NCBI GenBank assembly: GCA_963834265.1 | Contig: CAWIAU010000001.1 | Span: forward strand, 263,572-327,571 | DNA length: 64,000 nucleotides | Origin: an uncultured bacterium | Lineage (GTDB): Bacteria; Patescibacteriota; Saccharimonadia; Saccharimonadales; 2-12-FULL-41-12 | Reading direction: 5' to 3' | Part shown: positions 1 through 64,000 of the stretch, piece by piece | Position numbering within the stretch: position 1 is the first letter of the stretch | Layout: each line of letters starts with the position of its first letter | The notes under the pieces: generated by a model | The model's database searches: none | What the model was told of the DNA's origin: nothing | The model's input: the letters and a program-made list of their open reading frames with translations, nothing else | Translations under genes and position numbers: made by a program

Positions 1-1
1 C

Positions 2-1279
2 GTTGAAGAAGCATCAGAAAACCTTATTAAGAAGTTTAAGTTGTCCGATATTCAGGCCAAAGCTATCCTGGCGATGCAGCTGCGGACCCTGACCGGATTA
101 CAGCGCCAGGAGATCGAAAAAGAGCTGGCCGAACTGCTTAAACTCATCGGGGAACTGGAGAGTATACTGGCTGACGAAAAGAAAATCCTGAAGATTATCA
201 AGACTGAACTACAGGAAATGAAAAAGCAGTTCGGTGATGAGCGACGAACAAAAGTCATACCCGGCGAATTAGGCAAAATGAGCGACGAAGATTTGATTCC
301 TGATGAACAAGTCGTTGTAACTCTGACATCAGCAAATTATATAAAACGCAGCCCGATAGGTGAATATCGCAAGCAAAATCGCGGCGGTAAAGGCAAGCGC
401 GGTATGGCTACACGCGAAGAAGATGTAATTGAGCATGTAGTCAACGCCAGCACCCATGACTTCTTACTATTCTTCACTAATAAAGGCCGCGTATTCCGGC
501 TCAAGACTTACGAAGTCCCGACAGTGGGTTTGAACGCTAAGGGTATAGCTATCGTTAATCTGTTACAGCTCCAACCGGAAGAGATGGTTAGTGCTGTTAT
601 AAACATCAGTAAGCAGGATGATGCAGCGAATCTGATCATGTGTACGGTCAGAGGTGTTGTCAAGAAAACTCCATTTGAACAGTATAAAAATGTGCGCAGC
701 TCGGGCCTGATTGCTATCAACCTGGATGATGGGGACGAACTCAAATGGATCCGAATGACAACCGGAGATAATGAAGTGGTTATCTCCACTGCCGGCGGTC
801 AGGCTATCCGGTTCCACGAAAAGGGAGCCAGACCAATGGGTCGGGTTTCCCGTGGAGTACGCGGTATTCGCCTGCGACCGAATGACCATGTGATAGGCAT
901 GGATATCGTAGAGGAAGGTTCCAGTATTTTTGTTATCAGCGAGTACGGTTATGGCAAACGCACCAAAATATCTCAGTTTACGGCTCATGCCCGTGGCGGT
1001 GTTGGTATACGATCTGCAGTTGTAAATTCCAAGACGGGCCCGCTTATTGGTGTGAAAGCACTATCCGGTGATGATACTCAGGAGATAATTCTTATTTCAG
1101 CTGTCGGTCAGACAATTCGTCTTGGCCTCAAGGATATACCCGGGTTAGGCAGAGCTACACAAGGCGTACGCATAATGCGCCTGAACGACAAAGACAAGGT
1201 TGTCTCGCTGGCTCTAGTCGATAAGGCCGAAGAAGAAGTGCCGGATGAAGAAGAACCAGCCGCAAAACCAGAAAAATAA
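2..1279 (+). CDS. gyrA: DNA gyrase subunit A, C-terminal part (5' end upstream of window)
   Basis: The frame is open from the window edge. Translation ..QAKAILAMQLRTLTGLQRQEIEKEL.. is followed by repeated GyrA C-terminal blade-like segments (GRVFRLKTYEVP, GVRGIRL, QGVRIMRL) and an acidic tail. Stop at 1277-1279. Confidence 0.95.
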   Translation, partial: VEEASENLIKKFKLSDIQAKAILAMQLRTLTGLQRQEIEKELAELLKLIGELESILADEKKILKIIKTELQEMKKQFGDERRTKVIPGELGKMSDEDLIPDEQVVVTLTSANYIKRSPIGEYRKQNRGGKGKRGMATREEDVIEHVVNASTHDFLLFFTNKGRVFRLKTYEVPTVGLNAKGIAIVNLLQLQPEEMVSAVINISKQDDAANLIMCTVRGVVKKTPFEQYKNVRSSGLIAINLDDGDELKWIRMTTGDNEVVISTAGGQAIRFHEKGARPMGRVSRGVRGIRLRPNDHVIGMDIVEEGSSIFVISEYGYGKRTKISQFTAHARGGVGIRSAVVNSKTGPLIGVKALSGDDTQEIILISAVGQTIRLGLKDIPGLGRATQGVRIMRLNDKDKVVSLALVDKAEEEVPDEEEPAAKPEK

Positions 1280-2066
1280 GTTCTGGGATGGAGCAAAATT
1301 TCCTATAGCGGTTGCCCATAGGGGTGGAGACGCCGCCGGTATTGAAAAAGAGAATAGTTTGATGGCATTTCAAGCCGCATATGACTTAGGCTACAGATGG
1401 TTTGAGACTGATGTAGTTCCGACCCGAGACGGCAAACTATTAGCTATCCATGGCCGTGGGTACCAAAGACACCCCAATAAAGATCTGCCATCGAGACTTA
1501 CTATCCAGAGCATGACATATGCCGAAGTTCTGGAAACTATTAATGTGGGGGGTGAGAAAATACTTACTCTTGATGAGCTGCTCGATACTTTTTCTGATGT
1601 TAAATTCTTTCTGGACCCTAAGACGCTCAAAGCTGCTCCCGCATTAGCCCGCAGCCTCATTGCGAGGCCTCAGGACCTGGGCAGAGTATGGATAGGTTCA
1701 TTCATCCCTTTTAACAATGCACGGGTCTACAGGGCAATTAGGCATGCTACAGGTCAAAAAGTGGGTCTTGCCATTCTTGGCCCTATGAAATCCATGCCTG
1801 TTAAGCTGGCGGCACTTTTTCCTGCTCTGACACCAGTAGCCCAAACATATGTGAGATGGACCAAAGCCGGATGCATCACGGTTCACCATAGCTGGATAAC
1901 TGGAGCCAATGGCCGGAAATTCGTACAATTATCCCATTCATTAGGTCTCAAAGCAGGGGTCTATACACCGAATAGCAAAGCAAGTATAGAGCAATCACTG
2001 GCCGCTGGTGCAGACGTTATAATGTCAGATAACGTGAAGCTCCTGGCTGCCCCCGTTAAACCGTAA
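1245..2066 (+). CDS. glycerophosphodiester phosphodiesterase (GDPD) family protein
   Basis: ATG at 1245. Motifs FPIAVAHRGG..ENSLMAFQAAYDLGYRWFETDVVPTRDGKLLAIHG match the GDPD catalytic core. The gene overlaps the gyrA end by 35 nt. Confidence 0.8.
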   Translation: MKKNQPQNQKNKFWDGAKFPIAVAHRGGDAAGIEKENSLMAFQAAYDLGYRWFETDVVPTRDGKLLAIHGRGYQRHPNKDLPSRLTIQSMTYAEVLETINVGGEKILTLDELLDTFSDVKFFLDPKTLKAAPALARSLIARPQDLGRVWIGSFIPFNNARVYRAIRHATGQKVGLAILGPMKSMPVKLAALFPALTPVAQTYVRWTKAGCITVHHSWITGANGRKFVQLSHSLGLKAGVYTPNSKASIEQSLAAGADVIMSDNVKLLAAPVKP

Positions 2067-2110
2067 CCGGAATGCTGTAAGTACTACTACAAATAATGCT
2101 AAATTACCCC

Positions 2111-2140
2111 TTGACCCGAGGGGGCAAAGTACGCTATGCT
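2111..2140 (+). promoter_or_regulatory. candidate sigma70-type promoter for 16S rRNA
   Basis: TTGACC (2111-2116), an 18-nt spacer, then TATGCT (2135-2140), about 145 nt upstream of the 16S 5' end. Confidence 0.5.
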
Positions 2141-2285
2141 AGTCCGAATGGCTTGACGTGGGTCTCTATGAGTCTCTCTGAAATAGTCCATTTTGTTCGT
2201 TAAAAATTTAGATAGTGCAAATCAACGTCAGTTTTTGAATTTGTTTTTTGAATGTCAGTTTACTGACGCTAAGAATTAAATTCTT

Positions 2286-3754
<1,469 letters not shown>

Positions 3755-3944
3755 CTAGGGAGAAAACTAGCACAAAATCGTAGCAATACATTTTGGAGCT
3801 AGGTCGGTCTTGGTACATCGTGAAATCAGTACTGACGATGTACATTTCCTTCATTATTGCTTGCGAGAATGAAGGACGAGATATCAGTTTCTGTAATATA
3901 GACTCGCACGTTTGATTTGCACTATCCAGATTTTTAACTAATAA

Positions 3945-3971
3945 GCGCCCCATGCGATAGGGTGCTTTTTT
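3945..3971 (+). terminator. rho-independent terminator downstream of 16S
   Basis: Stem GCGCCC (3945-3950) pairs with GGGTGC (3960-3965, one G-U pair) and is followed by T6 (3966-3971). It lies just after the 16S 3' processing-stem strand. Confidence 0.6.
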
Positions 3972-4015
3972 AGTACTCATGGTTAGCGGATAAAAATTTG
4001 CTATGCTGAGCCTAA

Positions 4016-4498
4016 ATGGCAGAGATAACACCCACTCCCCGAAAGCATAAATGGCATAATCTGGGAACTGATTTACTAAAAGTTACGGTAGCTGCCTTTT
4101 CAGATAGAATTGGTGATCAGCCGGGCGATTTATCTTTGGAGAGTTACGAAGCTAGCTTATTAAAGGCACTCCCAGATGCCGCACACCGGAGGCAGCAATT
4201 AATTGCGGGGCTTCAAGACCAGGCATTTGCCCAGCGGTTTCGTGCGCTTCCTTGGAGCAACCAAAATTTCATTGCTGCCCACTTGGCGCAAGCAGGCCCA
4301 ATGAGGGTAGGCCATTTAGCAATCAGGTTAGCGCAATTAGCGGGCGGCGAAACAGAGCACCTTAATGATGCGCATGTAGTTATAAATTTCTACGACACTA
4401 TCCACCGTGCCGATGTCATACCTGCTTTGCAAACCCTCAGTACATTAGTTGTTGCCAACAGTATGGATTTGCCGTCTCGGCATCCTGCTAATTCTTAA
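4016..4498 (+). CDS. hypothetical protein (160 aa)
   Basis: ATG ORF with no competing frame and no family I recognise. An extended -10 (TGcTATGCT, 3999-4007) sits 8 nt upstream of the ATG, suggesting a leaderless transcript. Confidence 0.45.
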   Translation: MAEITPTPRKHKWHNLGTDLLKVTVAAFSDRIGDQPGDLSLESYEASLLKALPDAAHRRQQLIAGLQDQAFAQRFRALPWSNQNFIAAHLAQAGPMRVGHLAIRLAQLAGGETEHLNDAHVVINFYDTIHRADVIPALQTLSTLVVANSMDLPSRHPANS

Positions 4499-4642
4499 GA
4501 AGTTAGCTTGATTTGGCGCTGGCTAGAATTTTAACAAGAAAAGTTCTCTCATGCAGGATGTTTTTAAAATTTATAACGGATCCAAAACTGAAATTATGTT
4601 TCTATACGTGCTACCCTGAACATACGCTCAGCATTTCGAAGA

Positions 4643-4837
4643 TTACAGTGGGCAACTAAATAGATACCTACCTTTATCTTTTATTAATCGTTTACGGTGA
4701 TATTGTGCGAAAGTAACTTCACCCTTAAAGTCCTTGTACTTGATGGGTATTTGACCATTTCTTTTTAAGGCGCTAGATATAAGGCTAATTTTACGCGATA
4801 ATGTACAATCTTTACCATAAATTATCATTTGCATCAA
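4643..4837 (-). pseudogene. degenerate duplicate of the HNH-nuclease C-terminal module
   Basis: Translation ..GKDCTLSRKISLISSALKRNGQIPIKYKDFKGEVTF..RLIKDKGRYLF is about 85% identical to residues ~118-160 of the upstream HNH protein. It lacks the HNH core. Confidence 0.6.
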
Positions 4838-5103
4838 AGTTTCTACTAAAAATTTTTAGATAATTTTATTCTCATTTGCAATAACTTCTCGCAAAAACAG
4901 TTTATCTTTTATTAATCGTTTCGGTGATATTGTGCGGAAAGTAACTTTACCCTTAAAGTCCTTGTACTTGATGGGTATTTGACCATTTCTTTTTAAGGCG
5001 CTAGATATAAGGCTAACTTTACGCGATAGTGTGGGATCCTTGCCATAATTATCATTGGCATCAAAGTCTCTACTGAAAATTTTTAGATGATCTTTATTCT
5101 CAT
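4648..5103 (-). repeat. tandem duplication, 2 x 228 bp (~90% identity)
   Basis: Segment 4676-4875 aligns with 4904-5103 at an offset of 228 bp. The unit covers the 3' third of the HNH gene. Confidence 0.8.
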
Positions 5104-5368
5104 GGCAGTTCTTGCAAAGAGTCGTTAAGTTGGCAAATGTATTACTGCCACCCAAACTCAAAGGTGTCTTATGGTCTACGGTAAGCTCATAATTTTTACC
5201 GCAACTTGTGCATCTATGTCCATCACGTTCCAACACCTTTTGACGAATAGTATCCCAGTAGCCACCTTTCGTAAGTCCTTTACCCTCTACGGGTTGCGTC
5301 CAAATATTAGACGAACTTTTTTCTGAAGCTATAAGGGTCTGCTTTTTTACTGCTGGCTTTGTGGCCAT
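4856..5368 (-). CDS. HNH endonuclease
   Basis: RDGHRCTSCGKNYELTVDHKTPLSLGGSNTFANLTTLCKNCHENK matches the HNH (His-Asn-His) signature with Cys pairs. A basic C-terminal module (IPIKYKDFKGKVTFRTISPKRL) is probably DNA-binding. Confidence 0.85.
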   Translation of the reverse strand: MATKPAVKKQTLIASEKSSSNIWTQPVEGKGLTKGGYWDTIRQKVLERDGHRCTSCGKNYELTVDHKTPLSLGGSNTFANLTTLCKNCHENKDHLKIFSRDFDANDNYGKDPTLSRKVSLISSALKRNGQIPIKYKDFKGKVTFRTISPKRLIKDKLFLREVIANENKII

Positions 5369-5448
5369 TCTAAATTAGTTGCTTTACCACCGTATAGCTC
5401 TTTATTGTCAGCTTCTTCCAGTCGTATGACAGTATCCATTTGTGGTTA

Positions 5449-5939
5449 TTATAGCTGAACCACGGGCTTTTGATAGAGAGCGGAGGTTGGTAAGTATTGT
5501 GTGAATTCTTTTGTGGCGATTTGTTTGAAGCCTTGGCTTGCGTAGTAGGTGCAAAGACTTATATTCTTCACATTGCAGTCTAGCCGCAGGTATTTTCGCT
5601 TCTTGCTTGTAACCTGCTCGGCTGTCCACTCGATGATTTGTTTGCTAAGTTGCTGGCCATGGTAACCGTCAGCGATGGCGAGACGGTGAATGTATCCGGC
5701 ATTATTTTCCTGATCATCCTCCCATGCATCCTCGTTCCACTCTAACGCTACTGTTCCTGCAAGATTATTTGTACGATAAGTACGCGCAAAAATGTGCTGC
5801 TGACAATCAAACGTATAATTCCATCGTTGCTAGAGCCATTTTTCCACAATCATCGTATTTATGATTGTATTTTGCACTTGTTACGAAAAGCTAATATAGT
5901 TTTTATATCATGAATACTCGCAGGTAGAACATTAATCAT
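5449..5939 (-). pseudogene. GNAT N-acetyltransferase, disrupted
   Basis: The N-terminus MINVLPASIHDIKTILAF.. starts at ATG 5939 and hits a stop at 5859-5861. A second in-frame stop lies at 5830-5832. The downstream frame reads ..AGYIHRLAIADGYHGQQLSKQIIEW..LRLDCNVKNISLCTYYASQGFK.. (GNAT acetyl-CoA motif) to the stop at 5449-5451. Confidence 0.7.
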
Positions 5940-6360
5940 ACTTTTAGTATACAAAAATAGCTGGTGAATATGCTTCTGCACGATGTAGACAGTTGGCTGG
6001 AGCTTAACAGCAGAATAGAGAGCCTCCGTGACCCGCAAGGACAATTCGATCTTTTTGCTCCCGTATTTTTGTAGTGTATTTGTCGTAGCAGGTAGCAAGG
6101 AGCATCCAGATGTCGGAATCGCTTCGCTTTCTTCCGGATAATCTGTAGATGTAGCGGCGACTGTGCCGTAACAATTTTGTCAACTTCGGAAAGCATTCTA
6201 TAATGTATTGTTCGGCCAGTGCTTCAGTTATCATTTCTTCTGTTTCGCCACCGTGAGTTCGCTCTAATTCAAGTTCTTCAGCCTCTGTTAAGCGCTCGTT
6301 GGAAAGCTTAAGTTGATAACATCTTTCCGTGACTTAAGACCCTGCCGTATTATGCTAATG

Positions 6361-6748
6361 TTAGTCGGCACATCCTTGACCGCCTTGGTTCGTTACAAAA
6401 GCAAAGTCAAAGTGATTGTCTTCGAATGGAATGTTTAGGATTGTACCTTGCTGGTTGTGAAGCGATTTCCAGCCCCAGCCTGCCTGTTTTCTTCCTGACC
6501 CATCTCTACCAGAAATTCAAGAAGCTCGACCCCTTCAATGCGGCAGCCAGTGCGAGCTAAAAGTTTACGACTTAAACCACCATTGGCGCAGCCAATGTCT
6601 AGTACCGTCAATGTTTGCTAACACCGTGTTTTGCAGCGAGGTTTAATATTGTATCCCTGGGCGGGGGATTACAGCTGATATCTCCTTCGTCGTAAAGATC
6701 CCCAACTCCTTTGGAGTATACGTCTTTTGCTTCAATTTTATTTGTCAT
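6361..6748 (-). pseudogene. class I SAM-dependent methyltransferase, frameshifted and truncated
   Basis: ATG at 6748 gives MTNKIEAKDVY..AAKHGVSKH*. Motif I VLDIGCANGG lies in another frame. ILNIPFEDNHFDFAFV (post-II/III region) lies in a third frame. That implies at least 2 frameshifts. Confidence 0.7.
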
Positions 6749-6943
6749 AGCTAATTCAGCCTTTCTGAATAATTAAAAAAGTGTTTTCAATGAATTAGCT
6801 CTGAATCATGATGAGTATATTGTAACAGGGGACGATTAGAGAGTAAAAGTACATCTCTGCAATCATTTTCGGATGTTGACGTAATTCAGTAACTCTAAGC
6901 ATAATGAGTGCGGATGAAACAAGAATATTGATTTGAAGCTAAC

Positions 6944-7200
6944 GTGGAGCTTTTCACGCAGGATGACGGCTGGCACTACGCTAAAGTTGCAGCCAAACTC
7001 AGTAAACCCTGGAAATTCTGGCAGACCGTGGGTTGATTGCTGTTCAGGCTACCGTTGGCATGTCATCGTGGCTAACATCACTTTTGCCATACGGCGACGG
7101 TTCGCACTTTATTGCCCTGCCTGCCAAAGTACGTAAAAAAGAGAGTATCGGGTTAGGGGATATGATGAAGATCAGCTTTGAACTTCGCGAACGTAAATAA
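6944..7200 (+). pseudogene. DUF1905-like small protein, frameshifted
   Basis: One frame reads VELFTQDDGWHYAKVAAKLSKPWKFWQTVG*. Around 7025-7035 the reading shifts to ..VQATVGMSSWLTSLLPYGDGSHFIALPAKVRKKESIGLGDMMKISFELRERK*. The family assignment is from memory of the DUF1905 pattern. Confidence 0.5.
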
Positions 7201-7342
7201 GCAGGAATTAGGCGAAGAGGGACAAACTCAGTATGTTAAATGCTGATTCTTTAATTTGATAATTAAAGTATGAATGGAGTTTGTAGCTAAGAATTAAGAA
7301 ACACAAGAAAACGGATTTCAATGTTTATATTTAAATAACTTA

Positions 7343-7371
7343 TTGACAATTTATCCATTAATATATATAGT
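7343..7371 (+). promoter_or_regulatory. near-consensus sigma70 promoter
   Basis: TTGACA (7343-7348), a 17-nt spacer, then TATAGT (7366-7371). Confidence 0.55.
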
Positions 7372-7407
7372 TTGAATGTTATTTTAAGTATATTTTTGGA
7401 GATAGAA

Positions 7408-7872
7408 ATGGCTTTTAAAAGAGCAGATGCCGAAAGAAGAGGACTAGAAAAAGGTACAGTAGTTTACTTTATTGATGGAGAAAATGATTATATAGATTCC
7501 GATTCAGATCGGAAAGTTGTCAAAAAAGGAGTTTTGACCGAAGATCCATCCAGAAAACATTTTCCCTCGGTGATAATTCAAAAGTCACCCGAACAAGGAA
7601 TCAACGAAACTGGATTAGGAGTATCAAAATCTCACGATGAAATATTTACTGGTCATGAAATTATATCAGCTTTGAACCGCTATGGCAGACTACCAGTCAA
7701 CGGCGAACTACCCGATAATGCGGTAGGTGAAATAGACAATATCATTACCAACCCGCTAGGTAATTACATGTTAGTAATGGTTTTGGGCAGCATGGCGGCG
7801 ATAAGTCATCAAAGTGAGCATATCGGAATAGATGGGTTCGCCGAAACAGGTATGCCTAAGCTACCTAGCTAA
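7408..7872 (+). CDS. hypothetical protein (154 aa)
   Basis: ATG at 7408 is preceded by GGAGAT, 30 nt downstream of the promoter. The longer TTG-start ORF from 7372 would begin within or upstream of the predicted transcription start. AT-rich and no recognisable family. Confidence 0.5.
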   Translation: MAFKRADAERRGLEKGTVVYFIDGENDYIDSDSDRKVVKKGVLTEDPSRKHFPSVIIQKSPEQGINETGLGVSKSHDEIFTGHEIISALNRYGRLPVNGELPDNAVGEIDNIITNPLGNYMLVMVLGSMAAISHQSEHIGIDGFAETGMPKLPS

Positions 7873-7883
7873 TATTTTTGATT

Positions 7884-8009
7884 TGGTGGGCGATGAGGGA
7901 CTCGGTCACGTTCCGCGACCCCGAAACTTGCGTCTTTGAAAACTAGTTTCCAAGAGAATATTTCCTTGCGAAATGCCACTGGCATTTCTCACCTCCGGCC
8001 TCGTCATTA
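7884..8009 (-). pseudogene. 3' portion of a disrupted tRNA-Ile paralog (with an 86-nt insert in the T-loop)
   Basis: 7884-7904 is identical (21/21) to the 3' end of the intact tRNA-Ile (8057-8077). 7991-8009 matches the anticodon 3' stem, variable region and T stem at 18/19. The two pieces are separated by 7905-7990. Confidence 0.7.
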
Positions 8010-8056
8010 GCTCCGGATAAAGTACCGGATATATTTAACAATCAATGAATCTCAAC

Positions 8057-8133
8057 TGGTGGGCGATGAGGGACTCGAACCTCCGACCTCGTCATTATCA
8101 GTGACGCGCTCTAACCAGCTGAGCTAATCGCCC
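8057..8133 (-). tRNA. tRNA-Ile (anticodon GAU), CCA encoded
   Basis: Hand-folded cloverleaf: acceptor GGGCGAT/ATCGCCC, D arm GCTC-AGCTGGTTA-GAGC, anticodon arm CGTCA-CTGATAA-TGACG, T arm GGAGG-TTCGAGT-CCCTC, then ACCA. Confidence 0.93.
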
Positions 8134-8173
8134 ACAGTTGAGAGATATTGATTCTACATTGTTAAATAGCATC

Positions 8174-8204
8174 GACGCGCTCTAACCATCTGAGCTAATC
8201 GCCC
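8174..8204 (-). pseudogene. 5' portion (positions ~1-31) of the disrupted tRNA-Ile paralog
   Basis: The tRNA-matching part of this fragment has a single mismatch to its counterpart in the intact tRNA-Ile (8103-8133). With 2 nt of flank, 8174-8206 vs 8103-8135 is 32/33. Similarity ends at the anticodon stem. Confidence 0.7.
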
Positions 8205-8496
8205 ACGTTTTTGTGAAGTAATGTGGTGGAGACGCCAGCCTTGCGGCTAGCATCCCCATAAATTAATAGTGAGCGGCGGGACAGCTGACTTCGTCCTTTT
8301 CCACTGCAGCCATGCATCACTACGTTCTTCCCTGTGATGCTCGATAAAATTGAGTAAACTCCATTTTATCTGCGCTTCTCGTTCACCGGAGCGAGCTCCT
8401 GTGCGTGGCTTTGCTTCACCGAACCCCGTCCTTCGGACATTCGGGGTTCTCGTAACACTTAACCAAATTCTTTATGCCTGGGAGGCATATATAATT

Positions 8497-8573
8497 TGGT
8501 GGAGCGACGGGGACTCGAACCCCGGACCCCCTGCTTGCAAAGCAGGTGCTCTAGCCAACTGAGCTATCGCCCC
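8497..8573 (-). tRNA. tRNA-Ala (anticodon UGC), CCA encoded
   Basis: Cloverleaf: GGGGCGA/TCGCTCC with the G3-U70 identity pair, anticodon arm CCTGC-TTTGCAA-GCAGG, T arm CGGGG-TTCGAGT-CCCCG. Confidence 0.95.
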
Positions 8574-8774
8574 TCGTACCAAATATAGCTGTAATTGGGG
8601 TCTTAAGCCCAAAGTTACCTCAGTAATTCTACAGAAAAACCTCTGATACCACAAGGTAAGTCAATGGGAAGGTGGTCCAGGTGTTAAATTATATGCGCAG
8701 TATAACTAATTTATGCTTACCAGCCTAAATTGTAACAGCTACCAAACTGTAGTAATTTTGGCATCACAAAATGC

Positions 8775-8803
8775 TTGACCGCCCCTGTTATTCTTGCTAA
8801 GCT
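8775..8803 (+). promoter_or_regulatory. candidate promoter for the 23S-5S unit
   Basis: TTGACC (8775-8780), a 17-nt spacer, then TAAGCT (8798-8803) with a TGc extension. It shares the cTTGACC -35 with the 16S promoter. Confidence 0.45.
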
Positions 8804-9102
8804 ATAGGTTACCTTGAGTTTAGGCCCGAGATTTAGTTTCTAGACCTCCAGCGTAAACTTCAGGTTCAAGCAGTTAAGGGTGAGATTATTACCTTGTGCT
8901 CATAAGAATCCGGAGTTTTGTAACTTAAAAATTTGGCTGACATTAGTTTTAAGAGTTTACTAGAGCAGTAAACTCGAAATATAAACGGCATTGTTATTGG
9001 TTATTACCAATAACTAGTCAAATGCATAATGTAATGAGTCGCCGAAGGCAATCATCAAATCAAAGCGTTTTCGAATTTACTTCGAAAAAAGCTTTTCTTC
9101 TT

Positions 9103-9160
9103 AGGAAAAAGAGCAGCGCAGCGATGAGAAAAAACCTGAGGTTTTGTCTCATTATGTTCG
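9103..9160 (+). repeat. structured motif copy A (immediately upstream of the 23S 5' end)
   Basis: AGGAAAAAGAGCAGC-GCAGCGATGAGAAAAAACCTGAGGTTTTGTCTCATTATGTTCG. Homologous to copies B and C. Confidence 0.7.
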
Positions 9161-9439
9161 TAAAAAGTTAATTAAGCGCACAAAATGGATGCCTTGACGT
9201 AAGATACCGATGAAGGACGTAGAAGGCTGCGAAAAGCTTCGGGGAGCTGCCAATCAAGCTTTGAACCGAAGATATCCGAATGGGGAAACCCGGGTAGAGT
9301 AATGTCTATTCACCCGTAATTGAATTCATAGATTACGTGGCGGTAACCGTGGGAACTGAAACATCTTAGTACCACGAGGAAGAGAAAGTAAACAACGATT
9401 CCGGAAGTAGTGGCGAGCGAAACCGGAATAGCCCAAACC

Positions 9440-9655
9440 TTTTATTACTTTCGCACTCTTCACTCCGTGATTAAGCAATGAGAATTGCTGGTCCGTAGTG
9501 ATGAGTGTGAATAAGCTGGTAGGCGAATGTATAAGAGGGGTTGTGACATCACAAAAACCTTTTGTGGAAGTCCGGATTTATCCGGGTTTCTGCATAAGGG
9601 AGCAGGATCTACCATGTCCTGCATAAGGTTACAAATTGCTGAGCAAGTAGAACAG
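9440..9655 (+). other. 23S domain I expansion (~170 nt more than E. coli)
   Basis: About 215 nt lie between conserved GCGAAaccGGaatAGCCCA and GGAAAGacagGcc. My recalled E. coli alignment has about 45 nt there. Confidence 0.55.
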
Positions 9656-11040
9656 TTTGGAAAGACAGGCCAGAGACGGTGATAGCCCGGTATATTAAGT
9701 TTCAGCAACCTTATAATTTGTTTTGTCGAGTAAGTCGGGGCACGAGAAACCTTGACCGAATCCGGGACGACCACGTCCCAAGGCTAAATATATCTTACGA
9801 TCGATAGTGTACAAGTACCGTGAGGGAAAGGTTAAAAGAACCCCGTGAGGGGAGTGAAATAGATCCTGAAATTATGTGCGTACAAGGACTCGGAGCGGCT
9901 TTAGGGCTGTGACGGGGTGCTTTTTGTAGAACGATCCAACGAGTTACTGATATGTGCAAGCGTAAGTTATCTGACGGACGCGTAGTGAAAGCGAGCCTGA
10001 ATAGGGCGTGGAGATTTATCTCTTTAGTACATGTTAGTAGACCCGAAACCAAGTGACCTATCCATGGGCAGGTTGAAGCGTCGGTAAAACGACGTGGAGG
10101 ACCGAACCGTAGGGTGTTGCAAAACCCCCGGATGACCTGTGGATAGAGGTGAAATGCCAATCGAACTTGGAGATAGCTGGTTCTCCTCGAAATAGCTTTA
10201 GGGCTAGCGTTATGTTGTAGCAAGTGGGGGTAGAGCTCTGTTTCGGAATGGGGCCCGCAAGGGTACCCACCCTTGACAAACTACGAATACCATTTGTGTA
10301 ATCATGGCAGTTAGAACGTCGGTGCTAAGATCGGCGCTCGAAAGGGAAACAGCCCAGACCATCAGCTAAGGTCCCTAAATATACACTCAGTGGGAAACGA
10401 GGTGAGATTTCTTAAACAATGAGGATGTTGGCTTAGAAGCAGCCATTCATTTAAAGAGTGCGTAACAGCTCACTCATCAAGAGATCTTGCGCGGAAAATG
10501 TAACGGGGCTCAAGTGTATTACCGAAGCTATGGGTTCATATTTATATGAGCGGTAGAGGAGCGTTCCTCTCTGCGTTGAAGTGGAACTGTGAGGTTCTGT
10601 GGAGCGTGAGGAAGTGAGAATGTTGGAATGAGTAACCATAAGGCAGGTGAGAATCCTGCCCACCGAAAGAGCGAGGTTTCCTGGGCCACGATAATCGTCC
10701 CAGGGTTAGCCGGGCCTAAGCCGAGGCGCGTAGCGTAGGCGATGGACAACGGGTTAATATTCCCGTGCCGGCTGTGAATTGTTTGAAGTGCGCGGCATGT
10801 TAGCAAGAGCGGGTTCATGGTTATATCCGTCTAAACAGCGTAACAACTGTGAATGAAACGGTCTTTACTGATCGAATTCTTGTGAGGGTGCTGACCAGAA
10901 AAGCTTTCAAACGCGTGTTCACGGTTGACCGTACCGCAAACCGACACAGGTGCTCAGGTCGAGAAGACCAAGGTGTACGAGTGATTCTTCGTTAAGGAAC
11001 TCGGCAATACAGCGACCGTAACTTCGGGATAAGGTCTGCC

Positions 11041-11301
11041 CCGTCACAGTGTTTATCACTGCGGCTTGAGAATGTAGCGCCAGTTTTCTTTTCAGAAAAC
11101 AACAGAAGCGATGATGAGTTTTTAACTTCTCTAAAGTCGCCCTGTATAAACGAGTAAAAAAGATTCTGTCTGATACTTCAATTCCTTCGCCGGAAGCTTC
11201 GGCTTTGGCATGGAAGCGATAGTGTCCGATAGAATTTCATTGAGATTGAGAAGAAAGCTGACCTCTATAAGCACATACTTTGGTAAGTACTGTGACGGGG
11301 C
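11041..11301 (+). other. 23S helix-63-region expansion / possible intervening sequence (~260 nt)
   Basis: Closed by an 11-bp stem CCGTCACAGTG (11042-11052) / TACTGTGACGG (11289-11299). It replaces a helix of about 45 nt between GGGAtAAGG.. and ..AACTGTTTAccAAAAACACAG. Confidence 0.6.
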
Positions 11302-12181
11302 CGCAGCTAAGGAACCCATGGAACTGTTTACCAAAAACACAGGTCTCTGCTAACACGAAAGTGGATGTATAGGGGCTGACTCCTGCCCGGTGCCGGAAGG
11401 TTAAGGGGAGCGCTTTACGGTGCGAACTGAAGCCCCGGTGAACGGCGGCGGTAACTATAACCGTCCTAAGGTAGCGAAATTCCTTGTCAGGTAAGTTCTG
11501 ACCTGCACGAATGGAGTAATCATATGGGTACTGTCTCAACGAAGAGCTCGGTGAAAGTGCATTGACGGTAAAGATGCCGTCTGTCCGCAGCAGGACGAAA
11601 AGACCCTGTGCAGCTTTACTACAGCTTGACATTGAATCGAGCTGCAACATGTGTAGTATAGTTGGGAGACTTTGAAGCCCGGACGCTAGTCCGGGTGGAG
11701 TCGTTAGTGAAATACCAACCTTGTTGTAGTTTTATTCTTACCGAACCCTTTATGGGTAAATAAGATATTTATTTTGTTTATCTATACAGGGTTCGGAACC
11801 GTGTCTGGTGGGTAGTTTAACTGGGGCGGTTGCCTCCTAAAGAGTAGCGGAGGCGTTCAAAGGTTGGCTAGTTACGGATGGAAATCGTAATGATAGTGCA
11901 TACGCATAAGCCAGCTTGACTGTGAGGCCTACAAGCCAAGCAGGGACGAAAGTCGGAGTAAGTGATCCGCTGTCCTTACATTTATGTAAATGAACGTGGG
12001 ATCGACAGCGCAAACGGATAAAAGTTACGCCAGGGATAACAGGCTTATAGCGCCCAATAGTTCACATAGACGGCGCTGTTTGGCACCTCGATGTCGGCTC
12101 ATCTCATCCTGGAGGGGGAGCACCTTCCAAGGGTCCGGCTGTTCGCCGGTTAAAGAGGTACGTGAGCTGGGTTCAGAACGT

Positions 12182-12595
12182 AAATTACATTGCGTTCTAC
12201 TCTCGAGAGGGAGTAATGTGCTGATTAACATCGAATCATTAGCACTAAAACTAACTAAAATCGGTGAAACCCTATCTGGATTCGAACGTTCTAGAGGGCG
12301 ATACCGAGGGTAAGCGCCAGTGTAATGCTGGTTTGATCCCGTAGAGACTGATCTGGAAAACTTGCCTAGTAAGCATGTGGAACAGTGAGAATGATTGCTT
12401 TTGCAAGATTTCATACGTTAGCCCCTTAACTATTACAACTTAGGTTAAGGGTGAAGATATAGTCCACGCCAATAGTAATATTGGATAAAGCTCGCTCTTT
12501 GTCTTAATAGGGAAAAGGAGCAGCCCGACAAAATGTATTCCATTTTGCCGGCGCGATGAGGAAAAACCGCAGGTTGTTCCTCATGAGTGTACGTG
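12182..12595 (+). mobile_element. group I intron (414 nt, no ORF) inserted after 23S U2593 (E. coli numbering)
   Basis: The exon junction restores GGGTTCAGAACGT|CGTGAGACAGTTCGG. The 5' exon ends in U and the intron ends in G (12595). The internal guide GCGTTCT (12192-12198) pairs with exon AGAACGT, including a U-G pair. An S-element AAGATATAGTCC-like core (GAAGATATAGTCC ~12453-12466) and a P7 partner AGAGACTGA are present. Confidence 0.85.
12509..12595 (+). repeat. structured motif copy B (3' terminal domain of the group I intron)
   Basis: AGGGAAAAGGAGCAGC-[26-nt hairpin]-GCGCGATGAGGAAAAACCGCAGGTTGTTCCTCATGAGTGTACG. Confidence 0.7.
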
Positions 12596-13050
12596 CGTGA
12601 GACAGTTCGGTTTATATCCGCTGTGGACGTCAGGAAATTTGAGAGGATTTGCCCCTAGTACGAGAGGACCGGGGTGAACGCACCGCTGGTGTACCAATTG
12701 TCATACCAATGGCATCGTTGGGTAGCTATGTGCGGAACAGATAAGCGCTGAAAGCATATTAAGCGCGAAACTGACCTCAAGATTAGATTTCCCTATGAGG
12801 GCCCTGATAGACGATCAGGTTGATAGGTACACGGTGTACGCATAGCAATATGTTTAGCCTAAGTATACTAATAGCCCCACAGATTTTTTGTGAACCATGA
12901 GACCAATTTACTTCGGTGAGTTGATCTCATGGGAATGTATTTGGCTAGTTATTTGTAGTAACTAATAAACAACGTCCGTTTATATTAACTTTTGTCAGTC
13001 ATATCGACACCACATGGACACCGAGTGAGTGAGACTTACGCCTCCCTCCC

Positions 13051-13162
13051 TCGGTGCCCATGGCGCGAGGGAAACACCTGTTCCCATCCCGAACACAGCA
13101 GTTAAGCCTCGCAGCGGTTACAATACTTGGGTTTTAACCCTGGGAAAATAGCACGGTGCCGA
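13051..13162 (+). rRNA. rrf: 5S ribosomal RNA
   Basis: Helix I TCGGTGCC/GGTGCCGA. Conserved CCCATCCCGAACACAGCAGTTAAGCC (loop B/helix III region). 112 nt. Confidence 0.9.
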
Positions 13163-13173
13163 TTTATATAGAA

Positions 13174-13198
13174 GGAGACCTGAAAAGGTCTCTTTTTA
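13174..13198 (+). terminator. rho-independent terminator after 5S
   Basis: GGAGACC (13174-13180), loop TGAAAA, GGTCTCT (13187-13193, last position unpaired), then T5. Confidence 0.75.
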
Positions 13199-13361
13199 TA
13201 TAAATACGCGTCTTTGTGCTCACGCCAACGGCGGGACCTGCACGGCTTGTCCACCCCCAAATTCTGAAGCGAGAAGAGAGGAAATACCTCTATTTCGAGT
13301 ATCAAGGTTTTGGTGCTGGGTGCCGAATTTTGCGCTAAAGCCACCTGAGAGGGTGGCTTTT

Positions 13362-13443
13362 CGCTTTAATGAGAGAACCGGGATAGGTTCTCTCATCGCG
13401 CGGCGTGTGCGGATGAACCGCCCACTCCGGCTGCTCTTTCCTG
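13362..13443 (-). repeat. structured motif copy C (inverted, 200 nt downstream of 5S)
   Basis: The minus strand reads CAGGAAAGAGCAGC-[28-nt hairpin]-GCGCGATGAGAGAACCTATCCCGGTTCTCTCATTAAAGCG. Confidence 0.7.
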
Positions 13444-13506
13444 ACAGCGGAACCAAAAAGAGGGAAGTAAATTCCCACTTTTTGTAATTTATATTTTGAA
13501 ATCACC

Positions 13507-13815
13507 TTAAGTGCGGGGAGAAGGATTCTCTCTGTCGTGGAGTATTCTACTTCCTTCATCCACAAAATGGTCGAGTCTTGCTAATAAATCACGTCCTTCT
13601 CCAGTGGCTGTGCAATCAGGCAAATGAGTTTGATTCTCCAAAGCTCCCCCTACTACTCTAGATGGAACACCGCTTGTATTTCCTCGATCGTCTTCAGTTC
13701 TATACGCTTGAATAGCTAGACCACCCATATCACCGTTCGTGTTTTCAGGTAGAATGTCTGACTCTATTAAATCGCGTCTGATTTCTTCATCACCCAAAAG
13801 TCTTTTTCTAAACAT
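13507..13815 (-). CDS. hypothetical protein (102 aa)
   Basis: ATG at 13815 (MFRKRLLGDEEIRRDL..). The longer 128-aa ORF adds an implausible Phe/Cys/Tyr-rich N-terminus. Divergent from the Fic gene. No family recognised. Confidence 0.4.
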   Translation of the reverse strand: MFRKRLLGDEEIRRDLIESDILPENTNGDMGGLAIQAYRTEDDRGNTSGVPSRVVGGALENQTHLPDCTATGEGRDLLARLDHFVDEGSRILHDRENPSPRT

Positions 13816-14063
13816 AGTTACATAATAGCAGAAATAATTTTTGATTTGTTCTCCCAAGAAGCGGAAGCAAAAAATAGTGAAATAAATTCCCAATATCCTG
13901 CGATTTATAATGTTAAGAGATTATTCCGTAATTTAGCAAGAGTGTAATAAGTTTGTCACTTATTCTAGAATTAGGGTTGATTTTAGAATAAAGGCGTTTA
14001 TAATTCTATTTGAATAGACCAACCCCAAGGCTTATTCCACACGAAACTATCAATATTAGAATT

Positions 14064-15158
14064 ATGAAAAAACCACCATTTACACCGCCTCTATTACCAA
14101 TAGCTTTAGATATTTCTTCATCAATACCTTTAATAACGAGTGCTCGAGACGCAGTAGCACGTTATGATGAAGCCGTTAACAGATTGCCAAATCCTATAAT
14201 AATACGCCGTACTCTTGAAACAAAAGAAGCAGTTCTTAGCTCAAGAATCGAAGGAACACAAGCAACTTTTGAGGAAGTTTTAGAGTTCGATGCGGAGCAA
14301 ATAGAAACAGAAGAAAATGAGAAACAGCGAGATTATCGAGAAATATTTAATTATAGACAAGTTATTGATAGGGGGAGAGACATACTAAAAACTCGTCCAC
14401 TTGATGAAAATGTTTTCAAAGAGTTACACAAAGGGTTGTTAAATTCAGTTAGGGGAAAAAATAAGAACCCAGGAGAATTTCGAACACATCAGGTACATAT
14501 CGGTCCGCCAGGAGCAACAGTAGAAGAAGCTGCTTACGTACCTCCTCTACACACGGAAATACCTAACTTAATATCAAACCTTGCGAAATATATGAATAAT
14601 GATGACCAGCCAGATCGCTTAGTACAGGCCGCAATTATGCACTATCAATTTGAAGCTATACATCCGTTTGCAGATGGCAATGGGCGCGTTGGGAGAATAC
14701 TAATTCCTTTATACCTGTATGAAAAAAAAATTACAGCTCATCCAAATTTATACGTTTCTGAATTTTTGGAAAGGCACAGAAGGGATTACTACGAAAAGCT
14801 GAACGGCGTAAGCGAACGAGACGAATGGATAGAATGGATACAATTCTTCTTACGGGCTGTTCGCGAACAAGCTACTATTTCAAAGGCTCGTGTCGATAAT
14901 GTTGAAAAACTCTATAAATCTCTTCATGAACGACTACCAGAATTTAACTCAATTTATGCCTCATCATTTCTAGAGGCTTTATTTAGTCAGCCGACTTTTA
15001 CGCCACTTACCCTTGGTAAAATAGCGAAAATTCAAAATAATCAGACGACCTATAATCTAGTACAAAAATTTGTAAAAGCAGGATTAATTTCAGAGTTAAC
15101 ACCTGAACGAGAAAGGAATAAATTGTATTTCTTTGACCCATTATTTGAGATTTTATAG
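14064..15158 (+). CDS. Fic family protein (class II, with intramolecular inhibitory helix)
   Basis: HPFADGNGRVGRIL matches the Fic motif HxFx(D/E)GNGRxxR. The N-terminal SSRIEGT matches (S/T)xxxE(G/N). The C-terminal part resembles a winged helix. ATG 14064 (MKKPPFTPPLLP) is preferred over TTG 14010. Confidence 0.9.
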   Translation: MKKPPFTPPLLPIALDISSSIPLITSARDAVARYDEAVNRLPNPIIIRRTLETKEAVLSSRIEGTQATFEEVLEFDAEQIETEENEKQRDYREIFNYRQVIDRGRDILKTRPLDENVFKELHKGLLNSVRGKNKNPGEFRTHQVHIGPPGATVEEAAYVPPLHTEIPNLISNLAKYMNNDDQPDRLVQAAIMHYQFEAIHPFADGNGRVGRILIPLYLYEKKITAHPNLYVSEFLERHRRDYYEKLNGVSERDEWIEWIQFFLRAVREQATISKARVDNVEKLYKSLHERLPEFNSIYASSFLEALFSQPTFTPLTLGKIAKIQNNQTTYNLVQKFVKAGLISELTPERERNKLYFFDPLFEIL

Positions 15159-15292
15159 ACCTTGTTAGTGGGATGTAGAATGAGGGTGTGACGAAAATAG
15201 AGGAGAAATATCAGATTACAGTTTTTGGTTTGCGAGGGGAGGTTGCTATTGTTGAAGGTAGGGTGTATTAATTTAGGTGGAGGATTATTAAC

Positions 15293-15496
15293 ATGGCTAA
15301 AGATGATAAAAAAATTAGGATGGATCATAAGGGGCCGCCGCCGGCTTTTGGGTTCTATGTTTTAACTTATATTGGGGCGGCTGTTCACTTCGTTGGCAAT
15401 GTGGATGGGCTTTGGAATATCATAGTGGCACTAGCCAAAGCTGCTGTCTGGCCGGCATTTCTCATCAATAGAATCTTCGAACTCCTAAGAATCTAG
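15293..15496 (+). CDS. small membrane protein (67 aa, 2 predicted TM)
   Basis: RBS GGTGGAGGA lies 9 nt upstream of the ATG. Two hydrophobic segments are FGFYVLTYIGAAVHFVG and IIVALAKAAVWPAFLI. Confidence 0.5.
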   Translation: MAKDDKKIRMDHKGPPPAFGFYVLTYIGAAVHFVGNVDGLWNIIVALAKAAVWPAFLINRIFELLRI

Positions 15497-15949
15497 GTTT
15501 AATTCTTCTTCACTAGGTTTTTGGAACATTTTTGACCATTTCTCTAAGTCTTCTCTCTTGATTTGAAGAGTACCGGATCGGGATTCTGCACGGTTGGATA
15601 TTCTTTCCCAAAGTTCGTCCAAGCTTGCTTCTACGAATACTACTTTTGTAGCGACTCCTAGCTTTCCGGCTTCTTGTCTGTAGTGATCTCGCTCTGCTTT
15701 AGACCAAAACCCGAAGTCCAGGATTGCACTCTTGCCAGTTCTCAGCGCCTCTTTTGCCTGATTCCACAGAAGTTCTTCGGTGGGATAGCGAAATTTATCG
15801 CTTTGCTCGCGGTCTAGATTATTGCCATGATGTGCAAGTATCCACTCATCCGGAGTGAATCGAATAGCAGACTGATTTCGTTCTAGTTCTTTTGCTTCGG
15901 TAGTTTTACCCGAACCGGGCAATCCAACCATCAAATATAATGTTGTCAT
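15485..15949 (-). CDS. P-loop ATPase/kinase (AAA_33-like)
   Basis: Walker A GLPGSGKTT sits at the N-terminus. At 154 aa it is typical of small standalone nucleotide or zeta-like kinases. Confidence 0.8.
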   Translation of the reverse strand: MTTLYLMVGLPGSGKTTEAKELERNQSAIRFTPDEWILAHHGNNLDREQSDKFRYPTEELLWNQAKEALRTGKSAILDFGFWSKAERDHYRQEAGKLGVATKVVFVEASLDELWERISNRAESRSGTLQIKREDLEKWSKMFQKPSEEELNLDS

Positions 15950-15984
15950 ATCAAAATTATACCTTTCGGGTGTAAAATAACTTT

Positions 15985-16380
15985 ATGATAAAAATGAATA
16001 GTGTTTCGGGGATACTTTGTTTTGTCAGTGATTTGGAGCAAACGGTCGGGTTTTATAAGAAACTTGGCTTTCTTTTCAATGAGCGTACTTCTGCGGATTC
16101 CGCTACAGCGCGGCTAAATTGGTTTTGGATAGAATTCGTAGCCAAGGATAAAGCCGAACAAAGCGTATTCCAGAAAGAAAACGACATAGACAAGAGCCAG
16201 CTTAACGGTGCAGGAATGTTCGTGCATATAAGTGTGCAAAATGTAGATGAATTTCATGAAGCCTCGATGGCAAAAGGGCTCAAGCCATCATGTGAACCAA
16301 AGGACTTTCCGTGGGGCAGACGCGAATTCATAATCCGTGACCCCGACGGCTACAAATTAGTTTTCTTTAGCGAAGTGTAG
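15985..16380 (+). CDS. VOC (glyoxalase/bleomycin-resistance) family protein
   Basis: ..FYKKLGFLF.. and ..REFIIRDPDGYKLVFF are paired beta-alpha-beta-beta-beta module signatures. TGTAAAAT -10 lies 6 nt upstream of the ATG. Confidence 0.8.
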   Translation: MIKMNSVSGILCFVSDLEQTVGFYKKLGFLFNERTSADSATARLNWFWIEFVAKDKAEQSVFQKENDIDKSQLNGAGMFVHISVQNVDEFHEASMAKGLKPSCEPKDFPWGRREFIIRDPDGYKLVFFSEV

Positions 16381-16457
16381 ATTGACAGTGGACAAGACAT
16401 CTGTCAGTTGACATCACGCTCAATAAGTTATACAATGATATCAAATAGGAGCTGTTT

Positions 16458-16670
16458 ATGGATGACCGATTTGAAAGCTTGCCCAATGGACCGCTTACAC
16501 GAGAGGAGTTCGATAGTTTGAGCCTCTCTTATTACGATGCGTCGCGCTCTATTGCCCAGAGAGTTGCAGAGAGTCGGGGTGTCAACCCGGGAGATGCTAT
16601 GAGAGTCAGAATTGGTGAAATGCTGACAGATCAGGAATCGGGTGATCCTGTTCCACAGCAAGCAGAATAA
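16458..16670 (+). CDS. hypothetical protein (70 aa)
   Basis: RBS AGGAG lies 7 nt upstream of the ATG. Acidic and not recognisable. The antisense ORF 16428-16661 is judged spurious. Confidence 0.45.
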   Translation: MDDRFESLPNGPLTREEFDSLSLSYYDASRSIAQRVAESRGVNPGDAMRVRIGEMLTDQESGDPVPQQAE

Positions 16671-16719
16671 AATCCGAGGGGTTCACTTTTTTTGCATAAG
16701 CATGTACAATCGTGGGTGA

Positions 16720-17022
16720 ATGGAACAAAACAAAAACTTTTTCGGATATATTTTTGGTGACAAAAAATTAGACCTATCATTTGAAAAGCTGATGATTATT
16801 GCTGCTTTTGCTTATCCTGTCACCGGTATTCCGCAACTATTACAAGTCTTACAGGGAAATATAGCAGGCGTGTCCATAGCTTCATGGGCGGGTTTTGCAT
16901 TCTTTGTGGCATTATTTCTCGTGTACAGTATAAAAAAGCGTGTTAAACCCATGATTATCACCTACAGTATATGGCTGGCGATCGATTTGATGGTTGTATG
17001 GGGCGTTTTACTAAAGAGCTAG
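16720..17022 (+). CDS. PQ-loop / SemiSWEET-like 3-TM transporter
   Basis: 100 aa with three hydrophobic helices and a PQ motif (TGIPQLLQV) in TM1. Confidence 0.6.
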   Translation: MEQNKNFFGYIFGDKKLDLSFEKLMIIAAFAYPVTGIPQLLQVLQGNIAGVSIASWAGFAFFVALFLVYSIKKRVKPMIITYSIWLAIDLMVVWGVLLKS

Positions 17023-17247
17023 TTATTTCTTTTTGGGGTCAGGGACCCAGCCTTTTTGTTTGAATATTACCCAGACGGCCATAGAATGGCCATGGCCTAA
17101 TCCGAATTCTTCTTTTAGCCACACAGCCAGATCAGAGAACTTCATATCGTAGCTATATATGCCGGCCATTTCTGCAATCTGCTTCAGTTCCTCCGGTGTT
17201 TTACCGGTTTTAGCTTTGATAGTACTCAGATAAGCTTGAAATGTCAT
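17023..17247 (-). CDS. DUF4287 domain protein
   Basis: MTFQAYLSTIKAKTGKTPEEL..WLKEEFGLGHGHSMAV matches the remembered DUF4287 pattern. Its start overlaps the upstream gene stop by 4 nt. Confidence 0.7.
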   Translation of the reverse strand: MTFQAYLSTIKAKTGKTPEELKQIAEMAGIYSYDMKFSDLAVWLKEEFGLGHGHSMAVWVIFKQKGWVPDPKKK

Positions 17248-17612
17248 TTTTTCTCCCTCTGTTTACGTTTTACGCAGGCTTTTGTAATCCGACTTATTAA
17301 CCCGAGCGGAAGAGGCTTGTCGTGAGGGAACTGTACCGTACCTTTGGATGTTTTGTAGCCTGACAGTTCCTTCTCAAATTCCCTGATTGGTACCGATCCG
17401 GGGTAGAAACCTATATGGCCTTTGTAGCCGGCAAAATGCACCAGATTGCCGTTCAAATAAAATGTCGGTATGCCATAACTTATTTTCTCTGTAGCTTCCG
17501 CAGGTACAATTTCCCTGATAGTTTTTCTTATAATCTCCAGTCTCTTTCTTGTATCTCCCGGGAAATCAGCCAGATATTCATCTATTGTTTTATAATTTTC
17601 CATATTACTCAT
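17244..17612 (-). CDS. DUF1801 (YdhG-like) domain protein
   Basis: ATG at 17612 (MSNMENYKTIDEYLADFPGDTRKRLEIIRKTIREIVPAEATEKISYGIPTFYLNG..). The 212-aa ORF's extra N-terminus would overlap gpsA on the opposite strand. Confidence 0.75.
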   Translation of the reverse strand: MSNMENYKTIDEYLADFPGDTRKRLEIIRKTIREIVPAEATEKISYGIPTFYLNGNLVHFAGYKGHIGFYPGSVPIREFEKELSGYKTSKGTVQFPHDKPLPLGLISRITKACVKRKQREKK

Positions 17613-17658
17613 GAATTTGATTATACGCCCCAACGCCGGGGTAGAATAGAGGAGAGAT

Positions 17659-18534
17659 ATGAATATCGGGATTATAGGTGAGGGGAAATTCGGCCAGGCA
17701 ATCGGGTCGTTGCTGGAATACAATGATGTAGTCTTTGAATATGCCGATAAGGGCAAGCTACTTACTCGTTCGGCTAATCTGATATTTCTCATGGTACCAA
17801 CGCAGTTTATCCGGATATCAATCAATGATAATGCCGATTTTATCACTCCTGAAACTGTCATTGTTAACGGAGCGAAAGGCATTGAAGCGAAGACAAATCT
17901 ATTGCCCCGGCAAATTGTAAAAAGTCTTGGAGAGTTTCCATATTACTACAGCTTGATCGGACCGTCATTTGCCCATGGAATCAAGGCGAAGCACCCGACA
18001 ATTGTATCTCTGGGATATAATCAGCCGGAACATATCGGTATGATCAAAAAATTTTTACAGACGCCCTATTTCCGGGTTCACGAAACTCCTGGCTATAACG
18101 CCCTGGAACTGGCGAGCGCTATGAAGAACTTGTATGCAATTCTCTGCGGATATGCCCATGGCCTGAATTACGGCATGAATACTCAGGCGCTACTAATCTC
18201 TCTTGCAGTCCAGGAGTTCACGCAGTTATCTGATGCTATGGGGTTCAATCGCTACGATGTCATGGCGCCAGGGGTTATCGGTGATCTGGTTTTGACTTGT
18301 TCTTCCCGGCAGAGCCGCAACTTTACGTTTGGGTTATACCTGGCGAAAGTAGATGAAAGAACAGCTTTAGAAAAAATCGGTGATACTGTCGAGGGATATT
18401 ATACGAGTCAATCAGTCAGAACTCTGGCCCGGGAAAACAATGTTGACCTGCCCCTGGCCCGACTTACTCACAAACTTATAAGGCGAAATGACAAAGGACT
18501 TGCAGAGTTCTCATCGTTTATTAAATCTTTATAA
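17659..18534 (+). CDS. gpsA: NAD(P)H-dependent glycerol-3-phosphate dehydrogenase-like
   Basis: N-terminal Rossmann motif IGIIGEGKFG. Further motifs: GAKGIE, GPSFAHGI, NALELASAMKNLYAILCGYAHGL and GDLVLTCSSRQSRNFTFG. Confidence 0.85.
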   Translation: MNIGIIGEGKFGQAIGSLLEYNDVVFEYADKGKLLTRSANLIFLMVPTQFIRISINDNADFITPETVIVNGAKGIEAKTNLLPRQIVKSLGEFPYYYSLIGPSFAHGIKAKHPTIVSLGYNQPEHIGMIKKFLQTPYFRVHETPGYNALELASAMKNLYAILCGYAHGLNYGMNTQALLISLAVQEFTQLSDAMGFNRYDVMAPGVIGDLVLTCSSRQSRNFTFGLYLAKVDERTALEKIGDTVEGYYTSQSVRTLARENNVDLPLARLTHKLIRRNDKGLAEFSSFIKSL

Positions 18535-18732
18535 AAATACGATTTTTGCTGTGGATAAGCCATATTTTAAGCCAGACACAATACCACGTCAGGAATTGCA
18601 TAAATATATACAAATTTTAGCAATATAACAGACTAGAGTAGTAATTAGTGTTGTGCAAAAGTCTATGATTAATTTTATTCACTGTAAAAATCAACAGAGG
18701 CGGAATAGATACAAAAATGTATTCATTTTGGC

Positions 18733-18761
18733 TTGCACCTCTGTTTGAAAAGAGTCATACT
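18733..18761 (+). promoter_or_regulatory. candidate promoter of giant gene 1
   Basis: TTGCAC (18733-18738), a 17-nt spacer, then CATACT (18756-18761). An A-rich leader follows, with no clear SD. Confidence 0.4.
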
Positions 18762-18826
18762 GTTGGCAGTTATTTACTAATATAAATAGTAAAAACTAAA
18801 ACAAAAACCAAAAACAAAAACAAATA

Positions 18827-21800
18827 ATGCTTTCTCAGCGACCACGATTCTATAACCTGTTGGTTAGGGGTAAATCCCTGGCATTAGTTTTCCTGCTCCT
18901 GTTTCTGACAGGAGTTTTTTCTTATACGCGCACGCATACACCTACGCCCGTATACGCGGCTACCTCTGCTAATATCAATTTTCAGGCCCGGCTCCAGTCA
19001 GCCAGCGGAGCTATCGTTCCGGACGGCAACTATCACATGGAGTTTAAACTTTATACATCTGCCAGCGGTGGCTCAGCTGTTTGGACTGAGACCCGAAGTA
19101 CCGGTAACCTAGTCAGAACAGTAAACGGTTATCTGACAGTAAATCTTGGCAGCGTAAACGCCTTTCCTTCCGGAATGAACTGGGATCAGGAACACTGGCT
19201 GACCATGAATGTTGGCGGAAGTGGCGGCTCTCCGGTCTATGATGGCGAAATGACACCCCGGCTCAAACTTACAGCCACACCGTACGCCTTTAGTGCCGGC
19301 CAGCTTCGCAAAACCCTTGGTGCAAACACCAGTGTCCTGGACTTCCTGAACCCGACTGCTAACAGGACGCTTAATCTACCGGATCAGGACGGTACTCTTT
19401 GTGTTCAGGGATCACCTGATTGTGTTGATGTGGCTACCACAGGGACTACTGCCACGACATCAAGCAATTCCGGATTGGAGATCGGTATTGATGGATTACG
19501 GCTATTGGGAGGTTGTAGCGATAACCAGTCACTCAAATGGGATGCAACCGCAGAAGAGTGGAAGTGTACCTCAGGTAGCGGATCGTCAATCGGCGTCCGT
19601 GAAAGCGACGGATCGCCCAGCATGTCAGCCGATGTTATAGAGTTTGGCCCGTCAGGCGCATCTGACAGCGAATTTATTGTTACGAACGAAGGCAGTGGTG
19701 TCAGCAGGATACGATTAGGAAACGACGTACTATTGCTCACTAACTATGCCGCTACACTCGACGCTACCTACGTAAACGAATCCCAGTCGCCGGCCGCCGG
19801 CGATGTCTCCGGTTCATTCACAGCCGGTTTCAGTGTTAACGATGTCCAGAACAATGCCGTTGATCTGGGAGCCGAGACAGTCGGGGACTACATGGCCAAC
19901 CTCGGCACCGTAGTCGGATTAACTATTACAGGCACTAACAGTGGCGAAGGCAGTACGCCGGGCCTTAGTGTTACTTACGGATTCGGTGCTAACACCGCCG
20001 TACAGGGCAGCACCCAGCTTACCTGTGCTTCCGGCAGTGGTGATCTGTCCGGTGGCGGCACTGTCATAACTCTGGGCAGCGGCGGTACCTGCGGTGCCAT
20101 AACCATATCCGAAGCCCCCGTCTTTGATACCAGCGTTACCACCCCGCTTATTACTTACGGCGGCGCCCTGACCATCCAGACCACCGCTACCGGTGGCGCT
20201 GATGATCTGATCTTTAAAACCGCCGGCACGGAAGTTATGCGCCTGCTGGAAAACGGCAATATTTATCTGGAGAAAGGCACTAATGATGTCACCATAGCCG
20301 TAAATGCTCCCGGTGCCGCCGCCACCTACACCTTTGACGGAGCCAGCGGAACTATCCTGACCACTGCCAACTACGTTACTAACCTCGACGCTACCTACGT
20401 AAACGAATCCCAGTCGCCGGCCGCCGGCGATGTCTCCGGTTCATTCACAGCCGGTTTCAGTGTTAACGATGTCCAGAACAATGCCGTTGATCTGGGAGCC
20501 GAGACAGTCGGGGACTACATGGCCAACCTCGGCACCGTAGTCGGATTAACTATTACAGGCACTAACAGTGGCGAAGGCAGTACGCCGGGCCTTAGTGTTA
20601 CTTACGGATTCGGTGCTAACACCGCCGTACAGGGCAGCACCCAGCTTACCTGTGCTTCCGGCAGTGGTGATCTGTCCGGTGGCGGCACTGTCATAACTCT
20701 GGGCAGCGGCGGTACCTGCGGTGCCATAACCATATCCGAAGCCCCCGTCTTTGATACCAGCGTTACCACCCCGCTTATTACTTACGGCGGCGCCCTGACC
20801 ATCCAGACCACCGCTACCGGTGGCGCTGATGATCTGATCTTTAAAACCGCCGGCACGGAAGTTATGCGCCTGCTGGAAAACGGCAATATTTATCTGGAGA
20901 AAGGCACTAATGATGTCACCATAGCCGTAAATGCTCCCGGTGCCGCCGCCACCTACACCTTTGACGGAGCCAGCGGAACTATCCTGACCACTGCCAACTA
21001 CGTTACTAACCTCGACGCTACCTACGTAAACGAATCCCAGTCGCCGGCCGCCGGCGATGTCTCCGGTTCATTCACAGCCGGTTTCAGTGTTAACGATGTC
21101 CAGAACAATGCCGTTGATCTGGGAGCCGAGACAGTCGGGGACTACATGGCCAACCTCGGCACCGTAGTCGGATTAACTATTACAGGCACTAACAGTGGCG
21201 AAGGCAGTACGCCGGGCCTTAGTGTTACTTACGGATTCGGTGCTAACACCGCCGTACAGGGCAGCACCCAGCTTACCTGTGCTTCCGGCAGTGGTGATCT
21301 GTCCGGTGGCGGCACTGTCATAACTCTGGGCAGCGGCGGTACCTGCGGTGCCATAACCATATCCGAAGCCCCCGTCTTTGATACCAGCGTTACCACCCCG
21401 CTTATTACTTACGGCGGCGCCCTGACCATCCAGACCACCGCTACCGGTGGCGCTGATGATCTGATCTTTAAAACCGCCGGCACGGAAGTTATGCGCCTGC
21501 TGGAAAACGGCAATATTTATCTGGAGAAAGGCACTAATGATGTCACCATAGCCGTAAATGCTCCCGGTGCCGCCGCCACCTACACCTTTGACGGAGCCAG
21601 CGGAACTATCCTGACCACTGCCAACTACGTTACTAACCTCGACGCTACCTACGTAAACGAATCCCAGTCGCCGGCCGCCGGCGATGTCTCCGGTTCATTC
21701 ACAGCCGGTTTCAGTGTTAACGATGTCCAGAACAATGCCGTTGATCTGGGAGCCGAGACAGTCGGGGACTACATGGCCAACCTCGGCACCGTAGTCGGAT

Positions 21801-24800
21801 TAACTATTACAGGCACTAACAGTGGCGAAGGCAGTACGCCGGGCCTTAGTGTTACTTACGGATTCGGTGCTAACACCGCCGTACAGGGCAGCACCCAGCT
21901 TACCTGTGCTTCCGGCAGTGGTGATCTGTCCGGTGGCGGCACTGTCATAACTCTGGGCAGCGGCGGTACCTGCGGTGCCATAACCATATCCGAAGCCCCC
22001 GTCTTTGATACCAGCGTTACCACCCCGCTTATTACTTACGGCGGCGCCCTGACCATCCAGACCACCGCTACCGGTGGCGCTGATGATCTGATCTTTAAAA
22101 CCGCCGGCACGGAAGTTATGCGCCTGCTGGAAAACGGCAATATTTATCTGGAGAAAGGCACTAATGATGTCACCATAGCCGTAAATGCTCCCGGTGCCGC
22201 CGCCACCTACACCTTTGACGGAGCCAGCGGAACTATCCTGACCACTGCCAACTACGTTACTAACCTCGACGCTACCTACGTAAACGAATCCCAGTCGCCG
22301 GCCGCCGGCGATGTCTCCGGTTCATTCACAGCCGGTTTCAGTGTTAACGATGTCCAGAACAATGCCGTTGATCTGGGAGCCGAGACAGTCGGGGACTACA
22401 TGGCCAACCTCGGCACCGTAGTCGGATTAACTATTACAGGCACTAACAGTGGCGAAGGCAGTACGCCGGGCCTTAGTGTTACTTACGGATTCGGTGCTAA
22501 CACCGCCGTACAGGGCAGCACCCAGCTTACCTGTGCTTCCGGCAGTGGTGATCTGTCCGGTGGCGGCACTGTCATAACTCTGGGCAGCGGCGGTACCTGC
22601 GGTGCCATAACCATATCCGAAGCCCCCGTCTTTGATACCAGCGTTACCACCCCGCTTATTACTTACGGCGGCGCCCTGACCATCCAGACCACCGCTACCG
22701 GTGGCGCTGATGATCTGATCTTTAAAACCGCCGGCACGGAAGTTATGCGCCTGCTGGAAAACGGCAATATTTATCTGGAGAAAGGCACTAATGATGTCAC
22801 CATAGCCGTAAATGCTCCCGGTGCCGCCGCCACCTACACCTTTGACGGAGCCAGCGGAACTATCCTGACCACTGCCAACTACGTTACTAACCTCGACGCT
22901 ACCTACGTAAACGAATCCCAGTCGCCGGCCGCCGGCGATGTCTCCGGTTCATTCACAGCCGGTTTCAGTGTTAACGATGTCCAGAACAATGCCGTTGATC
23001 TGGGAGCCGAGACAGTCGGGGACTACATGGCCAACCTCGGCACCGTAGTCGGATTAACTATTACAGGCACTAACAGTGGCGAAGGCAGTACGCCGGGCCT
23101 TAGTGTTACTTACGGATTCGGTGCTAACACCGCCGTACAGGGCAGCACCCAGCTTACCTGTGCTTCCGGCAGTGGTGATCTGTCCGGTGGCGGCACTGTC
23201 ATAACTCTGGGCAGCGGCGGTACCTGCGGTGCCATAACCATATCCGAAGCCCCCGTCTTTGATACCAGCGTTACCACCCCGCTTATTACTTACGGCGGCG
23301 CCCTGACCATCCAGACCACCGCTACCGGTGGCGCTGATGATCTGATCTTTAAAACCGCCGGCACGGAAGTTATGCGCCTGCTGGAAAACGGCAATATTTA
23401 TCTGGAGAAAGGCACTAATGATGTCACCATAGCCGTAAATGCTCCCGGTGCCGCCGCCACCTACACCTTTGACGGAGCCAGCGGAACTATCCTGACCACT
23501 GCCAACTACGTTACTAACCTCGACGCTACCTACGTAAACGAATCCCAGTCGCCGGCCGCCGGCGATGTCTCCGGTTCATTCACAGCCGGTTTCAGTGTTA
23601 ACGATGTCCAGAACAATGCCGTTGATCTGGGAGCCGAGACAGTCGGGGACTACATGGCCAACCTCGGCACCGTAGTCGGATTAACTATTACAGGCACTAA
23701 CAGTGGCGAAGGCAGTACGCCGGGCCTTAGTGTTACTTACGGATTCGGTGCTAACACCGCCGTACAGGGCAGCACCCAGCTTACCTGTGCTTCCGGCAGT
23801 GGTGATCTGTCCGGTGGCGGCACTGTCATAACTCTGGGCAGCGGCGGTACCTGCGGTGCCATAACCATATCCGAAGCCCCCGTCTTTGATACCAGCGTTA
23901 CCACCCCGCTTATTACTTACGGCGGCGCCCTGACCATCCAGACCACCGCTACCGGTGGCGCTGATGATCTGATCTTTAAAACCGCCGGCACGGAAGTTAT
24001 GCGCCTGCTGGAAAACGGCAATATTTATCTGGAGAAAGGCACTAATGATGTCACCATAGCCGTAAATGCTCCCGGTGCCGCCGCCACCTACACCTTTGAC
24101 GGAGCCAGCGGAACTATCCTGACCACTGCCAACTACGTTACTAACCTCGACGCTACCTACGTAAACGAATCCCAGTCGCCGGCCGCCGGCGATGTCTCCG
24201 GTTCATTCACAGCCGGTTTCAGTGTTAACGATGTCCAGAACAATGCCGTTGATCTGGGAGCCGAGACAGTCGGGGACTACATGGCCAACCTCGGCACCGT
24301 AGTCGGATTAACTATTACAGGCACTAACAGTGGCGAAGGCAGTACGCCGGGCCTTAGTGTTACTTACGGATTCGGTGCTAACACCGCCGTACAGGGCAGC
24401 ACCCAGCTTACCTGTGCTTCCGGCAGTGGTGATCTGTCCGGTGGCGGCACTGTCATAACTCTGGGCAGCGGCGGTACCTGCGGTGCCATAACCATATCCG
24501 AAGCCCCCGTCTTTGATACCAGCGTTACCACCCCGCTTATTACTTACGGCGGCGCCCTGACCATCCAGACCACCGCTACCGGTGGCGCTGATGATCTGAT
24601 CTTTAAAACCGCCGGCACGGAAGTTATGCGCCTGCTGGAAAACGGCAATATTTATCTGGAGAAAGGCACTAATGATGTCACCATAGCCGTAAATGCTCCC
24701 GGTGCCGCCGCCACCTACACCTTTGACGGAGCCAGCGGAACTATCCTGACCACTGCCAACTACGTTACTAACCTCGACGCTACCTACGTAAACGAATCCC

Positions 24801-27388
24801 AGTCGCCGGCCGCCGGCGATGTCTCCGGTTCATTCACAGCCGGTTTCAGTGTTAACGATGTCCAGAACAATGCCGTTGATCTGGGAGCCGAGACAGTCGG
24901 GGACTACATGGCCAACCTCGGCACCGTAGTCGGATTAACTATTACAGGCACTAACAGTGGCGAAGGCAGTACGCCGGGCCTTAGTGTTACTTACGGATTC
25001 GGTGCTAACACCGCCGTACAGGGCAGCACCCAGCTTACCTGTGCTTCCGGCAGTGGTGATCTGTCCGGTGGCGGCACTGTCATAACTCTGGGCAGCGGCG
25101 GTACCTGCGGTGCCATAACCATATCCGAAGCCCCCGTCTTTGATACCAGCGTTACCACCCCGCTTATTACTTACGGCGGCGCCCTGACCATCCAGACCAC
25201 CGCTACCGGTGGCGCTGATGATCTGATCTTTAAAACCGCCGGCACGGAAAAAATTCGAATATTAGAAAATGGCACACTGGTATTTGGTACTGGTGCCAAC
25301 AGTGCTAATTTGTACTTGTCTGCAAATGACACTCTGAGGACGGATGATCTGTTTGTAGCAGGAGCAGGATTAAGCGTGTTAGCAAATGGTGCTACAATTG
25401 CTGGTGATTTCAGTATCGACGGACTGGTATTTGATCCAACAGGTAATCTTGTGCTAAACGACACCGTGGATATTGGCTCAGCTACAACAGGACTTCGGGT
25501 AAATACGGACGGGTCAATATTCGACATTGATGGTGTTCTTGTTTTAAACGATCAACTAAACCTAGGCTCATCCTCAACAGGTCTATTAATTACTACATCA
25601 GGAATAATTACGGATATTGATGGGGCAAGTGTTGTATTTGGTGAAAACATCACTGTAAATACAGGAGGTATTACCGTAACAGGCAATAGCACTATTAATG
25701 GGACGCTCGGGTCTTTGACCGGCTTGACTGTAATTAGTGGAGGAGCATCGATAAGTGGAGGCTTGAATAATAACAGTGGCGGACTGACTAACGCCGGATC
25801 TATTACAGGAGTAGGCGGTAATATAACAGGATCAGGAAGTATGACTATATCCTCCGGAGCTGCTGCGGCACTGACGCTAGATTCCGGAACAACCGGTGGC
25901 CTGAACATCGGCACCGGCAATAATGCCAAAACCATCAATATCGGCACCGGTACGGCCGGCAACGCTATCAACATCGGTACCAATAACACCACGGCCGACA
26001 CGATCCAGATTGGCTCGGCTCTGGATACGCTGACGCTCACGGGTTCCTCTTTAACTACATTTGTAATCAACGCAATAACCGTAGACGCTACCGAGTTTAA
26101 CCGGCTCGACGGCAAAAACGCAGCACTGGTTGATGAAAATGACTTCATCAGCGGGGACGGAACTGGCGGTACAAGCAATGGGTCCGGATTGGAAGCAGGT
26201 ACCGGTGGAATTGGGCTATTGCAAGGTTGCACCAACAATCAAATTTTGAAATGGGTAGATGCAAGTTCTGTCTGGAACTGCGCGGCTGACGCCACAGGTA
26301 TTTCTGATTCCCGGGTTAAGAAAAATGTCCAAACTGTCGAAGGAGCTATGCTGGATAAAATTAAGGATATTCGGGTAGTAGAATTTGACTATGACTGCAC
26401 CAGCCCGGCGTTTGCTTACCAGCACTGCGACATAGACCACCAAACAGGTGTTATCGCGCAGGAACTTGCTCAAATCTTTCCGGAACTTGTCACCCAGGAT
26501 GAGCACGGCTATTATAGCGTTAGATACGACGCATTAGCCATCTATAACCTCAAAGCCGTGGGAGAACTAGCACGTTCGTTAGATTCTCAAGGTAACGGTA
26601 AGTTTAATAATGTTTCATCAAATTCACTTGTTGTAAAAGGAGATATTATAGCTGGCACAATCCGTGCTGACAGGATAGAAGGCCTGGACTATGTTGGCCG
26701 GTTTGAATCTTTGGAAGAAAGAGTAGACCATCTTGAGAAAAATAATAACTTTCAGAATAATAACTTTGCGGGCACAGTAGAAGTTGGTTCATTGATTGCC
26801 AATAAAGAAGTTGACCTAAAAAATGATGTGCGAATTAACGGTAGCACAGACCTGCAGAGATTAAATGTAAATCTTGCTTTAATCGCCAAAGACTCCTTTG
26901 AAGTGCTAGGAAGATCTACCTTCAAAGAGGCGTCCGGATTCGAGAAAGATGTACATTTTGATGGCCAAATTAACGTGCTTGGTTACACGAATGTCCAGGG
27001 CCTAAGCGTAAACCTTGACTTGATTGTTAAAGGCTCATTGCAGCTCGACGGGCCGGCCACCTTCAAGGAGGCAGTCAAATTCGAGAAAGACGCTGAATTT
27101 GCGGGTAATGTGTCTGTAAAAGGACAGGCCACGTTCAACGGTGATACGGCGGGGTATGCCATCATTAAAAAAGGCGAAAAAAGCCTTGCGATTAAGTTTA
27201 AAAACCCTAAGCCACAAATACCGATCGTTACCATGTCGCTTGGTAATGGCAAGTTTGCCTCCTACAGTTACCAGAATGTAACAAAAGAGGGCTTCGAGAT
27301 TATTCTGGCTAATGCCGCTGACGAAGATCTTAGCTTCTCATGGATTGCTATTCTAACCCAAAGTGAGGAAATTTCTGCTATGCCGTAG
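18827..27388 (+). CDS. giant repetitive fibre/adhesin-like surface protein 1 (2,853 aa) with internal S74-type autoprocessing domain
   Basis: Uninterrupted 8,562-nt ORF. It has an N-terminal signal/anchor (LALVFLLLFLTGVF), 8.76 identical 209-aa repeats, G/T/N-rich repeats, ISDSRVKKNV..GVIAQELAQIFPELV..YSVRYDALAIYNLKA (S74/ICA pattern), and then 361 aa counted from the Ser to the C-terminus. Confidence 0.9.
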   Translation: MLSQRPRFYNLLVRGKSLALVFLLLFLTGVFSYTRTHTPTPVYAATSANINFQARLQSASGAIVPDGNYHMEFKLYTSASGGSAVWTETRSTGNLVRTVNGYLTVNLGSVNAFPSGMNWDQEHWLTMNVGGSGGSPVYDGEMTPRLKLTATPYAFSAGQLRKTLGANTSVLDFLNPTANRTLNLPDQDGTLCVQGSPDCVDVATTGTTATTSSNSGLEIGIDGLRLLGGCSDNQSLKWDATAEEWKCTSGSGSSIGVRESDGSPSMSADVIEFGPSGASDSEFIVTNEGSGVSRIRLGNDVLLLTNYAATLDATYVNESQSPAAGDVSGSFTAGFSVNDVQNNAVDLGAETVGDYMANLGTVVGLTITGTNSGEGSTPGLSVTYGFGANTAVQGSTQLTCASGSGDLSGGGTVITLGSGGTCGAITISEAPVFDTSVTTPLITYGGALTIQTTATGGADDLIFKTAGTEVMRLLENGNIYLEKGTNDVTIAVNAPGAAATYTFDGASGTILTTANYVTNLDATYVNESQSPAAGDVSGSFTAGFSVNDVQNNAVDLGAETVGDYMANLGTVVGLTITGTNSGEGSTPGLSVTYGFGANTAVQGSTQLTCASGSGDLSGGGTVITLGSGGTCGAITISEAPVFDTSVTTPLITYGGALTIQTTATGGADDLIFKTAGTEVMRLLENGNIYLEKGTNDVTIAVNAPGAAATYTFDGASGTILTTANYVTNLDATYVNESQSPAAGDVSGSFTAGFSVNDVQNNAVDLGAETVGDYMANLGTVVGLTITGTNSGEGSTPGLSVTYGFGANTAVQGSTQLTCASGSGDLSGGGTVITLGSGGTCGAITISEAPVFDTSVTTPLITYGGALTIQTTATGGADDLIFKTAGTEVMRLLENGNIYLEKGTNDVTIAVNAPGAAATYTFDGASGTILTTANYVTNLDATYVNESQSPAAGDVSGSFTAGFSVNDVQNNAVDLGAETVGDYMANLGTVVGLTITGTNSGEGSTPGLSVTYGFGANTAVQGSTQLTCASGSGDLSGGGTVITLGSGGTCGAITISEAPVFDTSVTTPLITYGGALTIQTTATGGADDLIFKTAGTEVMRLLENGNIYLEKGTNDVTIAVNAPGAAATYTFDGASGTILTTANYVTNLDATYVNESQSPAAGDVSGSFTAGFSVNDVQNNAVDLGAETVGDYMANLGTVVGLTITGTNSGEGSTPGLSVTYGFGANTAVQGSTQLTCASGSGDLSGGGTVITLGSGGTCGAITISEAPVFDTSVTTPLITYGGALTIQTTATGGADDLIFKTAGTEVMRLLENGNIYLEKGTNDVTIAVNAPGAAATYTFDGASGTILTTANYVTNLDATYVNESQSPAAGDVSGSFTAGFSVNDVQNNAVDLGAETVGDYMANLGTVVGLTITGTNSGEGSTPGLSVTYGFGANTAVQGSTQLTCASGSGDLSGGGTVITLGSGGTCGAITISEAPVFDTSVTTPLITYGGALTIQTTATGGADDLIFKTAGTEVMRLLENGNIYLEKGTNDVTIAVNAPGAAATYTFDGASGTILTTANYVTNLDATYVNESQSPAAGDVSGSFTAGFSVNDVQNNAVDLGAETVGDYMANLGTVVGLTITGTNSGEGSTPGLSVTYGFGANTAVQGSTQLTCASGSGDLSGGGTVITLGSGGTCGAITISEAPVFDTSVTTPLITYGGALTIQTTATGGADDLIFKTAGTEVMRLLENGNIYLEKGTNDVTIAVNAPGAAATYTFDGASGTILTTANYVTNLDATYVNESQSPAAGDVSGSFTAGFSVNDVQNNAVDLGAETVGDYMANLGTVVGLTITGTNSGEGSTPGLSVTYGFGANTAVQGSTQLTCASGSGDLSGGGTVITLGSGGTCGAITISEAPVFDTSVTTPLITYGGALTIQTTATGGADDLIFKTAGTEVMRLLENGNIYLEKGTNDVTIAVNAPGAAATYTFDGASGTILTTANYVTNLDATYVNESQSPAAGDVSGSFTAGFSVNDVQNNAVDLGAETVGDYMANLGTVVGLTITGTNSGEGSTPGLSVTYGFGANTAVQGSTQLTCASGSGDLSGGGTVITLGSGGTCGAITISEAPVFDTSVTTPLITYGGALTIQTTATGGADDLIFKTAGTEKIRILENGTLVFGTGANSANLYLSANDTLRTDDLFVAGAGLSVLANGATIAGDFSIDGLVFDPTGNLVLNDTVDIGSATTGLRVNTDGSIFDIDGVLVLNDQLNLGSSSTGLLITTSGIITDIDGASVVFGENITVNTGGITVTGNSTINGTLGSLTGLTVISGGASISGGLNNNSGGLTNAGSITGVGGNITGSGSMTISSGAAAALTLDSGTTGGLNIGTGNNAKTINIGTGTAGNAINIGTNNTTADTIQIGSALDTLTLTGSSLTTFVINAITVDATEFNRLDGKNAALVDENDFISGDGTGGTSNGSGLEAGTGGIGLLQGCTNNQILKWVDASSVWNCAADATGISDSRVKKNVQTVEGAMLDKIKDIRVVEFDYDCTSPAFAYQHCDIDHQTGVIAQELAQIFPELVTQDEHGYYSVRYDALAIYNLKAVGELARSLDSQGNGKFNNVSSNSLVVKGDIIAGTIRADRIEGLDYVGRFESLEERVDHLEKNNNFQNNNFAGTVEVGSLIANKEVDLKNDVRINGSTDLQRLNVNLALIAKDSFEVLGRSTFKEASGFEKDVHFDGQINVLGYTNVQGLSVNLDLIVKGSLQLDGPATFKEAVKFEKDAEFAGNVSVKGQATFNGDTAGYAIIKKGEKSLAIKFKNPKPQIPIVTMSLGNGKFASYSYQNVTKEGFEIILANAADEDLSFSWIAILTQSEEISAMP
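19757..25249 (+). repeat. in-frame tandem repeat, 8.76 x 627 bp, no differences seen between copies
   Basis: The landmark ACGCTACCTA recurs at 19761, 20388, 21015 and onward. GGCACGGAA at 20225 and 25241 are 8 x 627 bp apart. All translated units are identical. Confidence 0.95.
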
Positions 27389-27451
27389 AGAAGACTTGAT
27401 TAATTGTTGTTATTTTACTATGCTAAACATAAGAAAAAAGAAGGGAACACT

Positions 27452-27922
27452 GTGGCCAAAACCGATAAAGACAATGATGTTTCAATAAAAAAAACCAGAA
27501 GACTCAAGATGGAGATCAAAAAAGCCCACCTGATAATAATGGCTTTGTTGCTGATTATGGCCGGTGGCGCTTATTTTGGCTATCAGAAATACGATGAAGT
27601 AAACCAGGAGAAGCAGCGTTTATCTGATCCTCAGGAAGCGGCCCGTCAGGAAACCCAGCGAACTAAAGAGCAAGTTGCAAAGCTTATAGATGTACCCCAA
27701 GGCGAGGATCCGACAATCGCAAGTGTGGTCGATGCCTCAAAGTTATCCAATCAATCGTTTTTTAAGAACGCAAAAAATGGTGACAAGGTACTTATGTATG
27801 CCCAAGCCAAAAAAGCTATCCTGTATCGTCCTGACTCCAATAAGATTATAGAAGTCGCACCGATCAACATCGGTAACAACGAACAGCCAGCCGCACCAGC
27901 AGGTACTGAGACGCCACAGTAG
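27452..27922 (+). CDS. single-pass membrane protein, partner of giant 1 (paralog of 41342-41974)
   Basis: GTG at 27452 follows GAAGGGA. Alternative starts are TTG 27404 and ATG 27509. TM segment AHLIIMALLLIMAGGAYFGY. The C-terminal domain ..PTIASVVDASKLSNQSFFKNAKNGDKVLMYAQAKKAILYRPDSNKIIEVAPINIG is about 55% identical to its paralog. Confidence 0.65.
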   Translation: MAKTDKDNDVSIKKTRRLKMEIKKAHLIIMALLLIMAGGAYFGYQKYDEVNQEKQRLSDPQEAARQETQRTKEQVAKLIDVPQGEDPTIASVVDASKLSNQSFFKNAKNGDKVLMYAQAKKAILYRPDSNKIIEVAPINIGNNEQPAAPAGTETPQ

Positions 27923-28228
27923 GTAAACCGGTTCTTTCGATAAAGAGCCAAATCAGTGTTCTTCCGACGAAGAACCAAGTCGATACTTTTGTCTCCAGCA
28001 ACAAAAGTACCCAAAAACGCCGCAGGCGGCCGGAGATTCTTTATGATCTCATCGTCAAAACACACAATGCTCGGCAAACTCACCAATTTTTAACTATTTT
28101 CAATGAGAAATTGGCTTAAACACTGCCTCGGCTCTAATTGTGCTTATTGACACTCTTTCATCAGGAATCCCCAGCAAGCCTGAACAAATCCATGGACTAC
28201 GCATTTTACAGATGAGAACAAAACTATG

Positions 28229-28257
28229 CTTGCATATTTATAGTTTTTATGCTAATA
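28229..28257 (+). promoter_or_regulatory. strong candidate promoter (leaderless arrangement)
   Basis: TTGCAT (28229-28234), a 17-nt spacer, then TGcTAATAT (-10 at 28252-28257). The ATG lies 8 nt downstream, at 28265. Confidence 0.55.
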
Positions 28258-28264
28258 TGTATTT

Positions 28265-28669
28265 ATGTCTAAAAATTCAGCTCCCAACCAACTAAAACCC
28301 CTAACCATACATCCTGAAACTGCCGTAGAGCTTTATGGAGCCGGCGTCCGCCGACTTCGCAAACCTAAACCGATGACTACCCCTAATGGACTTGATACTA
28401 ACTCTTTAGATTTCCGTGGCGTTCGTGCTGCCATGGACGTTGTCGGCGTATTTCCCCATACATATGATGCTGACGGCCGTCGCAATCCAGTAGATCCAAA
28501 TGAAGTAAAAACTCATATGGACTCGAGCTTGGCCACAATTAGAGAAGCTGGCCGCGTTCCGTTGGCTGATGATTTCGTTGGAGGCTATAAACGTATGACA
28601 GAAGCGTTCACTCGTCCACAAGAGCCAATAACACCCGCAGAACAAATTCACATAACGCAACGGCAATAA
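28265..28669 (+). CDS. hypothetical protein (134 aa)
   Basis: ATG ORF directly behind the promoter. No recognisable family. Confidence 0.5.
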   Translation: MSKNSAPNQLKPLTIHPETAVELYGAGVRRLRKPKPMTTPNGLDTNSLDFRGVRAAMDVVGVFPHTYDADGRRNPVDPNEVKTHMDSSLATIREAGRVPLADDFVGGYKRMTEAFTRPQEPITPAEQIHITQRQ

Positions 28670-29680
28670 GCCTAAAACTTTTAGCACAATGTTTATCTCC
28701 AGATAAGTACTTACTTATTGATGACGAGCTTTAACCCAACAACGGGCGGGCTTTTGTATTCTCAGCTCCTCCGAAGTGACAAAAATCTTATAGATCAAAA
28801 CGTCTTATACTTGGTGTTGCGGGAAGAGTTTTTCAGAATCGTCGTGATTTAGACGGTCCAGCTGGGCAAAATCTACCAATGCCAGCCTAAGCCAGTTTGT
28901 GGGCAAGGATGTGGATTGATTGAGCGGCGTTCTAGAAGGTCGTACAATAATGTGGTTTACAATTTAGCAAAATGTTATTTGGTGAATACCTTTTGTGGTA
29001 TAACCGTAAATTCGGGTATACCAAATAATGTATAATTTTGGAAATCCATAATTTATTTAAAATTGATTTTGAGCTACTTTATTATGAATTTTAGTGTCCG
29101 GAATTTGTATTTTCGATATCTTAAATTCTAATTTCTTACCAGAAATAATTACAACGTTAAGATTTCGCAGTCTATTATTTTCGATCATTATCAAAATATC
29201 CATTTAATTCTGAGCAATTTTGTAATTAGCAACGTCCTCTACCGAGCTTAGTAGAGTAGTCTGTGGAAAAATCATAAAAAAAGACATTGTATAATATACT
29301 TTCTGATTCCGCAGATTGAACCAAACGATTATATACCTGAAGTAAATATACAAACACTTGAGGCTAAGTACTCCTATCTGTTATGGAATCTTTTGCCAAG
29401 TTCGAAACCAACCTAAACAACGGGTCATAGAAATAAAATTAAATACATGTTGAGTACAGCTGAAAATTCCTGCCGGAACAGGAATAATAGGTCAGTTCTG
29501 TCGTATAGGGTAGTCTGTGTACAAAAATATTTACCTCTGTTATGGAATGTAATGCTAATGTTTTCGTCTGAGTACAAAAGTAGTACATTGGTATTGCATA
29601 GGTCACCCCTAATGCTTACACTAAGCATTAGCTTTCATAACAGATTAAGCAGCATAAAGTTGAACACAAAATAAACTCAA

Positions 29681-32600
29681 ATGTATCAAGAAACTCAAAC
29701 CAAAAGCCGTTCCAGAGTGTACGTTACCGTAGGTGATGCGGCGGAGCTATTAGGTGTTTCTATCGATACTGTCCGACGTTGGGAAAAGAGCGGCAAACTG
29801 CATGCTAAACGATTAGATGGCAAGAATCGATACTTCCCCAAAGATGAATTAGAGCAATTCAGAGCTCATCAGCCCCTGTCTACAACAGAAGTGGCTAAGC
29901 GACTTAAGACCTCTGCTTCCAGCGTACGTCGTCTCGAAGCTAGTGGCCAGATAACGGCTGACCGTGCTGAGAACGGAAAGCGTCTTTACTCTTTGGCAAG
30001 TATAGTTGACTATTTGGAAAGTAAATCTGCTCCATTGCAACCAGCAATATCAGATAAACAGGAATTAGCGTCAGGTGTAGCCCTGAATCAGGTAACACCG
30101 ATGCCGGCACTGACTATCGCACCGCCACCGCGTCAACATACCCCGCGTCATGGATTAAAGCATCATTTACAGCAGCCTAAGAAGTTATGGGCTACTCATT
30201 CCGGCAGATTAAATTACCATATTTTTCAAAAAGTAATCATCTATAGTGCTACGGCATGTGTCTCCGTAGTGATGATATTGACGCTATTCTTTCTGATGTT
30301 TCCGGGAACTGCCCGCACGACATTTTATAATCAATCCCATAACAGTGGTAAACAGTTTGTTTCGAAACAAGCTGACGGTCTCTTAGTACGGGCCTTCAAG
30401 CCCTTTACAAATGCAGCCCTGGGCGTTGTCGAGGTAGTTAACCCGGAAGTCCGCAATACTATTCAGCCTAGGGCCATAGATGACGTGAATGAAGTATTCG
30501 CGCCTGACTCGCAGGGAAATATTATCACCAGGTACACCTTTAGCCCGCCGAACTCATCTTATCTGAAGATACCAGATCAGGGGTTAGTTACAAATCTGAA
30601 TAGTGAATTTGTCGGAGGCTATAAACCGGGCGAAAAGAAAGGAGATCTGGCTATCTTACCTCTGGGAGGTGATCAGCTTAAAGATAAGTCACTTAATGGT
30701 GACCAGCTGGCCGATGGAGCAATTAAGCTTAGCCATCTTTCTCCTACTTTGATAGCTTCTCTGAAGAGCGGAGGCACAGGAGGAAGTACTTTTGTAAGCG
30801 GTGCTGGCAGCGCCGGACCAGCAGGCCCATCAGGAGTTAACGGGGCGGCTGGAGCTGCAGGTGCCAACGGTGCTCCCGGTTCTCAAGGAGTAGCAGGTCC
30901 AGCCGGAGCAGCCGGACCTGCTGGATCACAAGGAGCTAACGGGGCACCGGGTGCTCCAGGAGCACAAGGCCCGACTGGTCCGCAAGGACCTCCAGGCGCT
31001 GGAGCTACGATAGCCTTGCAAGAGTCTGACGGTAGTCCGCTGGTTAGCGGCGTATCAAACATACAGTTTGGACCCACCAGCAACTCTTCTGACGAGTTTA
31101 TCCTGACAGACTTAACAGGAGGTCAGGTACGAATACAACTGGGCACTACGGTGCTTCTAACAACGAATTACACTACTACTCTGGATCCTATATATCTCAA
31201 TATTGGAGAATCTCCCGGGATCGGAGATATTACGGGCAGCTTCAGCGGGGGTTTGCAGGTAGCACCTGATGCGGTGGCGCTAGGTACCGATACCACTGGT
31301 AATTATTTAACTACTCTATCTGGCAGCACGGGTCTAATTGTCAGTGGATCGGGTTCAGAAAATGCGGCAGCTAGCATTGCTTTAGACGTAGTTACTACTG
31401 GTACAACAGGATTGTCCAGTGCCAACTCCGGGCTTGAGTTGGGTCCCGACGGTCTGCGTTTGCTTGGTGGATGCGCAACAAACCATGTATTGAAATGGAA
31501 CGGAACTACTTGGGCATGTGCTACCGATAACAGTAGTAGCGCTGCTGATGTTAAGGAAAATGGTGTAATTATTACTCCCACAGCAACAGCTATAGATTTT
31601 TTCGGTTCAGATTTTAATGTAACCAACAATGTTACGCAGGCAAATATAGCATTAGATTATATTAACTCGGGAATTACTCGTCGCACGGGGGCAGAGATAA
31701 TAAGCGGCAACTGGGCATTTAATGATAATAGCTTTACGCTGCAAGATAATGCTGACTCTAGTAAAAAACTTGCAATAGAATTATCGGGAATTACAACAGG
31801 AACAACGCGTACTTTAACAGCCCCAAACGCCAGCGGGACCATCATTAGCACGGGGAATTTAACTGACATTGTAAATGTGGGTACGCTCACAAGCGGTGTT
31901 TGGCAGGGTTCTGTTGTAGCCGTGCAGTATGGGGGAACAGGGGCCAACACCTTTACGTCTAACGGATTGCTATATGGAAATGGCAACAGTGCTGTACAGG
32001 CCACATCCGCGGGCACGGCCGGACAATTATTAGTTGCAAATGCTAGCAGTGTACCAACGTTTGCTACTCTATCGGGTGATGCGACCTTATCTGGCGCCGG
32101 CCTGCTAACATTAGCTAACTCGGGCGTTACAGCAAATACTTATGGAAGCTCAACTCAGGTACCGGTTTTTGCGGTTGACTCAAAAGGTAGAATCACTAAT
32201 GTAACTAATACAACAATAACAGGGGTCGCACCGGGTGGAACCGCCGGAGGTGATTTGAGTGGAACTTATCCCAACCCAAGCGTTTCAAGAATCAATGGAG
32301 TCGCTCTTGGTAGTACAACGGCAACGGGAGGAAATTTGCTGCTTGCCAATGGTACAAGCTGGGTCAGTCAAGCTCTTTCGGGAGATTTAAGTGTAAATGG
32401 GGCAGGCGTTGCCTCGATAGCAAACAACGCCATCAGTACCTCAAAAATTTTGGACGCCAATGTAACAAACATTAAATTAGCAAACTCCTCCTTAACAGTT
32501 ATGGCTGGAACAGGATTATCTGGCGGAGGAGCTATAAGTTTAGGTGGCACGACTACGCTTAACTTAGCTAATACGGCTGTATCGGCAGGGAGTTACGGCA

Positions 32601-35600
32601 GTAGCTCCGCGGTCCCTACTTTTACTGTAGATTCCCAGGGACGGCTGACAATGGCTGGTAATACAACCTTAGCTAATGCGGGACTGCAGAATTCAAGTTT
32701 GACCTTAACAGCGGGCAATGGACTAGCCGGGGGAGGAAGCGTTGCTTTAGGCGCATCTACAAGCCTTAACGTTCAGTATGGTGCTATCGCGAATACATCT
32801 GTCCAAGGCAATACTCAGATTACTTGTACGCCTGGTGCTGGTAATTTGTCCGGAGGGGGTACGGTTATAACACTGGGCTCAGGTGGAGCATGTGGTGCTA
32901 TTAATACGAATGCAGCGGTAAATTTTGCTACAAGTGTTACAACTCCACTACTTACGTCCATTGGTCCGATTACAATACAATCTGATCCCAGTGTTGGTAG
33001 TGACGACATAATATTCAATAGTGCCGGTAGCGAGATTTTTCGTTTACTTGAAACAGGGGAATTTAAGTTTGAACGCGGCTCAAACGATGCGTTCTTTTCT
33101 ATTGCAACTCCTAGTGGCGCGCCTGCTACTTATACTTTTTCCGGCGTATCCGGAACTGTCCTTACTAGTTCAAATTTCAGCAGTAGCTTAGACAGTTCTT
33201 ATGTGAACATAGGCGAATCCCCGTCAGCTGGCGACATTAACGGATCATTTGGGGGAGGTTTAAGCATTGGATCAGACGCAGTTGCTTTAGGGACAGACAC
33301 TACAGGCAACTATCTGGCTACACTTAGCGGAGGCACAGGATTGACAGTTACTGGATCTGGCAGCGAAAGTGCTGCGGTGACTTTAGCGCTCGATGTAATA
33401 ACTACAGGAACAACAGCTACTACAAACTCTAACTCTGGCTTAGAACTCGGTAGTGACGGGCTAAGATTGCTGGGGGGTTGTGCTTCTAATGAGATACTCA
33501 AATGGAATGGATCAACTTGGGCTTGCGCTGCAGATAATGGTACCGGAGCTGCTCCCACACTTCAAGAGAATTATGACAATGATCCCAATGGAGCGAATGT
33601 GATAATTGGATTGTCCAATGTTGACGGGGGTATATTTATTCGTGATAACGCGTCGCCAATTGGCGGTAACTTATTTGCCGTACAAAGCGACGGAGGTAGC
33701 ACTACTTATTTAGGTATCACTGCAAGTGGATCCAGCGTATCGGGAACTTTCTCGGCGACCGGTGCTATTAATGGCGCCACCATTTCTGGTGGCTCTCTAA
33801 ACTCTACTTCGGTTAATGGTCTTAGTGTTTCGGGGGGCATTATAACTGTGGGTACCTGGAATGGTACTGCTCTAACAGACTCTTATGTTTCTGATACTCT
33901 AACCTCAAGTATTTTCATAGGTTCAGGAAGTACATCAAATGCTGTAGATTTAGCTAGTGCCGAAGTAGCCGGCAGCCTGGCCGACGGAAATGTCTCAGAT
34001 ACCTTAACCATAGGTGCTTCCGGCAGCGTGGCTGACGGAGCTTTAAGTGTCAACGTGACTAAACTGGGGACTGCCATAGACCTGGCTACAGCTGAGGTAG
34101 CCGGTAATCTGAGAGCTAATAATCTGCAGAGTGCCGGAGCCGACCTTGGCGCGACTAATGTTAACATTGACCTGAGCAATACCAACGGAAGCTTCGTCAC
34201 CAACTTAACCGTAGACGGTACTATTACTGCCGCTACCTTTGCCGGCAACCTGACAGGTAATGTCACCGGCAACGCTTCAACCGCTACCGCTCTGGCTAAC
34301 AATCCGACAGATTGCGGAGCCAACCAGTTCGCCATTACCATTGCCGCCAGCGGTAACCTGACCTGCGCCGCGCTGACTGATGCCGATATACCGAATAACA
34401 TTACAATTGATCTGGCTGCCAACGCCACCACAGCTGTTAATCTGGTTGGTTCCGGCAGTACCACCAATGCCGTAGATCTGGCTACAGCTGAGGTATCCGG
34501 CAACTTACGGGCTAACAACCTGCAGAACGCCGCCGCCGACCTGGGAGGAGCTGACGTCAACATTAACCTCAGCAATACCAACGGAAGCTTCGTGACTAAT
34601 CTGACGGTTGACGGCACCATCACCGCCGCCACCTTTGCCGGCGCTCTTACGGGCAATGTCACCGGTAATGTCACCGGCAACGCTTCAACCGCTACCGCTC
34701 TGGCTAACAATCCGACAGATTGCGGAGCCAACCAGTTCGCCATTACCATTGCCGCCAGCGGTAACCTGACCTGCGTGTCCTTAACAGATCTGGATATACC
34801 GAACAACATTACAATTGATCTGGCTGCCGCCGCTACCGCGCTGGCTAACAACCCCACTGACTGTAGCGCTGATACTTACGCTACTACTATCGCTGCCAGC
34901 GGTAACCTGACTTGTGCTTCCATTACCGACGCTTCATTATCTGCTAACGTCACTAAACTGGGCAGTAGTATCCAAAACAGTGAAGTAGACGACGACCTGA
35001 CTATTAGTGCTTCCGGCAGCGTGGCTGACGGAGCTTTAAGTGTCAACGTGACTAAACTGGGGACTGCCATAGACCTGGCTACAGCTGAGGTAGCCGGTAA
35101 TCTGAGAGCTAATAATCTGCAGAGTGCCGGAGCCGACCTTGGCGCGACTAATGTTAACATTGACCTGAGCAATACCAACGGAAGCTTCGTCACCAACTTA
35201 ACCGTAGACGGTACTATTACTGCCGCTACCTTTGCCGGCAACCTGACAGGTAATGTCACCGGCAACGCTTCAACCGCTACCGCTCTGGCTAACAATCCGA
35301 CAGATTGCGGAGCCAACCAGTTCGCCATTACCATTGCCGCCAGCGGTAACCTGACCTGCGCCGCGCTGACTGATGCCGATATACCGAATAACATTACAAT
35401 TGATCTGGCTGCCAACGCCACCACAGCTGTTAATCTGGTTGGTTCCGGCAGTACCACCAATGCCGTAGATCTGGCTACAGCTGAGGTATCCGGCAACTTA
35501 CGGGCTAACAACCTGCAGAACGCCGCCGCCGACCTGGGAGGAGCTGACGTCAACATTAACCTCAGCAATACCAACGGAAGCTTCGTGACTAATCTGACGG

Positions 35601-38600
35601 TTGACGGCACCATCACCGCCGCCACCTTTGCCGGCGCTCTTACGGGCAATGTCACCGGTAATGTCACCGGCAACGCTTCAACCGCTACCGCTCTGGCTAA
35701 CAATCCGACAGATTGCGGAGCCAACCAGTTCGCCATTACCATTGCCGCCAGCGGTAACCTGACCTGCGTGTCCTTAACAGATCTGGATATACCGAACAAC
35801 ATTACAATTGATCTGGCTGCCGCCGCTACCGCGCTGGCTAACAACCCCACTGACTGTAGCGCTGATACTTACGCTACTACTATCGCTGCCAGCGGTAACC
35901 TGACTTGTGCTTCCATTACCGACGCTTCATTATCTGCTAACGTCACTAAACTGGGCAGTAGTATCCAAAACAGTGAAGTAGACGACGACCTGACTATTAG
36001 TGCTTCCGGCAGCGTGGCTGACGGAGCTTTAAGTGTCAACGTGACTAAACTGGGGACTGCCATAGACCTGGCTACAGCTGAGGTAGCCGGTAATCTGAGA
36101 GCTAATAATCTGCAGAGTGCCGGAGCCGACCTTGGCGCGACTAATGTTAACATTGACCTGAGCAATACCAACGGAAGCTTCGTCACCAACTTAACCGTAG
36201 ACGGTACTATTACTGCCGCTACCTTTGCCGGCAACCTGACAGGTAATGTCACCGGCAACGCTTCAACCGCTACCGCTCTGGCTAACAATCCGACAGATTG
36301 CGGAGCCAACCAGTTCGCCATTACCATTGCCGCCAGCGGTAACCTGACCTGCGCCGCGCTGACTGATGCCGATATACCGAATAACATTACAATTGATCTG
36401 GCTGCCAACGCCACCACAGCTGTTAATCTGGTTGGTTCCGGCAGTACCACCAATGCCGTAGATCTGGCTACAGCTGAGGTATCCGGCAACTTACGGGCTA
36501 ACAACCTGCAGAACGCCGCCGCCGACCTGGGAGGAGCTGACGTCAACATTAACCTCAGCAATACCAACGGAAGCTTCGTGACTAATCTGACGGTTGACGG
36601 CACCATCACCGCCGCCACCTTTGCCGGCGCTCTTACGGGCAATGTCACCGGTAATGTCACCGGCAACGCTTCAACCGCTACCGCTCTGGCTAACAATCCG
36701 ACAGATTGCGGAGCCAACCAGTTCGCCATTACCATTGCCGCCAGCGGTAACCTGACCTGCGTGTCCTTAACAGATCTGGATATACCGAACAACATTACAA
36801 TTGATCTGGCTGCCGCCGCTACCGCGCTGGCTAACAACCCCACTGACTGTAGCGCTGATACTTACGCTACTACTATCGCTGCCAGCGGTAACCTGACTTG
36901 TGCTTCCATTACCGACGCTTCATTATCTGCTAACGTCACTAAACTGGGCAGTAGTATCCAAAACAGTGAAGTAGACGACGACCTGACTATTAGTGCTTCC
37001 GGCAGCGTGGCTGACGGAGCTTTAAGTGTCAACGTGACTAAACTGGGGACTGCCATAGACCTGGCTACAGCTGAGGTAGCCGGTAATCTGAGAGCTAATA
37101 ATCTGCAGAGTGCCGGAGCCGACCTTGGCGCGACTAATGTTAACATTGACCTGAGCAATACCAACGGAAGCTTCGTCACCAACTTAACCGTAGACGGTAC
37201 TATTACTGCCGCTACCTTTGCCGGCAACCTGACAGGTAATGTCACCGGCAACGCTTCAACCGCTACCGCTCTGGCTAACAATCCGACAGATTGCGGAGCC
37301 AACCAGTTCGCCATTACCATTGCCGCCAGCGGTAACCTGACCTGCGCCGCGCTGACTGATGCCGATATACCGAATAACATTACAATTGATCTGGCTGCCA
37401 ACGCCACCACAGCTGTTAATCTGGTTGGTTCCGGCAGTACCACCAATGCCGTAGATCTGGCTACAGCTGAGGTATCCGGCAACTTACGGGCTAACAACCT
37501 GCAGAACGCCGCCGCCGACCTGGGAGGAGCTGACGTCAACATTAACCTCAGCAATACCAACGGAAGCTTCGTGACTAATCTGACGGTTGACGGCACCATC
37601 ACCGCCGCCACCTTTGCCGGCGCTCTTACGGGCAATGTCACCGGTAATGTCACCGGCAACGCTTCAACCGCTACCGCTCTGGCTAACAATCCGACAGATT
37701 GCGGAGCCAACCAGTTCGCCATTACCATTGCCGCCAGCGGTAACCTGACCTGCGTGTCCTTAACAGATCTGGATATACCGAACAACATTACAATTGATCT
37801 GGCTGCCGCCGCTACCGCGCTGGCTAACAACCCCACTGACTGTAGCGCTGATACTTACGCTACTACTATCGCTGCCAGCGGTAACCTGACTTGTGCTTCC
37901 ATTACCGACGCTTCATTATCTGCTAACGTCACTAAACTGGGCAGTAGTATCCAAAACAGTGAAGTAGACGACGACCTGACTATTAGTGCTTCCGGCAGCG
38001 TGGCTGACGGAGCTTTAAGTGTCAACGTGACTAAACTGGGGACTGCCATAGACCTGGCTACAGCTGAGGTAGCCGGTAATCTGAGAGCTAATAATCTGCA
38101 GAGTGCCGGAGCCGACCTTGGCGCGACTAATGTTAACATTGACCTGAGCAATACCAACGGAAGCTTCGTCACCAACTTAACCGTAGACGGTACTATTACT
38201 GCCGCTACCTTTGCCGGCAACCTGACAGGTAATGTCACCGGCAACGCTTCAACCGCTACCGCTCTGGCTAACAATCCGACAGATTGCGGAGCCAACCAGT
38301 TCGCCATTACCATTGCCGCCAGCGGTAACCTGACCTGCGCCGCGCTGACTGATGCCGATATACCGAATAACATTACAATTGATCTGGCTGCCAACGCCAC
38401 CACAGCTGTTAATCTGGTTGGTTCCGGCAGTACCACCAATGCCGTAGATCTGGCTACAGCTGAGGTATCCGGCAACTTACGGGCTAACAACCTGCAGAAC
38501 GCCGCCGCCGACCTGGGAGGAGCTGACGTCAACATTAACCTCAGCAATACCAACGGAAGCTTCGTGACTAATCTGACGGTTGACGGCACCATCACCGCCG

Positions 38601-41272
38601 CCACCTTTGCCGGCGCTCTTACGGGCAATGTCACCGGTAATGTCACCGGCAACGCTTCAACCGCTACCGCTCTGGCTAACAATCCGACAGATTGCGGAGC
38701 CAACCAGTTCGCCATTACCATTGCCGCCAGCGGTAACCTGACCTGCGTGTCCTTAACAGATCTGGATATACCGAACAACATTACAATTGATCTGGCTGCC
38801 GCCGCTACCGCGCTGGCTAACAACCCCACTGACTGTAGCGCTGATACTTACGCTACTACTATCGCTGCCAGCGGTAACCTGACTTGTGCTTCCATTACCG
38901 ACGCTTCATTATCTGCTAACGTCACTAAACTGGGCAGTAGTATCCAAAACAGTGAAGTAGACGACGACCTGACTATTAGTGCTTCCGGCAGCGTGGCTGA
39001 CGGAGCTTTAAGTGTCAACGTGACTAAACTGGGGACTGCCATAGACCTGGCTACAGCTGAGGTAGCCGGTAATCTGAGAGCTAATAATCTGCAGAGTGCC
39101 GGAGCCGACCTTGGCGCGACTAATGTTAACATTGACCTGAGCAATACCAACGGAGCCTTCGTCACCAACTTAACTCTGGATGGCAGCATAACCGCACCAA
39201 TAGTGCAGAATGCTGGAGCAATAACGCTAGGCACGACGGCAACAGCCGGAGGGGACGATATAGTACTACAAACAGCTGGAGTCGAGCGGTTTAGAATATT
39301 AGAAAACGGCAATATATCCAACGCCAATAGCTGGACAATAGATTTGTCCAGTACCTCTGCCAGGACGCTTACTGTAACCAATAGCAATACTGGTGTGGCC
39401 AGCTTGAGTGTCGAAGGAGGAGGTACTTTTGGCAATACGCTTACCGTATCGACTGGAGGACTGACAGTAACAGGGAACAGCACCATTACGGGTACACTTA
39501 CCGGTCTCACAGGTCTGACGGTGGCTTCAGGTGGGGCATCTGTTAGTGGCGGCCTAAATAATAATAGTGGAGGTATTACTAATGCCGGAGCAATCTCTGG
39601 CGCTACGACGATATCTGCATCAGGGGCAGTAACTGCCGCCACCGTCACCAATACAATAAATGGCCTGATAATTAATTCGGGCGCAGTATCGGGAGCCACA
39701 ACTATATCAGCTTCAGGCAACATTTCGATTAACGGAACTAATGTGTATACGCAAAACAGCCAGAACGGCATAACCGTAGCTGCCTGTGCAGCTGATCAAT
39801 ATATAGGTAATGGAGTAAGGCTATCCGGTGGAATTGTTACAGCTGGTTCTTGCAGGACTGATGCGACCGGTATTTCTGACTCAAGGCTAAAAGATAATGT
39901 ATCTGAGTACGATTCTTCAAACATATTAGATAAGTTAGCTCAACTTAAGCCAGTTACTTATAATTTTAATGACACGTATAAAGATCTAACTGGTAAACAA
40001 GAGGACCAAGGACTTCAATATGGTTTCTTGGCTCAGGATATGAGGAATATTTTTCCGGACTTAATTAGCGAATATAACGACAGTGGTTATTTGCAAATAA
40101 ATTACCATGCGCTCTATGCGATCCTGACTTCTTCTGTCCTGGAATTAGATAAAAAAGTTAAAAATCTCAGCATGAATAGCTTCACCGATCTTGATGGCAG
40201 CGGACTCGAGATTAAGCTAAAATACGACCAGAAATTTAGTATTAAAAATGAGCAGAACGAAGACAAAGCTGTTATTGATGCTCAAGGCAATGCGATATTT
40301 GACGGTGAAATTACAACAAGAAGTATAAATGCCGGATCAATCTTAACTTCTGGTGTTGGTCAGCGGTATGATGCTGCCGATACGGATCTTGAGACAGGGG
40401 AAGTCGTAATCGTTGATGATAACGGACAAGTGCACCGCTCAACTGCAGCCAACCAGAGAGGTCTTATTGGAGTAATTAGTAGCAATGGGGGACTTATGGT
40501 CGGCTCAAGTTCCAGTAGCAATAGTGTCAACGTAGCTGCGGCAGGAAATGTGAGTGTAAGAGTTTCTACGGAGAATGGTGTTATAAGTGCCGGTGATCCA
40601 TTAACTTCATCATCGATTCCAGGTGTGGCCATGAAATCCAGCGGCGGCTCCACAATAGGAGTGGCCACAAGCGGATTCAGCGGTTCCGGACAAGGGCAAA
40701 TTACAATGAGTGCGAGCAACAATAGCTCGAGCTTAGCAGGATTAGGTGATCTGAATAGTCTCGAAAATAAAGTTAGTGATCTGGAGGAGCAGGTTCAGAC
40801 TATCCAAAATGGGCTTCAAACAAACGGTGGACAAAATATTGACCTCACCAACCTAACCATAGGCCGAGCTACTATTACACTGGATATGTTGGTTGAGGGG
40901 GCTCTGATAGTCAATGGACCTGCTGAGTTCAAGGGTAGCACGATCTTTGATAGCATCGTAACCTTTGGAGACAGCATTATGGTGAATGGCGACCTAAGCG
41001 TCAAAGGTACAGCTACGTTTAATAATAATGCCGGGGGATATGCTGTTATTTCGGCTGGCAAACAATCCGTTCATGTTAGCTTCACTAAGCCTTATGCTAC
41101 TCCTCCAATTGTCAATATATCACTGGGCGGAGGTCAGTTTGCTCAATACGCCTACAACAATGTTACGGAAACAGGCTTTGATATAGTTCTGGCAATACCG
41201 GCATCATCGAACCTGCAGTTTACTTGGACTGCTATGAGCATCAACAGCGCCAACACCTTTGTTCAGAACTAA
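29681..41272 (+). CDS. giant membrane-anchored fibre-like protein 2 (3,863 aa): 2 x HTH, TM, collagen, repeats, S74-type domain
   Basis: Uninterrupted 11,592-nt ORF. Residues 13-60 and 66-113 are MerR/excisionase-type HTH (VTVGDAAELLGVSIDTVRRWEKSGKL..). The TM helix spans residues 184-207. There are about 22 Gly-X-Y triplets and 5.17 identical 331-aa repeats. ISDSRLKDNV..YGFLAQDMRNIFPDLI..LQINYHALYAIL is the S74 pattern, and 465 aa run from the Ser to the C-terminus. Confidence 0.9.
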   Translation: MYQETQTKSRSRVYVTVGDAAELLGVSIDTVRRWEKSGKLHAKRLDGKNRYFPKDELEQFRAHQPLSTTEVAKRLKTSASSVRRLEASGQITADRAENGKRLYSLASIVDYLESKSAPLQPAISDKQELASGVALNQVTPMPALTIAPPPRQHTPRHGLKHHLQQPKKLWATHSGRLNYHIFQKVIIYSATACVSVVMILTLFFLMFPGTARTTFYNQSHNSGKQFVSKQADGLLVRAFKPFTNAALGVVEVVNPEVRNTIQPRAIDDVNEVFAPDSQGNIITRYTFSPPNSSYLKIPDQGLVTNLNSEFVGGYKPGEKKGDLAILPLGGDQLKDKSLNGDQLADGAIKLSHLSPTLIASLKSGGTGGSTFVSGAGSAGPAGPSGVNGAAGAAGANGAPGSQGVAGPAGAAGPAGSQGANGAPGAPGAQGPTGPQGPPGAGATIALQESDGSPLVSGVSNIQFGPTSNSSDEFILTDLTGGQVRIQLGTTVLLTTNYTTTLDPIYLNIGESPGIGDITGSFSGGLQVAPDAVALGTDTTGNYLTTLSGSTGLIVSGSGSENAAASIALDVVTTGTTGLSSANSGLELGPDGLRLLGGCATNHVLKWNGTTWACATDNSSSAADVKENGVIITPTATAIDFFGSDFNVTNNVTQANIALDYINSGITRRTGAEIISGNWAFNDNSFTLQDNADSSKKLAIELSGITTGTTRTLTAPNASGTIISTGNLTDIVNVGTLTSGVWQGSVVAVQYGGTGANTFTSNGLLYGNGNSAVQATSAGTAGQLLVANASSVPTFATLSGDATLSGAGLLTLANSGVTANTYGSSTQVPVFAVDSKGRITNVTNTTITGVAPGGTAGGDLSGTYPNPSVSRINGVALGSTTATGGNLLLANGTSWVSQALSGDLSVNGAGVASIANNAISTSKILDANVTNIKLANSSLTVMAGTGLSGGGAISLGGTTTLNLANTAVSAGSYGSSSAVPTFTVDSQGRLTMAGNTTLANAGLQNSSLTLTAGNGLAGGGSVALGASTSLNVQYGAIANTSVQGNTQITCTPGAGNLSGGGTVITLGSGGACGAINTNAAVNFATSVTTPLLTSIGPITIQSDPSVGSDDIIFNSAGSEIFRLLETGEFKFERGSNDAFFSIATPSGAPATYTFSGVSGTVLTSSNFSSSLDSSYVNIGESPSAGDINGSFGGGLSIGSDAVALGTDTTGNYLATLSGGTGLTVTGSGSESAAVTLALDVITTGTTATTNSNSGLELGSDGLRLLGGCASNEILKWNGSTWACAADNGTGAAPTLQENYDNDPNGANVIIGLSNVDGGIFIRDNASPIGGNLFAVQSDGGSTTYLGITASGSSVSGTFSATGAINGATISGGSLNSTSVNGLSVSGGIITVGTWNGTALTDSYVSDTLTSSIFIGSGSTSNAVDLASAEVAGSLADGNVSDTLTIGASGSVADGALSVNVTKLGTAIDLATAEVAGNLRANNLQSAGADLGATNVNIDLSNTNGSFVTNLTVDGTITAATFAGNLTGNVTGNASTATALANNPTDCGANQFAITIAASGNLTCAALTDADIPNNITIDLAANATTAVNLVGSGSTTNAVDLATAEVSGNLRANNLQNAAADLGGADVNINLSNTNGSFVTNLTVDGTITAATFAGALTGNVTGNVTGNASTATALANNPTDCGANQFAITIAASGNLTCVSLTDLDIPNNITIDLAAAATALANNPTDCSADTYATTIAASGNLTCASITDASLSANVTKLGSSIQNSEVDDDLTISASGSVADGALSVNVTKLGTAIDLATAEVAGNLRANNLQSAGADLGATNVNIDLSNTNGSFVTNLTVDGTITAATFAGNLTGNVTGNASTATALANNPTDCGANQFAITIAASGNLTCAALTDADIPNNITIDLAANATTAVNLVGSGSTTNAVDLATAEVSGNLRANNLQNAAADLGGADVNINLSNTNGSFVTNLTVDGTITAATFAGALTGNVTGNVTGNASTATALANNPTDCGANQFAITIAASGNLTCVSLTDLDIPNNITIDLAAAATALANNPTDCSADTYATTIAASGNLTCASITDASLSANVTKLGSSIQNSEVDDDLTISASGSVADGALSVNVTKLGTAIDLATAEVAGNLRANNLQSAGADLGATNVNIDLSNTNGSFVTNLTVDGTITAATFAGNLTGNVTGNASTATALANNPTDCGANQFAITIAASGNLTCAALTDADIPNNITIDLAANATTAVNLVGSGSTTNAVDLATAEVSGNLRANNLQNAAADLGGADVNINLSNTNGSFVTNLTVDGTITAATFAGALTGNVTGNVTGNASTATALANNPTDCGANQFAITIAASGNLTCVSLTDLDIPNNITIDLAAAATALANNPTDCSADTYATTIAASGNLTCASITDASLSANVTKLGSSIQNSEVDDDLTISASGSVADGALSVNVTKLGTAIDLATAEVAGNLRANNLQSAGADLGATNVNIDLSNTNGSFVTNLTVDGTITAATFAGNLTGNVTGNASTATALANNPTDCGANQFAITIAASGNLTCAALTDADIPNNITIDLAANATTAVNLVGSGSTTNAVDLATAEVSGNLRANNLQNAAADLGGADVNINLSNTNGSFVTNLTVDGTITAATFAGALTGNVTGNVTGNASTATALANNPTDCGANQFAITIAASGNLTCVSLTDLDIPNNITIDLAAAATALANNPTDCSADTYATTIAASGNLTCASITDASLSANVTKLGSSIQNSEVDDDLTISASGSVADGALSVNVTKLGTAIDLATAEVAGNLRANNLQSAGADLGATNVNIDLSNTNGSFVTNLTVDGTITAATFAGNLTGNVTGNASTATALANNPTDCGANQFAITIAASGNLTCAALTDADIPNNITIDLAANATTAVNLVGSGSTTNAVDLATAEVSGNLRANNLQNAAADLGGADVNINLSNTNGSFVTNLTVDGTITAATFAGALTGNVTGNVTGNASTATALANNPTDCGANQFAITIAASGNLTCVSLTDLDIPNNITIDLAAAATALANNPTDCSADTYATTIAASGNLTCASITDASLSANVTKLGSSIQNSEVDDDLTISASGSVADGALSVNVTKLGTAIDLATAEVAGNLRANNLQSAGADLGATNVNIDLSNTNGAFVTNLTLDGSITAPIVQNAGAITLGTTATAGGDDIVLQTAGVERFRILENGNISNANSWTIDLSSTSARTLTVTNSNTGVASLSVEGGGTFGNTLTVSTGGLTVTGNSTITGTLTGLTGLTVASGGASVSGGLNNNSGGITNAGAISGATTISASGAVTAATVTNTINGLIINSGAVSGATTISASGNISINGTNVYTQNSQNGITVAACAADQYIGNGVRLSGGIVTAGSCRTDATGISDSRLKDNVSEYDSSNILDKLAQLKPVTYNFNDTYKDLTGKQEDQGLQYGFLAQDMRNIFPDLISEYNDSGYLQINYHALYAILTSSVLELDKKVKNLSMNSFTDLDGSGLEIKLKYDQKFSIKNEQNEDKAVIDAQGNAIFDGEITTRSINAGSILTSGVGQRYDAADTDLETGEVVIVDDNGQVHRSTAANQRGLIGVISSNGGLMVGSSSSSNSVNVAAAGNVSVRVSTENGVISAGDPLTSSSIPGVAMKSSGGSTIGVATSGFSGSGQGQITMSASNNSSSLAGLGDLNSLENKVSDLEEQVQTIQNGLQTNGGQNIDLTNLTIGRATITLDMLVEGALIVNGPAEFKGSTIFDSIVTFGDSIMVNGDLSVKGTATFNNNAGGYAVISAGKQSVHVSFTKPYATPPIVNISLGGGQFAQYAYNNVTETGFDIVLAIPASSNLQFTWTAMSINSANTFVQN
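30800..31006 (+). repeat. collagen-like Gly-X-Y tract (~22 uninterrupted triplets)
   Basis: GAGSAGPAGPSGVNGAAGAAGANGAPGSQGVAGPAGAAGPAGSQGANGAPGAPGAQGPTGPQGPPGAGA, with Gly at every third position. Confidence 0.9.
34013..39152 (+). repeat. in-frame tandem repeat, 5.17 x 993 bp, no differences seen between copies; each unit has degenerate internal sub-repeats
   Basis: TGCTTCCGGCAGCG occurs at 34015, 35008 ... 38980 (5 x 993). The antisense ORFs recur at exactly 993-bp spacing with identical translations. Confidence 0.95.
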
Positions 41273-41341
41273 AGTTCGCTTGCGGGTCACAGGTTAAAAG
41301 GCTACAATTACAAGCATAAACGAAAAGGGAGAAACAACATA

Positions 41342-41974
41342 ATGCCGAGTATTCACGTGGAAGAGCCAATACCAGAGAAAGAACCAAATGAGCCGAAATT
41401 GGAAACTCCGGATAAAGCAATAAAATCCGAACCAGAGGAAATTACACCGGAAACTAAATCTGAATCTGTGGCAGAACCAGCCACTGCGTCACCGGTTGCG
41501 CAAGCACCAGTCACTGGGCGTTCGCATTTGGACTACAAGAAGTTTATTTTTCCCGGAAGCTTTGTGATACTGCTGGCTCTTATTATTCTGGTTATTAGTC
41601 TTGTCAATGACAGGAGTCAGTTGAAGCAGGAGAATTCGCGGCTTTCAAGCCAAACGCAGAAATCTACCCAGGATCAGAGCAATAAAGAAGCAGAAGATCT
41701 CAAAAAAGAGATCAGCCAATATTTGGAATTGCCGGCAGATGAAGTACCTACTGTAGCTACCGTGGTGGATGCTAACAAAGTAAAAGGGCAGAGCTTCTTT
41801 GTGAACGCACAGAATGGCGATAAAGTATTGTTGTTTGCTACAAGTGGCAAAGCCATTCTGTACAGACCAGGTACTAAAAAAATTGTCGAAGTTTCTCCGA
41901 TTAATTTAAATCAAAACCAACAATCAGGCACTCCACCTCCGTCCACTACTCTCACCCCCAAAACGAGCCGATGA
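41342..41974 (+). CDS. single-pass membrane protein, partner of giant 2 (paralog of 27452-27922)
   Basis: RBS AAGGGAG. Acidic N-terminus. TM segment FIFPGSFVILLALIILVISLV. C-terminal domain ..PTVATVVDANKVKGQSFFVNAQNGDKVLLFATSGKAILYRPGTKKIVEVSPINL. Confidence 0.75.
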   Translation: MPSIHVEEPIPEKEPNEPKLETPDKAIKSEPEEITPETKSESVAEPATASPVAQAPVTGRSHLDYKKFIFPGSFVILLALIILVISLVNDRSQLKQENSRLSSQTQKSTQDQSNKEAEDLKKEISQYLELPADEVPTVATVVDANKVKGQSFFVNAQNGDKVLLFATSGKAILYRPGTKKIVEVSPINLNQNQQSGTPPPSTTLTPKTSR

Positions 41975-42041
41975 TATGAGTTGACAACATAAACGCAATG
42001 TGCTAGCATAAGTACATTCGAAAGAAGTAAAGCGAGGGTTT

Positions 42042-42069
42042 TCCGCTTAGAAGCGGGGAGCCCTTTTTT
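42042..42069 (+). terminator. rho-independent terminator
   Basis: Hairpin CCGCT-TAGA-AGCGG within GGG..CCC, followed by T6 (42064-42069). Confidence 0.55.
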
Positions 42070-42111
42070 ATTTCACTCGAGGCAGGAATAATTTAAGGGA
42101 GGCCAAATACA

Positions 42112-42309
42112 ATGGCAGGAACTAAGACCGGCGGCAAAGCAGCTGCTACTACTAACAAAACTAAATACGGTGCTGATTTTTATGCAAAAATCGGTGCTAT
42201 GGGTGGTAAAAAGGGTCGCACCGGCGGCTTTTACGCTAACCGCGAGCTTGCCCGCGAAGCTGGTGCAAAAGGTGGCCGCATAAGCCGCCGTACCAAAAAA
42301 ACAGTTTAA
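42112..42309 (+). CDS. KGG-repeat general stress protein (YciG-like)
   Basis: RBS AGGGAGG. Repeated GG(K/R)KG../..EAGAKGG motifs (GGKKGRTGGFYANRELAREAGAKGG). Confidence 0.75.
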   Translation: MAGTKTGGKAAATTNKTKYGADFYAKIGAMGGKKGRTGGFYANRELAREAGAKGGRISRRTKKTV

Positions 42310-42824
42310 GTTCTGTAAACTTTGGCTGCAGACAGAACCTTCCGTACGGAAGGTTCTGTCTTTTTGCGGTATACACGACAGAAACGATCATGTCCGACTT
42401 TCCACTGGTGGCCGCAGTTGATGCACTTATACTGACCACTTGATTGCTCCAGACCGGCTTGTGCACAAACCGTACATTTACTTCTCTCGTGGAGCCAATC
42501 CCGGTAGCTATCAATGCATTGCTCTATATGCTCTTCGTCGATATTATGACCATATGTGCCGGCAAGTTCTTTTGCTGTCTGCCAGGCCTCTGTTTCCATT
42601 TGTAACAGAGCTATGTCGGAGTTATAGGCTGAGTGAAGGCTAAGCATATGGCCCGTTTCGTGTAGTAAAGACCAGATATCATTCTCTGATTTTGGTGCAT
42701 AACAGACTGTTTTATCCTGAGGAGACCAACTGAAAATATCAGCTTCCACAAAATTAATATCAGGAAAATCCTTTTGCAGCTGATCAAGCAACGGTCTAAG
42801 CCCGGTGTTGTAGTGCGAACTCAT
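42306..42824 (-). CDS. putative zinc metallopeptidase (HExxH, ImmA/IrrE-like) with C-terminal zinc ribbon
   Basis: LLHETGHMLSLH contains the HExxH motif. CTVC..(x14)..CINCG gives a 4-Cys ribbon. The C-terminal ~20 codons run through the terminator hairpin. Confidence 0.6.
   Translation of the reverse strand: MSSHYNTGLRPLLDQLQKDFPDINFVEADIFSWSPQDKTVCYAPKSENDIWSLLHETGHMLSLHSAYNSDIALLQMETEAWQTAKELAGTYGHNIDEEHIEQCIDSYRDWLHERSKCTVCAQAGLEQSSGQYKCINCGHQWKVGHDRFCRVYRKKTEPSVRKVLSAAKVYRT
42331..42365. terminator. strong terminator hairpin between convergent genes
   Basis: 13-bp perfect stem GACAGAACCTTCC-GTAC-GGAAGGTTCTGTC followed by T5 (42361-42365). It lies inside the 3' end of the minus-strand ORF. 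Confidence 0.75.
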
Positions 42825-43611
42825 AACATCCGTAGATTACTGCTTCTTCCGGTCTCCGGGCAACGACAACGGGAGGAATTCTGTCGTGGCCTTCCCGGGA
42901 TAATTCTTTCAGCCAGTCTTGCAAAGGGGTCTCAAACTTCGGAAGATTAGCTCCGGCACCGCCACCGATTACTACGACATCCGGTGTCAGAATCAGACAA
43001 ATATTATATAAACCCATAGCAATGTCTTTGGTGATAGCATGCCATATCTCCGGATCAGTAATCTCGCTTGCCCGCTGCCCGTATTTAGCTACAATTGCTT
43101 TGCCTGATGCAAAGCTTTCCCAGGACTGAAACTTCCCGGAACGCTCATAAACCATCTGGCCTATTTCCGAATCAATTGTATTAACATCGATTACACCGTT
43201 TACAACCAATGCTCCGCCAATTCCTGTACTTATCGTAATATACAGCACTTTTTTATACTCATCTTTCAGCAGCATTGCTTCGCTTAAGCCGGCTAGTTTC
43301 GAATCATTTTCCAGTGAAATAGGGCAGGATACCATTGCCGACACGTCACTCACTAAAGACACGTTATCCCAGGCAAGCGCCGAGCCGCCGGAGATCAGAA
43401 TCCCTCCGGAACGATCAATATCCCCCCGACATCCAATTGCACAACCGGAAAATATTTTTGTGGTCATTTTTGCTACAGTATTTTCCAAAGTAATCAGGAA
43501 TTCTTCATATTTTTGTGATGTTTCGAACTTAATACTTTCCGTAACTTCACCCTCTGCAGAAAAGACTGCCAGTAAGGTTTTGGTGCCACCGATGTCGATT
43601 GCCAGATACAT
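42796..43611 (-). CDS. ROK family sugar kinase (glucokinase-like)
   Basis: ATG at 43611 (MYLAIDIGGTKTLLAV..). Also GIGGALVVNG and VVIGGGAGAN. The 289-aa ORF adds 18 unlikely residues. Confidence 0.85.
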   Translation of the reverse strand: MYLAIDIGGTKTLLAVFSAEGEVTESIKFETSQKYEEFLITLENTVAKMTTKIFSGCAIGCRGDIDRSGGILISGGSALAWDNVSLVSDVSAMVSCPISLENDSKLAGLSEAMLLKDEYKKVLYITISTGIGGALVVNGVIDVNTIDSEIGQMVYERSGKFQSWESFASGKAIVAKYGQRASEITDPEIWHAITKDIAMGLYNICLILTPDVVVIGGGAGANLPKFETPLQDWLKELSREGHDRIPPVVVARRPEEAVIYGCYEFALQHRA

Positions 43612-43766
43612 AATTAACAAGTATACAGGAGCCCGGAGCCGGGAACCAGCAGTTAGTAAAGACACCTCTCCTTTACTTTCAGGGGTAAAGCATTTATAAT
43701 TGCGTATAACACTGAACGGGGTACTGGCTTACGAGCTACCGCAGTAATTAAGGAGGCATGAAATTC

Positions 43767-44831
43767 ATGTCTAAAACAGCAATAACGATGGATGAGCTTC
43801 TCGAAGCAAATCCGGGGCAGCATATTAAAACGGGCGATGTCGTGGAGGGTGTTGTAAGTGGGGTACGCAAGCATGAGGTCTGGGTGGATCTGGGCGCTCA
43901 GGGCGTGGGCATTGTTATGCGCCGGGAAATCGGTCATGGCGTAGCGGTAGAAATCGGCCAGAAGATCACAACCAGCGTCGTAGATCCCGAAATGGACGAA
44001 GGTTACGCGCTGCTTAGTGTCAAGCGAGCCGTCAAAGATCGCGGCTGGGACGAGTTGCAAAAATTATTTGATGATCAGGAAATTATCGAACTTACTGCCT
44101 ATGACGCCAACAGAGGCGGCTTACTTGTTGAACTGGAAGGAATCAGAGGATTTCTGCCGGTTTCACAACTGGCTGCCGGACATTATCCCCGTGTTTCCGG
44201 AGCCGATAAGGATGAAATTTTGCAGAAGCTGAATTCTCTCATTAATCAGCCGCTGCGGGTTCGCATTCTCGATGTTAGTCGCAAGGATAACAAATTGATC
44301 TTTTCCGAGAAAGAAGCTATCAAGGACGACATGCAGGTTATGTTCTCCAGGCTTGCTGTCGGAGACACTGTGAATGGTGTGGTAACCGGTGTGATTGATT
44401 TCGGCGCTTTCGTAAATGTACAGGGTATCGAAGGCCTGATTCATATTTCCGAAATCTCATGGGAGCGGGTAGAAGATCCGCGTGATTACATCAAGACCGG
44501 ACAGGAAGTTGAGGCCAAGATTATTGCAATCGATAAAGACCGTTTATCTCTGAGCCTCAAGCAGACACAAGATGACCCGTGGCTCAACGAAGTTAAATCT
44601 TTCAAAGTCGGCTCTATGGTTGACGGCAAAGTAACCAGGATTACTCCTTTCGGCGCGTTCGTACAGTTGAGCCCGGCAGTCGAAGCTCTGGTCCATGTCT
44701 CAGAAATGAGCAGCGATGATTCAGTTGATCCCGAAAAAATCTTCCACCTCAACGAGAACAAAAAGTTCAAAGTAATCGATATTGATACCGAATCCCGCAA
44801 AATTGCACTCAGCCTTAAGGAAGCAAAGTAG
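43767..44831 (+). CDS. rpsA: 30S ribosomal protein S1 (4 S1 domains)
   Basis: Four S1/OB repeats (GDVVEGVVSGV.., ..LLVELEGIRGFLPVSQL, GDTVNGVVTGVIDFGAFVNV.., GSMVDGKVTRITPFGAFVQL). AAGGAGG lies 10 nt before ATG 43767. ATG 43758 is an alternative start. Confidence 0.9.
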   Translation: MSKTAITMDELLEANPGQHIKTGDVVEGVVSGVRKHEVWVDLGAQGVGIVMRREIGHGVAVEIGQKITTSVVDPEMDEGYALLSVKRAVKDRGWDELQKLFDDQEIIELTAYDANRGGLLVELEGIRGFLPVSQLAAGHYPRVSGADKDEILQKLNSLINQPLRVRILDVSRKDNKLIFSEKEAIKDDMQVMFSRLAVGDTVNGVVTGVIDFGAFVNVQGIEGLIHISEISWERVEDPRDYIKTGQEVEAKIIAIDKDRLSLSLKQTQDDPWLNEVKSFKVGSMVDGKVTRITPFGAFVQLSPAVEALVHVSEMSSDDSVDPEKIFHLNENKKFKVIDIDTESRKIALSLKEAK

Positions 44832-45040
44832 CCGGAAGCTTCCTGTAGAAGCACGGCAACCTGATTCATCACCATGGCACGTACAGTTAGACCTCATTTA
44901 CAATCCTCTCTGACCTACAATCTATTTTCAGGGCAATCCACTAATTTTTTGCTCCAAAAAGTAGGCGTAAGCTACTATTTTGATCAAAAAATTACCAGAT
45001 TACACCCGAAAATCGCTTTCGCTATCAGAGGAGATTATAA

Positions 45041-46795
45041 ATGAGGTCTATTGAAGTCGAAGATACTATTACCGTCGGAACGCTTGCTGAAAAGCTCCAG
45101 ATACCGGTGACGAGCCTTATCGGTGAGCTGATGAAAAATGGTGTTATGGCTACCGTCAATGAACGGATTGACTACGACACCGCGACGATCATTGTAGAAG
45201 AACTGGCTCTGGAAGTTACGTTGGAGCACAAGAAAGCAGAAGTCGAATTTAAGCGTGAAAAGAGTAAAGCTTCTACAGAGGGCACCTCCCGCCCGCCCGT
45301 AGTAGCGGTCATGGGTCATGTTGATCACGGCAAAACATCACTTCTGGATGCTATTTGCGGCTCAAAGGTAGTCAGCGGTGAAGCAGGGGGGATTACTCAG
45401 CACATTTCTGCCTATCAGGTAAAACACGGAGATCGCCAGATTACTTTTCTCGATACCCCGGGCCACGAAGCTTTCGCGGCTATTCGCGAGCACGGCGCTC
45501 ATTTAACAGATGTGGTAATTATAGTTGTAGCTGCTGATGACGGTGTGATGCCTCAGACTATCGAAGCAATTCGTTTTGCCCGCAAGGCTGGTGTAAAGAT
45601 TGTGGTGGCTGTAAACAAGATTGATAAACCGGGTGCTGACAGTAATCAGATCAAGCAGCAGCTTTCTGAGCAGGAGTTGTTGATCGAAGAATGGGGTGGT
45701 GACACCGTAGTGGTAGAAGTTTCTGCCAAAACAAAACAGGGCATTGATAAGCTACTCGATATGGTGCTTCTGGTGGCCGATGTTGAAGATCTACGTGCAG
45801 AATCGACAGGACCGGGACGCGGTCTTATTATAGAAGCTCACATGGAGCAGGGCAGGGGGCCGGTCGGAGTAGCCCTTATTGAGTCCGGCACATTGTACAC
45901 CGGGGATTTTTTGGTAGCGGGGGCTACATATGCCAAAATCCGCAACCTTGAGACTACATCAGGACAGTCAATAAAGCAGGCTGGTCCGTCTGTGCCGGTC
46001 GTCATTACCGGCTTTAAGTCTCTTCCGGAATTCGGTGATGAGTTCGAAGCTTCTCCGAATGAGAAGGATGCGAGAGCTCTGGCGGCTCAAAATGCCGCGG
46101 GGCGTGAGCAAAATGGCAGCCACAAAGATATCAGCGGTGGCGAGCTTATCCGTATGATCAATCGCAAAAATCAGATCAACGAGCTCAATATTATTATCAA
46201 AGCTGATGCTCAGGGTTCCCTGACATCTGTGATTGATAGTCTGAAAGCTCTGGATACCGAAGATGTAGCCGTACGTGTCGTAGGTAGCGGGATAGGCAAT
46301 ATAACCGAAAAGGACACTCATCTGGCTGCGACCAGTAATGCTATTGTTTATGGCTTTAATGTCGAAGCATCTACAAGCATCAAACGACTGGCCAATCAGG
46401 ACAAAGTATCGATCCGGCTTTATAACGTTATATATGAACTTATAGATGATGCCAAAGCAGAGATGGCCCTGTTATTGCCTCCGGAAATTATAAGAACGGA
46501 ACTCGGCCGATTGCTCGTCAAAGGAATTTTCAAAATTACCAAAACAGAGGTCATTTGTGGCGGTGAAGTGACAAAAGGCAAGCTGGTAGTACCGGCCAGA
46601 GCTATCATACTGCGCGACGACAAACAGATAGCTGAAGTGGAGGTAGTAGTACTGAAGCGCGGACCGCAAGAAGTCAAAGAAGTTCTGACAGGTGAAATGT
46701 GCGGGGTCAGCTTCAAATCAGAGTCGCGGGTTGACTTGCAGGAAGGTGACCGGCTGGAGTTCTATACTGAAGAAACAGTTGCACGAACTTTATAA
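45041..46795 (+). CDS. infB: translation initiation factor IF-2 (short form)
   Basis: G domain with VVAVMGHVDHGKTSLLD, DTPGHEAF and NKID. The C-terminal domains are conserved. RBS GAGGAG. Confidence 0.95.
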   Translation: MRSIEVEDTITVGTLAEKLQIPVTSLIGELMKNGVMATVNERIDYDTATIIVEELALEVTLEHKKAEVEFKREKSKASTEGTSRPPVVAVMGHVDHGKTSLLDAICGSKVVSGEAGGITQHISAYQVKHGDRQITFLDTPGHEAFAAIREHGAHLTDVVIIVVAADDGVMPQTIEAIRFARKAGVKIVVAVNKIDKPGADSNQIKQQLSEQELLIEEWGGDTVVVEVSAKTKQGIDKLLDMVLLVADVEDLRAESTGPGRGLIIEAHMEQGRGPVGVALIESGTLYTGDFLVAGATYAKIRNLETTSGQSIKQAGPSVPVVITGFKSLPEFGDEFEASPNEKDARALAAQNAAGREQNGSHKDISGGELIRMINRKNQINELNIIIKADAQGSLTSVIDSLKALDTEDVAVRVVGSGIGNITEKDTHLAATSNAIVYGFNVEASTSIKRLANQDKVSIRLYNVIYELIDDAKAEMALLLPPEIIRTELGRLLVKGIFKITKTEVICGGEVTKGKLVVPARAIILRDDKQIAEVEVVVLKRGPQEVKEVLTGEMCGVSFKSESRVDLQEGDRLEFYTEETVARTL

Positions 46796-46833
46796 AGAGT
46801 ATATTGTTAAGAATAAATTCAAGTAGAATTGTA

Positions 46834-47466
46834 ATGATCGAGAATCAACGCAGCTCCGGCATAAATCAGGTAAGAGAAGAAAACTCGCTCGACAGAGAAT
46901 TTTTTAATCGGTGGATTCGTCGTAAACATGAGAATTCATTGGGCCGGGGAGTACTAATCGACAGAGAACTGCATAGCACGAAGCAAACCGGATCTGCCTC
47001 ACGCTTTTCACGTCTGTTGCACAGACTTGAAGTTAATCCGAAGGAACTTGCCAGGTCTCACAGGACCGGACATGCTGTCCTGGGAGGTGAGTTACGTATC
47101 AATCATGAGCCGGGCTCATCGACGGAGAACTCAGAGAAAGAATTAGATAACAGGGAAGAAGCGATATTTGATATCAGACACGAAGCGCTGGACTCTGCAT
47201 CGTACGCAGCGAAGCCGGTAACTTCTGATTTATCTGACGGAAAAGAAGGAGAAACGGTTTCAGCGTCGGCTCAAATACCAACAGCACTCTCCAGCATACT
47301 TGCTGACAAATCTTATACTCAGGCCAAAGAACCAACTGTTCCCATAGCTGAGCCTTCGCCGACGCCATTAGAAATGCTAAAAGACCACAAAGCATATATA
47401 ATTTATGGATTCCTGGCCGGCATCACGGCTATAGTTGTAGTCGTCGTATTTTCTCTGGCAAGATAG
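46834..47466 (+). CDS. hypothetical tail-anchored membrane protein
   Basis: ATG 46834, with TTG 46804 also possible. The only feature is a C-terminal TM segment YIIYGFLAGITAIVVVVVFSL. Confidence 0.5.
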   Translation: MIENQRSSGINQVREENSLDREFFNRWIRRKHENSLGRGVLIDRELHSTKQTGSASRFSRLLHRLEVNPKELARSHRTGHAVLGGELRINHEPGSSTENSEKELDNREEAIFDIRHEALDSASYAAKPVTSDLSDGKEGETVSASAQIPTALSSILADKSYTQAKEPTVPIAEPSPTPLEMLKDHKAYIIYGFLAGITAIVVVVVFSLAR

Positions 47467-47583
47467 CAGTTTGCTTTATATATTCTTTTATTAAAAAAGT
47501 ACTTGATTATTCTATGCTTTTATGCTTAAATGTATAAGTAAATAACAAAAACATAAAAATTACAGATTAAAGAAGTATCAATT

Positions 47584-50493
47584 ATGGACAATGATCCCGG
47601 GCATAATCCCAAAGTACCAGATTCAGACCCCATAACAGACGGGGCAGCTAATAATGATGCCCTGGATAAGGCTATTGATGCAGCAGATGCAGAGAGAGCT
47701 ACTAGTACCGGACAGGACCAGCCTGCGGAGCCCGGAAATTCTCCTTCGGTTCCGGATGCGAACAACAAGGATTCTGCCGGCGAGAAAGCAACAGCTTTTA
47801 CGCCTTATGATATGACCCGATCTCCGACTGCTTCAAGCGGAGGTACAGTTAAAGTAACAGCATCTGTGACAGAACCTAAGCCCAAATCAGGTGTCCGTAG
47901 GTTGCGTGAGCGTGTGCCCTCCGGTGTCAAAGCGGATCAGGATACTCCCCAAAGCCCGGCAATTCCGTCGCCGCCTCCCGGGCCAACCCCCAAACCATTG
48001 CCGGGCAATCAGGGTATAGCTCCTCCGCCGTCTCCTCCGGGAGGCCGCAGGGTTGTAGGGATAGGTAGTCGTGGACCCAGGGCTGATGATTCGCCGCCTC
48101 CGCCACCCCCGCCACCTACTCCTCCAAAAGACGCAGATCCCAAAACGCCGGGATCTCATATACTTCCGCCGCCACCCCAACCGCCTGCCCCAGGACCAGC
48201 CCCATCTGCAGTGAATCCATCCCGGTCCTCAGGGGCCACCCCCGGCCTGACCCCTCATGATCCTGGCTCATCACGATTTAGCGGCACGGGACTGAGGCCG
48301 TGGGAAAAAAAAGGTCTGATTGCTCCTCCTGCTCCGGCCCCATCACAAGGCGCTCCGAATCCAGCCTCAGCTCCTGCGCCCCCGCCTACAGGCAGTGTTA
48401 TTCCTCCATCTGCTATTCCCCCAAGGCAAAGGCCGCTAACCCAGCCACCCCCAGCCGTTCCTCCTCCAACCGGAAATCTCAACAGAGGAGGAGCTCCATC
48501 TCAGGGACCAAATACGCCTCCATCTCAAACTCAAAATGCGGTACATAATGCGCCAACACTTGTTCAAAACGCTGACCCCGGTATTCCTCAGCTTTCTCCC
48601 GATTTAGCGACTAGAACCATAAGTATAACTGAATTTACCGGCCCTGCGCCGGGAGATAGAGATACTCCGCCAAGCGATGCAGAACTTCATCTGGCGGCTG
48701 AATATTTATTTCAGGGCGAAAACGGACAGGATAATTTACGGGCGTATAAGCAAATCCATGAGAATTATGTCAAGCTAGCTACGAAACACGAGCGTGGTCT
48801 GGGAATGGGTGCTATAAGTGGTGGCTTCCGCAAGATGCTTAAGATGGGGGCTCCGACCCGCAAAGAAGTCCTGGAGGCAGGAAATGTGTATGATGAAGCA
48901 CGCCTGGAGATAAGTGAGATGCTTGCAGATACCCTGTTACAGGCAGGATACAGCCACAAGCAGGCTCAGGCTGCCGTCAGAAAACATGATGAATTCCAGG
49001 TATCTCTAACCGGAGACGGAATGAGGACAGAGGCTGAATCACGCGCCAGAGTAGAATACACTGATCCTAATCAAAAGCCCGGTTTTATAGGTATGAGACG
49101 AGCAAAATACTACCAATCTTATATGAAAGCAGGCAAAATTAAGAAAGCCGCTATGGTCGGCGCAATCGGCGTGCCTATAGGCGTAGGCGCAGCCCTCGTT
49201 ACGCCAGCCGTTGGCGCAGCTGCAGCAGTAGCGGGCGTGGTGGGAGCATCAAGATTTGCCAAAGGTATCTTAGGAGCGAAAGTTAATTCAGAAGTCGGAG
49301 CCGTTACAAGGGCTGAAGACCGTCGTATTCACCGTGAAGGCATTTCCCGACAACTAATCGATAGCCAGTATGCTGGTCGTACAGGAAATGCCGGCGATGA
49401 ATTATATAAACCGGCATCAAGCATAACAGAAGCCTTCTCAGCTGGCGTAATAGAGGCTGCAAATAAGAACCGCAAACACACAATATTCAGACTGGGTGCT
49501 ATAGCTGCATTTGGTAGTGCCGGCGCAGCAGCTGCAGACTACTTGTCTGATAATAGTGGTGAAATAAGCAATATTTATAATAGTACTGTGGGTGACGTAT
49601 TTGGTGGCGGAGACGGAAAATCCTCTGCAACTATCAACACTGAAGATCTGTCTGATTTAGGCGATACTTTCGATAATCTTAGCGAAAAATCCTTAGGACT
49701 TACTGATCAGGAAGCAGAAGCACAAGCCGCGGACGCGTCTGCTCCTGAAGCTTCTGCCGAAAACTCTTTTGGCGATAAGGAAAGACACTTCCAGAGAACA
49801 GGGTTTAATAATTCGTTGTTTGGCCTCTCAGGGGACGAAAACGGAGCCAATCGCATTCAGCTTCATCAGACAGGCGGCAATATGGTTACTCTCAGAGAGT
49901 TTAACGGAGACGATATTGTGGAGCTGGAGCTGGATCCCGACGGCGGATTTACCGATGAAGCCAAAAATAAGCTGGAAGACAAAGGTTTTAAACTCATCCC
50001 TGTTGAAGCAGGTGATAGCAAATCGCCAAACGGCCGATGGGATATTGTAGATGAGCGGACTGATGCACAGCGCGGAAGCTCGCAGGACAATTCTTCAGAC
50101 TCAGCTCCGCAAACTGGTGATAGCTCATCCGCACATGCGGGCAATGATTCCCAAACCGGTGCTGCCGATCAGGAATCTGCAGGAACTTCGACAGCCGACC
50201 AGGGCGAAGGACTAACCGGTACTGCGGATTCAGGTGCTGTATCCACTGGCAGTATTGCAAGTGATGGCCTGACCGGAGGTACTATTAACGAAACAGGCAC
50301 ATCCATTGGAAGGGGCAGCGGATTGACAGGAGGAACATCTTTCTCAAGACCCGATACAGACGGTTTGAGCGGTACTGTCAGTAAGCTTACTCCTGAACAG
50401 ATAAGATTAATTGAAGAACATGAAAGAAATCTCCGCGCGCGAATCGAAGAAGAAGCAGCTAAGGGCTTAGTCGGTACTGCGGGCAGCAGATAA
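47584..50493 (+). CDS. proline-rich membrane protein (969 aa), function unknown
   Basis: The promoter-like TTGATT-17-TTAAAT lies upstream. The N-terminal ~330 aa are Pro-rich (PPPPPPPPTPP). Central hydrophobic segments are AAMVGAIGVPIGVGAALVTPAVGAAAAVAGVVGA and LGAIAAFGSAGAAAA. The tail is acidic and Ser/Gly-rich. Confidence 0.7.
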   Translation: MDNDPGHNPKVPDSDPITDGAANNDALDKAIDAADAERATSTGQDQPAEPGNSPSVPDANNKDSAGEKATAFTPYDMTRSPTASSGGTVKVTASVTEPKPKSGVRRLRERVPSGVKADQDTPQSPAIPSPPPGPTPKPLPGNQGIAPPPSPPGGRRVVGIGSRGPRADDSPPPPPPPPTPPKDADPKTPGSHILPPPPQPPAPGPAPSAVNPSRSSGATPGLTPHDPGSSRFSGTGLRPWEKKGLIAPPAPAPSQGAPNPASAPAPPPTGSVIPPSAIPPRQRPLTQPPPAVPPPTGNLNRGGAPSQGPNTPPSQTQNAVHNAPTLVQNADPGIPQLSPDLATRTISITEFTGPAPGDRDTPPSDAELHLAAEYLFQGENGQDNLRAYKQIHENYVKLATKHERGLGMGAISGGFRKMLKMGAPTRKEVLEAGNVYDEARLEISEMLADTLLQAGYSHKQAQAAVRKHDEFQVSLTGDGMRTEAESRARVEYTDPNQKPGFIGMRRAKYYQSYMKAGKIKKAAMVGAIGVPIGVGAALVTPAVGAAAAVAGVVGASRFAKGILGAKVNSEVGAVTRAEDRRIHREGISRQLIDSQYAGRTGNAGDELYKPASSITEAFSAGVIEAANKNRKHTIFRLGAIAAFGSAGAAAADYLSDNSGEISNIYNSTVGDVFGGGDGKSSATINTEDLSDLGDTFDNLSEKSLGLTDQEAEAQAADASAPEASAENSFGDKERHFQRTGFNNSLFGLSGDENGANRIQLHQTGGNMVTLREFNGDDIVELELDPDGGFTDEAKNKLEDKGFKLIPVEAGDSKSPNGRWDIVDERTDAQRGSSQDNSSDSAPQTGDSSSAHAGNDSQTGAADQESAGTSTADQGEGLTGTADSGAVSTGSIASDGLTGGTINETGTSIGRGSGLTGGTSFSRPDTDGLSGTVSKLTPEQIRLIEEHERNLRARIEEEAAKGLVGTAGSR

Positions 50494-50534
50494 TGTGGTA
50501 CCATAAAATAAATAACAAAAAGGAATACTAAATC

Positions 50535-50879
50535 ATGTTTAACCTCGACAATAAATTTCTGGAAGAGTTAGGCCTGGGCAGTTTGCCTGAGGATGAAAAG
50601 AAGAAGATGCTGGATCATATCTATGAGACGCTCGAGATGCGTGTCGGTATGCAACTGGCTAGCGGGATGAGCGATGCTCAGCTTGACGAATTTGAATCCT
50701 TTATTAACAACAATGACGAAGAGGGCGCACTGCGCTGGCTCGAGACCAACTTCCCTAACTACAAACAGGTAGTTGCTGAGGAGCTGGAGAAGCTAAAAGG
50801 TGAGATACAGGCAGCTGCACCACAGATTCTGGCCGAGTCCGGCCAAAGCGCTCCGCCACCCGTTGCACCACAGGGCTAG
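50535..50879 (+). CDS. hypothetical helical protein (114 aa)
   Basis: RBS AAGGAA. ..LGLGSLPEDEKKKMLDHIYETLEMRVG..DAQLDEFE.. suggests a small acidic helical protein. It may belong to a DUF family, but I cannot name it with confidence. Confidence 0.6.
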   Translation: MFNLDNKFLEELGLGSLPEDEKKKMLDHIYETLEMRVGMQLASGMSDAQLDEFESFINNNDEEGALRWLETNFPNYKQVVAEELEKLKGEIQAAAPQILAESGQSAPPPVAPQG

Positions 50880-52045
50880 CTTGAGAATCTCAAAACTAAA
50901 ATTTGCCGGGGTCCTGTCAAACGGTCCGCCCCATCTTTGTGCTCGCCTACTGGCTGCGCGCTAAGATGGGTGCTGCCCCGCCGTTCGCCACCCCATTTTA
51001 TCGGTTTTGAGACTAGCGTTTTACAATTTATAACCGGAGAGAAATGCCTGTACGGGCATTTCTTTTTTCCTGCCGGTTGCAGACGAAGTATCTCAAGCGC
51101 TTGTTCACCGCAAAATACTATAAGACTATCCTTTGACGTACGATAAGATCCGGGTTTTCCCAATTCATCAGTCAGCTGCGCAGCAGTAATTATCAGATCA
51201 TACCCACCCAGGTTGACCCTGCTGCGTGGCCAGCCGGCAAAAGCCCGGACTTCCCGTTCAATCTGCAAGGCCGGTTTATGCCAGTCAATCAGACCGTCAG
51301 ATTTATCAATAAGAGTGCTGTAAGTAGCCTTGCTATGATCCTGCGTGACAGGTCTGGCGTTTTCATTCAGAACAGAGGGAATATGTTCAATGAGAAGATC
51401 CCCACCTGTTTGTAATAGCTGGTCGGCAAGCTCCTGCTTGGTTTCACTGCCGTTCAGAGATATTTTTTGCTGTGCGTACACGGGGCCGGCATCCATCTCT
51501 TCCACAAGGCCCATAAGCGAGACGCCGGTTTCCTGTGTCCCACTCAAAATTGCCTGTTCTATAGGCGTGGATCCGCGGTTCAGCGGTAATAGAGACGGAT
51601 GGATATTGATAATGCCCTGAGGAAATAATTCCAGAATTGACGCAGGAATGATCCTGCCATAAGCAACCAGAATCCCGATCCGGGCCTCGTAGCTGCGTAG
51701 CTGGTCGATGATATCACTCGGATTGTCCGGTGTCAGAAGGGTAATGTTGTGAGCGGCAGCGATATCGGCAATTTCCAGCTGTCGGGCAGCGCGGGATTGG
51801 CCTGTTTCGTAGTTTGCTATAACCGCAACTACATCATAGCCGCTTCCCAGGAGTTTTTGCAGAGTCGGCGCACCGGTTGTTACTCCGGTCGCCAGCCGTT
51901 CATTACCAAAAAATACGATCGATGGCTTGTGAGGATGAGTCCTGGATTGTATACCTGTGCCTGACGGCTGCAACGAAGCATAATTCTCCGCAGCGTAACT
52001 ACGGTTAGGCTTTGTCGAATTCTGCTGGTTTCGCTCGCCAATCAT
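50876..52045 (-). CDS. fmt: methionyl-tRNA formyltransferase (3' end probably frameshifted; likely true stop at 51021-51023)
   Basis: Motifs IVFFGNERLA.., INIHPSLLPLNRGSTPIEQAIL and LRLQPAGKK. The gene starts 3 nt after the def stop. The last 61 codons look non-native (see finding). Confidence 0.9.
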   Translation of the reverse strand: MIGERNQQNSTKPNRSYAAENYASLQPSGTGIQSRTHPHKPSIVFFGNERLATGVTTGAPTLQKLLGSGYDVVAVIANYETGQSRAARQLEIADIAAAHNITLLTPDNPSDIIDQLRSYEARIGILVAYGRIIPASILELFPQGIINIHPSLLPLNRGSTPIEQAILSGTQETGVSLMGLVEEMDAGPVYAQQKISLNGSETKQELADQLLQTGGDLLIEHIPSVLNENARPVTQDHSKATYSTLIDKSDGLIDWHKPALQIEREVRAFAGWPRSRVNLGGYDLIITAAQLTDELGKPGSYRTSKDSLIVFCGEQALEILRLQPAGKKKCPYRHFSPVINCKTLVSKPIKWGGERRGSTHLSAQPVGEHKDGADRLTGPRQILVLRFSS

Positions 52046-52048
52046 CGG

Positions 52049-52639
52049 CTATCCAATCTCAGGACTTTTCCACAAGACATCGTTTGTCCTGATGTCTTTT
52101 TCATAATCGAGTGGTTTAAGGCTCCCGTCTTCTTGCAATTTGTAGAAAGCTTCCGGGTTATCTTTGATGTGATCAATAAATACTATGCCTTTAGTGTGGT
52201 CTGTTTCGTGCTGAAAGACCCGGGCCAGAAAGCCCTCGGCCGTCAGACGGATTTCTTTGCCTTTGATATCCTGAGCCTTCACGCGCACTTTGGTATGGCG
52301 GGGAACTTTGCCATAGACATTTTTGATGCTCAGGCAACCTTCGTAATCTTCTTCTATTTCTCCTTCCAGCTTGGTTATTTCGGGATTTATGAAAATCTGA
52401 AAAGTACGGTCTGTCTTGTCGTTGAAATTATTGCGTATGATTACTACACGCTCCATGCTATCGATCTGAACGGCCGCTAAGGCTACACCGATTTCATGGT
52501 CGCGTGAATCTTCCCAGTCAAGCGTAGCCGACTCCATATCTTTGATTAACTGATGGGTGGTATCCGTAATTATAGCTACGCGTCTGGAACGCTCACGTAG
52601 ATGTTTGTCGGGCAAAGTGATGATATCTTTGTGCGTCAT
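52049..52639 (-). CDS. def: peptide deformylase
   Basis: The three deformylase motifs are present: GVALAAVQI, EGCLSI and HETDH. Confidence 0.93.
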   Translation of the reverse strand: MTHKDIITLPDKHLRERSRRVAIITDTTHQLIKDMESATLDWEDSRDHEIGVALAAVQIDSMERVVIIRNNFNDKTDRTFQIFINPEITKLEGEIEEDYEGCLSIKNVYGKVPRHTKVRVKAQDIKGKEIRLTAEGFLARVFQHETDHTKGIVFIDHIKDNPEAFYKLQEDGSLKPLDYEKDIRTNDVLWKSPEIG

Positions 52640-52733
52640 GGATTTATTAGAGTATAGAGCATTTTCGAATTTTCAGGTACAAAACGCAGGACACTGACAT
52701 ACTGTTTTCAGAAACCGTCCTTAGTAACAAAGA

Positions 52734-54680
52734 TTAAAGGAGATGGCCCGGGTCGATATCAGCGGGAGTATTGCCCGGCAGAGTTCCGGCTATTTCGACA
52801 AGGACGGCGCGGTTTTTGGCCTTTATAATGAGCTGCCAGTGCCATTTATCTCCGTGTTTTTCGATAAAACCGGGGGAGGGTCCGACTATCTGTATGCCGG
52901 CGTGTGAATTCTGTATGGCGGCAGCTAGTTTTTCGGCGGCGTTTTTGGCACTAATGCGCGACTTGCGGGCAATATGTATTTTCATGACATGGAAGAACGG
53001 GGGAAAGCCAAATGATTTTCGCTGTGCCAGCTGGACAGTATAGAACTCTTCCCATAAGCCTTTCATAGCTGCCAGAACAGTAGTATTCCCGGGATCAAAT
53101 GTCTGTACGACGGCATGCCCCGGCCGGTGTCCGCGGCCGACCCGTCCCAGCAGCTGGTGAATAATCTGATAAGATTGTTCCTCAGCAGTATAGTCAGGAA
53201 AAATTAATCCGGTTTCGGCCAGCAAAATGCCAACCAGGCTCAGATTTGGCAGGTCATGGCCTTTGGTCAGGAGCTGAGTGCCGACCAGTATATCTATCGA
53301 TCCGTCTTTGACCTCAGCATGACGGGCTTCCAGCCGGTCAGCTTTTTTGTTATCTTTGTCGAACCTGGCAATCCGGGCCTGCGGAAAGAGGGATTTCAGG
53401 AATTCTGTGACTGCTTTGGTACCCGGACTTTTGAACAATATATCATTGGACCTGCATGACGGGCAGCTGGTCGGCGTCTGGTCTGATAATCCGCAGGTGT
53501 GGCAGTTGAGCAGGTGAGTATCCGCATGGTACACAAGGGGCAGATCACAGCGCGGGCATTGTGCCTGCCAGCCGCATGACTGGCAAACTATGGCTCTTGC
53601 ACTGCCTCTTTTGTTCAGGAATATCATCGATTGTTCTCCGCGGACCAGACAGGCAGTAAGCTCACGGATAAGTGTGTTGCTGATAAGAGGGTATCTGGTC
53701 CGCTCTTTCGAATCCGCCAGATCAACTATATAAGAGGTGATTTCGGTTTTGGCAGTTTGTTGTAATGCGGGTTTGAGTATCATCCGCAGGACAGGAATTT
53801 TCTTCTGCTGAGCGAAATAATATTCGCTGATAGAGGGGGTTGCTGAACCTAATATAAGCTTTGCCTTATGTATTGCAGCTAATTTGCCCGCAACCCTCAG
53901 CGCCTGATAATAAGGTGTATTCTCCTGCTTGTATGCCTGGTCGTGAAACTCATCGATCACTATAAGCCCTGTGCTATAGAGTGGCATGAATAATGCTGAG
54001 CGCGGACCGATTAATATGCGGGGTTGCCGGGTTTTTATCAGATCCAGCCAAAGCAGCTTGCGTTGCACTGGCGTGAGAGATGAGTGTGTCAGACTCACCA
54101 GATCACCAAATACATTTGTGAATCTATCGACAAGCTGTGGAGTCAAAGCGATTTCCGGCGTTAATATCAATACTGATTTGCCATCTTTTACAGCTTTTTT
54201 AGCTAGTTCTATATATAATCTAGTTTTTCCGCTGCCTGTTTCGCCGTGTACAAGGAATGATCCGGATTCCCGGTCGTTGATATAGCTCAAAGCTTCTTCC
54301 TGTTCCTGACTCAAAGATGGCAAAATAGCATGCTCGGATGATTCTGTAGCATGTGAAACCGGTACTTTGGAGTCAACAGATAAGTTGTCAGGCAAAAATT
54401 GCCCGGCCAATATCCCGGCCGGTCCGGGATAGTAGCTTTGCAGCCAATAAAAAAGCTCAAGACCTGACGCGGGAAGAATCAGTTCTTCAAAAACTTTATC
54501 GACAGGACGGGCTGCAAATCCGGGCTTACTGACTTTGGCCATAACAAAGCCTGTAACTTTGAGTCCCCGTATATCTATCACGACTACCTGTCCTGTTTTG
54601 AGAGTCTGCTCAGAGCTGTAAGTCAGACCCCCGGAACCATGATATTTGTTGGTGGCCGGCATAACCTCGTAATACTGCAT
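52734..54680 (-). CDS. priA: primosomal protein N' (replication restart helicase)
   Basis: Walker A GETGSGKT, DEFHD box, Cys-rich zinc insertion CQSCGWQAQCPRCDLPLVYH..CHTCG..CPSCRS, and GRVGRG. Confidence 0.93.
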   Translation of the reverse strand: MQYYEVMPATNKYHGSGGLTYSSEQTLKTGQVVVIDIRGLKVTGFVMAKVSKPGFAARPVDKVFEELILPASGLELFYWLQSYYPGPAGILAGQFLPDNLSVDSKVPVSHATESSEHAILPSLSQEQEEALSYINDRESGSFLVHGETGSGKTRLYIELAKKAVKDGKSVLILTPEIALTPQLVDRFTNVFGDLVSLTHSSLTPVQRKLLWLDLIKTRQPRILIGPRSALFMPLYSTGLIVIDEFHDQAYKQENTPYYQALRVAGKLAAIHKAKLILGSATPSISEYYFAQQKKIPVLRMILKPALQQTAKTEITSYIVDLADSKERTRYPLISNTLIRELTACLVRGEQSMIFLNKRGSARAIVCQSCGWQAQCPRCDLPLVYHADTHLLNCHTCGLSDQTPTSCPSCRSNDILFKSPGTKAVTEFLKSLFPQARIARFDKDNKKADRLEARHAEVKDGSIDILVGTQLLTKGHDLPNLSLVGILLAETGLIFPDYTAEEQSYQIIHQLLGRVGRGHRPGHAVVQTFDPGNTTVLAAMKGLWEEFYTVQLAQRKSFGFPPFFHVMKIHIARKSRISAKNAAEKLAAAIQNSHAGIQIVGPSPGFIEKHGDKWHWQLIIKAKNRAVLVEIAGTLPGNTPADIDPGHLL

Positions 54681-54880
54681 AGTATTATCAGTATAGCCTC
54701 CGTAATATCAAATACCTCTATTTGAGAGGATGAATCTTTTCGTCAAAAGCTTTTATTTCTGACTAAAACATAGCTCCTGATACATTGCAGGAGAAGTAAA
54801 AGCTTCAGATAGCACGAGGCGCGAATAAATCACAGGCATTTCATATTACGGATGCTAAATAGTCTTTGGACAATATGTCC

Positions 54881-54909
54881 TTGAAATGTTGTGACCATCG
54901 GCGTATACT
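54881..54909 (+). promoter_or_regulatory. candidate promoter
   Basis: TTGAAA (54881-54886), a 17-nt spacer, then TATACT (54904-54909). Confidence 0.5.
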
Positions 54910-54915
54910 AAAGCG

Positions 54916-55095
54916 TTGTTAGAGTAACATCGGGTTTCGTACTTTTCCGTTGATAACAGATTGCTCCTGGCTTGAGCGAAAACTCCCGGAGTGGTGGAGA
55001 GGTAGCCATAGCTACATCATCAACAGATCGGGAGTTTGCAGCCAGCTGGGTGCGATGTGGGGCAACTGAAAAGTACGAAACCCGATGTAAACATC
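54916..55095 (+). ncRNA. candidate structured RNA or leader: ~180-nt imperfect hairpin with a 20-bp perfect closing stem
   Basis: 54927-54946 (ACATCGGGTTTCGTACTTTT) is the exact reverse complement of 55069-55088. Inner helices are AAACTCCCG/CGGGAGTTT and CTGGCT/AGCCAG. The apical hairpin is GTAGC-CATA-GCTAC. Confidence 0.4.
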
Positions 55096-55104
55096 GAAAA
55101 ACTT

Positions 55105-55389
55105 ATGTTAGACGTATTTATAACCTCCCGTGTCCGGCGTAAAATCATTGTGGTGTATGCCAAGTACCCTGATTTTAAGACTCATGTCAGAGGCCTTGCG
55201 AAGCTTATCAAAGAAGATGCGGGTAATATTCAGCGTGAGTTGAAGCGCCTGGAAAAAGTAGGCTTCCTGTTGTCAGAAAAGCAGGCGAACACCAAAATTT
55301 ATTATACGAACAAGTATTTCCCTATATTTAAAGAACTTCAAAGTATCGTTTTGAAATCTCAGCGTGCTTCTCAGAAAAAACAACAGTAG
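55105..55389 (+). CDS. winged-helix transcriptional regulator (ArsR/MarR-like, 94 aa)
   Basis: ATG at 55105 (MLDVFITSRVRRKIIVVY..HVRGLAKLIKEDAGNIQRELKRLEKVGFLLSEKQANTKIYY). The longer TTG ORF would read through the hairpin. Confidence 0.7.
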   Translation: MLDVFITSRVRRKIIVVYAKYPDFKTHVRGLAKLIKEDAGNIQRELKRLEKVGFLLSEKQANTKIYYTNKYFPIFKELQSIVLKSQRASQKKQQ

Positions 55390-55500
55390 GATAGTGTTCT
55401 TTGATAAGAACCAAACTAAATGTTCCTGGTCTAAAGAAGTTGGACTTTATAAAAATAAAACAGCGCAGTGCTCAGTACCAAAAACAGGAACGCGCATCTC

Positions 55501-55529
55501 TTGTAATCAGATGTAAACTGGTGTAGAAT
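55501..55529 (+). promoter_or_regulatory. candidate promoter of rpsU (leaderless arrangement)
   Basis: TTGTAA (55501-55506), a 17-nt spacer, then TGTAGAAT (-10 at 55524-55529). The ATG lies 8 nt downstream. Confidence 0.5.
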
Positions 55530-55536
55530 TAACGCA

Positions 55537-55746
55537 ATGATACAGGTTACACGTAAGGATTCCCGCGAATCCACAGAAAATATGCTGCGGCGCTTCACCC
55601 GCAAAGTGCAGCAGTCAGGCGCTATCGCGATTGCCAAGCAAAACCAGCGCTTCGAGAAGCCGATGAGCAAGCGCGACCGTCGTTTGAAGGCTATCGTCCG
55701 GCGCGAGCGCAAGGCCATTAAGGTCAAGAAACTTAAACTCTCCTAG
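55537..55746 (+). CDS. rpsU: 30S ribosomal protein S21
   Basis: MIQVTRKDSRESTENMLRRFTRKVQQSG..KRDRRLKAIVRRERKA. Basic and 69 aa long. Confidence 0.9.
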   Translation: MIQVTRKDSRESTENMLRRFTRKVQQSGAIAIAKQNQRFEKPMSKRDRRLKAIVRRERKAIKVKKLKLS

Positions 55747-55759
55747 AATTTTTATACCT

Positions 55760-56215
55760 ATGATCAAGCAGACGATTGATCAGGATCTCAAGACCGCTAT
55801 GCTGGCCGGAGACAAACAACTGGTATCTGTTCTGCGGGGACTTAAAAGTGTGATTTTGTACAGTGAAGTAGCCGAATCCATGCGTGATAAGGGGCTGGGT
55901 GATCCGCAGATTGTCGCTCTGCTTCAAAAAGAGTCCAAAAAACGTCAGGAAGCTGCTGATCTATATGAAAAAGCCAGTAGTGCGGATCGTGCGCAGGCGG
56001 AACTATATGAAAAGCAAATCATCGACGGATATTTGCCGGCAGCGCCGGATGCTGAAGAATTAGGTAAAATTGTAGACAGTGTTATAGCAGACAGCGGAGA
56101 GCCGCTAACTACTCAGACAATGGGCAAAGTTATTTCCAAAGTAAAAGAAGAAACCGGCGGATCTGCAGATGGAGCAACAATCGCGAAATTAGTGAGAGAA
56201 AGACTTTCTCAATGA
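55760..56215 (+). CDS. GatB/YqeY domain protein
   Basis: MIKQTIDQDLKTAMLAGDKQLVSVLRGLKSVI..ELYEKQIIDGYLP. Confidence 0.85.
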   Translation: MIKQTIDQDLKTAMLAGDKQLVSVLRGLKSVILYSEVAESMRDKGLGDPQIVALLQKESKKRQEAADLYEKASSADRAQAELYEKQIIDGYLPAAPDAEELGKIVDSVIADSGEPLTTQTMGKVISKVKEETGGSADGATIAKLVRERLSQ

Positions 56216-56745
56216 TCTTACTGATGGGCATAGCGGGTTCCGGAAAAGGCACACAGGGCAAATTGCTGGCAGAGAAAGCCGGATACCATGTCATCTCAAC
56301 AGGAGATCTGTTAAGGAATTACGGGTCAGAGAAGCAGCATGCCCGTATGCAGAGGGGCGAAATTCTGGATGACGCCGAGGTAACGGCACTACTCGATCAG
56401 GCTCTGCAGGAGCTACCCGATGCGGACAAAGTTATTCTGGACGGTTACCCCAGGCGAATATCGCAGGCTGACTGGTTACTTGACCAGCAGGCGAAAGGCA
56501 AGCTGAATGTCAGTCAGGTAATGCACCTGGTAGCCTCCCCTAAAGCTGTCAAAGAGCGCCTGCATGCCCGTGGACGAATAGATGATTACGATGAGGCTAT
56601 AGATGAGCGATTCAGGGAATATGAGCGGGCTACCCTGCCTATTCTGACACATCTGGCTGAGGCAAATTTACCCGTAGTTCAAATAGATGCCGAGCGGTCA
56701 GTTGAAGTGGTACATAACGATATTATGAGTCAGTTAAAGGTATAA
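56212..56745 (+). CDS. adk: adenylate kinase (short, no zinc lid)
   Basis: P-loop GIAGSGKGTQ. Also ISTGDLLR and LDGYPR. ATGA start/stop overlap with the upstream gene. Confidence 0.9.
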   Translation: MILLMGIAGSGKGTQGKLLAEKAGYHVISTGDLLRNYGSEKQHARMQRGEILDDAEVTALLDQALQELPDADKVILDGYPRRISQADWLLDQQAKGKLNVSQVMHLVASPKAVKERLHARGRIDDYDEAIDERFREYERATLPILTHLAEANLPVVQIDAERSVEVVHNDIMSQLKV

Positions 56746-56754
56746 GGACGAAAG

Positions 56755-57510
56755 ATGTTAACCCGTATCAAAAATGATGCTGAAATTGTGGCAATGCGCG
56801 AAGGCGGCAAGATGCTGGCCGGCGTATTGGAGCTGCTCAGAGAATCAGCTGTAGTCGGTATTACAACCAAGGAATTGTCCGATATAGCTGCCAGGGAAAT
56901 AGCAGCAGCGGGCGGCAAACCGGCTTTTCTGGGCTATCAGGGCTTTCCGGAAGTACTTTGTATATCCCTGAATGATGAGGTTGTGCACGGTATTCCAAAA
57001 ACGAACAGGACCCTGCAGGCCGGCGATATCGTCAGTCTGGATCTGGGCATAACCCACAAAGGTATGATCGTCGATGCTGCTATATCTATGTTGCTGGACA
57101 GCGCTGATTCTAAAAAGACAGACTTAATTCAGACTACCGGGCGGTCATTGATGGCGGGGATCGCTGTAGTCCACGGGGGCTGTGCAACCGGTGATATTGC
57201 TGCCGCTGTTCAGAAAGTACTGGACAAGGGCCGTTATGGCATTGTGCGGGATCTGGTAGGTCACGGAGTCGGACATGCGGTACACGAAGATCCGAATATT
57301 CCGAACTATGGCAAGGCGGGCACAGGCTTCCGTTTGGAAGCAGGCATGACTGTGGCGATTGAACCGATGGCTACATTGGGCGGACATGAAGTGTTTATTG
57401 ATAGTGATCACTGGACCGTCAAAACAGCTGATCAATCACTAGCGGCTCATTTTGAACATACAGTATTGGTCACCGAAACCGGTTACGAAATTTTGACTAT
57501 TGTCGAATAG
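56755..57510 (+). CDS. map: type I methionine aminopeptidase
   Basis: Metal-ligand context is present: VVHGIP, DIVSLDLG..DAA, GHGVGHAVHE, TVAIEPM and HFEHTVLVT. Confidence 0.93.
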   Translation: MLTRIKNDAEIVAMREGGKMLAGVLELLRESAVVGITTKELSDIAAREIAAAGGKPAFLGYQGFPEVLCISLNDEVVHGIPKTNRTLQAGDIVSLDLGITHKGMIVDAAISMLLDSADSKKTDLIQTTGRSLMAGIAVVHGGCATGDIAAAVQKVLDKGRYGIVRDLVGHGVGHAVHEDPNIPNYGKAGTGFRLEAGMTVAIEPMATLGGHEVFIDSDHWTVKTADQSLAAHFEHTVLVTETGYEILTIVE

Positions 57511-57548
57511 TCTGTTCAACTCTGAAGATAAGCGGTATACTTTCACGT

Positions 57549-58778
57549 ATGCGTGAACAATCGTCCCCTTATTTTGTGGGACTTGATATCGGTACCAGCT
57601 CCGTGCGCTGCATTGTTGGCAGCGTCGATATGAACAGTGAAGATCCTCTGATATCGATCATTGGCTATGGCGCGGCTGTTAATACCGGTATGCGAAAAGG
57701 CCTGGTGGTGCATCTGGAAGAAGTAGCCGGTGCCATTAATCAGGCAATAGTTGAAGCAGAACGGATATCAGGAGTGCGTATCGAGGATGTGACCGTTAAT
57801 ATAAACGGCACCCATGTGAGTGGTCTTGATTCCAAAGGCGTCATAGCCATAAGCGCTGCGAACCGTGAAATAACACTGAATGATAAAAATCGCGTGGAAG
57901 AAGCAGCAACCATAGTTCAGATTCCTGCCAACAGGGAAATTATCCAGGTATTTCCTAAGAATTATCATGTGGACGGTCATGATACGATCAAAGATCCGGT
58001 CGGTATGCGTGGCGTCCGGCTGGAAGTAGATACTCATATTGTCACAGCAGCTACGCCAAATCTTCGTAATCTGGATGCCGCACTGGATAAAGCACGTATT
58101 CGGCCGCTGCATCGTACCGTATCAGGACTCGCTGCCGCCGAAGCGGTGTTGGAGCGCAAACAAAAAGAAGCCGGAACAGTCGTAGTTGATATAGGTGCCA
58201 GCACTATCAATGTTGCGGTTATAGAGGATGGTGAGGTTCAGCATGTGGCCATCATACCTATGGGTGGCATCAACATTACCAATGATCTGGCAATCGGGCT
58301 TAAGACAGATCTGGACATAGCGGAACAGGTAAAACTTCTCCGGGGTGGTGTAGCTGATAGTGTGAAAAAGGAGAGAGTAAGCGTGCAGCATAATAAAATC
58401 AATCATGTTTTCGACGGAGAAGAAGTATGCATGATAATTGAAGCGCGCATCGAAGAAATGTTCGAATATGTAGACAAAGAGCTGAAGAGAATCCATAAAT
58501 CCAGGAAATTACCGGGAGGAGTTGTTATTGTCGGCGGGACTGCTAATATACCTGGTATCGCATCACTTGCCAAAGAGAAGCTGGGGCTGGCAGCGCGCGT
58601 AGGCAAAGCCGGCAGACTCAGCGGTATTATAGAGGACATACAGGATCCGTCATTCATCACTGCCATAGGTCTGATGCAGCTGGATATGTTACTTGCGAAT
58701 CAGATGTTTTCTGCTCACGGATCTGCCGGTGATTCAAAAGGAATGCTAAGTGATTTCTGGCAAAAACTAAGGAACTAG
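57549..58778 (+). CDS. ftsA: cell division protein FtsA
   Basis: Actin-fold motifs GLDIGTSSVRCIVG, VVVDIGASTINVAV and VIVGGTANIPGI. TATACT -10 lies 7 nt upstream of the ATG. Confidence 0.93.
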   Translation: MREQSSPYFVGLDIGTSSVRCIVGSVDMNSEDPLISIIGYGAAVNTGMRKGLVVHLEEVAGAINQAIVEAERISGVRIEDVTVNINGTHVSGLDSKGVIAISAANREITLNDKNRVEEAATIVQIPANREIIQVFPKNYHVDGHDTIKDPVGMRGVRLEVDTHIVTAATPNLRNLDAALDKARIRPLHRTVSGLAAAEAVLERKQKEAGTVVVDIGASTINVAVIEDGEVQHVAIIPMGGINITNDLAIGLKTDLDIAEQVKLLRGGVADSVKKERVSVQHNKINHVFDGEEVCMIIEARIEEMFEYVDKELKRIHKSRKLPGGVVIVGGTANIPGIASLAKEKLGLAARVGKAGRLSGIIEDIQDPSFITAIGLMQLDMLLANQMFSAHGSAGDSKGMLSDFWQKLRN

Positions 58779-58890
58779 AGGCGACTGTATCTCATCTGAG
58801 GTTTAGTATATAATTGATCAACTATTCGTCCTGCTGTATACTCTCCTAGAGTACAGCAGGCGGCTTAGCGATAAAGGGAGAATAATTACA

Positions 58891-60204
58891 ATGCCTCAGG
58901 TTTCACCGGTTATAGAAACATTTGCCCGGATTAAAGTTATTGGCGTAGGCGGCGCAGGCGGCGCAGCGATAAATCGCATGGTAGAAGCGGGCGTAGGCGG
59001 GGTTGAGTTCATTGTTATCAATACCGATGCTCAGGCTCTTCATCATTCCAAAGCTCAGACAAAGATTCACATCGGACACGAAACAACCCGGGGACTGGGA
59101 GCCGGAGCTAATCCGACAGTAGGACAAAAGGCTGCTGAAGAATCCAAAGAAGAAATCAGCAAAGCAATTGAAGGCGCTGATATGATATTCATTACTATTG
59201 GTGCGGGTGGTGGTACCGGAAGCGGAGCTGGTCACATTGTCGCCAAAATAGCCAAGGAGATGGATATTCTTGTTGTAGGTTTTGCTACAAAGCCTTTTGC
59301 TTTCGAAGGTGAAAGACGCCGGATTAATGCCGATTCAGCCATTGCGAACCTGCGGGCATCTGTTGATACGCTTATTATCATCCCGAATGATCGGCTGTTG
59401 CAGACTATAGACCGTGCTACGCCTATACTGCAGGCTTTCAAAGTAGCGGATGATGTACTGCGTCAGGGAGTACAGGGAATTTCTGATCTGATTACTGTAC
59501 ACGGGCTGATTAACCTCGACTTTGCTGATGTGCGGACAGTCATGAGCAGTGCCGGGTCAGCACTGATGGGAATCGGTCGGGCCAGCGGTGATAACAGAGC
59601 CGTTGAGGCAGCCGCTCAGGCAGTAGAGTCACCATTACTGGAAGTTTCTATAGATGGTGCGCGGGGAATTTTGTTCAATGTCATCGGTGGCCATGATATG
59701 TCGATGCACGAGATCAATGTTGTAGCCGAGACCATAACCGCCTCAGCAGACAAAGATGCTAATATTATCTTCGGAGCCACCATCAATCCCGAGCTGGAGG
59801 GAGAGATCATAGTTACAGTGGTAGCTACAGGCTTTGACGACTCTTACTTTGCTAAACAGACTCCTTATTCTGATCCGAACGCTGCTGTCACAGATGAGCC
59901 TGTTCATCACGATAAGCCATCTATAAAATCCAAAGATACTCATGATTCTGATGAAGTACCAAATGATATTAATCTTGATTTGGATCAGTCATCTGACGAT
60001 CATGAAGACTTCCATAATGATCACAGCGGTACAAATATCTGGAACGAAGATTCCAAAGGAATAGATTCTGATGCGGATAAGCAGAGCGGAGAAGGAACTA
60101 TTTTTGCTCAGACTTTCGAAGACTCAGAACTCGAAAAACCCACATTTCTACGTCGCCTCAGAGACCGCAAAAACAAAAAAGACGATAAAAACAGCGAAGA
60201 TTAG
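58891..60204 (+). CDS. ftsZ: cell division protein FtsZ
   Basis: [17 protein letters not shown], the tubulin signature [18 protein letters not shown], and a long acidic C-terminal linker ending in a basic tail. Confidence 0.96.
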
Positions 60205-60502
60205 AGGAGTGTAATTAATACACCGTATTCTGCTTGCAATGCACCATAAGTGGGGCTATTATGCTTAGTGTAAGCGCTATATGTAGGAAAAAGGTATAGC
60301 GTACGTACGTTGAAATTGAATAGATCTCTTATGCAGTCCTGTTTGTCAGCGTGAGCTATTTTCGGGAGTGAGCTGGTAATTTTTATTCAAATAAAAGTAG
60401 CTTGTCTTACTTTTTTGAGAAAAAACTGACAGATTATCTTGAAAATAGAATGAAGATCAGACGGGAGGGTATGAGAGGTCTAATAAGGAAGGTGTGCAGA
60501 TT

Positions 60503-60970
60503 ATGAATTGCAGTCGTTGTCACGCAGCCGATACAAAAGTCATAGAATCGCGTGATGTCGCCAGTGGCAAATCAATTCGCCGGCGCCGGGTGTGCTCATC
60601 TTGCGAACATAGATTTACTACTTATGAACGCATTGAGAGACCGCAGCTGATAGTGGTCAAAAATAACGATGTGCGTGAAATATTTAACAGAGATAAACTA
60701 TTGGCAGGCTTGTATCGTGCATGCGAAAAGACACCAGTTACCAGCATTCAGCTTGAGCAGCTTGTATCAGAAGTTGAACAACAGCTGTATGAATGTAGCG
60801 AGTCAGAAGTATCTACCGCCAAAATAGGTCAGTTTGTTATGCAGGAGCTTGCTCCTCTTAACGAAGTTGCCTATGTACGGTTCGCGAGTGTATACAGACG
60901 GTTCAAAGATATTGCGAGCTTTGAACAGGAGCTGTCTGACATTCGTAAGAAGAAGACAGAAGTGCGCTAA
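60503..60970 (+). CDS. nrdR: transcriptional repressor NrdR
   Basis: ATG 60503 follows AAGGAAGG. Zinc ribbon MNCSRCHAADTKVIESR..RRRRVCSSCEHRFTTYE, then an ATP-cone. Confidence 0.93.
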   Translation: MNCSRCHAADTKVIESRDVASGKSIRRRRVCSSCEHRFTTYERIERPQLIVVKNNDVREIFNRDKLLAGLYRACEKTPVTSIQLEQLVSEVEQQLYECSESEVSTAKIGQFVMQELAPLNEVAYVRFASVYRRFKDIASFEQELSDIRKKKTEVR

Positions 60971-61131
60971 GGCTCAGAAATTTACAGGCCTTGGCGGCTG
61001 TCCCCGGTTTTTATGGGTATGAAGCCCGGGGAGAGCGAGGTTTATCCGGAATCAGAGACCCGGATCAGAGACCATAACTCTAAACAAAAATCAGATAGTA
61101 TCCATTAACAATAAACGAGGTGAGAACACTC

Positions 61132-63921
61132 ATGAAAACAACCAACTTAGGGGTCGGTCGTCTCTTTACAGACCCCAAAACGAAAGCATATGACCAGCTA
61201 ACCTGGGTTAAGCGTGATTCGATTATTACCAATCCTATGACGGCCAAACCGGTGTTTGAGCAGCGCGGGGTAGAATTTCCTGATAACTGGTCGCTCAATT
61301 CGATTAATATCGTAGCTCAGAAGTATTTTACCGGTACTCCCGGCACAAAAGAACGCGAAAGCTCGCTTAAAGACCTGATTAATCGTGTAGCTGACACTAT
61401 TACGCGTCAGGGACTTGCCGAAAATTACTTTGTATCTGAAGCAGAGGCCGAGGATTTCAACGAAGAGCTCAAGTATGTTCTGGCTACTCAGCGAGCTGCC
61501 TTTAATTCGCCGGTCTGGTTCAATATTGGTGCTGCTGACCGCGCTCAGCAAGCCAGCGCCTGCTTCATACTGGGTGTAGAAGATACGATGCCTGCTATTC
61601 TGAACTGGTACAAAGAGGAGGGAATGATTTTTAAAGGCGGATCCGGATCCGGTATCAATCTGAGTGTTATCCGTTCATCTGTTGAGCCACTGGGTAAGAG
61701 TGCCGGTACTGCCTCTGGTCCTCTCAGTTTTATGCGTGGAGCTGATGCTTCGGCCGGTGCTATCAAGAGTGGCGGTAAGACCCGCCGGGCTGCCAAAATG
61801 GTTATTCTGAATGCTGATCACCCTGATATCGAAGAATTCATCTGGTGCAAAGCCGTAGAAGAACGGAAAGCCCGCGTCCTGAGCGAAGCAGGCTTCGAAA
61901 TGGGTGTAGACGGTAAAGATATTCACTCAGTTCAGTATCAGAATGCCAATAACTCTGTCAGAGTAACTGATGAGTTCATGGAAGCCGTATTGAGTGACGA
62001 TGACTGGGATCTCAAAGCTGTTGGTACCGGTAAAACAGTCAAAACTGTAAAGGCCCGCGAGCTTTTCCGCCAGATTAACGAAGCTACATGGGAATGTGCT
62101 GACCCCGGTATGCAATTCGACACGACTATAAACAACTGGCACACTACCCCCGTAGCTGGCCGCATCAACGGCTCCAACCCCTGCAGTGAATACATGCATC
62201 TCGATAATTCGGCCTGCAATCTGGCCTCTATAAACCTGCTCAAGTATCTGCGCGATGATCACACCTTTGATATTGAAGCTTTCAGGCACACGGTGGAGCT
62301 GATGTTTACAGCTCAGGAGATTCTGGTGGGCTACTCATCGTATCCAACAGAAAGCATCACCAAGAACGCCAGGGCTTACCGTGAACTCGGCTTGGGATAT
62401 GCCAACCTTGGTGCGCTACTGATGGCTCAGGGTTTGCCTTATGACTCTGACGAAGGACGTGCTCAAGCCGCGGCTATCACTGCTCTGTTAACCGGCCACG
62501 CCTATGTTACCAGTGCCAGAGTTGCCCGCAAGATTGGCCCGTTTGCCGGTTACCACAAAGACCAAGAGGGCATGATAAAGGTTCTGAAGCAGCATCGTAC
62601 GGCAGTCAATGACATTGATGCCGGTTTAGTATCCGAGGGCCTGCTAAGCGCTGCTACCACGTCGTGGGACGAAGCTGTTCAGCTGGCCGAACTATATGGC
62701 GTACGCAATTCCCAGGCAACAGTTCTGGCTCCTACCGGAACAATAGGGTTGATGATGGACTGCGACACTACAGGCATCGAGCCTGATCTGGGACTTGTTA
62801 AGGTCAAGAAGCTGGTTGGAGGCGGTACGATGAGCATTGTCAACCAGACCGTACCTCGGGCACTCGAGGCATTAGGCTATACAAATGCTCAGGTAAAAGC
62901 GATTGTTGACTACATTGATGTAGAAAAAACTATTATAGGTGCTCCTGAACTGAAATCTGAACACCTTGATGTATTCGCCTGTTCTATGGGAGATAACTCT
63001 ATACACTACTTAGGACATGTCAAAATGATGTCAGCTGTACAACCTTTTATTTCGGGTGCTATTAGCAAAACCGTCAATATGCCCGAGGAAGCTACGGTAG
63101 AAGATATTGAACAGCTGCACATCGATGCCTGGAAACTGGGGCTCAAAGCAGTTGCCGTATATCGTGATAATTGTAAGGTGGGACAACCCCTCGCTATGGC
63201 CAAAAAAGACGGTACCGAAGAAAAGATTCCGGTCTTTACTTCTCCTGTGGTCAATGATGATGCTTTCCGGATTAAGGGTGCATCACGTCGCAAGCTGCCA
63301 AAAACACGCTCTGCCAGAACATTCTCGTTCACTGTTGCGGACTGCCATGGTTACTTCACTGTTGGCGAGTTCGAAGACGGCACTCCCGGGGAGCTGTTCA
63401 TGAGCATAGCCAAGGTGGGATCGACACTTGCCGGGCTGATGGATTCATTCGCGCGATCTATCAGCTACGGATTACAGTACGGAGTACCCCTGAAAGTTTA
63501 TGTCAAAGGTATGACCAATATGAGCTTCGTACCGGCAGGTATAACTGATGACGCCGAAATCCGGACTGCTTCATCGCTTGTAGACTATATTTTCCGGCGC
63601 CTGGCTCTGACTTATCTGTCATTTGATGACCGCTTAGAGTTAGGACTGGCTTCTATGGATGATATGCCTGATGCTCAGACAAGCCTTCTGGCTGTCGAAG
63701 ATCAGACACAGACAGACTTTACAATCATGCCGGAACTGACACCGGGGAAGCAAAAAGAACCGGAAGTTACAGAACCTCTTATGTCAGGCAGCAGACCCGC
63801 ACCCGCTAAGCCGGTATCTGATAGCACGGCACCGCTTTGCTATAACTGTGGCAACCAGACACAAAGAGCCGGCTCATGCTATGTATGCACAGCCTGCGGC
63901 TCCACAACCGGCTGCTCATAA
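61132..63921 (+). CDS. nrdJ: class II (adenosylcobalamin-dependent) ribonucleotide reductase
   Basis: The N-terminus ..YDQLTWVKRDSIITN..FEQRGVEFPDNWSLNSINIVAQKYF is typical of NrdJ. Active-site SNPCSEY and the C-terminal Cys cluster CYNCG..CYVCTACG are present. ATG 61132 follows GAGGTGA; GTG 61120 is an alternative start. Confidence 0.9.
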   Translation: MKTTNLGVGRLFTDPKTKAYDQLTWVKRDSIITNPMTAKPVFEQRGVEFPDNWSLNSINIVAQKYFTGTPGTKERESSLKDLINRVADTITRQGLAENYFVSEAEAEDFNEELKYVLATQRAAFNSPVWFNIGAADRAQQASACFILGVEDTMPAILNWYKEEGMIFKGGSGSGINLSVIRSSVEPLGKSAGTASGPLSFMRGADASAGAIKSGGKTRRAAKMVILNADHPDIEEFIWCKAVEERKARVLSEAGFEMGVDGKDIHSVQYQNANNSVRVTDEFMEAVLSDDDWDLKAVGTGKTVKTVKARELFRQINEATWECADPGMQFDTTINNWHTTPVAGRINGSNPCSEYMHLDNSACNLASINLLKYLRDDHTFDIEAFRHTVELMFTAQEILVGYSSYPTESITKNARAYRELGLGYANLGALLMAQGLPYDSDEGRAQAAAITALLTGHAYVTSARVARKIGPFAGYHKDQEGMIKVLKQHRTAVNDIDAGLVSEGLLSAATTSWDEAVQLAELYGVRNSQATVLAPTGTIGLMMDCDTTGIEPDLGLVKVKKLVGGGTMSIVNQTVPRALEALGYTNAQVKAIVDYIDVEKTIIGAPELKSEHLDVFACSMGDNSIHYLGHVKMMSAVQPFISGAISKTVNMPEEATVEDIEQLHIDAWKLGLKAVAVYRDNCKVGQPLAMAKKDGTEEKIPVFTSPVVNDDAFRIKGASRRKLPKTRSARTFSFTVADCHGYFTVGEFEDGTPGELFMSIAKVGSTLAGLMDSFARSISYGLQYGVPLKVYVKGMTNMSFVPAGITDDAEIRTASSLVDYIFRRLALTYLSFDDRLELGLASMDDMPDAQTSLLAVEDQTQTDFTIMPELTPGKQKEPEVTEPLMSGSRPAPAKPVSDSTAPLCYNCGNQTQRAGSCYVCTACGSTTGCS

Positions 63922-64000
63922 TCCATTCGTCATATCCATACACCCGGAACATTTCGGGCGAAAATCTCCGGCCCGTATTCACTGTATGTAAAATACGGCT

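Follow-up and report, generated by a model that had tools for sequence, protein, structure and literature searches.

The locus considered here raises the question of how an intact tRNA gene came to lie between two parts of a broken copy of itself. It is situated in a stretch of 64,000 nt, referred to as the window. An initial annotation had described it as a complete tRNA-Ile(GAU) gene nested in the anticodon loop of a disrupted paralogue, with an insert in the T loop of the latter. This topology was recovered, piece by piece, by ARAGORN, Rfam and a repeat search. The sole discrepancy in the description concerned the spacer upstream of the inner tRNA, which had been given as 36 nt and is actually 40 nt in length (8173–8134).

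The window contains a 16S rRNA gene (2285–3754, plus strand), a 23S rRNA gene (9161–12892, plus strand) and a 5S rRNA gene. The 16S rRNA is bacterial, as judged by Rfam, and among the matches listed it shares 83–91.5% identity with those of Saccharibacteria (TM7) assemblies; the gyrA–16S neighbourhood is common to the window and several of these assemblies. Genomes of the Saccharibacteria are approximately 1 Mb in size and are thought to be streamlined. The tRNA-Ala and tRNA-Ile genes are opposite in strand to the rRNA genes and lie within the 5.4-kb interval between 16S and 23S, which also contains an HNH endonuclease gene and other gene fragments.

All of the features described below are on the minus strand. 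The first gene of the co-oriented cluster is tRNA-Ala(UGC) (8497–8573; ARAGORN; Rfam tRNA, 70.6 bits). It is followed by an Ala-type minihelix of the form GGGGATG-hairpin-CGTCTCC-ACCA (8224–8257), with a G3:U70-like pair and a predicted fold of −26.3 kcal/mol (z −7.7). The outer 5′ fragment (8174–8204) starts at a distance of 19 nt from the minihelix, the place of the intact tRNA-Ile in relatives, and corresponds to linear positions 1–31 of tRNA-Ile with one mismatch (97% by blastn). In the repeat search the similarity covered 8167–8206 against 8096–8135, at 90% identity; it extends weakly to about position 40, and a weak Rfam tRNA match (20.4 bits) spans 8139–8204. The spacer comes next, and the repeat search and folding assign its 3′ 29–32 nt to the leader arm of a stem that prolongs the inner tRNA's acceptor stem. 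That tRNA, the presumed working gene, occupies 8057–8133 (Rfam, 67.1 bits), is the one intact tRNA-Ile(GAU) found when ARAGORN was run on the region, and is identical at 77 of 77 positions in nine relatives (L015, L083, L120, L008, L103, L082, L070, L068 and L005).

Downstream of the inner tRNA are the trailer arm of the same stem (8035–8056; repeat search and fold) and a 25-nt spacer with a TATCCGG direct repeat (8010–8034), delimited from the sequence and by comparison with related units described below. The distance from the end of the inner tRNA to the outer 3′ fragment is thus 47 nt. The first part of that fragment (7991–8009) corresponds by blastn to linear positions 37–55 of tRNA-Ile, that is, to the 3′ half of the anticodon loop, the 3′ strand of the anticodon stem, the variable loop, the 5′ strand of the T stem and T54; it is 95% identical to 8079–8097 in the repeat search. 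The insert follows, between T54 and C56, and its length of 86 nt (7905–7990) was as originally given. The second part of the fragment (7884–7904) comprises the 3′ part of the T loop, the 3′ strands of the T and acceptor stems and ACCA, and matches the inner tRNA at 21 of 21 positions (8057–8077; 100%). The outer pieces are complementary in extent, covering positions 1–31(34) and 37–77, with approximately 5 nt missing. For a 22-mer of the repeat, 0 matches were expected in shuffles, and chance cannot produce fragments of 19–31 nt at 95–100% identity.

Such a layout might arise if reads of repeated tRNA-Ile copies had been joined into a chimera, and the only other assembly found (Logan, ERR12037361) is of little help against that suspicion, in that it breaks at the rRNA genes. 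The repeats are just 19–31 nt long, however, with unique spacers between them; the outer fragments bear substitutions of their own (A16, G32, A33 and a C in the variable loop); and the same architecture is found in more than 100 contigs of unrelated projects. An assembly artefact is scarcely credible in the face of these observations.

A short-word BLAST of the 86-nt insert against tRNA-Ile loci located it at the same place in other Saccharibacteria, just past the final tRNA of the Ala/Ile pair. At loci L028 and L099 it is situated between GGAGGT and CAAGTCCCTC of the tRNA-Ile T arm, and at L091 and L032 between GGGT and CGAGTCCCC of the tRNA-Ala T arm. A covariance model, R1, was built from five insert sequences; in the first five sequences, compensatory changes were present in 20 of the 37 predicted pairs. 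R1 detected additional copies in L029, L015 and L120 (two), and produced 110 matches in 88 sequences at an E value of 1e–6 or lower. With an HMM of the cores, nhmmer was run on 241 sequences and detected 158 copies, distributed over 128 of them, with up to three on one contig. The window copy scored 117.8 bits with R1 (E value 8e–34), and the HMM placed exactly one copy in the window, at 7905–7993 (E value 1e–20). These comparisons establish, at the level of sequence, that the insert is a member of a conserved, strongly covarying, multi-copy family, here named E.

A search with a pattern of the conserved core revealed at least 120 metagenome contigs that carry E; these contigs have no taxonomic label. 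Among the matches listed, the named loci with E are labelled as Saccharibacteria, with the exception of L029, which was deposited as Rhodoglobus and is probably a mis-binned contig. The same pattern found no copy in viral contigs, and a phage origin of E was rejected on that basis. Rfam 15 gave only tRNA matches at or near E, both in the window (even at E values up to 10) and in ten other contigs that contain the element. E is not described in the literature on tRNA introns, repeats, pseudogenes and structured RNAs of Saccharibacteria and Patescibacteria, the coverage of which was incomplete, nor is it described in a survey of group I introns (PMC13011429 and its preprint) or in a paper reporting 224 motifs (PMC5737381). 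It is, then, apparently an undescribed family. The insert had initially been noted for its hairpins, and three are indeed present; they are not local debris, as the same element occurs in more than 120 independent contigs.

In the model fold of E, the three hairpins (P2, P3 and P4) are arranged in a four-way junction, with the T stem as the closing helix. Across 106 distinct E sequences, 94.7% of the cells were paired, and changes on both sides were observed in 31 of 37 pairs. When the partners were slid by 1–3 columns as a control, pairing fell to 27–48%, and none of 500 shuffles reached the observed values. In P4, one G.U pair does not vary at all (103/103). Conservation extends to a GAA loop and to GGUGAG, CGCAAGG and CGGG in the junction. 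Among mispairs, G.U (124) outnumbers A.C (53), an excess indicating that the fold belongs to the tRNA-sense strand, either as RNA or as single-stranded DNA.

The relationship of E to tRNA genes is highly regular. An intact tRNA on the same strand was present at one of two stereotyped offsets in 103 of 129 instances of the pattern. The orientation of E is always that of the tRNA, and 25 isoacceptors are represented beside it. Most insertions lie at G53-T54 | T55-C56, the left flank ending at G52/G53 in 61 and the right flank starting at 55/56 in 67 of the mapped cases; a few lie in D, anticodon or variable loops. The flanks of E correspond to the local neighbouring tRNA, usually at 100% identity. 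Many tRNA genes of Saccharibacteria have beside them shortened copies of themselves with a single conserved 86-nt fold at T54/T55, and for E this layout is the rule. In annotation, these units will be misread as tRNA pseudogenes, introns or att sites.

Two types of unit can be distinguished. In the downstream type, the intact tRNA is followed by a terminator-like hairpin, which starts from the CCA, and by an antisense copy of the variable and T arm; then come, in sense orientation, the variable loop and the 5′ strand of the T stem up to GGT, E itself, and the 3′ part of the T loop through NCCA. The 3′ flank through NCCA is usually 100% identical to the tRNA, the sequence beyond it is unrelated, and a second terminator often follows. 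In the upstream type, a duplicated promoter region leads into tRNA positions 1 to about 54; E follows, then approximately 8–13 nt of continuing T arm with its antisense copy, and last the promoter of the intact tRNA and that tRNA itself. The antisense T-arm piece was present in the spacers of 51 of 66 downstream and 21 of 32 upstream units, as compared with 3 of 66 and 1 of 32, respectively, when the spacers were shuffled. Truncation of the E-bearing copies takes many forms; some copies lie inside variant copies (L155), and others have decayed flanks (L028 and L032).

The nested layout had initially been noted as one not seen described. It is not unique: 11 tRNAs have E-bearing truncated copies on both sides. 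At L131, for example, positions 1–53 and 56–77 of a tRNA-Val are outermost, and between them are an E copy, an intact tRNA-Val and a second E copy. The nested look is a regular outcome for E. The high identity of the fragments, which had been taken to imply a recent event, need not do so, since the 3′ fragments at other loci are also usually 100% identical to the neighbouring tRNA.

The inverted repeats that flank the inner tRNA were examined in the same comparative manner. They had been described as extending its acceptor stem, and might have been the ends of a tRNA-bearing cassette. The stem is real: the repeat search found 8040–8058 and 8135–8153 to be 84% complementary, and the segment 8030–8170 folds at −52.4 kcal/mol (z −5.3). 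Pairing of leader and trailer also extends the acceptor stem of tRNA-Ile in L064, L090, L083, L041, L073 and L153, with a sequence that differs from genome to genome and covaries, and it is present in related Saccharibacteria that have no outer fragments. From these comparisons, the repeat in the window (8035–8056 with 8137–8165) is the ordinary leader–trailer stem of the lineage and native to the tRNA-Ile gene, so that a role as cassette ends is ruled out. The proposed insertion of a cassette into a paralogue is only partly supported; the nested topology is real.

The comparative data show something close to the alternative offered in the initial annotation, namely a scar of complex duplication or rearrangement. 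We consider it somewhat more probable than otherwise that the locus is a degenerate, two-sided instance of the arrangement that recurs in Saccharibacteria, in which a working tRNA is bracketed by truncated duplicates of itself, with E in the T loop of a duplicate. E would be a non-autonomous mobile or gene-converting element that targets the loops of tRNA genes. Its insertion into a single-copy tRNA would be lethal, and the survivors would be those that kept or regenerated an intact tRNA by partial tandem duplication. Because the antisense pieces at the junctions do not contain E, their template was apparently a complementary strand free of E; a switch of template where a fork had stalled, or a break or intermediate capped by a hairpin, might account for them. 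In the window, the tRNA-Ile at the ancestral site, after the Ala minihelix, would have been duplicated and then have lost its 3′ half, leaving 8204–8174; the inner copy (8133–8057) would be the working gene, and the downstream unit (8009–7884) would be a partial copy with E, starting from the anticodon loop.

Units comparable to the last of these were found at three loci. At L153, an intact tRNA-Ile with its stem is followed by a full-length tRNA-Ile disrupted by a 30-nt hairpin and E, and then by a third, partial copy from the anticodon loop. A tandem duplication intermediate of this kind had been named beforehand as an observation that would refute the initial interpretation, and the intact tRNA-Ile followed by a full-length, E-disrupted copy at L153 is such an intermediate. 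L173 and L188 have partial Ile copies from the anticodon loop, 47–52 nt after the CCCACCA end, with no 5′ fragment upstream. The 47-nt spacer of the window gave a suggestive alignment with the spacers of these three loci, but the similarity was not significant (333–1348 of 2000 shuffles scored as well) and homology was dropped; only the layout and the spacing agree. The window unit also differs from typical E units in having neither of their hallmarks, the terminator hairpin and the antisense T-arm piece, and this counts against the duplication reading.

A further point against duplication is that the outer breakpoints lie within approximately 5 nt of each other, as would be predicted by a single nested insertion. 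If the window holds two independent partial copies, the meeting of their breakpoints in the anticodon loop is a coincidence of two events. The competing proposal is that an E-bearing, full-length tRNA-Ile paralogue received, in its anticodon loop, a segment of 137–164 nt consisting of the working tRNA-Ile and its leader–trailer stem. Apart from explaining the complementary outer pieces, it is favoured by the cloverleaf that ARAGORN recognized in 76 of 160 junction variants when these pieces were joined in silico, by the location of the 5′ piece at the place of the tRNA-Ile of relatives, right after the minihelix, by the full-length E-disrupted tRNA-Ile at L153, and by the occasional presence of E in anticodon loops, which identifies that loop as an insertion target in the lineage. 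Against it, the inverted repeat is native to the tRNA-Ile of relatives that lack an outer copy, and neither a target-site duplication nor element ends are recognizable at the junctions. The partial Ile copies at L153, L173 and L188 start from the anticodon loop with no 5′ fragment upstream, and at other loci the 5′ fragments upstream of intact tRNAs end at unrelated positions (17–30) and are thus independent, separate units. We know of no mechanism that moves a lone tRNA gene. We consider a single nested insertion unlikely.

The duplication reading assigns to E the part of a mobile or converting agent. The sequence comparisons suggest that E is most likely a small structured element of this type, the insertion of which accompanies partial duplication of the tRNA gene. 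Cores that are at least 88% identical, and so form one cluster, adjoin 16 different isoacceptors; the core in the window has its nearest counterparts (91–92%) next to tRNA-His, tRNA-Thr and tRNA-Pro in other contigs rather than among the other Ile-linked cores; and two copies on one contig (L131) share a peculiar P2 sequence. No pair of filled and empty alleles was found in the sequences compared. A partner protein for E (a transposase, reverse transcriptase or other) was not found in the window, which contains housekeeping genes, the HNH endonuclease and pseudogene fragments only; there is no Y1 transposase or TnpB within the 64 kb. For both of these reasons, the mobility of E is read from its distribution only. 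If E is mobile, both its target, the most conserved loop of a tRNA gene, and its product, a partial target duplication with an inverted piece at the junction, are unusual.

Several known systems were compared with E in this regard. Genomic islands, prophages and tycheposons that integrases insert at tRNA genes leave partial tRNA repeats, and remnant arrays of these can accumulate. The T loop is reportedly included among the classes of integration sublocation in tRNA genes that Williams distinguished in 2002. E loci share with att repeats the breakpoint in the T loop and the order, the 3′ part of an intact tRNA being repeated directly after it. Unlike att repeats, they have no integrase or cargo between the repeats, which are separated by 47–90 nt (47 nt plus E in the window and 65–90 nt at other loci, with no ORF that fits). 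E is found inside the T loop of the repeat and not between the repeats, and an antisense T-arm piece is present at the junction. Promoter regions and 5′ parts of the tRNA are also duplicated, in upstream units, and the window has its 5′ fragment. The absence of cargo between the repeats and the duplication of 5′ parts led to rejection of a prophage or island att remnant.

E is also similar to MITEs, Rickettsia palindromic elements, Correia elements and the palindrome-associated elements derived from IS200/IS605, in being short, non-coding, multi-copy and rich in hairpins. Its copies are dispersed and numerous, as are those of MITEs, but its ends (GGTGAG... and ...CGTGAC) are not inverted repeats, and its flanks lose 0–2 nt, with none duplicated. 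The lack of terminal inverted repeats and of a short target duplication is reminiscent of the IS200/IS605 derivatives, as may be the hairpins near both ends (P2 and P4), the fixed orientation, and the location 3′ of GGT, a motif that the search pattern itself required. E differs from the small non-autonomous repeats in its fold, a four-way junction in which the junction nucleotides are conserved and one G.U pair never varies, in its target, a tRNA loop, and in an insertion that goes along with a long partial duplication of the target; no cognate transposase for E is present in the window. The central hairpin, P3, and the conserved junctions would not be expected in elements of the IS200/IS605 type.

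The RNA scaffolds of TnpB (omega or reRNA) are structured RNAs at the right end of IS200/IS605 elements, followed by flanking target sequence. E may resemble them, as a putative structured RNA followed directly by tRNA flank and located 3′ of a short motif, which would be the adjacent motif of a site without E. E differs in being shorter than known scaffolds, in having no tnpB in the window, and in the flank of its upstream units, which is too short for a guide.

The P3 hairpin of the model fold, its conserved junction nucleotides and the G.U pair that never varies would suit a working RNA at least as well as an element of the IS200/IS605 type. On this rival view, E units are working RNA genes, in which a tRNA-derived stem presents the E domain (to mimic the tRNA 3′ half, for example, to bind a protein, to act as a catalyst or to carry a guide) and the tRNA fragments are kept since the RNA needs them. 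The strong covariation is in keeping with this proposal, as is the consistent orientation of E with the tRNA and the identity of the 3′ flank to the tRNA through NCCA and no further. The conservation of the junctions and of the G.U pair is more like that of a working RNA than of a selfish repeat, and several genomes have an Ile-linked unit in the same place, which suggests long persistence and likewise favours a working RNA; both of these points count against the duplication reading. The truncations, however, are varied, including the nested copies at L155 and the decayed flanks at L028 and L032; near-identical cores are situated beside unrelated tRNAs; and upstream units retain only 8–13 nt of 3′ flank. 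We regard a working RNA as improbable on balance, about to the same degree as the nested insertion. If E were such an RNA, it would represent a new and abundant class in a phylum with few characterized non-coding RNAs.

A more speculative idea, to which we give rather less credence still, combines function and mobility. E might belong to a hitherto unrecognized class of small functional RNAs and home to the loops of tRNA genes, either as a compact guide-bearing scaffold, with its 3′ flank from T loop to CCA directing a nuclease or recombinase to E-free tRNA genes, or as a small catalytic RNA; its activity, as opposed to random decay, would create the partial duplications and the antisense pieces. 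If this were true, Saccharibacteria would have a rearrangement system guided or catalysed by RNA, and tRNA genes enclosed by halves of themselves would be what it regularly yields.

The remaining question is whether the broken copy could itself yield a tRNA. Group I introns in the anticodon loops of bacterial tRNAs are frequent in Patescibacteria (PMC13011429). E resembles them in being structured, in interrupting tRNA-like genes in loops, and in occurring in the same phylum; it differs in its length of 86 nt, in the absence of a group I core, and in the truncation of its host copies. Group I introns are also found in the T loop of tmRNA genes. The group I core (RF00028) gave no match at 7850–8300 even at E values up to 10, and the sole group I match of the region lies in the 23S rRNA gene. 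With no Rfam match at permissive thresholds, the 86 nt were rejected as a group I intron, known ribozyme or riboswitch. An intron of a working tRNA was likewise rejected: removal of E in silico restored a tRNA recognized by ARAGORN in only 6 of 129 units, five of which have the same tRNA intact next door.

Similar considerations apply to the multi-intron, split or permuted tRNA genes of archaea, which the locus resembles in that the tRNA body is broken in the T and anticodon loops and the pieces could pair. Unlike the archaeal cases, the host is bacterial and the E-bearing copies are redundant and truncated. A protein-spliced intron or split tRNA as the only source of the tRNA was rejected, given the intact copy adjacent in 103 of 129 instances and the truncation of the E copies. 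It might still be proposed that the outer gene in the window encodes a working tRNA, either split or interrupted twice, and that the tRNA matures by splicing, or by the halves pairing once the inner tRNA has been excised; all four arms are present, and the anticodon stem can pair as CGTCG/TGACG. This is very improbable. None of the 40 inspected ARAGORN calls among the joined junction variants had a GAU anticodon, T55 is missing, E-bearing copies are truncated across the family, and a group I core is absent. The host is bacterial by its rRNA, and we know of no splicing endonuclease in this group.

The leader–trailer stems and the Ala-type minihelix are observations in their own right, and point to unexplored tRNA processing in Saccharibacteria. 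The minihelix has the general form GGGGnnn-stem-nnnCUCC-ACCA, with a G3:U70-type pair, and its 3′ end is the same as that of tRNA-Ala. It is situated between tRNA-Ala and tRNA-Ile in relatives as it is in the window (8257–8224). Homologous hairpins with covarying stems were found in L064, L090, L083, L099, L120, L029, L032, L153, L173, L188 and L235.

Small inserts other than E, the family of ~86-nt structured elements found mostly in the T loop of truncated tRNA copies, were also observed at broken tRNA copies. A second type, a GC-rich hairpin of ~30 nt (CCTGCCCGTC...GACAGGCGGG), lies in the D arm or variable region of such copies. It is present twice in one comparison locus, L153 (918-947 and 1139-1168; L-numbers denote Saccharibacteria-labelled genome loci or unlabelled metagenome contigs), and again in L181 and L214, upstream of tRNA-Gln. 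Further short hairpins break the D loops in L162, L168, L213 and L220. In L047, the closest 16S relative of the window among the matches listed (91.5%), E is absent from the stretch at 221-302, where 16 nt of the tRNA 3′ terminus (CCCTCATCGCCCACCA) are repeated 66 nt 3′ of tRNA-Ile. This repeat may be the leftover of a lost unit.

E itself also occurs in a longer variant (L155 4139-4523; L174, L127, L142, L207 and L230), which differs in its middle hairpin (GGCCGGAAGCCGG...) and has a lengthened last hairpin. The latter hosts ordinary E copies, producing nested or tandem E arrays. One E copy, within L130 1060-1560, was found without any tRNA context. It is bordered by a direct repeat of ~40 nt of local sequence, which indicates a putative target duplication round E, as at other E copies.

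A minihelix of ~34 nt is situated between tRNA-Ala and tRNA-Ile in the window (8224-8257, minus strand), and counterparts were identified in L064, L090, L083, L099, L120, L032, L153, L173, L188 and L235, as well as in L029, a contig deposited as Rhodoglobus but probably mis-binned. It is made up of GGGG with three further nucleotides, then a covarying hairpin and finally nnnCUCC-ACCA. It copies the tRNA-Ala acceptor stem, complete with the CCA end and a G3:U70-type pair. It resembles an alanine minihelix of natural origin or, alternatively, a tRNA-Ala copy that has undergone extensive deletion and is maintained by selection.

The acceptor stem of tRNA-Ile in this clade is lengthened by a paired leader and trailer, the arms of which occupy 8035-8056 and 8137-8165 in the window; the equivalent regions elsewhere are L064 5800-6045, L090 6770-7025, L083 5190-5460, L041 3140-3392 and L153 750-880. 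Their sequence varies from genome to genome. This extension of the acceptor stem may be a stem for processing of the precursor, comparable to those of rRNAs. The T stem of tRNA-Ile in the window (8057-8133) and its relatives is GGAGG/CCCUC, in which A51 and C63 are mismatched unless the stem is taken to have 4 bp and to close a loop of 8 nt. The identical sequence is common to many Saccharibacteria, which marks this irregularity as a trait of the lineage rather than damage.

In the rRNA region (window 2285-13164), 5.4 kb separate the 16S gene from the 23S gene, and the spacer tRNAs lie on the strand opposite to the rRNA genes. The interval contains an HNH endonuclease gene (4856-5368, minus strand), an incomplete second copy of its C-terminal part (4643-4837, minus strand), a methyltransferase fragment (6435-6611) and a DUF1905 protein fragment (7033-7200). 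The 23S gene (9161-12892) measures 3732 nt, as against 2925 positions in the model. Within it, a group I intron-like match was found at 12172-12485 (38 bits, which does not reach the curated cut-off); the gene is thus predicted to carry at least one insertion.

Elsewhere in the window, two giant ORFs were observed, of 2853 aa (18827-27388) and 3863 aa (29681-41272). A tandem repeat within the second has a period of 993 nt and shows up as regularly spaced antisense ORFs at 33883-39771.

Follow-up and report, generated by a model that had tools for sequence, protein, structure and literature searches.

The window, that is, the whole 64-kb stretch of DNA analysed, carries a 23S-5S rRNA unit whose 23S gene is interrupted by a group I intron and around which three copies (A, B, and C) of one folded RNA repeat are placed. 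These copies are members of an undescribed repeat family of Saccharibacteria, which are tiny symbiotic bacteria. All three had been located in the original prediction, and a covariance model (R1) built from 20 copies from other genomes, with the window sequence left out of training, matched exactly these three and nothing else in the window; with filters off, the next full-length match in the 64 kb scored just 11 bits (E 0.18). Units of the family are about 75-100 nt long and consist, in order, of a conserved purine tract GGGAAAAGAGCAGC, a first hairpin (H1), 1 nt, and a second hairpin (H2). In each of copies A, B, and C, an upstream pyrimidine strand pairs with the purine tract (H0). The features of the unit are as follows.

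8994-9027, + strand: 5' strand of the long-range 23S processing stem (34-nt inverted repeat, 85% complementary)
9068-9088, + strand: hairpin UUUUCGAA-UUUAC-UUCGAAAA ('UUYAY' pentaloop) upstream of copy A
9091-9114, + strand: H0 of copy A; 9091-9100 pairs with 9105-9114 of the purine tract in the minimum-free-energy fold
9102-9156, + strand: copy A, short form (R1 match 44.2 bits, E 9e-11); purine tract 9103-9113, CAGC, mini-H1, H2 9124-9152
12182-12595 (414 nt), + strand: group I intron in the 23S, no ORF (RF00028 38.2 bits, E 2.7e-7, below that family's gathering score of 50)
12490-12505, + strand: 5' strand of copy B H0, GCUCGCUCUUUGUCUU, pairing with the purine tract in folds
12508-12588, + strand: copy B, long form (R1 match 69.9 bits, E 5e-18); purine tract 12509-12519, H1 12525-12551, H2 12556-12584
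12895-12932, + strand: hairpin directly 3' of the 23S end, with base AUGAGA/UCUCAU as in H2
12935-12968, + strand: 3' strand of the 23S processing stem, pairing with 8994-9027
13175-13192, 13162-13205, and 13340-13365: terminator-like hairpins between 5S and copy C
13365-13444, - strand: copy C, 'type 2' subtype (R1 match 50.0 bits, E 2e-12); purine tract 13443-13431, H1 13430-13402, H2 13396-13369 with loop UAUCCC
13462-13476, no assigned strand: bidirectional terminator-like hairpin GGGAA-UUUAC-UUCCC with UCUUUUU behind it, directly 5' of copy C on the minus strand

Copy A sits 5-8 nt before helix 1 of the 23S rRNA, the pairing of which begins at about 9158 (the Rfam 23S model starts at 9161). 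An optional hairpin had been proposed for the motif; it exists in the family but not in its full form in copy A, where it has shrunk to a stem of two GC pairs (only G9116-C9122 and C9117-G9121 remain), closing a GCA triloop. An ortholog of copy A is present in the close relative L116 (1021-1075, 42.4 bits, 86% flank identity), and the 9068-9088 hairpin also occurs in this orthologous leader; its pentaloop type recurs upstream of copy C and in H1 of many copies. Copy A appears to be a short form that became fixed long ago in the 23S leader, and its H0 probably goes back to the opposite arm of what was an inverted doublet. The 12895-12932 hairpin, the 5' strand of which can pair alternatively with the 3' strand of copy A H2, could either belong to the proximal processing helix or be a relic in which just H2 is left. 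Only four ATGAG..CTCAT frames occur in the 64 kb, all of them inside this rRNA unit.

The intron is inserted exactly at E. coli 23S position 2593, as mapped against the E. coli 23S; U12181 precedes its 5' splice site and G12595 is its terminal G. Five homologues were found in metagenomes, with one scoring 50.6 bits against RF00028 and one carrying a LAGLIDADG ORF. An 11-nt tail (12585-12595) follows H2 of copy B and closes on the terminal G, and the H0 5' strand resembles the complement of a purine tract. In six intron homologues, this pyrimidine run is kept and the motif lies 10-12 nt ahead of the 3' splice site, the introns of L122-L126 having the same element at the same place as copy B. 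Copy B would appear to be a fixed part of the intron 3' tail that moves with the intron. The earlier idea that the module itself is intron-derived is not supported, since over 100 copies are found elsewhere than in introns. Copy C belongs to type 2 and sits past a terminator, between convergent transcription units; type 2 copies with a terminator hairpin upstream and a convergent gene downstream were also found in L002, L050, L056, L063, L073, L078, L083, L104, and L108.

Fold and membership of the repeat family

A pattern scan recovered at least 114 true copies in about 86 metagenome-assembled genomes (MAGs) or assemblies among the matches listed (at least 120 loci); the hosts among those matches were nearly all Candidatus Saccharibacteria, with three Dormibacterota. 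Additional copies were matched by the covariance model, and a search of other sources with R1 returned 116 full copies from 98 sources, so that the scan of relatives suggested in the original prediction did uncover further copies. Density is roughly 20-30 copies per Mb. Consistent with the initial failure to assign the motif, Rfam 15 contains no matching family, none of the known ribozyme families matches, and a literature search found no published description of the repeat.

The stem variants first quoted for the three copies (ATGAGA/TCTCAT, ATGAGGAA/TTCCTCAT, and ATGAGAGAACC/GGTTCTCTCAT) are correct. Covariation would be insignificant from these three sequences alone and becomes significant with the family alignment, in which 96.4% of cells are paired and double-sided changes affect 19 of 21 pairs, a result equalled in none of 500 shuffles. 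RNAalifold independently recovered the same helices, which bears out the view of a structured module with covarying stems. On the sense strand, G.U pairs number 36 and A.C pairs 18. Selection acts on the fold of the sense strand.

H1 is variable and dispensable and can shrink to a 2-bp mini-hairpin, leaving the purine tract and H2 as the core. H2, a hairpin of 12 bp (AUGAGAAAAACC / GGUUUGUCUCAU), hardly varies and keeps an A.G mismatch. Conservation of the core is deep and includes unpaired positions and both A.G and A.C mismatches, and the core is almost invariant among genomes whose 23S identity is only 78%. Moreover, the purine tract is a mirror image of the H2 5' strand and covaries with it (rho 0.77, Fisher 1e-5), which, together with the 1-nt gap between H1 and H2, fits a fold-back triple helix. 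H0 is only weakly general across the family, and the motif has sharp sequence boundaries.

Genomic settings of the copies

Copies of the repeat occupy RNA that is discarded or not translated as protein, and they are almost always co-directional with the downstream gene. They are found in the 5' leaders of tRNAs and the leader of the 23S, within 23S intervening sequences, between the genes of ribosomal-protein operons, and in the 3' tail of the group I intron lineage at position 2593 (L2593). A co-oriented copy lies 3-14 nt upstream of 27 of 71 tRNAs, and two cases are convergent. The motif-bearing tRNA units, mostly monocistronic and with a strong intrinsic terminator right behind the tRNA, run in the order TAnAAT, box cACCCCTGTT, 10-30 nt, motif, tRNA, and terminator. 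In motif-free tRNAs, the same promoter box is merely 2-12 nt from the tRNA, indicating that the motif is an insert of about 100 nt that a discarded leader can have or lack. A decayed copy was found upstream of tRNA-Pro in L059.

Operon copies were found ahead of the genes for S7, L4, L2, S3, L16, S17, S14, L13, S9, L10, EF-Tu, and RpoC. They lie within a mini-ORF that runs from the upstream stop/start overlap to the start codon of the following gene, a context seen in about 15 copies in ribosomal-protein operons and absent from all three copies in the window. In the 23S, the motif forms the 3' edge of two intervening sequences, one in L116 and the other in L102, where it lies at the helix-45 site. 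The claim that copies end at processing junctions therefore holds in part: they stop 3-14 nt before tRNAs, at these two 3' edges, and 10-12 nt before the 3' splice site. Much of this follows trivially from very short leaders and spacers, however, and a role in cleavage or ligation is unsupported.

Possible spread, retention, and possible roles

With a probability of about one half, the family is primarily a spreading, structured repeat resembling ERIC, MIRU, or REPIN elements. Occupancy of sites is patchy and varies between genomes, such that different spacers of the same ribosomal-protein cluster are filled in L026, L035, and L120; H1 types and subtypes are genome-specific; and neighbouring copies are near-identical within L042, L035, and L071. 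Further, an inverted doublet of the motif, 194-200 nt long, lies within the 23S of L116 close to E. coli position 361, a site that is empty in the window although the flanks are 86-92% identical. Patchy occupancy, this filled/empty pair, and the genome-specific H1 together point to spreading. Such a repeat could spread through insertion or duplication, possibly in the form of an inverted doublet, with subsequent gene conversion, and would persist wherever normal RNA processing removes or neutralises the inserted copy, whether through RNase P, trimming of leaders and intervening sequences, splicing, or ribosomes reading through the bridging mini-ORF. Antisense insertions within transcription units would be selected against, and the host may have put some of the fixed copies to use.

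Several observations count against spreading. The window and L116 are the one filled/empty pair found, no mobilising enzyme was identified, and single copies are without terminal inverted repeats and with no clear target duplication seen. Conservation of the core far exceeds that usual for selfish bacterial repeats, suggesting a conserved cellular partner, and covariation of the purine tract with H2 implies a specific tertiary fold that a merely tolerated insertion would not need. Copies with differing H1 types are also kept at orthologous sites, including the tRNA-Arg leader (in L006, L045, L046, L069, and L109), the 23S leader of the window and L116, and the six introns, and they are strongly enriched beside genes of the translation apparatus. 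These same features (deep conservation including unpaired and mismatched positions, a possible triple helix of a kind known to resist exonucleases, retention at orthologous sites, and enrichment at highly expressed genes), along with the reduction of the core to purine tract and H2 and the functional RNA just downstream (a tRNA, 23S helix 1, exon 2, 23S following an intervening sequence, or a Shine-Dalgarno site), lend some weight to a tentative second reading, in which a dedicated cis-acting host module defines or protects the 5' boundary of the following RNA. Such a module might block exonucleases as a nuclease-resistant knot, be recognised by a processing endonuclease, or be a small self-cleaving ribozyme; duplication of something useful, and not selfish spread, would in that case account for the number of copies. 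A host module is nonetheless difficult to reconcile with the coexistence of motif-bearing and motif-free tRNAs, as RNase P requires no such leader, with type 2 copies and L032, which have no downstream RNA to serve, or with the patchy occupancy and empty site. Additionally, the close spacing is largely forced by short leaders and spacers, ribosomes apparently traverse the element in operons, and no known ribozyme family matches it.

Other explanations fare considerably worse. The put RNAs of phage HK022 resemble the repeat in size and two-hairpin form. A processive antitermination or RNA-polymerase-binding leader of this type, or like boxA/boxB or the Bacillus EAR element, would help the polymerase to transcribe rRNA, tRNA, and long ribosomal-protein operons without stopping early; placement in the 23S leader and repeatedly inside such operons would suit it, as would upstream strands that often read as boxA-like (GCUCUUU). 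It is nevertheless very improbable, being counter-productive in monocistronic tRNA units that end in a strong intrinsic terminator and hard to square with type 2 copies facing convergent genes or with positions at intron and intervening-sequence ends. Even less credible is a promoter or other DNA-level transcription signal of the downstream gene: although the motif has sharp boundaries and stands upstream of highly expressed genes, freely covarying hairpins would be unexpected in a promoter, no -35/-10 match occurs inside the motif, and some tRNAs begin only 3-4 nt past it. Clear TAnAAT promoters and the conserved box instead lie upstream at variable distance, and the motif is also found between co-transcribed ribosomal-protein genes and inside an intron. 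The opposite orientation of copies A and C flanking 23S-5S had prompted the proposal that they served as the terminal inverted repeats of a segment once mobile or invertible, or that pairing of A with the complement of C closes the operon in read-through transcripts. This is just as hard to credit: the two are of different subtypes (short form and type 2) within a dispersed family of more than 100 copies, relatives sharing the intron (L122-L124) have no copy after the 5S, terminator-like hairpins intervene between 5S and C, and the 23S is bracketed by a separate stem (8994-9027/12935-12968) with a duplex energy of -41.2 kcal/mol.

Comparison with known systems

Considered as a spreading structured repeat, the family is most readily compared with dispersed elements of other bacteria. 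ERIC/IRU sequences are structured repeats confined to transcribed non-coding regions, vary in copy number, and are strongly conserved across species, with their function still unresolved; the Saccharibacteria repeat is likewise structured, transcribed, variable in number, and unusually well conserved. ERIC, however, consists of one imperfect palindrome, about 127 bp long and unrelated in sequence, and is found in Enterobacteria and Vibrio in either orientation, whereas the present repeat combines a purine tract with two hairpins, is almost always in sense orientation beside stable-RNA and ribosomal-protein genes, and extends across a class-level lineage. MIRUs similarly lie in intercistronic spacers, follow the orientation of the operon, and contain a small ORF that overlaps the flanking stop and start codons, but they are 40-100-bp tandem-repeat units lacking this hairpin architecture, and the Saccharibacteria repeat also occupies ORF-free sites in the leaders of tRNAs and rRNA, within intervening sequences, and inside an intron. 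REP, BIME, and REPIN sequences are hairpin-forming dispersed repeats that occur as singlets and inverted doublets, as here in the 23S of L116, and both within-genome homogenisation and a filled/empty site were seen for the present repeat. REPs differ in being 20-40 nt long, with a conserved GTAG-type foot, hundreds of copies per genome, and mobilisation by RAYT transposases; the Saccharibacteria repeat has no such foot, is 75-100 nt long, and numbers roughly 20-30 copies per Mb. The Correia/NEMIS elements of Neisseria are also transcribed and fold into long hairpins, with Correia elements cut by RNase III, but the Correia elements are bounded by terminal inverted repeats and by a TA target duplication.

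Individual settings have parallels of their own. Known 23S intervening sequences sit in helices of the 23S and are excised from the rRNA, and the insertions in L102 and L116 end in the motif. Copy B occupies the position of a 3'-terminal peripheral domain of group I introns, after P9 (GUAA loop) and before the terminal G, as do P9.x extensions; its frequent occurrence outside introns shows that it is not an intron-specific domain. Finally, the mirror-image covariation hints at a fold-back contact between the purine strand and an A/U-rich helix that may recall the ENE/MALAT1 triple helix and flaviviral xrRNAs, which use U.A-U triples or a ring-like pseudoknot and are viral or eukaryotic.

The element and its fold in the rRNA unit

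A motif made up of a purine tract, a variable hairpin (H1) and a near-invariant hairpin (H2) occurs three times around the 23S and 5S rRNA genes of the window, and the positions given for these copies in the original prediction were all correct. Copy A ends 5-8 nt 5' of 23S helix 1, copy B forms the final 87 nt of an intron in the 23S gene, and copy C lies on the minus strand past the 5S gene. The features concerned are as follows.

Features of the rRNA unit (window coordinates)
2285-3754, 16S rRNA gene
4856-5368, minus strand, HNH endonuclease gene within the 16S-23S spacer
8057-8133, strand opposite to the rRNA genes, tRNA-Ile gene
8497-8573, strand opposite to the rRNA genes, tRNA-Ala gene
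9102-9156, plus strand, copy A, in the 23S leader
9161-12892, 23S rRNA gene
12508-12588, plus strand, copy B, in the intron 3' tail
13050-13164, 5S rRNA gene
13365-13444, minus strand, copy C

The 16S and 23S genes are separated by 5.4 kb that include ORFs and, together with the opposite-strand tRNA genes, give a layout unusual for an operon. The window 23S gene shows 78% identity to a Saccharibacteria 23S gene versus 69% to that of E. coli, its leader and 5' domain share 86-92% identity with those of L116 (a motif-bearing locus from another source), and the window DNA itself is, as judged from rRNA similarity, from a Saccharibacteria lineage. Besides the intron, the 23S gene contains a 187-nt insertion relative to E. 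coli after position 278 (9444-9630) and further insertions of ~220 nt in total around E. coli positions 1703-1769 (11035-11319), none of which carries the motif. A hairpin directly 3' of the 23S gene (12895-12932) has the same AUGAGA/UCUCAU base as H2, and ATGAG..CTCAT frames number four in the whole window, all within the 23S-5S unit. Additionally, the 3' strand of H2 in copy A can pair with this trailer next to helix 1 (-13.2 kcal/mol). A match to the c-di-GMP-II riboswitch model inside the 23S gene (11656-11729; 29.8 bits versus a gathering score of 53.5, E 0.002) is probably due to chance.

Each copy folds as described in the original prediction, with an extra upstream pyrimidine strand (H0) that pairs with the purine tract. 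Across the family, the consensus order is aaGGGAAAAGAGCAGC, H1, one nucleotide, H2 and then U/A-A, and sequence information falls to zero 6 nt upstream and 3 nt downstream of the element. The H2 consensus is AUGAGAAAAACC-GUA-GGUUUGUCUCAU, with a conserved A.G mismatch, and H1, of about 11 bp, has a GC/GC closing stem and, close to its foot, a conserved A.C mismatch. H1 occurs as a few recurrent types, the minimal form being a 2-bp mini-hairpin; this short form is present in copy A and in L032, L102 and L116. In a model-based alignment, which is tilted towards the model's own structure, standard pairs occupied 96.4% of pair cells and 19 of the 21 pairs had changes on both sides; none of 500 shuffles matched the observed pairing and covariation, and slid controls gave 36-57%. 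RNAalifold independently returned identical helices. The sense strand is favoured, since G.U pairs exceed A.C pairs by 36 to 18.

The purine tract mirrors the 5' strand of H2, with which it covaries. The lengths of their A-runs follow n and n+1 (rho 0.77) and AGGAG co-occurs with GAGG (Fisher 1e-5), both statistics ignoring kinship between copies; the same covariation is seen in six intron copies. Watson-Crick pairing of the tract with the 3' strand of H2 was rejected because the variants are mirror images rather than complements. The pattern fits either a strand folded back onto a helix, for example in a triple helix, or a protein site with two-fold symmetry. As a family-wide third helix H0 was likewise rejected, being weakly enriched (mean duplex energy of -7.4 versus -6.5 kcal/mol in shuffles), and it is regarded here as what is left of an inverted partner. 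UUYAY-pentaloop hairpins (GGA-UUYAY-UCC) also recur: they form one H1 subtype, stand as separate hairpins upstream of copies A (9068-9088) and C (13462-13476), and are found in Dormibacterota loci and as terminator stems before a subtype of the element described below.

Distribution of the family

An exact search pattern, built from blocks common to the three copies, was run on a collection of species-representative genomes, where at least 120 loci matched. About 11 matches (Verrucomicrobia and others) were coding sequences and were discarded as false positives, leaving, among the pattern matches listed, at least 114 copies in about 86 assemblies, almost all of them Candidatus Saccharibacteria/Saccharimonadales and three Dormibacterota. 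The three Dormibacterota MAGs (L071, 4500-5105; L089; L105) carry a G+C-rich variant, which in L071 sits inside a larger conserved unit duplicated in tandem about 178 nt apart; these copies could stem from horizontal transfer or misbinning. It should be noted that loci were picked by the exact pattern, so that context frequencies are skewed to well-conserved copies, and that genes in these loci were called by simple ORF heuristics. A covariance model of 20 family copies, from which window sequence was excluded, recovered exactly copies B, C and A in the 64 kb window (69.9, 50.0 and 44.2 bits, respectively; E 5e-18 to 9e-11), and the next full-length match anywhere in the 64 kb, with filters off, scored 11 bits (E 0.18). 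The same model found 116 full copies across 98 sources, with additional ones in the rest of the loci. Extra matches in loci picked for having one copy give a rough density of 20-30 copies per Mb.

The original prediction had matched the motif to no known family, and Rfam 15 bears this out. With E up to 10 across window positions 8600-13800, the only match touching a copy was RNAI across copy C (20 bits, E 2.1), which is at chance level; no motif match reached the gathering score in 12 Saccharibacteria loci, and none occurred at E <=0.01 in five contigs with homologous introns (L122-L126). Literature searches, sequence strings included, returned no description of the element; most subscription journals lay outside the search and an earlier description is possible. 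Among viral contigs the single motif match was a chance one without hairpins, and a phage association was rejected on that ground.

Sites occupied by the element

In the sources, 27 of 71 tRNA genes have a co-oriented copy 3-14 nt upstream, and only two have a convergent one; a decayed copy is also present in the tRNA-Pro leader of L059. Motif-bearing tRNA units are monocistronic and run from TAnAAT through a conserved cACCCCTGTT box, a gap of 10-30 nt and the motif to the tRNA and its intrinsic terminator, and motif-less tRNAs have the same promoter box just 2-12 nt from the tRNA. RNase P removes the 5' leader of tRNAs. Because the same box adjoins motif-less tRNAs, the motif is an optional insert of ~100 nt in the leader removed by RNase P and not a promoter. 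A promoter role is moreover contradicted by information content, by -10 scans and by the promoters found further upstream, and a sigma-70 test found no conserved hexamer inside the motif or at a constant distance from it. Antitermination, by which transcription would be carried through the unit, is unlikely given that motif-bearing tRNA units end in strong terminators. Pairing between tRNA leader and trailer was not seen, the trailers being ordinary terminators. In Saccharibacteria tRNA upstream regions generally (L003-L094), TAnAAT is followed directly by the conserved cACCCCTGTT, a box signature that may represent a discriminator or an initial-transcribed element.

Copies also lie between the genes for S7, L4, L2, S3, L16, S17, S14, L13, S9, L10, EF-Tu, RpoC and SSB. 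About 15 of these operon copies are within a mini-ORF that extends from the old stop/start overlap to the next start codon, with a fresh Shine-Dalgarno site 3' of the element. In one ribosomal-protein cluster, different spacers are occupied in different genomes, and near-identical neighbouring copies are found in L042, L035 and L071.

In the rRNA unit, L116 carries an orthologue of copy A at the corresponding position, and the 130-nt insertion that L102 has at the helix-45 site terminates, at its 3' end, in a short-form copy. L116 also has the motif as an inverted doublet (130-322) inside the 23S gene. This insertion of 194-200 nt, close to E. coli position 361, has a hairpin fold of -101 kcal/mol and is likely an intervening sequence. 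The window is empty at this site, giving a filled/empty pair at which a possible TTG/TTTG duplication, and no more than that, was seen.

Copy B belongs to a 414-nt insertion located exactly after E. coli position 2593 of the 23S gene (12182-12595). The group I intron model RF00028 aligned to window positions 12172-12485 at 38.2 bits (E 2.7e-7; model positions 1-253), against a gathering score of 50, and scored 50.6 bits on the homologue L125 and 34-38 on the others. U12181, the last nucleotide of the upstream exon, can pair in P1, a candidate for which is exon AGAACGU with intron GCGUUCU, and G12595 is the last nucleotide of the insertion; a known rRNA site, intact exons, a 5'-splice-site U opposite a G in P1 and a terminal G together point to a group I intron. 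A scan of metagenomes for the motif followed by exon 2 yielded the five contigs L122-L126, all with homologous L2593 introns that end in the motif. The L126 intron has an open frame of 191 codons with a LAGLIDADG_1 match (E 3e-10), a predicted homing endonuclease gene. In the intron, copy B stands where a P9.x peripheral extension would be.

Copy C is one of the "type 2" copies, a subtype whose loop reads UAUCYC. In ten loci, type 2 copies are preceded by a terminator hairpin and face a convergent gene. The element itself does not resemble an intrinsic terminator, in which a G+C-rich hairpin runs directly into a U tract: the sense-strand H2 is followed by UA/AA and variable sequence, and a terminator scan flagged the hairpin at 13462-13476 and left copy C unflagged. 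A tblastn search with the 128-aa ORF adjoining copy C, for a conserved protein beside type 2 copies, returned no match. It had originally been proposed that copies A and C could be terminal inverted repeats of a formerly mobile or invertible 23S-5S segment or could pair in a read-through transcript. Both ideas are contradicted: no copy follows 5S in relatives that share the intron, terminator-like hairpins intervene between 5S and C, and the 23S has a separate processing stem of -41 kcal/mol. Adjoining the rRNA unit are a Fic/DOC-family gene (14010-15158) and an AAA_33/zeta-toxin-like kinase gene (15485-15949), a pair that recurs on a short contig of another sequencing run. Further along, at 18827-41272, lie two giant ORFs (2853 and 3863 aa) whose G+C content is 54-57% versus 40-48% nearby, and antisense ORFs of about 324 aa, one about every 993 nt (33883-39771), suggest long internal tandem repeats.

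Nature of the element

What can be said most safely is that the family is new, spans the lineage and consists of structured elements that act, or are under constraint, as RNA of the sense strand. The genomes of Saccharibacteria and other Patescibacteria are tiny, nearly all of their non-coding bases are expected to matter, and to our knowledge very little is known on their RNA biology. An element conserved over more than 80 species, found beside translation-apparatus genes as well as within rRNA genes and a mobile intron, is of interest under either of two readings. We put at about one half the probability that it is an ERIC/MIRU/REPIN-like repeat that spreads and evolves in concert, and that would survive in RNA which is either discarded by the cell or open to read-through. 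This reading accounts for where the copies lie, how patchily sites are occupied, the filled/empty pair, the doublet and the mini-ORFs. H1 types, for their part, are mostly uniform within a genome and differ between genomes even at orthologous sites, as in the tRNA-Arg leader of five species. A dedicated function as an exonuclease stop, endonuclease signal or ribozyme is a less probable alternative; the very deep conservation of the core, the retention of copies at orthologous sites, the enrichment at translation-apparatus genes and the covariation of the purine tract with H2 speak for it and against a purely selfish element. The close spacing to the downstream RNA is largely forced, because leaders and spacers are very short. 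In a more specific form, which we consider improbable, the element would be a new functional RNA class across Saccharibacteria, that is, a universal 5'-adjacent knot module with its tract folded into the H2 groove, providing an exonuclease block or protein- or self-directed cleavage upstream of tRNAs, 23S rRNA, rRNA fragments and ribosomal-protein cistrons, and recruited by a mobile group I intron as its 3'-terminal domain. If the element is functional, it would be a new signal for processing or stabilising RNA. If it is a selfish, spreading repeat, it would show a non-coding-RNA parasite surviving in a streamlined genome solely in thrown-away RNA and would account for part of this group's unusual rRNA insertions. 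The covariance model offers a direct annotation handle for these genomes, and deletion tests are feasible in cultivated, transformable Saccharibacteria.

Among known classes, a hammerhead ribozyme (CUGAUGA ... GAAA ... UH, three stems) was rejected, given that CGAUGAG of the motif lies inside a Watson-Crick helix and that GAAA and a three-way junction are absent, and no Rfam ribozyme family matched the motif in the window or 12 Saccharibacteria loci. Compared with MITEs, single copies lack terminal inverted repeats, their ends being GGGAAAAG... and ...GUCUCAU, and the L116 doublet has them by construction. REP/REPIN sequences are palindromes of 20-40 nt with a conserved 5' tetranucleotide, mobile as inverted doublets and associated with a RAYT gene; membership was rejected, as the unit here is 75-100 nt with two different hairpins and there is one true doublet in about 130 copies. 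The MIRU arrangement, an intercistronic position with a small ORF overlapping the flanking stop and start codons, is seen in the ribosomal-protein operon copies with mini-ORFs and is inapplicable to the three window copies, tRNA leaders and rRNA copies. The nearest analogues of the element are ERIC, MIRU, REP/REPIN and Correia elements and the intervening sequences of 23S rRNA.

Follow-up and report, generated by a model that had tools for sequence, protein, structure and literature searches.

Group I introns have been described at position 2593 of LSU rRNA in chloroplasts, DPANN archaea, cyanobacteria, and CPR bacteria. In a systematic survey of CPR bacteria, this position was a recurrent insertion site (23IS12) whose ISs predominantly encode LAGLIDADG_1 proteins, and 64 of the 66 rRNA insertions of Saccharibacteria were short and non-intron (Tsurumaki et al. 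2024, PMC11270868). Among cyanobacteria, L2593 introns combine P7.1/P7.2 with a P2 and a P5 that are both short (Haugen et al. 2007, PMC1995217), while the LSU/2593 introns of DPANN archaea are classed as IA3, the ORF-less ones measuring 306 to 397 nt (Nawrocki et al. 2018, PMC6125680). Position n.2593 is also the site of I-CreI and I-MsoI, which belong to the group I introns of the Chlamydomonas reinhardtii chloroplast (Cr.LSU) and of Monomastix, and it lies within stem-loop 2588-2606, which adjoins the peptidyl-transferase center (PMC3315327).

Here we describe an insertion at this site in a 64,000-nt stretch of bacterial DNA (the window). Judging from its sequence, it is very likely an ORF-less LSU-2593 group I intron with IA-type P7.1/P7.2 architecture, residing in the 23S rRNA gene of a Saccharimonadia genome. 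It has the site, the short P2, the short P5, and the P7.1/P7.2 extension in common with the CPR 23IS12 introns and the L2593 introns of thermophilic cyanobacteria; the host super-group is also that of the CPR introns, and the relatives that we recovered carry LAGLIDADG_1 in P6. It differs from both in lacking an endonuclease ORF, in its Saccharimonadia host, and in a repeat nested at its 3′ side. The Cr.LSU and Monomastix introns are group I introns at the same nucleotide, and the relatives found here likewise encode a single-motif LAGLIDADG enzyme of ~160 aa, whereas the window intron has a bacterial host and no ORF, and its likeness to them is one of site and intron group. Around this site the window exon reads UUCAGAACGU and the chloroplast exon ...CAAAACGU. 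The ORF-less IA3 introns of DPANN archaea share the site, the size class, and ultrasmall hosts that come mainly from metagenomes; unlike them, the window intron has a bacterial host, and its assignment to the IA type follows its P7.1/P7.2 layout.

Location of the insertion in the 23S rRNA gene

An Rfam scan of the whole window placed the 16S rRNA gene at 2285-3754, the 23S rRNA gene at 9161-12892 (LSU model; no second 23S rRNA gene was seen in the window), and the 5S rRNA gene at 13050-13164, all on the plus strand. The 23S match covers 3,732 nt against a model of 2,925 nt, which amounts to ~800 nt of insertions in the gene. In the Rfam LSU alignment, 420 bases remained unaligned between ...GGGUUCAGAACGU and ACAGUUCGG, and in a MAFFT alignment with E. 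coli rrlH a 414-nt insertion (12182-12595) immediately follows E. coli position 2593. An earlier sequence-only reading of this DNA had assigned the insert to U2593, the I-CreI site, and the alignment gave exactly this position. By the same alignment, the gene carries further insertions of 187 nt after E. coli position 286 and of ~220 nt in the 1708-1768 region. Compared with the loci that we fetched, the rRNA exons of the window are 88 to 92% identical to those of Saccharimonadales/Saccharibacteria and ~74% identical to those of non-CPR bacteria, an rRNA identity that points to a host in Saccharimonadia (TM7, CPR).

The borders of the insert are those proposed from the sequence: T12181 is the last base of the 5′ exon and G12595 that of the insert. 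The last seven exon nucleotides, AGAACGU (12175-12181; E. coli 2587-2593), form the 5′ strand of the predicted P1, with U12181 as the splice-site U; the 3′ terminal segment of the insert, GUACGUG (12589-12595), closes with the terminal (omega) G, and the 3′ exon starts as CGUGAGACAGUUCGGU (12596-12611; E. coli 2594 onward).

The Rfam scan of the whole window at gathering thresholds returned no match to Intron_gpI (RF00028). A subsequent search in E-value mode of the local region (601 nt) aligned the model from end to end (positions 1 to 253) with 12172-12485 at 38.2 bits and an E value of 3.2e-8. The covariance-model check suggested with the original reading was therefore significant by E value but fell under the curated Rfam gathering score of 50, which is why the intron is absent from the scan at gathering thresholds. 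The P7.1/P7.2 region and the tail were aligned as inserts in this match, the general model being without them. Because the gathering threshold misses the window intron, annotation pipelines may undercount this family.

Structure and covariation of the intron core

The insert at 12182-12595 combines an ORF-less group I intron, a ribozyme of ~310 nt, with a nested repeat of ~100 nt in its 3′ tail; all features of the intron lie on the plus strand. To this extent the assignment of all 414 nt to the intron needs amendment: the ribozyme part stands, while the last ~100 nt are an independent repeat. For comparative analysis, 22 ORF-less members of the family were aligned and folded with RNAalifold, to which the P7 pseudoknot was added by hand. 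RNAalifold recovered P1, P2, P3, P4, P5, P6, P8, and P9 from these 22 sequences.

The predicted P1 pairs 12175-12183 with 12190-12198, the latter being the internal guide sequence UUGCGUUCU. As had been read from the window, the guide GCGTTCT (12192-12198) is complementary to the exon AGAACGT (12175-12181), the wobble being U12181-G12192; P1 is paired and the U-G pair is invariant in all 22 members. We detected no convincing P10 pairing of the P1 loop with the first exon bases in the window sequence. P2 (12198-12215) is a hairpin with the GNRA loop GAGA (12205-12208), in which six of seven pairs show compensatory changes and the G and the A of the loop do not vary, and it is followed by the P2.1 hairpin (12218-12245; fold z score of −2.8), which is variable and missing in some relatives. 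The 5′ strand of P3, CUAAC (12251-12255), pairs with GUUAG (12417-12421), with compensatory changes at three of five pairs. The P4-P5 domain (12261-12307) consists of P4 (12261-12266/12302-12307), P5 (12270-12272/12296-12298), and P5a (12276-12280/12290-12294); across the 22-member alignment P4 and P5 are nearly invariant and all five pairs of P5a are compensatory. P6 (12308-12310/12338-12340) together with a short P6a hairpin occupies 33 nt (12308-12340), at the place where relatives carry the LAGLIDADG ORF. The P6a hairpin is common to the closest relatives and changes in a compensatory manner (CCAG/CUGG versus UUAG/CUAA).

P7, the putative guanosine-binding helix, forms a pseudoknot with P3. 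Its 5′ strand, G-[A bulge]-GACU (12344-12349), pairs with AGUCC (12461-12465), and it is 100% paired in the 22 sequences, one of which (L117) has a double change from G-C to U-A. The pair G12346-C12464, which adjoins the bulged A12345, is the putative guanosine-binding pair. The stretch from the 5′ strand of P7 to the 3′ strand of P3 holds the 67-nt P7.1/P7.2 extension (12350-12416), a hallmark of IA-type introns, with an outer helix (12353-12355/12383-12385), an inner hairpin (12360-12365/12373-12378), and P7.2 (12395-12398/12403-12406). The single-sequence fold of this extension is not significant, and reading the alignment showed compensatory changes in its hairpins when L052, L055, and L060 were compared with the window. 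The P8 hairpin, CCCUUAAC/GUUAAGGG (12423-12451), contains the pairing of CCCTTAAC (12423-12430) with GTTAAGGG (12444-12451) that had been noted as P8-like, and the core element GAAGATATAGTCC, likewise noted before, is present at 12453-12465. The latter belongs to the J8/7 and P7 3′ strand, UGAAGAUAUAGUCC (12452-12465), a strand of the catalytic core that is nearly invariant and fits the Rfam consensus. P9 (12469-12484), with the GNRA loop GUAA (12475-12478) and compensatory changes at four of six pairs, is the last helix of the core, and the Rfam match stops behind it at 12485.

Taken over the core helices P1 to P9 plus P7, 98.1% of 1,144 alignment cells were paired, as opposed to 35 to 44% when the 3′ partner was slid by one to three columns. 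Both sides had changed in 23 of 52 core pairs, and none of 500 column shuffles reached the observed values. The compensatory changes fall mostly in P2, P5a, and P9, while P4, P7, and J8/7 are almost invariant. The loops L2 and L9 are GNRA across the family, with the G and the A invariant; GNRA loops at L2 and L9 are the usual signature of tertiary docking. Position, Rfam match, family membership, and core covariation including the P3/P7 pseudoknot all agree with the initial proposal of a group I intron, an identity that we regard as very probable and about as secure as sequence analysis permits.

Relatives of the intron and probable loss of the endonuclease

Relatives were sought in one genome per prokaryotic species with a P1 pattern, i.e., the exon end followed within 4 to 30 nt by the guide (GGGTTYAGAACGTN{4,30}GCGTTCT). 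The scan returned at least 119 loci; of the matches listed, about 100 carry a homologous insert in this position. The hosts of the listed family members are mostly Saccharimonadia and other CPR bacteria, with about one-third of the listed matches labeled Saccharibacteria or Saccharimonadales, and every listed insert for which the 3′ exon was found ends in G right before CGTGAGACAG. The best of the listed matches, from a Patescibacteria metagenome-assembled genome (MAG; L060), is 83% identical to the window insert over 315 nt (E value of 1e-92) at the same rRNA position, followed by the inserts of two Saccharimonadales (L052 and L055; 82%) and by that of a third (L047; 75% over the full length). 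When exon identity was compared with intron identity, other introns were seen in the flanks. LSU-2593 introns are thus common in Saccharimonadia MAGs, whereas the only systematic survey found the lineage almost intron-free (PMC11270868).

By size, the inserts form two classes: those of ~270 to 420 nt have no ORF, and those of ~700 to 810 nt carry a single-motif LAGLIDADG gene within P6. A few, of 474 to 565 nt, are intermediate. In the window insert, the longest ORF lying wholly inside has 44 aa (12272-12406, minus strand), in agreement with the statement that no internal ORF exceeds ~45 codons; two ORFs of 107 and 129 aa merely overlap the insert and extend into the rRNA exon. No intron-encoded LAGLIDADG ORF was found in it, and its P6 has only the 33 nt given above. 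By comparison, at least 66 relatives have inserts of 565 nt or more, in which the longest ORF has a median length of 162 aa and usually occupies intron positions ~110 to ~650, starting in the P5/P6 region and stopping shortly before P7. The one ORF of this type that was scanned, from L043, matches Pfam LAGLIDADG_1 (E value of 4e-13), and the LAGLIDADG motif was present in four of five translations inspected (L043, L034, L022, and L005). A minority of the longer relatives encode a 23S_rRNA_IVP protein instead, e.g., L063 (E value of 3e-27).

Related Saccharimonadia therefore include introns with intact ORFs, decayed intermediates, and clean ORF-less introns, as well as uninterrupted sites, which read GGGTTCAGAACGTCGTGAGACAGTTCGG in the related contigs L127, L182, L200, L209, and L213. 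Three ORF states together with empty sites correspond to a classical homing cycle. It had been left open at first whether the intron had lost its endonuclease or never had one; the ORF-bearing relatives and the intermediates of 474 to 565 nt favor loss, and most likely the window intron is a survivor of the cycle of gain, endonuclease decay, and loss undergone by its LAGLIDADG-bearing relatives. Having no endonuclease gene, it cannot home by itself. A free-standing HNH gene of the window had been suggested, as a speculation, to act in trans. The existence of this gene is confirmed (minus strand, 4856-5368, 170 aa; match to Pfam HNH with an E value of 2e-12), but nothing was found to support a role in trans, and the endonuclease of the family members checked is LAGLIDADG.

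Predicted splicing of the intron

We infer that the intron is spliced in vivo because its core is intact and covarying and its site lies in stem-loop 2588-2606. In the pre-23S rRNA, the guide at 12190-12198 would pair with the exon end at 12175-12181 to form P1, in which U12181-G12192 would mark the 5′ splice site, and the P3-P9 core would fold, with P7.1/P7.2 and the GNRA loops of L2 and L9 lending it stability. P7 would bind free guanosine, which would then attack after U12181, and G12595 would take the same pocket, whereupon the freed exon end would attack after G12595. The exons would be rejoined as ...GGGUUCAGAACGU|CGUGAGACAG..., restoring the helix beside the peptidyl-transferase center. 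In the history that we propose for the intron, the LAGLIDADG gene would have been lost and a mobile three-hairpin repeat picked up in the 3′ tail. With ~100 nt of repeat near the 3′ splice site, the second splicing step could be slowed or impaired.

A sequence that is group I by descent might, alternatively, no longer be spliced, and either stay in the mature 23S rRNA or be removed by RNases that leave the 23S rRNA in two pieces. Precedent exists in a group I intron of the Simkania 23S rRNA that is reported to be unspliced (cited in PMC11270868), and the 23S rRNA gene of the window tolerates its insertions after E. coli position 286 and in the 1708-1768 region; moreover, copies of the tail repeat are found at helices 25 and 45 within intervening sequences that are not introns and that RNases excise in other bacteria. 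We nevertheless judge this alternative to be improbable. Every strand of the catalytic core is intact, as are both GNRA loops, the U-G pair, and the terminal G, and they are conserved, with compensatory changes, in hosts whose rRNAs share ~88% identity; such conservation is not expected of a dead ribozyme. Furthermore, an insert of 414 nt in stem-loop 2588-2606 by the peptidyl-transferase center is unlikely to be tolerated (PMC3315327). Splicing of the window intron is thus the reading that we retain.

A three-hairpin repeat nested in the intron tail

The intron itself is routine, one further ORF-less member of the LSU-2593 family; novelty, if any, lies in the nested repeat. Minimal relatives have ~9 nt (AUNAACAYG) from P9 to the terminal G, compared with 111 nt in the window. 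Here, at 12490-12588 on the plus strand, a stem of GCUC (12490-12493) with GAGU (12585-12588) encloses three hairpins, hp1 (12494-12521), hp2 (12523-12554), and hp3 (12556-12584), with a fold z score of −4.8. The repeat unit is ~85 nt long, or ~100 nt as nested in the intron. A covariance model, R1, built from 103 copies of the repeat, found three copies in the window. The copy in the intron tail was matched at 12505-12597 with 73 bits (E value of 3e-19). A second copy, from which hp2 is deleted, lies at 9098-9152 on the plus strand and stops 8 nt short of position 9161, where the 23S rRNA gene starts (45 bits, E value of 3e-11, match 9098-9165); the promoter scan gave no consensus promoter upstream of it. 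The third, at 13356-13449 on the minus strand, sits just past the 5S rRNA gene and is followed by a GC-rich hairpin (57 bits, E value of 1e-14).

Further copies were collected from metagenomes with the pattern AGCAGCCCGAN{18,30}CCGGCGCGATGA, which returned at least 120 contigs with at least about 110 true copies. The consensus is hp1 (loop GGGAA(AA)G), AGCA, hp2 (GCCCGA...CCGGCGC), G, and hp3 (AUGAGAAA...UGUCUCAU), in which the blocks inside the search pattern are invariant by construction. In hp2 and hp3, 11 of 19 predicted pairs show double changes, and at several pairs 30 to 54 of the 103 sequences are changed on both sides. Among the 103 copies there are 72 variants of hp2; the variant of the window, ACAAAAUGUAUUCCAUUUUG, nevertheless recurs across 15 or more distinct genomic contexts, which points to recent spread and mobility. 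Many listed copies finish in ...CUCAUUAC beside variable flanks.

The same module stands outside introns in at least 100 contigs. Among the listed copies, 18 have a tRNA gene no more than 25 nt beyond their end, with ten tRNA specificities represented and a gap of 6 to 9 nt where read by eye, and others lie directly before the 16S (L220) or 23S (L166) rRNA gene. Within 23S rRNA genes of the listed contigs, copies occur in intervening sequences at helix 45 (L141, L200, and L224) and helix 25 (L230), and further 23S copies lie near E. coli positions 270-360 (L121 and L227) and near the 1700s (L174, L200, and L213); the copies in 23S intervening sequences are all in sense orientation. The remaining listed copies lie between ORFs. 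The 23S rRNA gene of L119 carries the repeat, 91% identical by BLAST, in its helix-45 intervening sequence, while its own L2593 intron is without it. Helix 45 of the window itself is normal, and in a length survey by regular expression, noisy by nature, other CPR helix-45 insertions proved unrelated to the repeat. The repeat is widespread in Saccharimonadia genomes. Of the species genomes fetched, R1 matched only MAGs labeled Saccharimonadales, Saccharibacteria, or Patescibacteria, and the viral contig collection contained no copy.

Presence in the tail of an LSU-2593 intron is common to the window, L047 among the genome loci listed, and L218 among the metagenome loci listed, so that the composite of intron and repeat is kept in three diverged genomes. 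Its closing stem varies in a compensatory manner, being GCUC/GAGU in the window, ACC/GGU in L047, and AAC/GUU in L218. Between the window and L047, the repeat is ~95% identical, in contrast to only ~75% for the intron cores. Because the repeat has its own closing stem, P9 and the 3′ splice site are separated by ~12 unpaired nt, compared with ~9 in minimal relatives; the nested repeat behaves as an extra peripheral helix, with the 3′ splice site left near P9.

In IStrons, group I introns to which an IS200/605 element is fused at the 3′ end, foreign mobile sequence likewise occupies the stretch from P9 to the 3′ splice site; here, however, the foreign part is a non-coding repeat of ~85 nt without a transposase or TnpB gene, and the intron is an rRNA intron at a classical homing site. 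That the window insert might be a chimera akin to a miniature IStron, its repeat being an IS200/IS605-type remnant and perhaps a guide-RNA scaffold with the adjoining exon as guide, would suit the location of the repeat exactly where IStrons hold their IS parts, the spread of one hp2 variant through at least 15 unrelated contexts despite free variation of hp2, and the common ...CUCAUUAC end beside variable flanks, but we consider it very improbable, since the insert has no ORF above 44 codons and hence no gene of transposase or TnpB/IscB size, no IS605 or HEARO family of Rfam matched, the copies lie mostly in tRNA and rRNA leaders and rRNA helices, where they are in sense orientation, and ~85 nt is well under the length of known omega-RNA scaffolds, which are much longer. 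An ORF-less LSU-2593 intron that acquired a mobile repeat remains our preferred account. Short multicopy hairpins between genes or in tolerant loops of structured RNA genes are also known from the repetitive hairpin elements that invade rRNA genes and introns of organelles, such as the RHEs of sponge mitochondria (PMC2800124), and from the bacterial REP/BIME elements. The repeat differs from these in its long invariant single-stranded junctions (AGCAGC and CGCG), in its three covarying hairpins, and in its strong bias to the sense strand of tRNA and rRNA precursors.

Several other identities were considered for the repeat. A hammerhead, twister, hatchet, pistol, or HDV-like ribozyme was rejected, as Rfam gave no match and the AUGAG motif is fully paired; an SRP-like RNA was rejected because the likeness is limited to a short GCAGCC stretch, and a mini-ORF (MYSILPAR) because other hp2 variants do not preserve it; and a sigma-70 promoter lacks a −35 element, while the hairpin covariation argues for a structural role. 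At E-value limits of 1 to 10, Rfam had no family above noise over 12490-12588 or over ten other copies, and literature searches by sequence strings and key words returned no description of the repeat.

We tentatively suggest that the repeat may be an undescribed functional RNA class of Saccharimonadia, which would be carried on the discarded parts of stable-RNA precursors, namely the 5′ leaders of tRNAs and rRNAs, the 23S intervening sequences at helices 25 and 45 and at other sites, and the tail of the present intron, although we hold this to be rather less probable than not. It might act as a signal for processing or protection, as a cis antitermination element, as a small RNA, or as a new self-cleaving motif; as a small RNA, it might be a protein-binding RNA freed by RNase P or by splicing. 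Should the repeat be functional, the intron would serve to deliver it, and would be more than a relic that lacks its endonuclease. The repeat is also a candidate to account for many of the "short insertions" in Saccharibacteria rRNA genes, which it may do, and it offers a concrete candidate for work on stable-RNA processing in CPR bacteria. Finally, G-U pairs (39) outnumber A-C mismatches (18) in the repeat copies, a weak hint that the sense strand may be the functional one.

A structured repeat at rRNA and tRNA genes

The three-hairpin repeat is an element of approximately 85 nt with strong covariation, in which GGGAAAAG, AGCAGCCCGA, a hairpin, CCGGCGCGAUGAG, a second hairpin and CUCAU follow one another in that order. 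It occurs at least 110 times in metagenome contigs (L121-L240, retrieved by a pattern scan for the repeat) and three times in the window, twice on the plus strand (9098-9152 and 12490-12588) and once on the minus strand (13356-13449); further copies were located in two genome loci, L047 (7127-7219) and L119 (1420-1513). The repeat lies immediately 5' of tRNA, 16S and 23S genes, within the intervening sequences of 23S genes and in the tails of introns, and its host range appears to be confined to Saccharimonadia. No Rfam family was matched by the repeat, and no paper describing it was found in the literature. Many copies (e.g., L136, L163, L164, L201, and L202) form a subclass in which a fourth small hairpin with a covarying stem and a GNRA-like loop (AAGGCGAAGCC, AAGGCGUAAGCC, or AAGCGUAAGCGU) directly follows the module.

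Distribution of L2593 group I introns

Among the matches listed for loci L002-L120, group I introns inserted after 23S position U2593 with the same 7-nt guide reach far outside the CPR, with bacterial MAGs labeled Omnitrophota, Planctomycetia, Gammaproteobacteria, Saganbacteria, Dormiibacterota, and Clostridia, as well as a few archaeal MAGs labeled Promethearchaeota and Bathyarchaeota. Binning errors may lie behind some of these non-CPR labels. One sub-lineage (L023, L057, L063, L066, L079, and L090) is marked by the loop AAATCTCATT/AAATCTTATT in P1, the helix of 5' exon end and intron guide, and its MAGs are labeled Gammaproteobacteria, Gottesmanbacteria or Patescibacteria. A single ORF of this sub-lineage, from the L063 intron, was scanned; its product is a four-helix-bundle protein of the 23S_rRNA_IVP family (E value of 3e-27 in Pfam) rather than a LAGLIDADG endonuclease.

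Other features of the window

The rRNA operon is split, with 16S and 23S lying 5.4 kb apart (3755-9160). This stretch contains tRNA-Ile (8057-8133) and tRNA-Ala (8497-8573), whose usual place is the 16S-23S spacer, both on the strand opposite to the rRNA genes, and a free-standing HNH endonuclease ORF on the minus strand (4856-5368). Compared to E. coli, the 23S gene carries an insertion of 187 nt after position 286 (9452-9638) and three blocks of additional sequence, totaling approximately 220 nt, in the interval 1708-1768 (11040-11318). Neither region was matched by the repeat covariance model or the Rfam group I intron model, and both probably represent either intervening sequences or expansion segments.

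Farther downstream, tandem repeats with a period of approximately 993 bp, each in at least five copies, were observed at about 25500-29700 and 34900-39000 within very long ORFs (e.g., 18827-27388, 2,853 aa), which look like giant repetitive surface-protein genes.

Follow-up and report, generated by a model that had tools for sequence, protein, structure and literature searches.

The Peptidase_S74 (intramolecular-chaperone) domain occurs in homotrimeric phage fibres, in myelin regulatory factor (MyRF) and in the mosaic adhesive trimer (MAT) fibres of Bdellovibrio (PMC10769870, PMC4690869). In phage fibres and spikes such as the K1F endosialidase (3GW6), T5 pb1 and GA-1 gp12 (3GUD), the domain with its Ser/Lys dyad follows a fibrous Gly/Thr/Asn-rich region, templates the trimer and then cleaves itself; the piece after the serine measures 133 aa in T5 pb1 (PMC4690869). 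In MyRF, the domain is internal with a substantial C-terminal part behind it, and cleavage frees an N-terminal transcription factor from the membrane-anchored C-terminal part. The S74 subgroup of MAT proteins, for instance Bd3182 of Bdellovibrio bacteriovorus (Caulton et al. 2024, PMC10769870), consists instead of cellular proteins of a bacterium that lives on bacteria. The SDxxxK motif of Bd3182 was shown to self-cleave, with a 141-aa piece after the serine, and Saccharibacteria are not among the MAT-bearing taxa listed (PMC10769870). Deletion of MAT genes in B. bacteriovorus gave no clear drop in predation (PMC12428579), so that an adhesion role of such fibres is not firmly established even in this model organism.

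Saccharibacteria in culture live on Actinobacteria, to which they are attached. Work on this attachment has so far pointed chiefly to type IV pili, together with a few lectin-like proteins of the envelope (PMC10633639, PMC9894109, PMC11623550), and we found no literature linking S74 fibres or MAT-type proteins to this phylum. Here, we analysed a 64-kb stretch of DNA (hereafter the window) encoding two giant proteins, giant 1 and giant 2. With a probability of roughly 0.6, we read giant 1 as a secreted homotrimeric fibre of the cell surface, built on the plan of phage receptor-binding and MAT fibres and encoded on the chromosome of a Saccharibacterium (Saccharimonadia, Patescibacteria/CPR).

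Genomic context and conservation of the locus

Giant 1 is encoded on the forward strand at 18827..27388, from an ATG start, and comprises 2,853 aa plus stop; ORF calling and translation agree with the original prediction in both extent and length. One weak promoter-like site was detected upstream (18763-18790), and a terminator scan found no terminator between the gene and the small gene downstream of it. The protein is very large, acidic and rich in Gly, Thr and Ala, with homogenised repeats, and giant-1-type proteins are among the largest in these ~1-Mb genomes.

The window contains gyrA, unlinked rRNA genes, gpsA, infB, rpsA, fmt, def, priA, ftsA, ftsZ and nrd, with gpsA, rRNA, infB and rpsA flanking the two giants. 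Neighbours with Pfam matches are all cellular, mostly housekeeping genes plus Fic, a Zeta-toxin/AAA_33-like ATPase and an HNH endonuclease, and none of these matches across the 64 kb is to a phage structural gene. The gene thus lies among chromosomal housekeeping genes of a Saccharibacterium, not within a prophage.

All named relatives come from MAGs of Candidatus Saccharibacteria/Saccharimonadales, one of them labelled 'tail fiber domain-containing protein' by NCBI. Two orthologues lie in syntenic two-giant loci: P0123 is 78% identical in the N-part and has 3 repeats, and P0124 is 72% identical, with 6.6 repeats at 99.6% identity on an independent, complete 1.19-Mb Saccharimonadia chromosome. 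The pairing of one giant carrying the N-domain described below with another carrying an HTH and a transmembrane segment is thus found again in at least two further assemblies from Saccharimonadia.

A predicted signal peptide and a widespread N-domain

The first 44 residues (18827..18958, + strand) resemble a signal peptide: a basic n-region precedes a hydrophobic core (about residues 17-31), and VYA|AT is the predicted site for signal peptidase I. The hydrophobic segment and the site had both been proposed from the sequence, and each is backed by further evidence: Kyte-Doolittle windows give a hydrophobic stretch at residues 8-36, the AlphaFold2 model places a helix at 8-34, and V42-Y43-A44|A45-T46 coincides with a signal-peptidase-like site, [AVT]-x-A|A-T-S, kept across 210 relatives. 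Ala stands at -1 in 201 of these 210 sequences and at +1 in 184, while -3 is A, V or T in 203. The conserved motif suggests a Sec-type signal peptide cut after Ala44. In giant 1, about 13 residues separate the hydrophobic core from the site, against a family median of 7 among the 210 relatives, and the segment may either be cleaved off or be retained as a membrane anchor.

The predicted cleavage site is followed by the N-domain (aa 45-165; 18959..19321, + strand), the family-defining module and presumably the cell-proximal end of the protein. It had been described as beta-rich, which its sequence and a confident beta-sandwich model (pLDDT >90 for residues 50-150) confirm. Fold searches returned only generic Ig-like matches and no clear structural homologue in the PDB, and a PDB sequence search with the N-part of giant 1 as a single sequence gave no match. 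The domain is common to about 109 of the first 120 homologue matches and defines a family of 13,268 representative proteins at E<=1e-3, always lying at about residues 40-210 of the relatives. These join the same N-domain to Kelch, CBM (PF02018), beta-helix (PF13229), pectate-lyase-like, S74 and other parts. Modules are shuffled between relatives; the N-domain is constant and the C-terminal parts vary.

The N-domain alignment was built with bridging sequences linking giant 1 to its relatives. Metagenomes scanned with a family alignment yielded 122 relatives, and none when scanned with giant 1 aa 1-310 as a single query. A search outward from Saccharibacteria with a divergent N-domain (P0071) gave 12 short matches; tblastn of the N-domain against plasmids gave no match, and the 2.9 million viral contigs of IMG/VR contained no relative.

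A homogenised repeat array between Cys-bounded modules

Two AlphaFold2 monomer models of giant 1 had a mean pLDDT of 61-63 and were poor except in three domains. Behind the N-domain lies a Cys-bounded module (aa 216-247, GLEIGIDGLRLLGGC..LKW..W.C; 19472..19567, + strand), identified by regular expression, modelled as four strands at pLDDT ~75 and 48% identical to giant 2 residues 568-650. Its motif, C-x5-LKW-x6-W-x-C, matches at residues 230-247 and, in agreement with the original prediction of a second copy ahead of Ser2493, at residues 2468-2485. This second module (26228..26281, + strand) directly precedes the predicted cleavage serine and would form the C-terminal tip of the processed fibre.

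Between the two lies, after an ESDGSP module (aa 254-309; 19586..19753, + strand) collinear with giant 2 residues 443-500, a tandem array with a 627-nt (209-aa) unit (aa 310-2142; 19751..25254, + strand; 57% G+C). The earlier count of 8.76 identical units, each with a Cys pair, holds in substance: we find 8.77-8.78 copies at 99.9% identity, a number that derives from the assembly, as an array perfect over 5.5 kb is beyond short-read counting. Copies 2-8 are identical base for base (seven copies, 4.4 kb), which is far beyond chance. The array keeps the reading frame, its last unit is diverged and partial, and a Cys pair recurs in every unit (C400/C422 in copy 1). We presume that it forms a stalk.

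A fibre segment rich in Gly, Thr, Asn and Leu follows (aa 2143-2467; 25253..26227, + strand), modelled as a low-confidence ladder of beta-strands with weak Foldseek matches to tailspike beta-helices. The short repeats of this region had been called YadA-head-like, for which Pfam offers no support. Giant 1 has no YadA, Hep_Hag or anchor match in Pfam, and its C-terminus is a lectin-like sandwich, not a beta-barrel anchor; we reject a YadA-type trimeric autotransporter on these grounds. Likewise, an S-layer (SLH) protein is rejected, as neither SLH nor other S-layer domains were found with Pfam and NCBIfam, the latter giving no match to giant 1 at all. A sortase-anchored adhesin is rejected for lack of an LPXTG-type sorting signal ([LIV]P.[TSA][GAN] is absent throughout the protein, which ends in ...TQSEEISAMP) or other wall-anchor motif, and a polymorphic toxin for a C-terminus devoid of a toxin domain.

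An internal S74 domain followed by a lectin-like tail

The S74 domain occupies aa 2493-2592 (26303..26602, + strand), as indicated by Pfam, fold and profile searches. PF13884 matches aa 2493-2556 with an E-value of 2.4e-12 and 47.4 bits against a cut-off of 22 (49.7 bits for the C-terminal fragment alone). The motif S2493-D-S-R-V-K2498 fits S-D-x-x-x-K, and the Ser and Lys of this dyad are kept in 37 of 37 aligned relatives' domains, giant 2 included. The region is modelled at pLDDT 76-94, and Foldseek aligns it with the MyRF ICA domain (7dc3; prob 1.0, TM 0.59, 26-30% identity), the endosialidase chaperone (3gw6) and GA-1 (3gud). A profile of the C-terminal region matches the tail fibre 8jov (6e-12), 6f45 (3e-9), 7dc3 (6e-9) and 3gud (2e-6) in the PDB; single giant 1 sequences returned only MyRF, at E 0.05. 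Similarity to phages is confined to this part of the protein, as PHROGs tail-fibre matches are limited to the S74 stretch and those to GenBank phages, again tail fibres, cover only aa 2460-2625 (~110 residues, 30-38% identity). An S74-like domain at Ser2493, as originally predicted, is therefore borne out by Pfam, fold match and dyad conservation. Cleavage is predicted to fall between I2492 and S2493 and, by analogy with characterised S74 proteins, we infer that the domain brings about homotrimerisation.

The S74 domain of giant 1 is internal and not at the extreme C-terminus. The residues after the cleavage serine number 361 in giant 1 and 225-465 in relatives, which does not match the usual released piece of about 130-150 aa. 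Behind the domain, a linker (aa 2593-2771; 26603..27139, + strand) contains a short helix or coiled coil at about 2629-2638 and duplicated beta-strand repeats. It leads to a beta-sandwich resembling H-type lectins (aa 2772-2847; 27140..27367, + strand; pLDDT 90-96), for which Foldseek returned Helix pomatia agglutinin (2ce6/2ccv), SLL-2 and discoidin II with prob 1.0, TM ~0.5 and 16-24% identity. PF09458 matches 15 of 20 aligned homologous tails (best 2.4e-7) and giant 2 (1.2e-3); giant 1's own tail has no match to it at E<=0.01. The original prediction had recognised a terminal module shared by both giants, and this sharing stands, with giant 1 2727-2842 aligning to giant 2 3731-3852 at 43% identity; the module spans 116-122 aa, however, and not ~70 aa as then estimated. 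The internal position of the S74 domain, the H-type lectin fold and the small partner genes had not been mentioned there.

Giant 2 and the small membrane-protein genes

Giant 2 (3,863 aa; 29681..41272, + strand) contains, in order, an HTH_17/MerR domain, a transmembrane segment at 181-212, collagen repeats, 5.2 copies of a 993-nt repeat, an S74 domain and a lectin-like tail. BLASTP aligns the two giants in six segments outside low-complexity sequence (31-55% identity, E 1e-6 to 2e-51). One of these, giant 1 254-372 with giant 2 443-559, bears out the proposed collinearity of nucleotides 19600-19760 with giant 2 residues ~450-520; a single unit homologous to the giant 1 repeat occurs in giant 2 at 1024-1228 (53% identity). 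Both proteins share an order of Cys-bounded module, ESDGSP module, one repeat unit, fibre segment, S74 and lectin-like module, and Pfam detects S74 in both. These collinear homologous modules support the view that the giants are two diverged members of one fibre family in a single locus; their similarity is not confined to low-complexity sequence, and no S-layer, RTX or autotransporter family was assigned to the conserved domains.

Each giant is followed by a gene for a small single-pass membrane protein, at 27404..27922 after giant 1 (+ strand; 172 aa as listed, with an uncertain start and an ATG at 27509) and at 41342..41974 after giant 2 (+ strand; 210 aa). The two products are paralogues (46% identity over 102 aa, E 3e-30), and a PDB sequence search with the partner protein gave no match. 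In every case examined, a lectin-type tail has such a gene 180-510 nt downstream; the gene tracks this tail, not the N-domain, which makes the one after giant 1 a candidate partner.

Discussion

On our best reading, giant 1 comes closest to the Bdellovibrio MAT fibres among known systems, with phage receptor-binding fibres next. Giant 1 and the MAT fibres are both cellular proteins from bacteria that live on bacteria. In their architecture, they share a signal peptide with a conserved beta-rich N-domain of ~120-130 aa directly behind it, an extended fibre region and S74 with SDxxxK, and both belong to mosaic families with interchangeable tips, including lectin folds. The MAT N-domain, like that of giant 1, lacks a clear structural homologue in the PDB (PMC10769870), where MAT proteins are represented by tip fragments only. 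Giant 1 is, however, 2.5-3 times longer than the MAT fibres (~1,000 aa), and the MAT capping-loop motif, V-G-G/N-aromatic-x-x-P-x-x-x-L, is absent from both giants even as a relaxed pattern. Furthermore, the H-type lectin fold of giant 1 follows S74 and does not take its place, and the producer is a member of the Saccharibacteria instead of a Gram-negative predator. Saccharibacteria usually have no outer membrane.

With phage fibres, giant 1 shares the S74 fold, the dyad and the Gly/Thr/Asn-rich region upstream, and trimer templating followed by self-cleavage is the mechanism that would be expected for it; unlike them, it has no virion context, carries a Sec signal and starts with a cellular N-domain absent from viral contigs. 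The MyRF ICA domain (7DC3) is the best solved structural match to its S74 domain and is likewise internal, but the domain of giant 1 would be extracytoplasmic and no membrane segment follows it. The H-type lectins (2CE6/2CCV, SLL-2, the C-domain of discoidin II; PF09458) are trimeric, which fits a three-fold fibre; unlike in these lectins, the lectin-like domain of giant 1 sits downstream of a self-cleaving site. Lastly, Rib/alpha C, SasG and Esp are Gram-positive surface adhesins with near-identical tandem repeats and, as in giant 1, their homogenised in-frame stalks vary in copy number between strains or orthologues. Giant 1 differs from them in lacking LPXTG, in an unrelated repeat unit and in the implied trimeric S74 assembly in place of a monomeric rod. 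In sum, giant 1 departs from MAT and phage fibres in three ways: the 361-aa lectin-bearing fragment after the serine (141 aa in Bd3182, 133 aa in T5 pb1; PMC10769870, PMC4690869), the paralogous genes for dedicated membrane-protein partners, and the perfectly homogenised stalk of 209-aa repeats.

We propose the following course. Giant 1 would be exported through Sec, with signal peptidase I cutting behind Ala44 as the conserved motif suggests, and the constant N-terminal beta-sandwich would anchor the fibre at the envelope of the producer. Three chains would fold and register from the C-terminal region, with the S74 chaperone as trimerisation template, and the Ser2493/Lys2498 dyad would then cut Ile2492-Ser2493 to yield a 2,448-residue mature fibre (~242 kDa per chain) and a 361-residue C-terminal fragment. 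Nine identical 209-residue modules would provide a long stalk whose length shifts by gain or loss of units, the copy number being 3, 6.6 and 8.8 across orthologues. The distal end may bind a structure on the surface of another cell, with a glycan of the host bacterium as the probable target, either through the Cys-bounded module bared by cleavage or, if the fragment stays attached, through a trimer of the H-type-lectin-like domain. As S74 is not terminal, the lectin-like domain would leave with the fragment if this were released as in phages, and a role as binding tip therefore sits awkwardly with phage-like release. The small downstream membrane protein may work with the lectin-type tail as docking or assembly partner. 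Surface location, a trimeric state and attachment are thus suggested by domain content, the signal peptide and analogy, and a use of the fibre in attaching to host bacteria is plausible.

Several other readings deserve consideration. The polarity could be reversed, with the S74-lectin fragment seated on the partner protein as cell-proximal anchor and the N-domain distal, self-cleavage either shedding the 242-kDa fibre or leaving a membrane-bound lectin trimer. The signal peptide looks cleavable, so that nothing covalent would hold the N-terminus, giant 1 lacks LPXTG or any other wall-anchor motif, the partner gene follows the lectin-type tail and not the N-domain, and the post-serine fragment is far bigger than a plain chaperone. 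We nonetheless judge this arrangement quite unlikely, since a constant N-domain with variable C-terminal parts is what would be expected of a constant anchor with variable tips, an argument already made for MAT fibres (PMC10769870), and since giant 2, with the same tail and partner, has an unambiguous N-terminal membrane anchor with a cytoplasmic HTH, leaving its C-terminus free. It is unlikely, too, that giant 1 serves a purely structural purpose in the envelope, as a spacer or in a matrix (for instance as an S-layer-like coat, a cell-cell cohesion fibre or a biofilm fibre) and has no part in host recognition. A large, acidic Gly/Thr/Ala-rich composition with homogenised repeats is common among matrix and coat proteins, the gene keeps its position among housekeeping genes, and MAT deletions had no clear predation phenotype (PMC12428579); yet S-layer domains were not found, S74 and the lectin-type tail are hallmarks of receptor-binding fibres, and the highly mosaic tails and middles of the family are expected of ligands under diversifying pressure.

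Could the protein be a virion part, a tail fibre encoded by a prophage, a tailocin or some other gene of phage origin? Its S74 matches are overwhelmingly to phage tail fibres, and one relative carries the corresponding NCBI label, but this similarity covers only ~110 residues at 30-38% identity, and the chromosomal locus is kept in other Saccharimonadia. Given 64 kb free of phage genes, flanks of gpsA, rRNA, infB and rpsA, the N-terminal Sec signal and the lack of N-domain relatives in 2.9 million viral contigs, we reject a prophage tail fibre, and a virion origin of any kind is barely conceivable. A different matter is whether the gene is real but its size partly an assembly artefact, with a wrong 627-nt copy number, so that neither 2,853 aa nor 8.77 units would reflect the biology. 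Seven base-identical copies over 4.4 kb cannot be counted by short reads; such an artefact is improbable all the same, as the 6.6-copy orthologue array (99.6% identity) stands on an independent complete 1.19-Mb chromosome, giant 2 likewise contains an array (5.2 copies, 993-nt unit), and the giant 1 array remains in frame up to a last unit that is partial and diverged.

Returning to the secreted homotrimeric fibre, we tentatively suggest, with somewhat less than even odds, that the two giants form a conserved two-fibre host-recognition locus, and that episymbiotic Saccharibacteria possess a very large mosaic repertoire of fibres that resemble phage receptor-binding proteins and share an N-terminal module. 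In this lineage, S74 would be extended to a module of 225-465 aa that bears a trimeric H-type lectin and acts with the membrane protein, and gain and loss of stalk repeats would tune reach. The lectin-bearing S74 module would then be an assembly platform or a second, separable binding unit. Such an arrangement of S74, lectin and partner is without description for phage fibres, MyRF and Bdellovibrio MAT proteins.

If these proteins do serve host recognition, the fibres would determine host range in a way comparable with the receptor-binding proteins of phages and could aid prediction or engineering of host pairing, and the phage-like fibre strategy of bacterial predators would extend to the candidate phyla radiation. 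Together, the internal S74 domain, the lectin-bearing fragment and the partner gene offer a directly testable variation on a well-studied mechanism of folding and cleavage.

Results

Giant 1 starts with an ATG and spans 18827..27388 (plus strand), encoding 2,853 residues, and all the features listed in the original prediction were found in it. The predicted hydrophobic N-terminus with a VYA|AT-like site is present: a basic stretch leads into a hydrophobic core (Kyte-Doolittle hydropathy windows 8-36), residues 8-34 form a helix in the AlphaFold2 model, and V42-Y43-A44|A45-T46 comes after the core. In 210 relatives, [A/V/T]-x-A|A-T-S-S-T precedes the first N-domain strand, with Ala occupying position -1 in 201 of them and position +1 in 184; [A/V/T]-x-A|A follows the classical -3/-1 rule for signal peptidase I sites. 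The core is separated from this motif by a median of 7 residues in the family, and by a longer spacer of ~13 residues in giant 1. Judged from its sequence, giant 1 has a Sec-type N-terminus with a conserved motif, at which cleavage would presumably occur. The N-domain that follows is beta-rich as claimed, being modelled as a beta-sandwich with pLDDT >90 at residues 50-150 (AlphaFold2). Structure prediction and fold searching, as the original prediction had proposed, returned only generic Ig-like Foldseek matches for this domain (best E 0.011, TM <=0.45) and an H-type lectin-like fold for the tail, while the profile of the N-domain alignment had no match in the PDB.

The motif C-x5-LKW-x6-W-x-C is found at residues 230-247, and the second copy that had been noted lies at 2468-2485. 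A tandem array of a 627-nt unit occupies nt 19751-25254 (aa 310-2142) in 8.77-8.78 copies. Copies 2-8 are the same at all bases, two bases differ in copy 1, and the final partial copy diverges past base 480. Model confidence was low for the repeat unit and for aa 2143-2467; the latter region gave weak Foldseek matches to tailspike beta-helices, and the label "YadA-head-like" given to the short repeats found no HMM support. Giant 2 (29681..41272, plus strand; 3,863 aa) carries an array of its own (34007-39175), in which a 993-nt unit is repeated 5.2 times with 99.9% identity, and of which the antisense 324-aa ORFs at 33883-38829 are by-products. Within both arrays, G+C rises to 54-57% (20001-24000 and 34001-38000) against 47% for the window and GC skew turns negative, a shift that is consistent with Gly/Ala/Thr-rich coding and does not necessarily imply foreign origin.

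The S74-like (intramolecular-chaperone) domain proposed at Ser2493 was recovered by Pfam as Peptidase_S74 at residues 2493-2556 (E 2.4e-12, 47 bits, cut-off 22). Its model (block-mean pLDDT ~76-94, AlphaFold2) matched in Foldseek the ICA domain of MyRF (7dc3, prob 1.0, TM 0.59) and two further chaperone structures, that of endosialidase (3gw6) and that of the GA-1 appendage (3gud), and a profile of the C-terminal region found the tail fibre 8jov (6e-12), 6f45, 7dc3 (6e-9) and 3gud in the PDB. The dyad S2493/K2498 lies within S-D-S-R-V-K, and neither its Ser nor its Lys varies across the 37 aligned S74 domains of relatives. Some relatives (P0011, P0004, P0002 and P0007) have two S74 domains per chain with intact dyads, which would give two self-cleavage sites.

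Past the S74 domain, a helix extends the chaperone and is followed by a short helix resembling a coiled coil; beta-strand repeats in duplicate come next, and the last element is a beta-sandwich at aa 2772-2847 (pLDDT 90-96). Foldseek matched this sandwich to HPA, SLL-2 and discoidin II, all H-type lectins (prob 1.0, TM ~0.5), and also to the R2 pyocin fibre tip. Pfam H_lectin was matched by 15 of the 20 aligned homologous tails (best 2.4e-7), the tail of giant 1 itself scoring below threshold. In many relatives (P0011, P0015, P0016, P0018, P0021, P0022, P0025, P0028, P0032 and P0040), the lectin-type tail past S74 is replaced by another module, extending ~400 aa beyond the serine and bearing the motif GDPxGxNGAxYYNSxxxKFRCYxxxxWxDC.

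Small single-pass membrane-protein genes lie 3' of both giants, at 27404-27922 (giant 1) and 41342-41974 (giant 2), and the C-terminal halves of the two partner proteins share 46% identity across 102 residues (E 3e-30). A scan found no terminator-like site between giant 1 and its partner gene, and searches of Pfam, NCBIfam and the PDB with the partner protein gave no hit. The 162 retrieved loci contain nine lectin-type tails, which represent five independent genes, and each of the nine is followed 180-510 nt downstream by a partner-type gene; at three loci, a partner gene occurs with no detectable lectin tail. Partner-type genes were seen at loci L007/L082, L033, L059, L080, L081 and L083, with three in tandem at L033. 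One possible role of the partner protein is to dock or assemble the post-S74 lectin fragment.

BLASTP aligned the two giants in six segments (31-55% identity, E 1e-6 to 2e-51), which agrees with the view that they are diverged members of one fibre family. The collinear stretch reported at 19600-19760 falls inside these segments, and the shared terminal module, put at ~70 aa, measures ~120 aa. Tail and partner are of the same kind as in giant 1, but giant 2 begins with a cytoplasmic HTH and a clear membrane anchor. In order, it comprises a cytoplasmic HTH_17/MerR-type DNA-binding domain (14-62), a membrane segment (181-212), collagen G-x-y repeats (379-437), the extracellular fibre and S74, an architecture shared with the relative P0010 and with a protein of 4,334 aa encoded by OY970327.1.

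All named relatives of giant 1 come from Candidatus Saccharibacteria/Saccharimonadales MAGs; database entries name relatives "hypothetical" or "tail fiber domain-containing protein". An N-domain scan that covered a single genome for each GTDB species gave 184 relatives, of which the best 80 are almost all from Saccharibacteria assemblies; the best N-domain identity in the searched collections was 71-80%. A few N-domain loci (L047, L076 and L006) belong to MAGs whose label is Burkholderiales, Nevskiaceae (a 557-kb contig) or Limnocylindria, and are probably mis-binned Saccharibacteria contigs. The number of cluster representatives matched by aa 36-200 in an exhaustive HMMER search was 13,268 at E<=1e-3, 2,603 at 1e-10 and 550 at 1e-30; the domain always sits at ~40-210, in proteins of up to 4,884 aa, and none of 2.9 million viral contigs contained a relative of it. 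The first 200 residues are the part most commonly shared among 120 mapped homologues (~109), with the S74 region common to ~24 and the C-terminal module to ~16, and the middles are diverse (Kelch, CBM, beta-helix and others).

Two proteins are orthologue-like from end to end. P0123 (2,447 aa) is 78% identical to giant 1 in its N-part and 54% in its C-part, and has three diverged repeat units; P0124 (2,636 aa) is 72% identical, its 6.6 units of 639 nt sharing 99.6% identity with one another and ~78% with the unit of giant 1. Each lineage has expanded or homogenised its repeat array on its own. One orthologue contig reads Glyoxalase, DUF1801, giant, 164-aa gene and second large gene, and the complete, 1.19-Mb OY970327.1 reads 4,334-aa HTH/MerR-collagen-S74 giant, 228-aa gene, P0124, 180-aa gene, ROK, S1 and IF-2. 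Both loci are syntenic with the window, and the two-giant locus is therefore conserved.

The window itself is a piece of bacterial chromosome, with the gyrA C-terminus, GDPD, Fic, gpsA, ROK kinase, rpsA, infB, fmt, def and priA, as well as adk, map, ftsA, ftsZ and a ribonucleotide reductase of class II. Its 64 kb contain no phage genes. Upstream of the giant locus lie a Fic/DOC gene (14010-15158) and a gene for an AAA_33/Zeta-toxin-like ATPase (15485-15949, minus strand). The rRNA region (2285-13164) has unlinked 16S (2285-3754) and 23S (9161-12892) genes, 5.4 kb apart, with the 5S beside the 23S. The 16S-23S gap holds tRNA-Ile and tRNA-Ala (minus strand), an HNH endonuclease gene (4856-5368, minus strand) and 1.9 copies of a 228-nt tandem unit (4673-5103), and the 23S match extends over 3,732 nt where the model has 2,925 nt, which implies an insertion of ~800 nt.

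Discussion

The original interpretation of the two giants as fibres is supported. Read from its sequence, giant 1 is a cellular, phage-like S74 fibre whose trimerisation, cleavage, localisation, polarity and ligand binding are predictions. By analogy with the S74 systems of phage fibres, MyRF and Bd3182, an S74-type fibre of Bdellovibrio bacteriovorus (PMC4690869, PMC10769870), its chains would trimerise from the C-terminal region and be cut between I2492 and S2493. The products would be a fibre of 2,448 residues (~242 kDa per chain, pI 4.05) and a fragment of 361 residues (~40 kDa). As in the mosaic adhesive trimer (MAT) fibres, the constant N-domain would stay at the producer surface with the variable C-terminal end pointing outward; the C-terminus should be the free end in the family, because giant 2, with a like tail and partner, has an N-terminal membrane anchor. 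The distal binding unit could be the Cys-bounded module left as the new C-terminus or, though downstream of the cut, the lectin-like trimer.

The closest described system is the MAT family of B. bacteriovorus, with 21 proteins of ~1,000 aa, of which 13 end in S74 with SDxxxK and the rest have tips of the beta-sandwich, TNF-like or C-type lectin kind (PMC10769870). Giant 1 fits this architecture and its family is equally mosaic, the likeness of the N-domains being one of architecture; the capping-loop motif of MAT and MyRF is absent from giant 1. Its likeness to phage fibres is confined to the S74 stretch (30-38% identity). Unlike in phage fibres and MAT, the S74 domain is internal, with a downstream fragment of 361 aa (225-465 aa in relatives); the released fragment has 133 aa in T5 pb1 (PMC4690869) and 141 aa in Bd3182 (PMC10769870). 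Giant 1 further departs from both in the lectin fold on the post-serine fragment, the partner gene, and the giant, homogenised stalk.

In our literature search, neither S74 nor MAT-type fibres turned up in connection with Saccharibacteria or Patescibacteria, and the other-taxa table of the MAT study names predators, FCB-group bacteria and Omnitrophica, with Saccharibacteria missing (PMC10769870). Studies of how Saccharibacteria attach have dealt with type IV pili and with a small set of lectin-like or dockerin proteins (PMC10633639). The S74 arrangement of giant 1 is unusual and easily testable, and fibres of its type are concrete, abundant candidates for host recognition in a lineage of obligate episymbionts.
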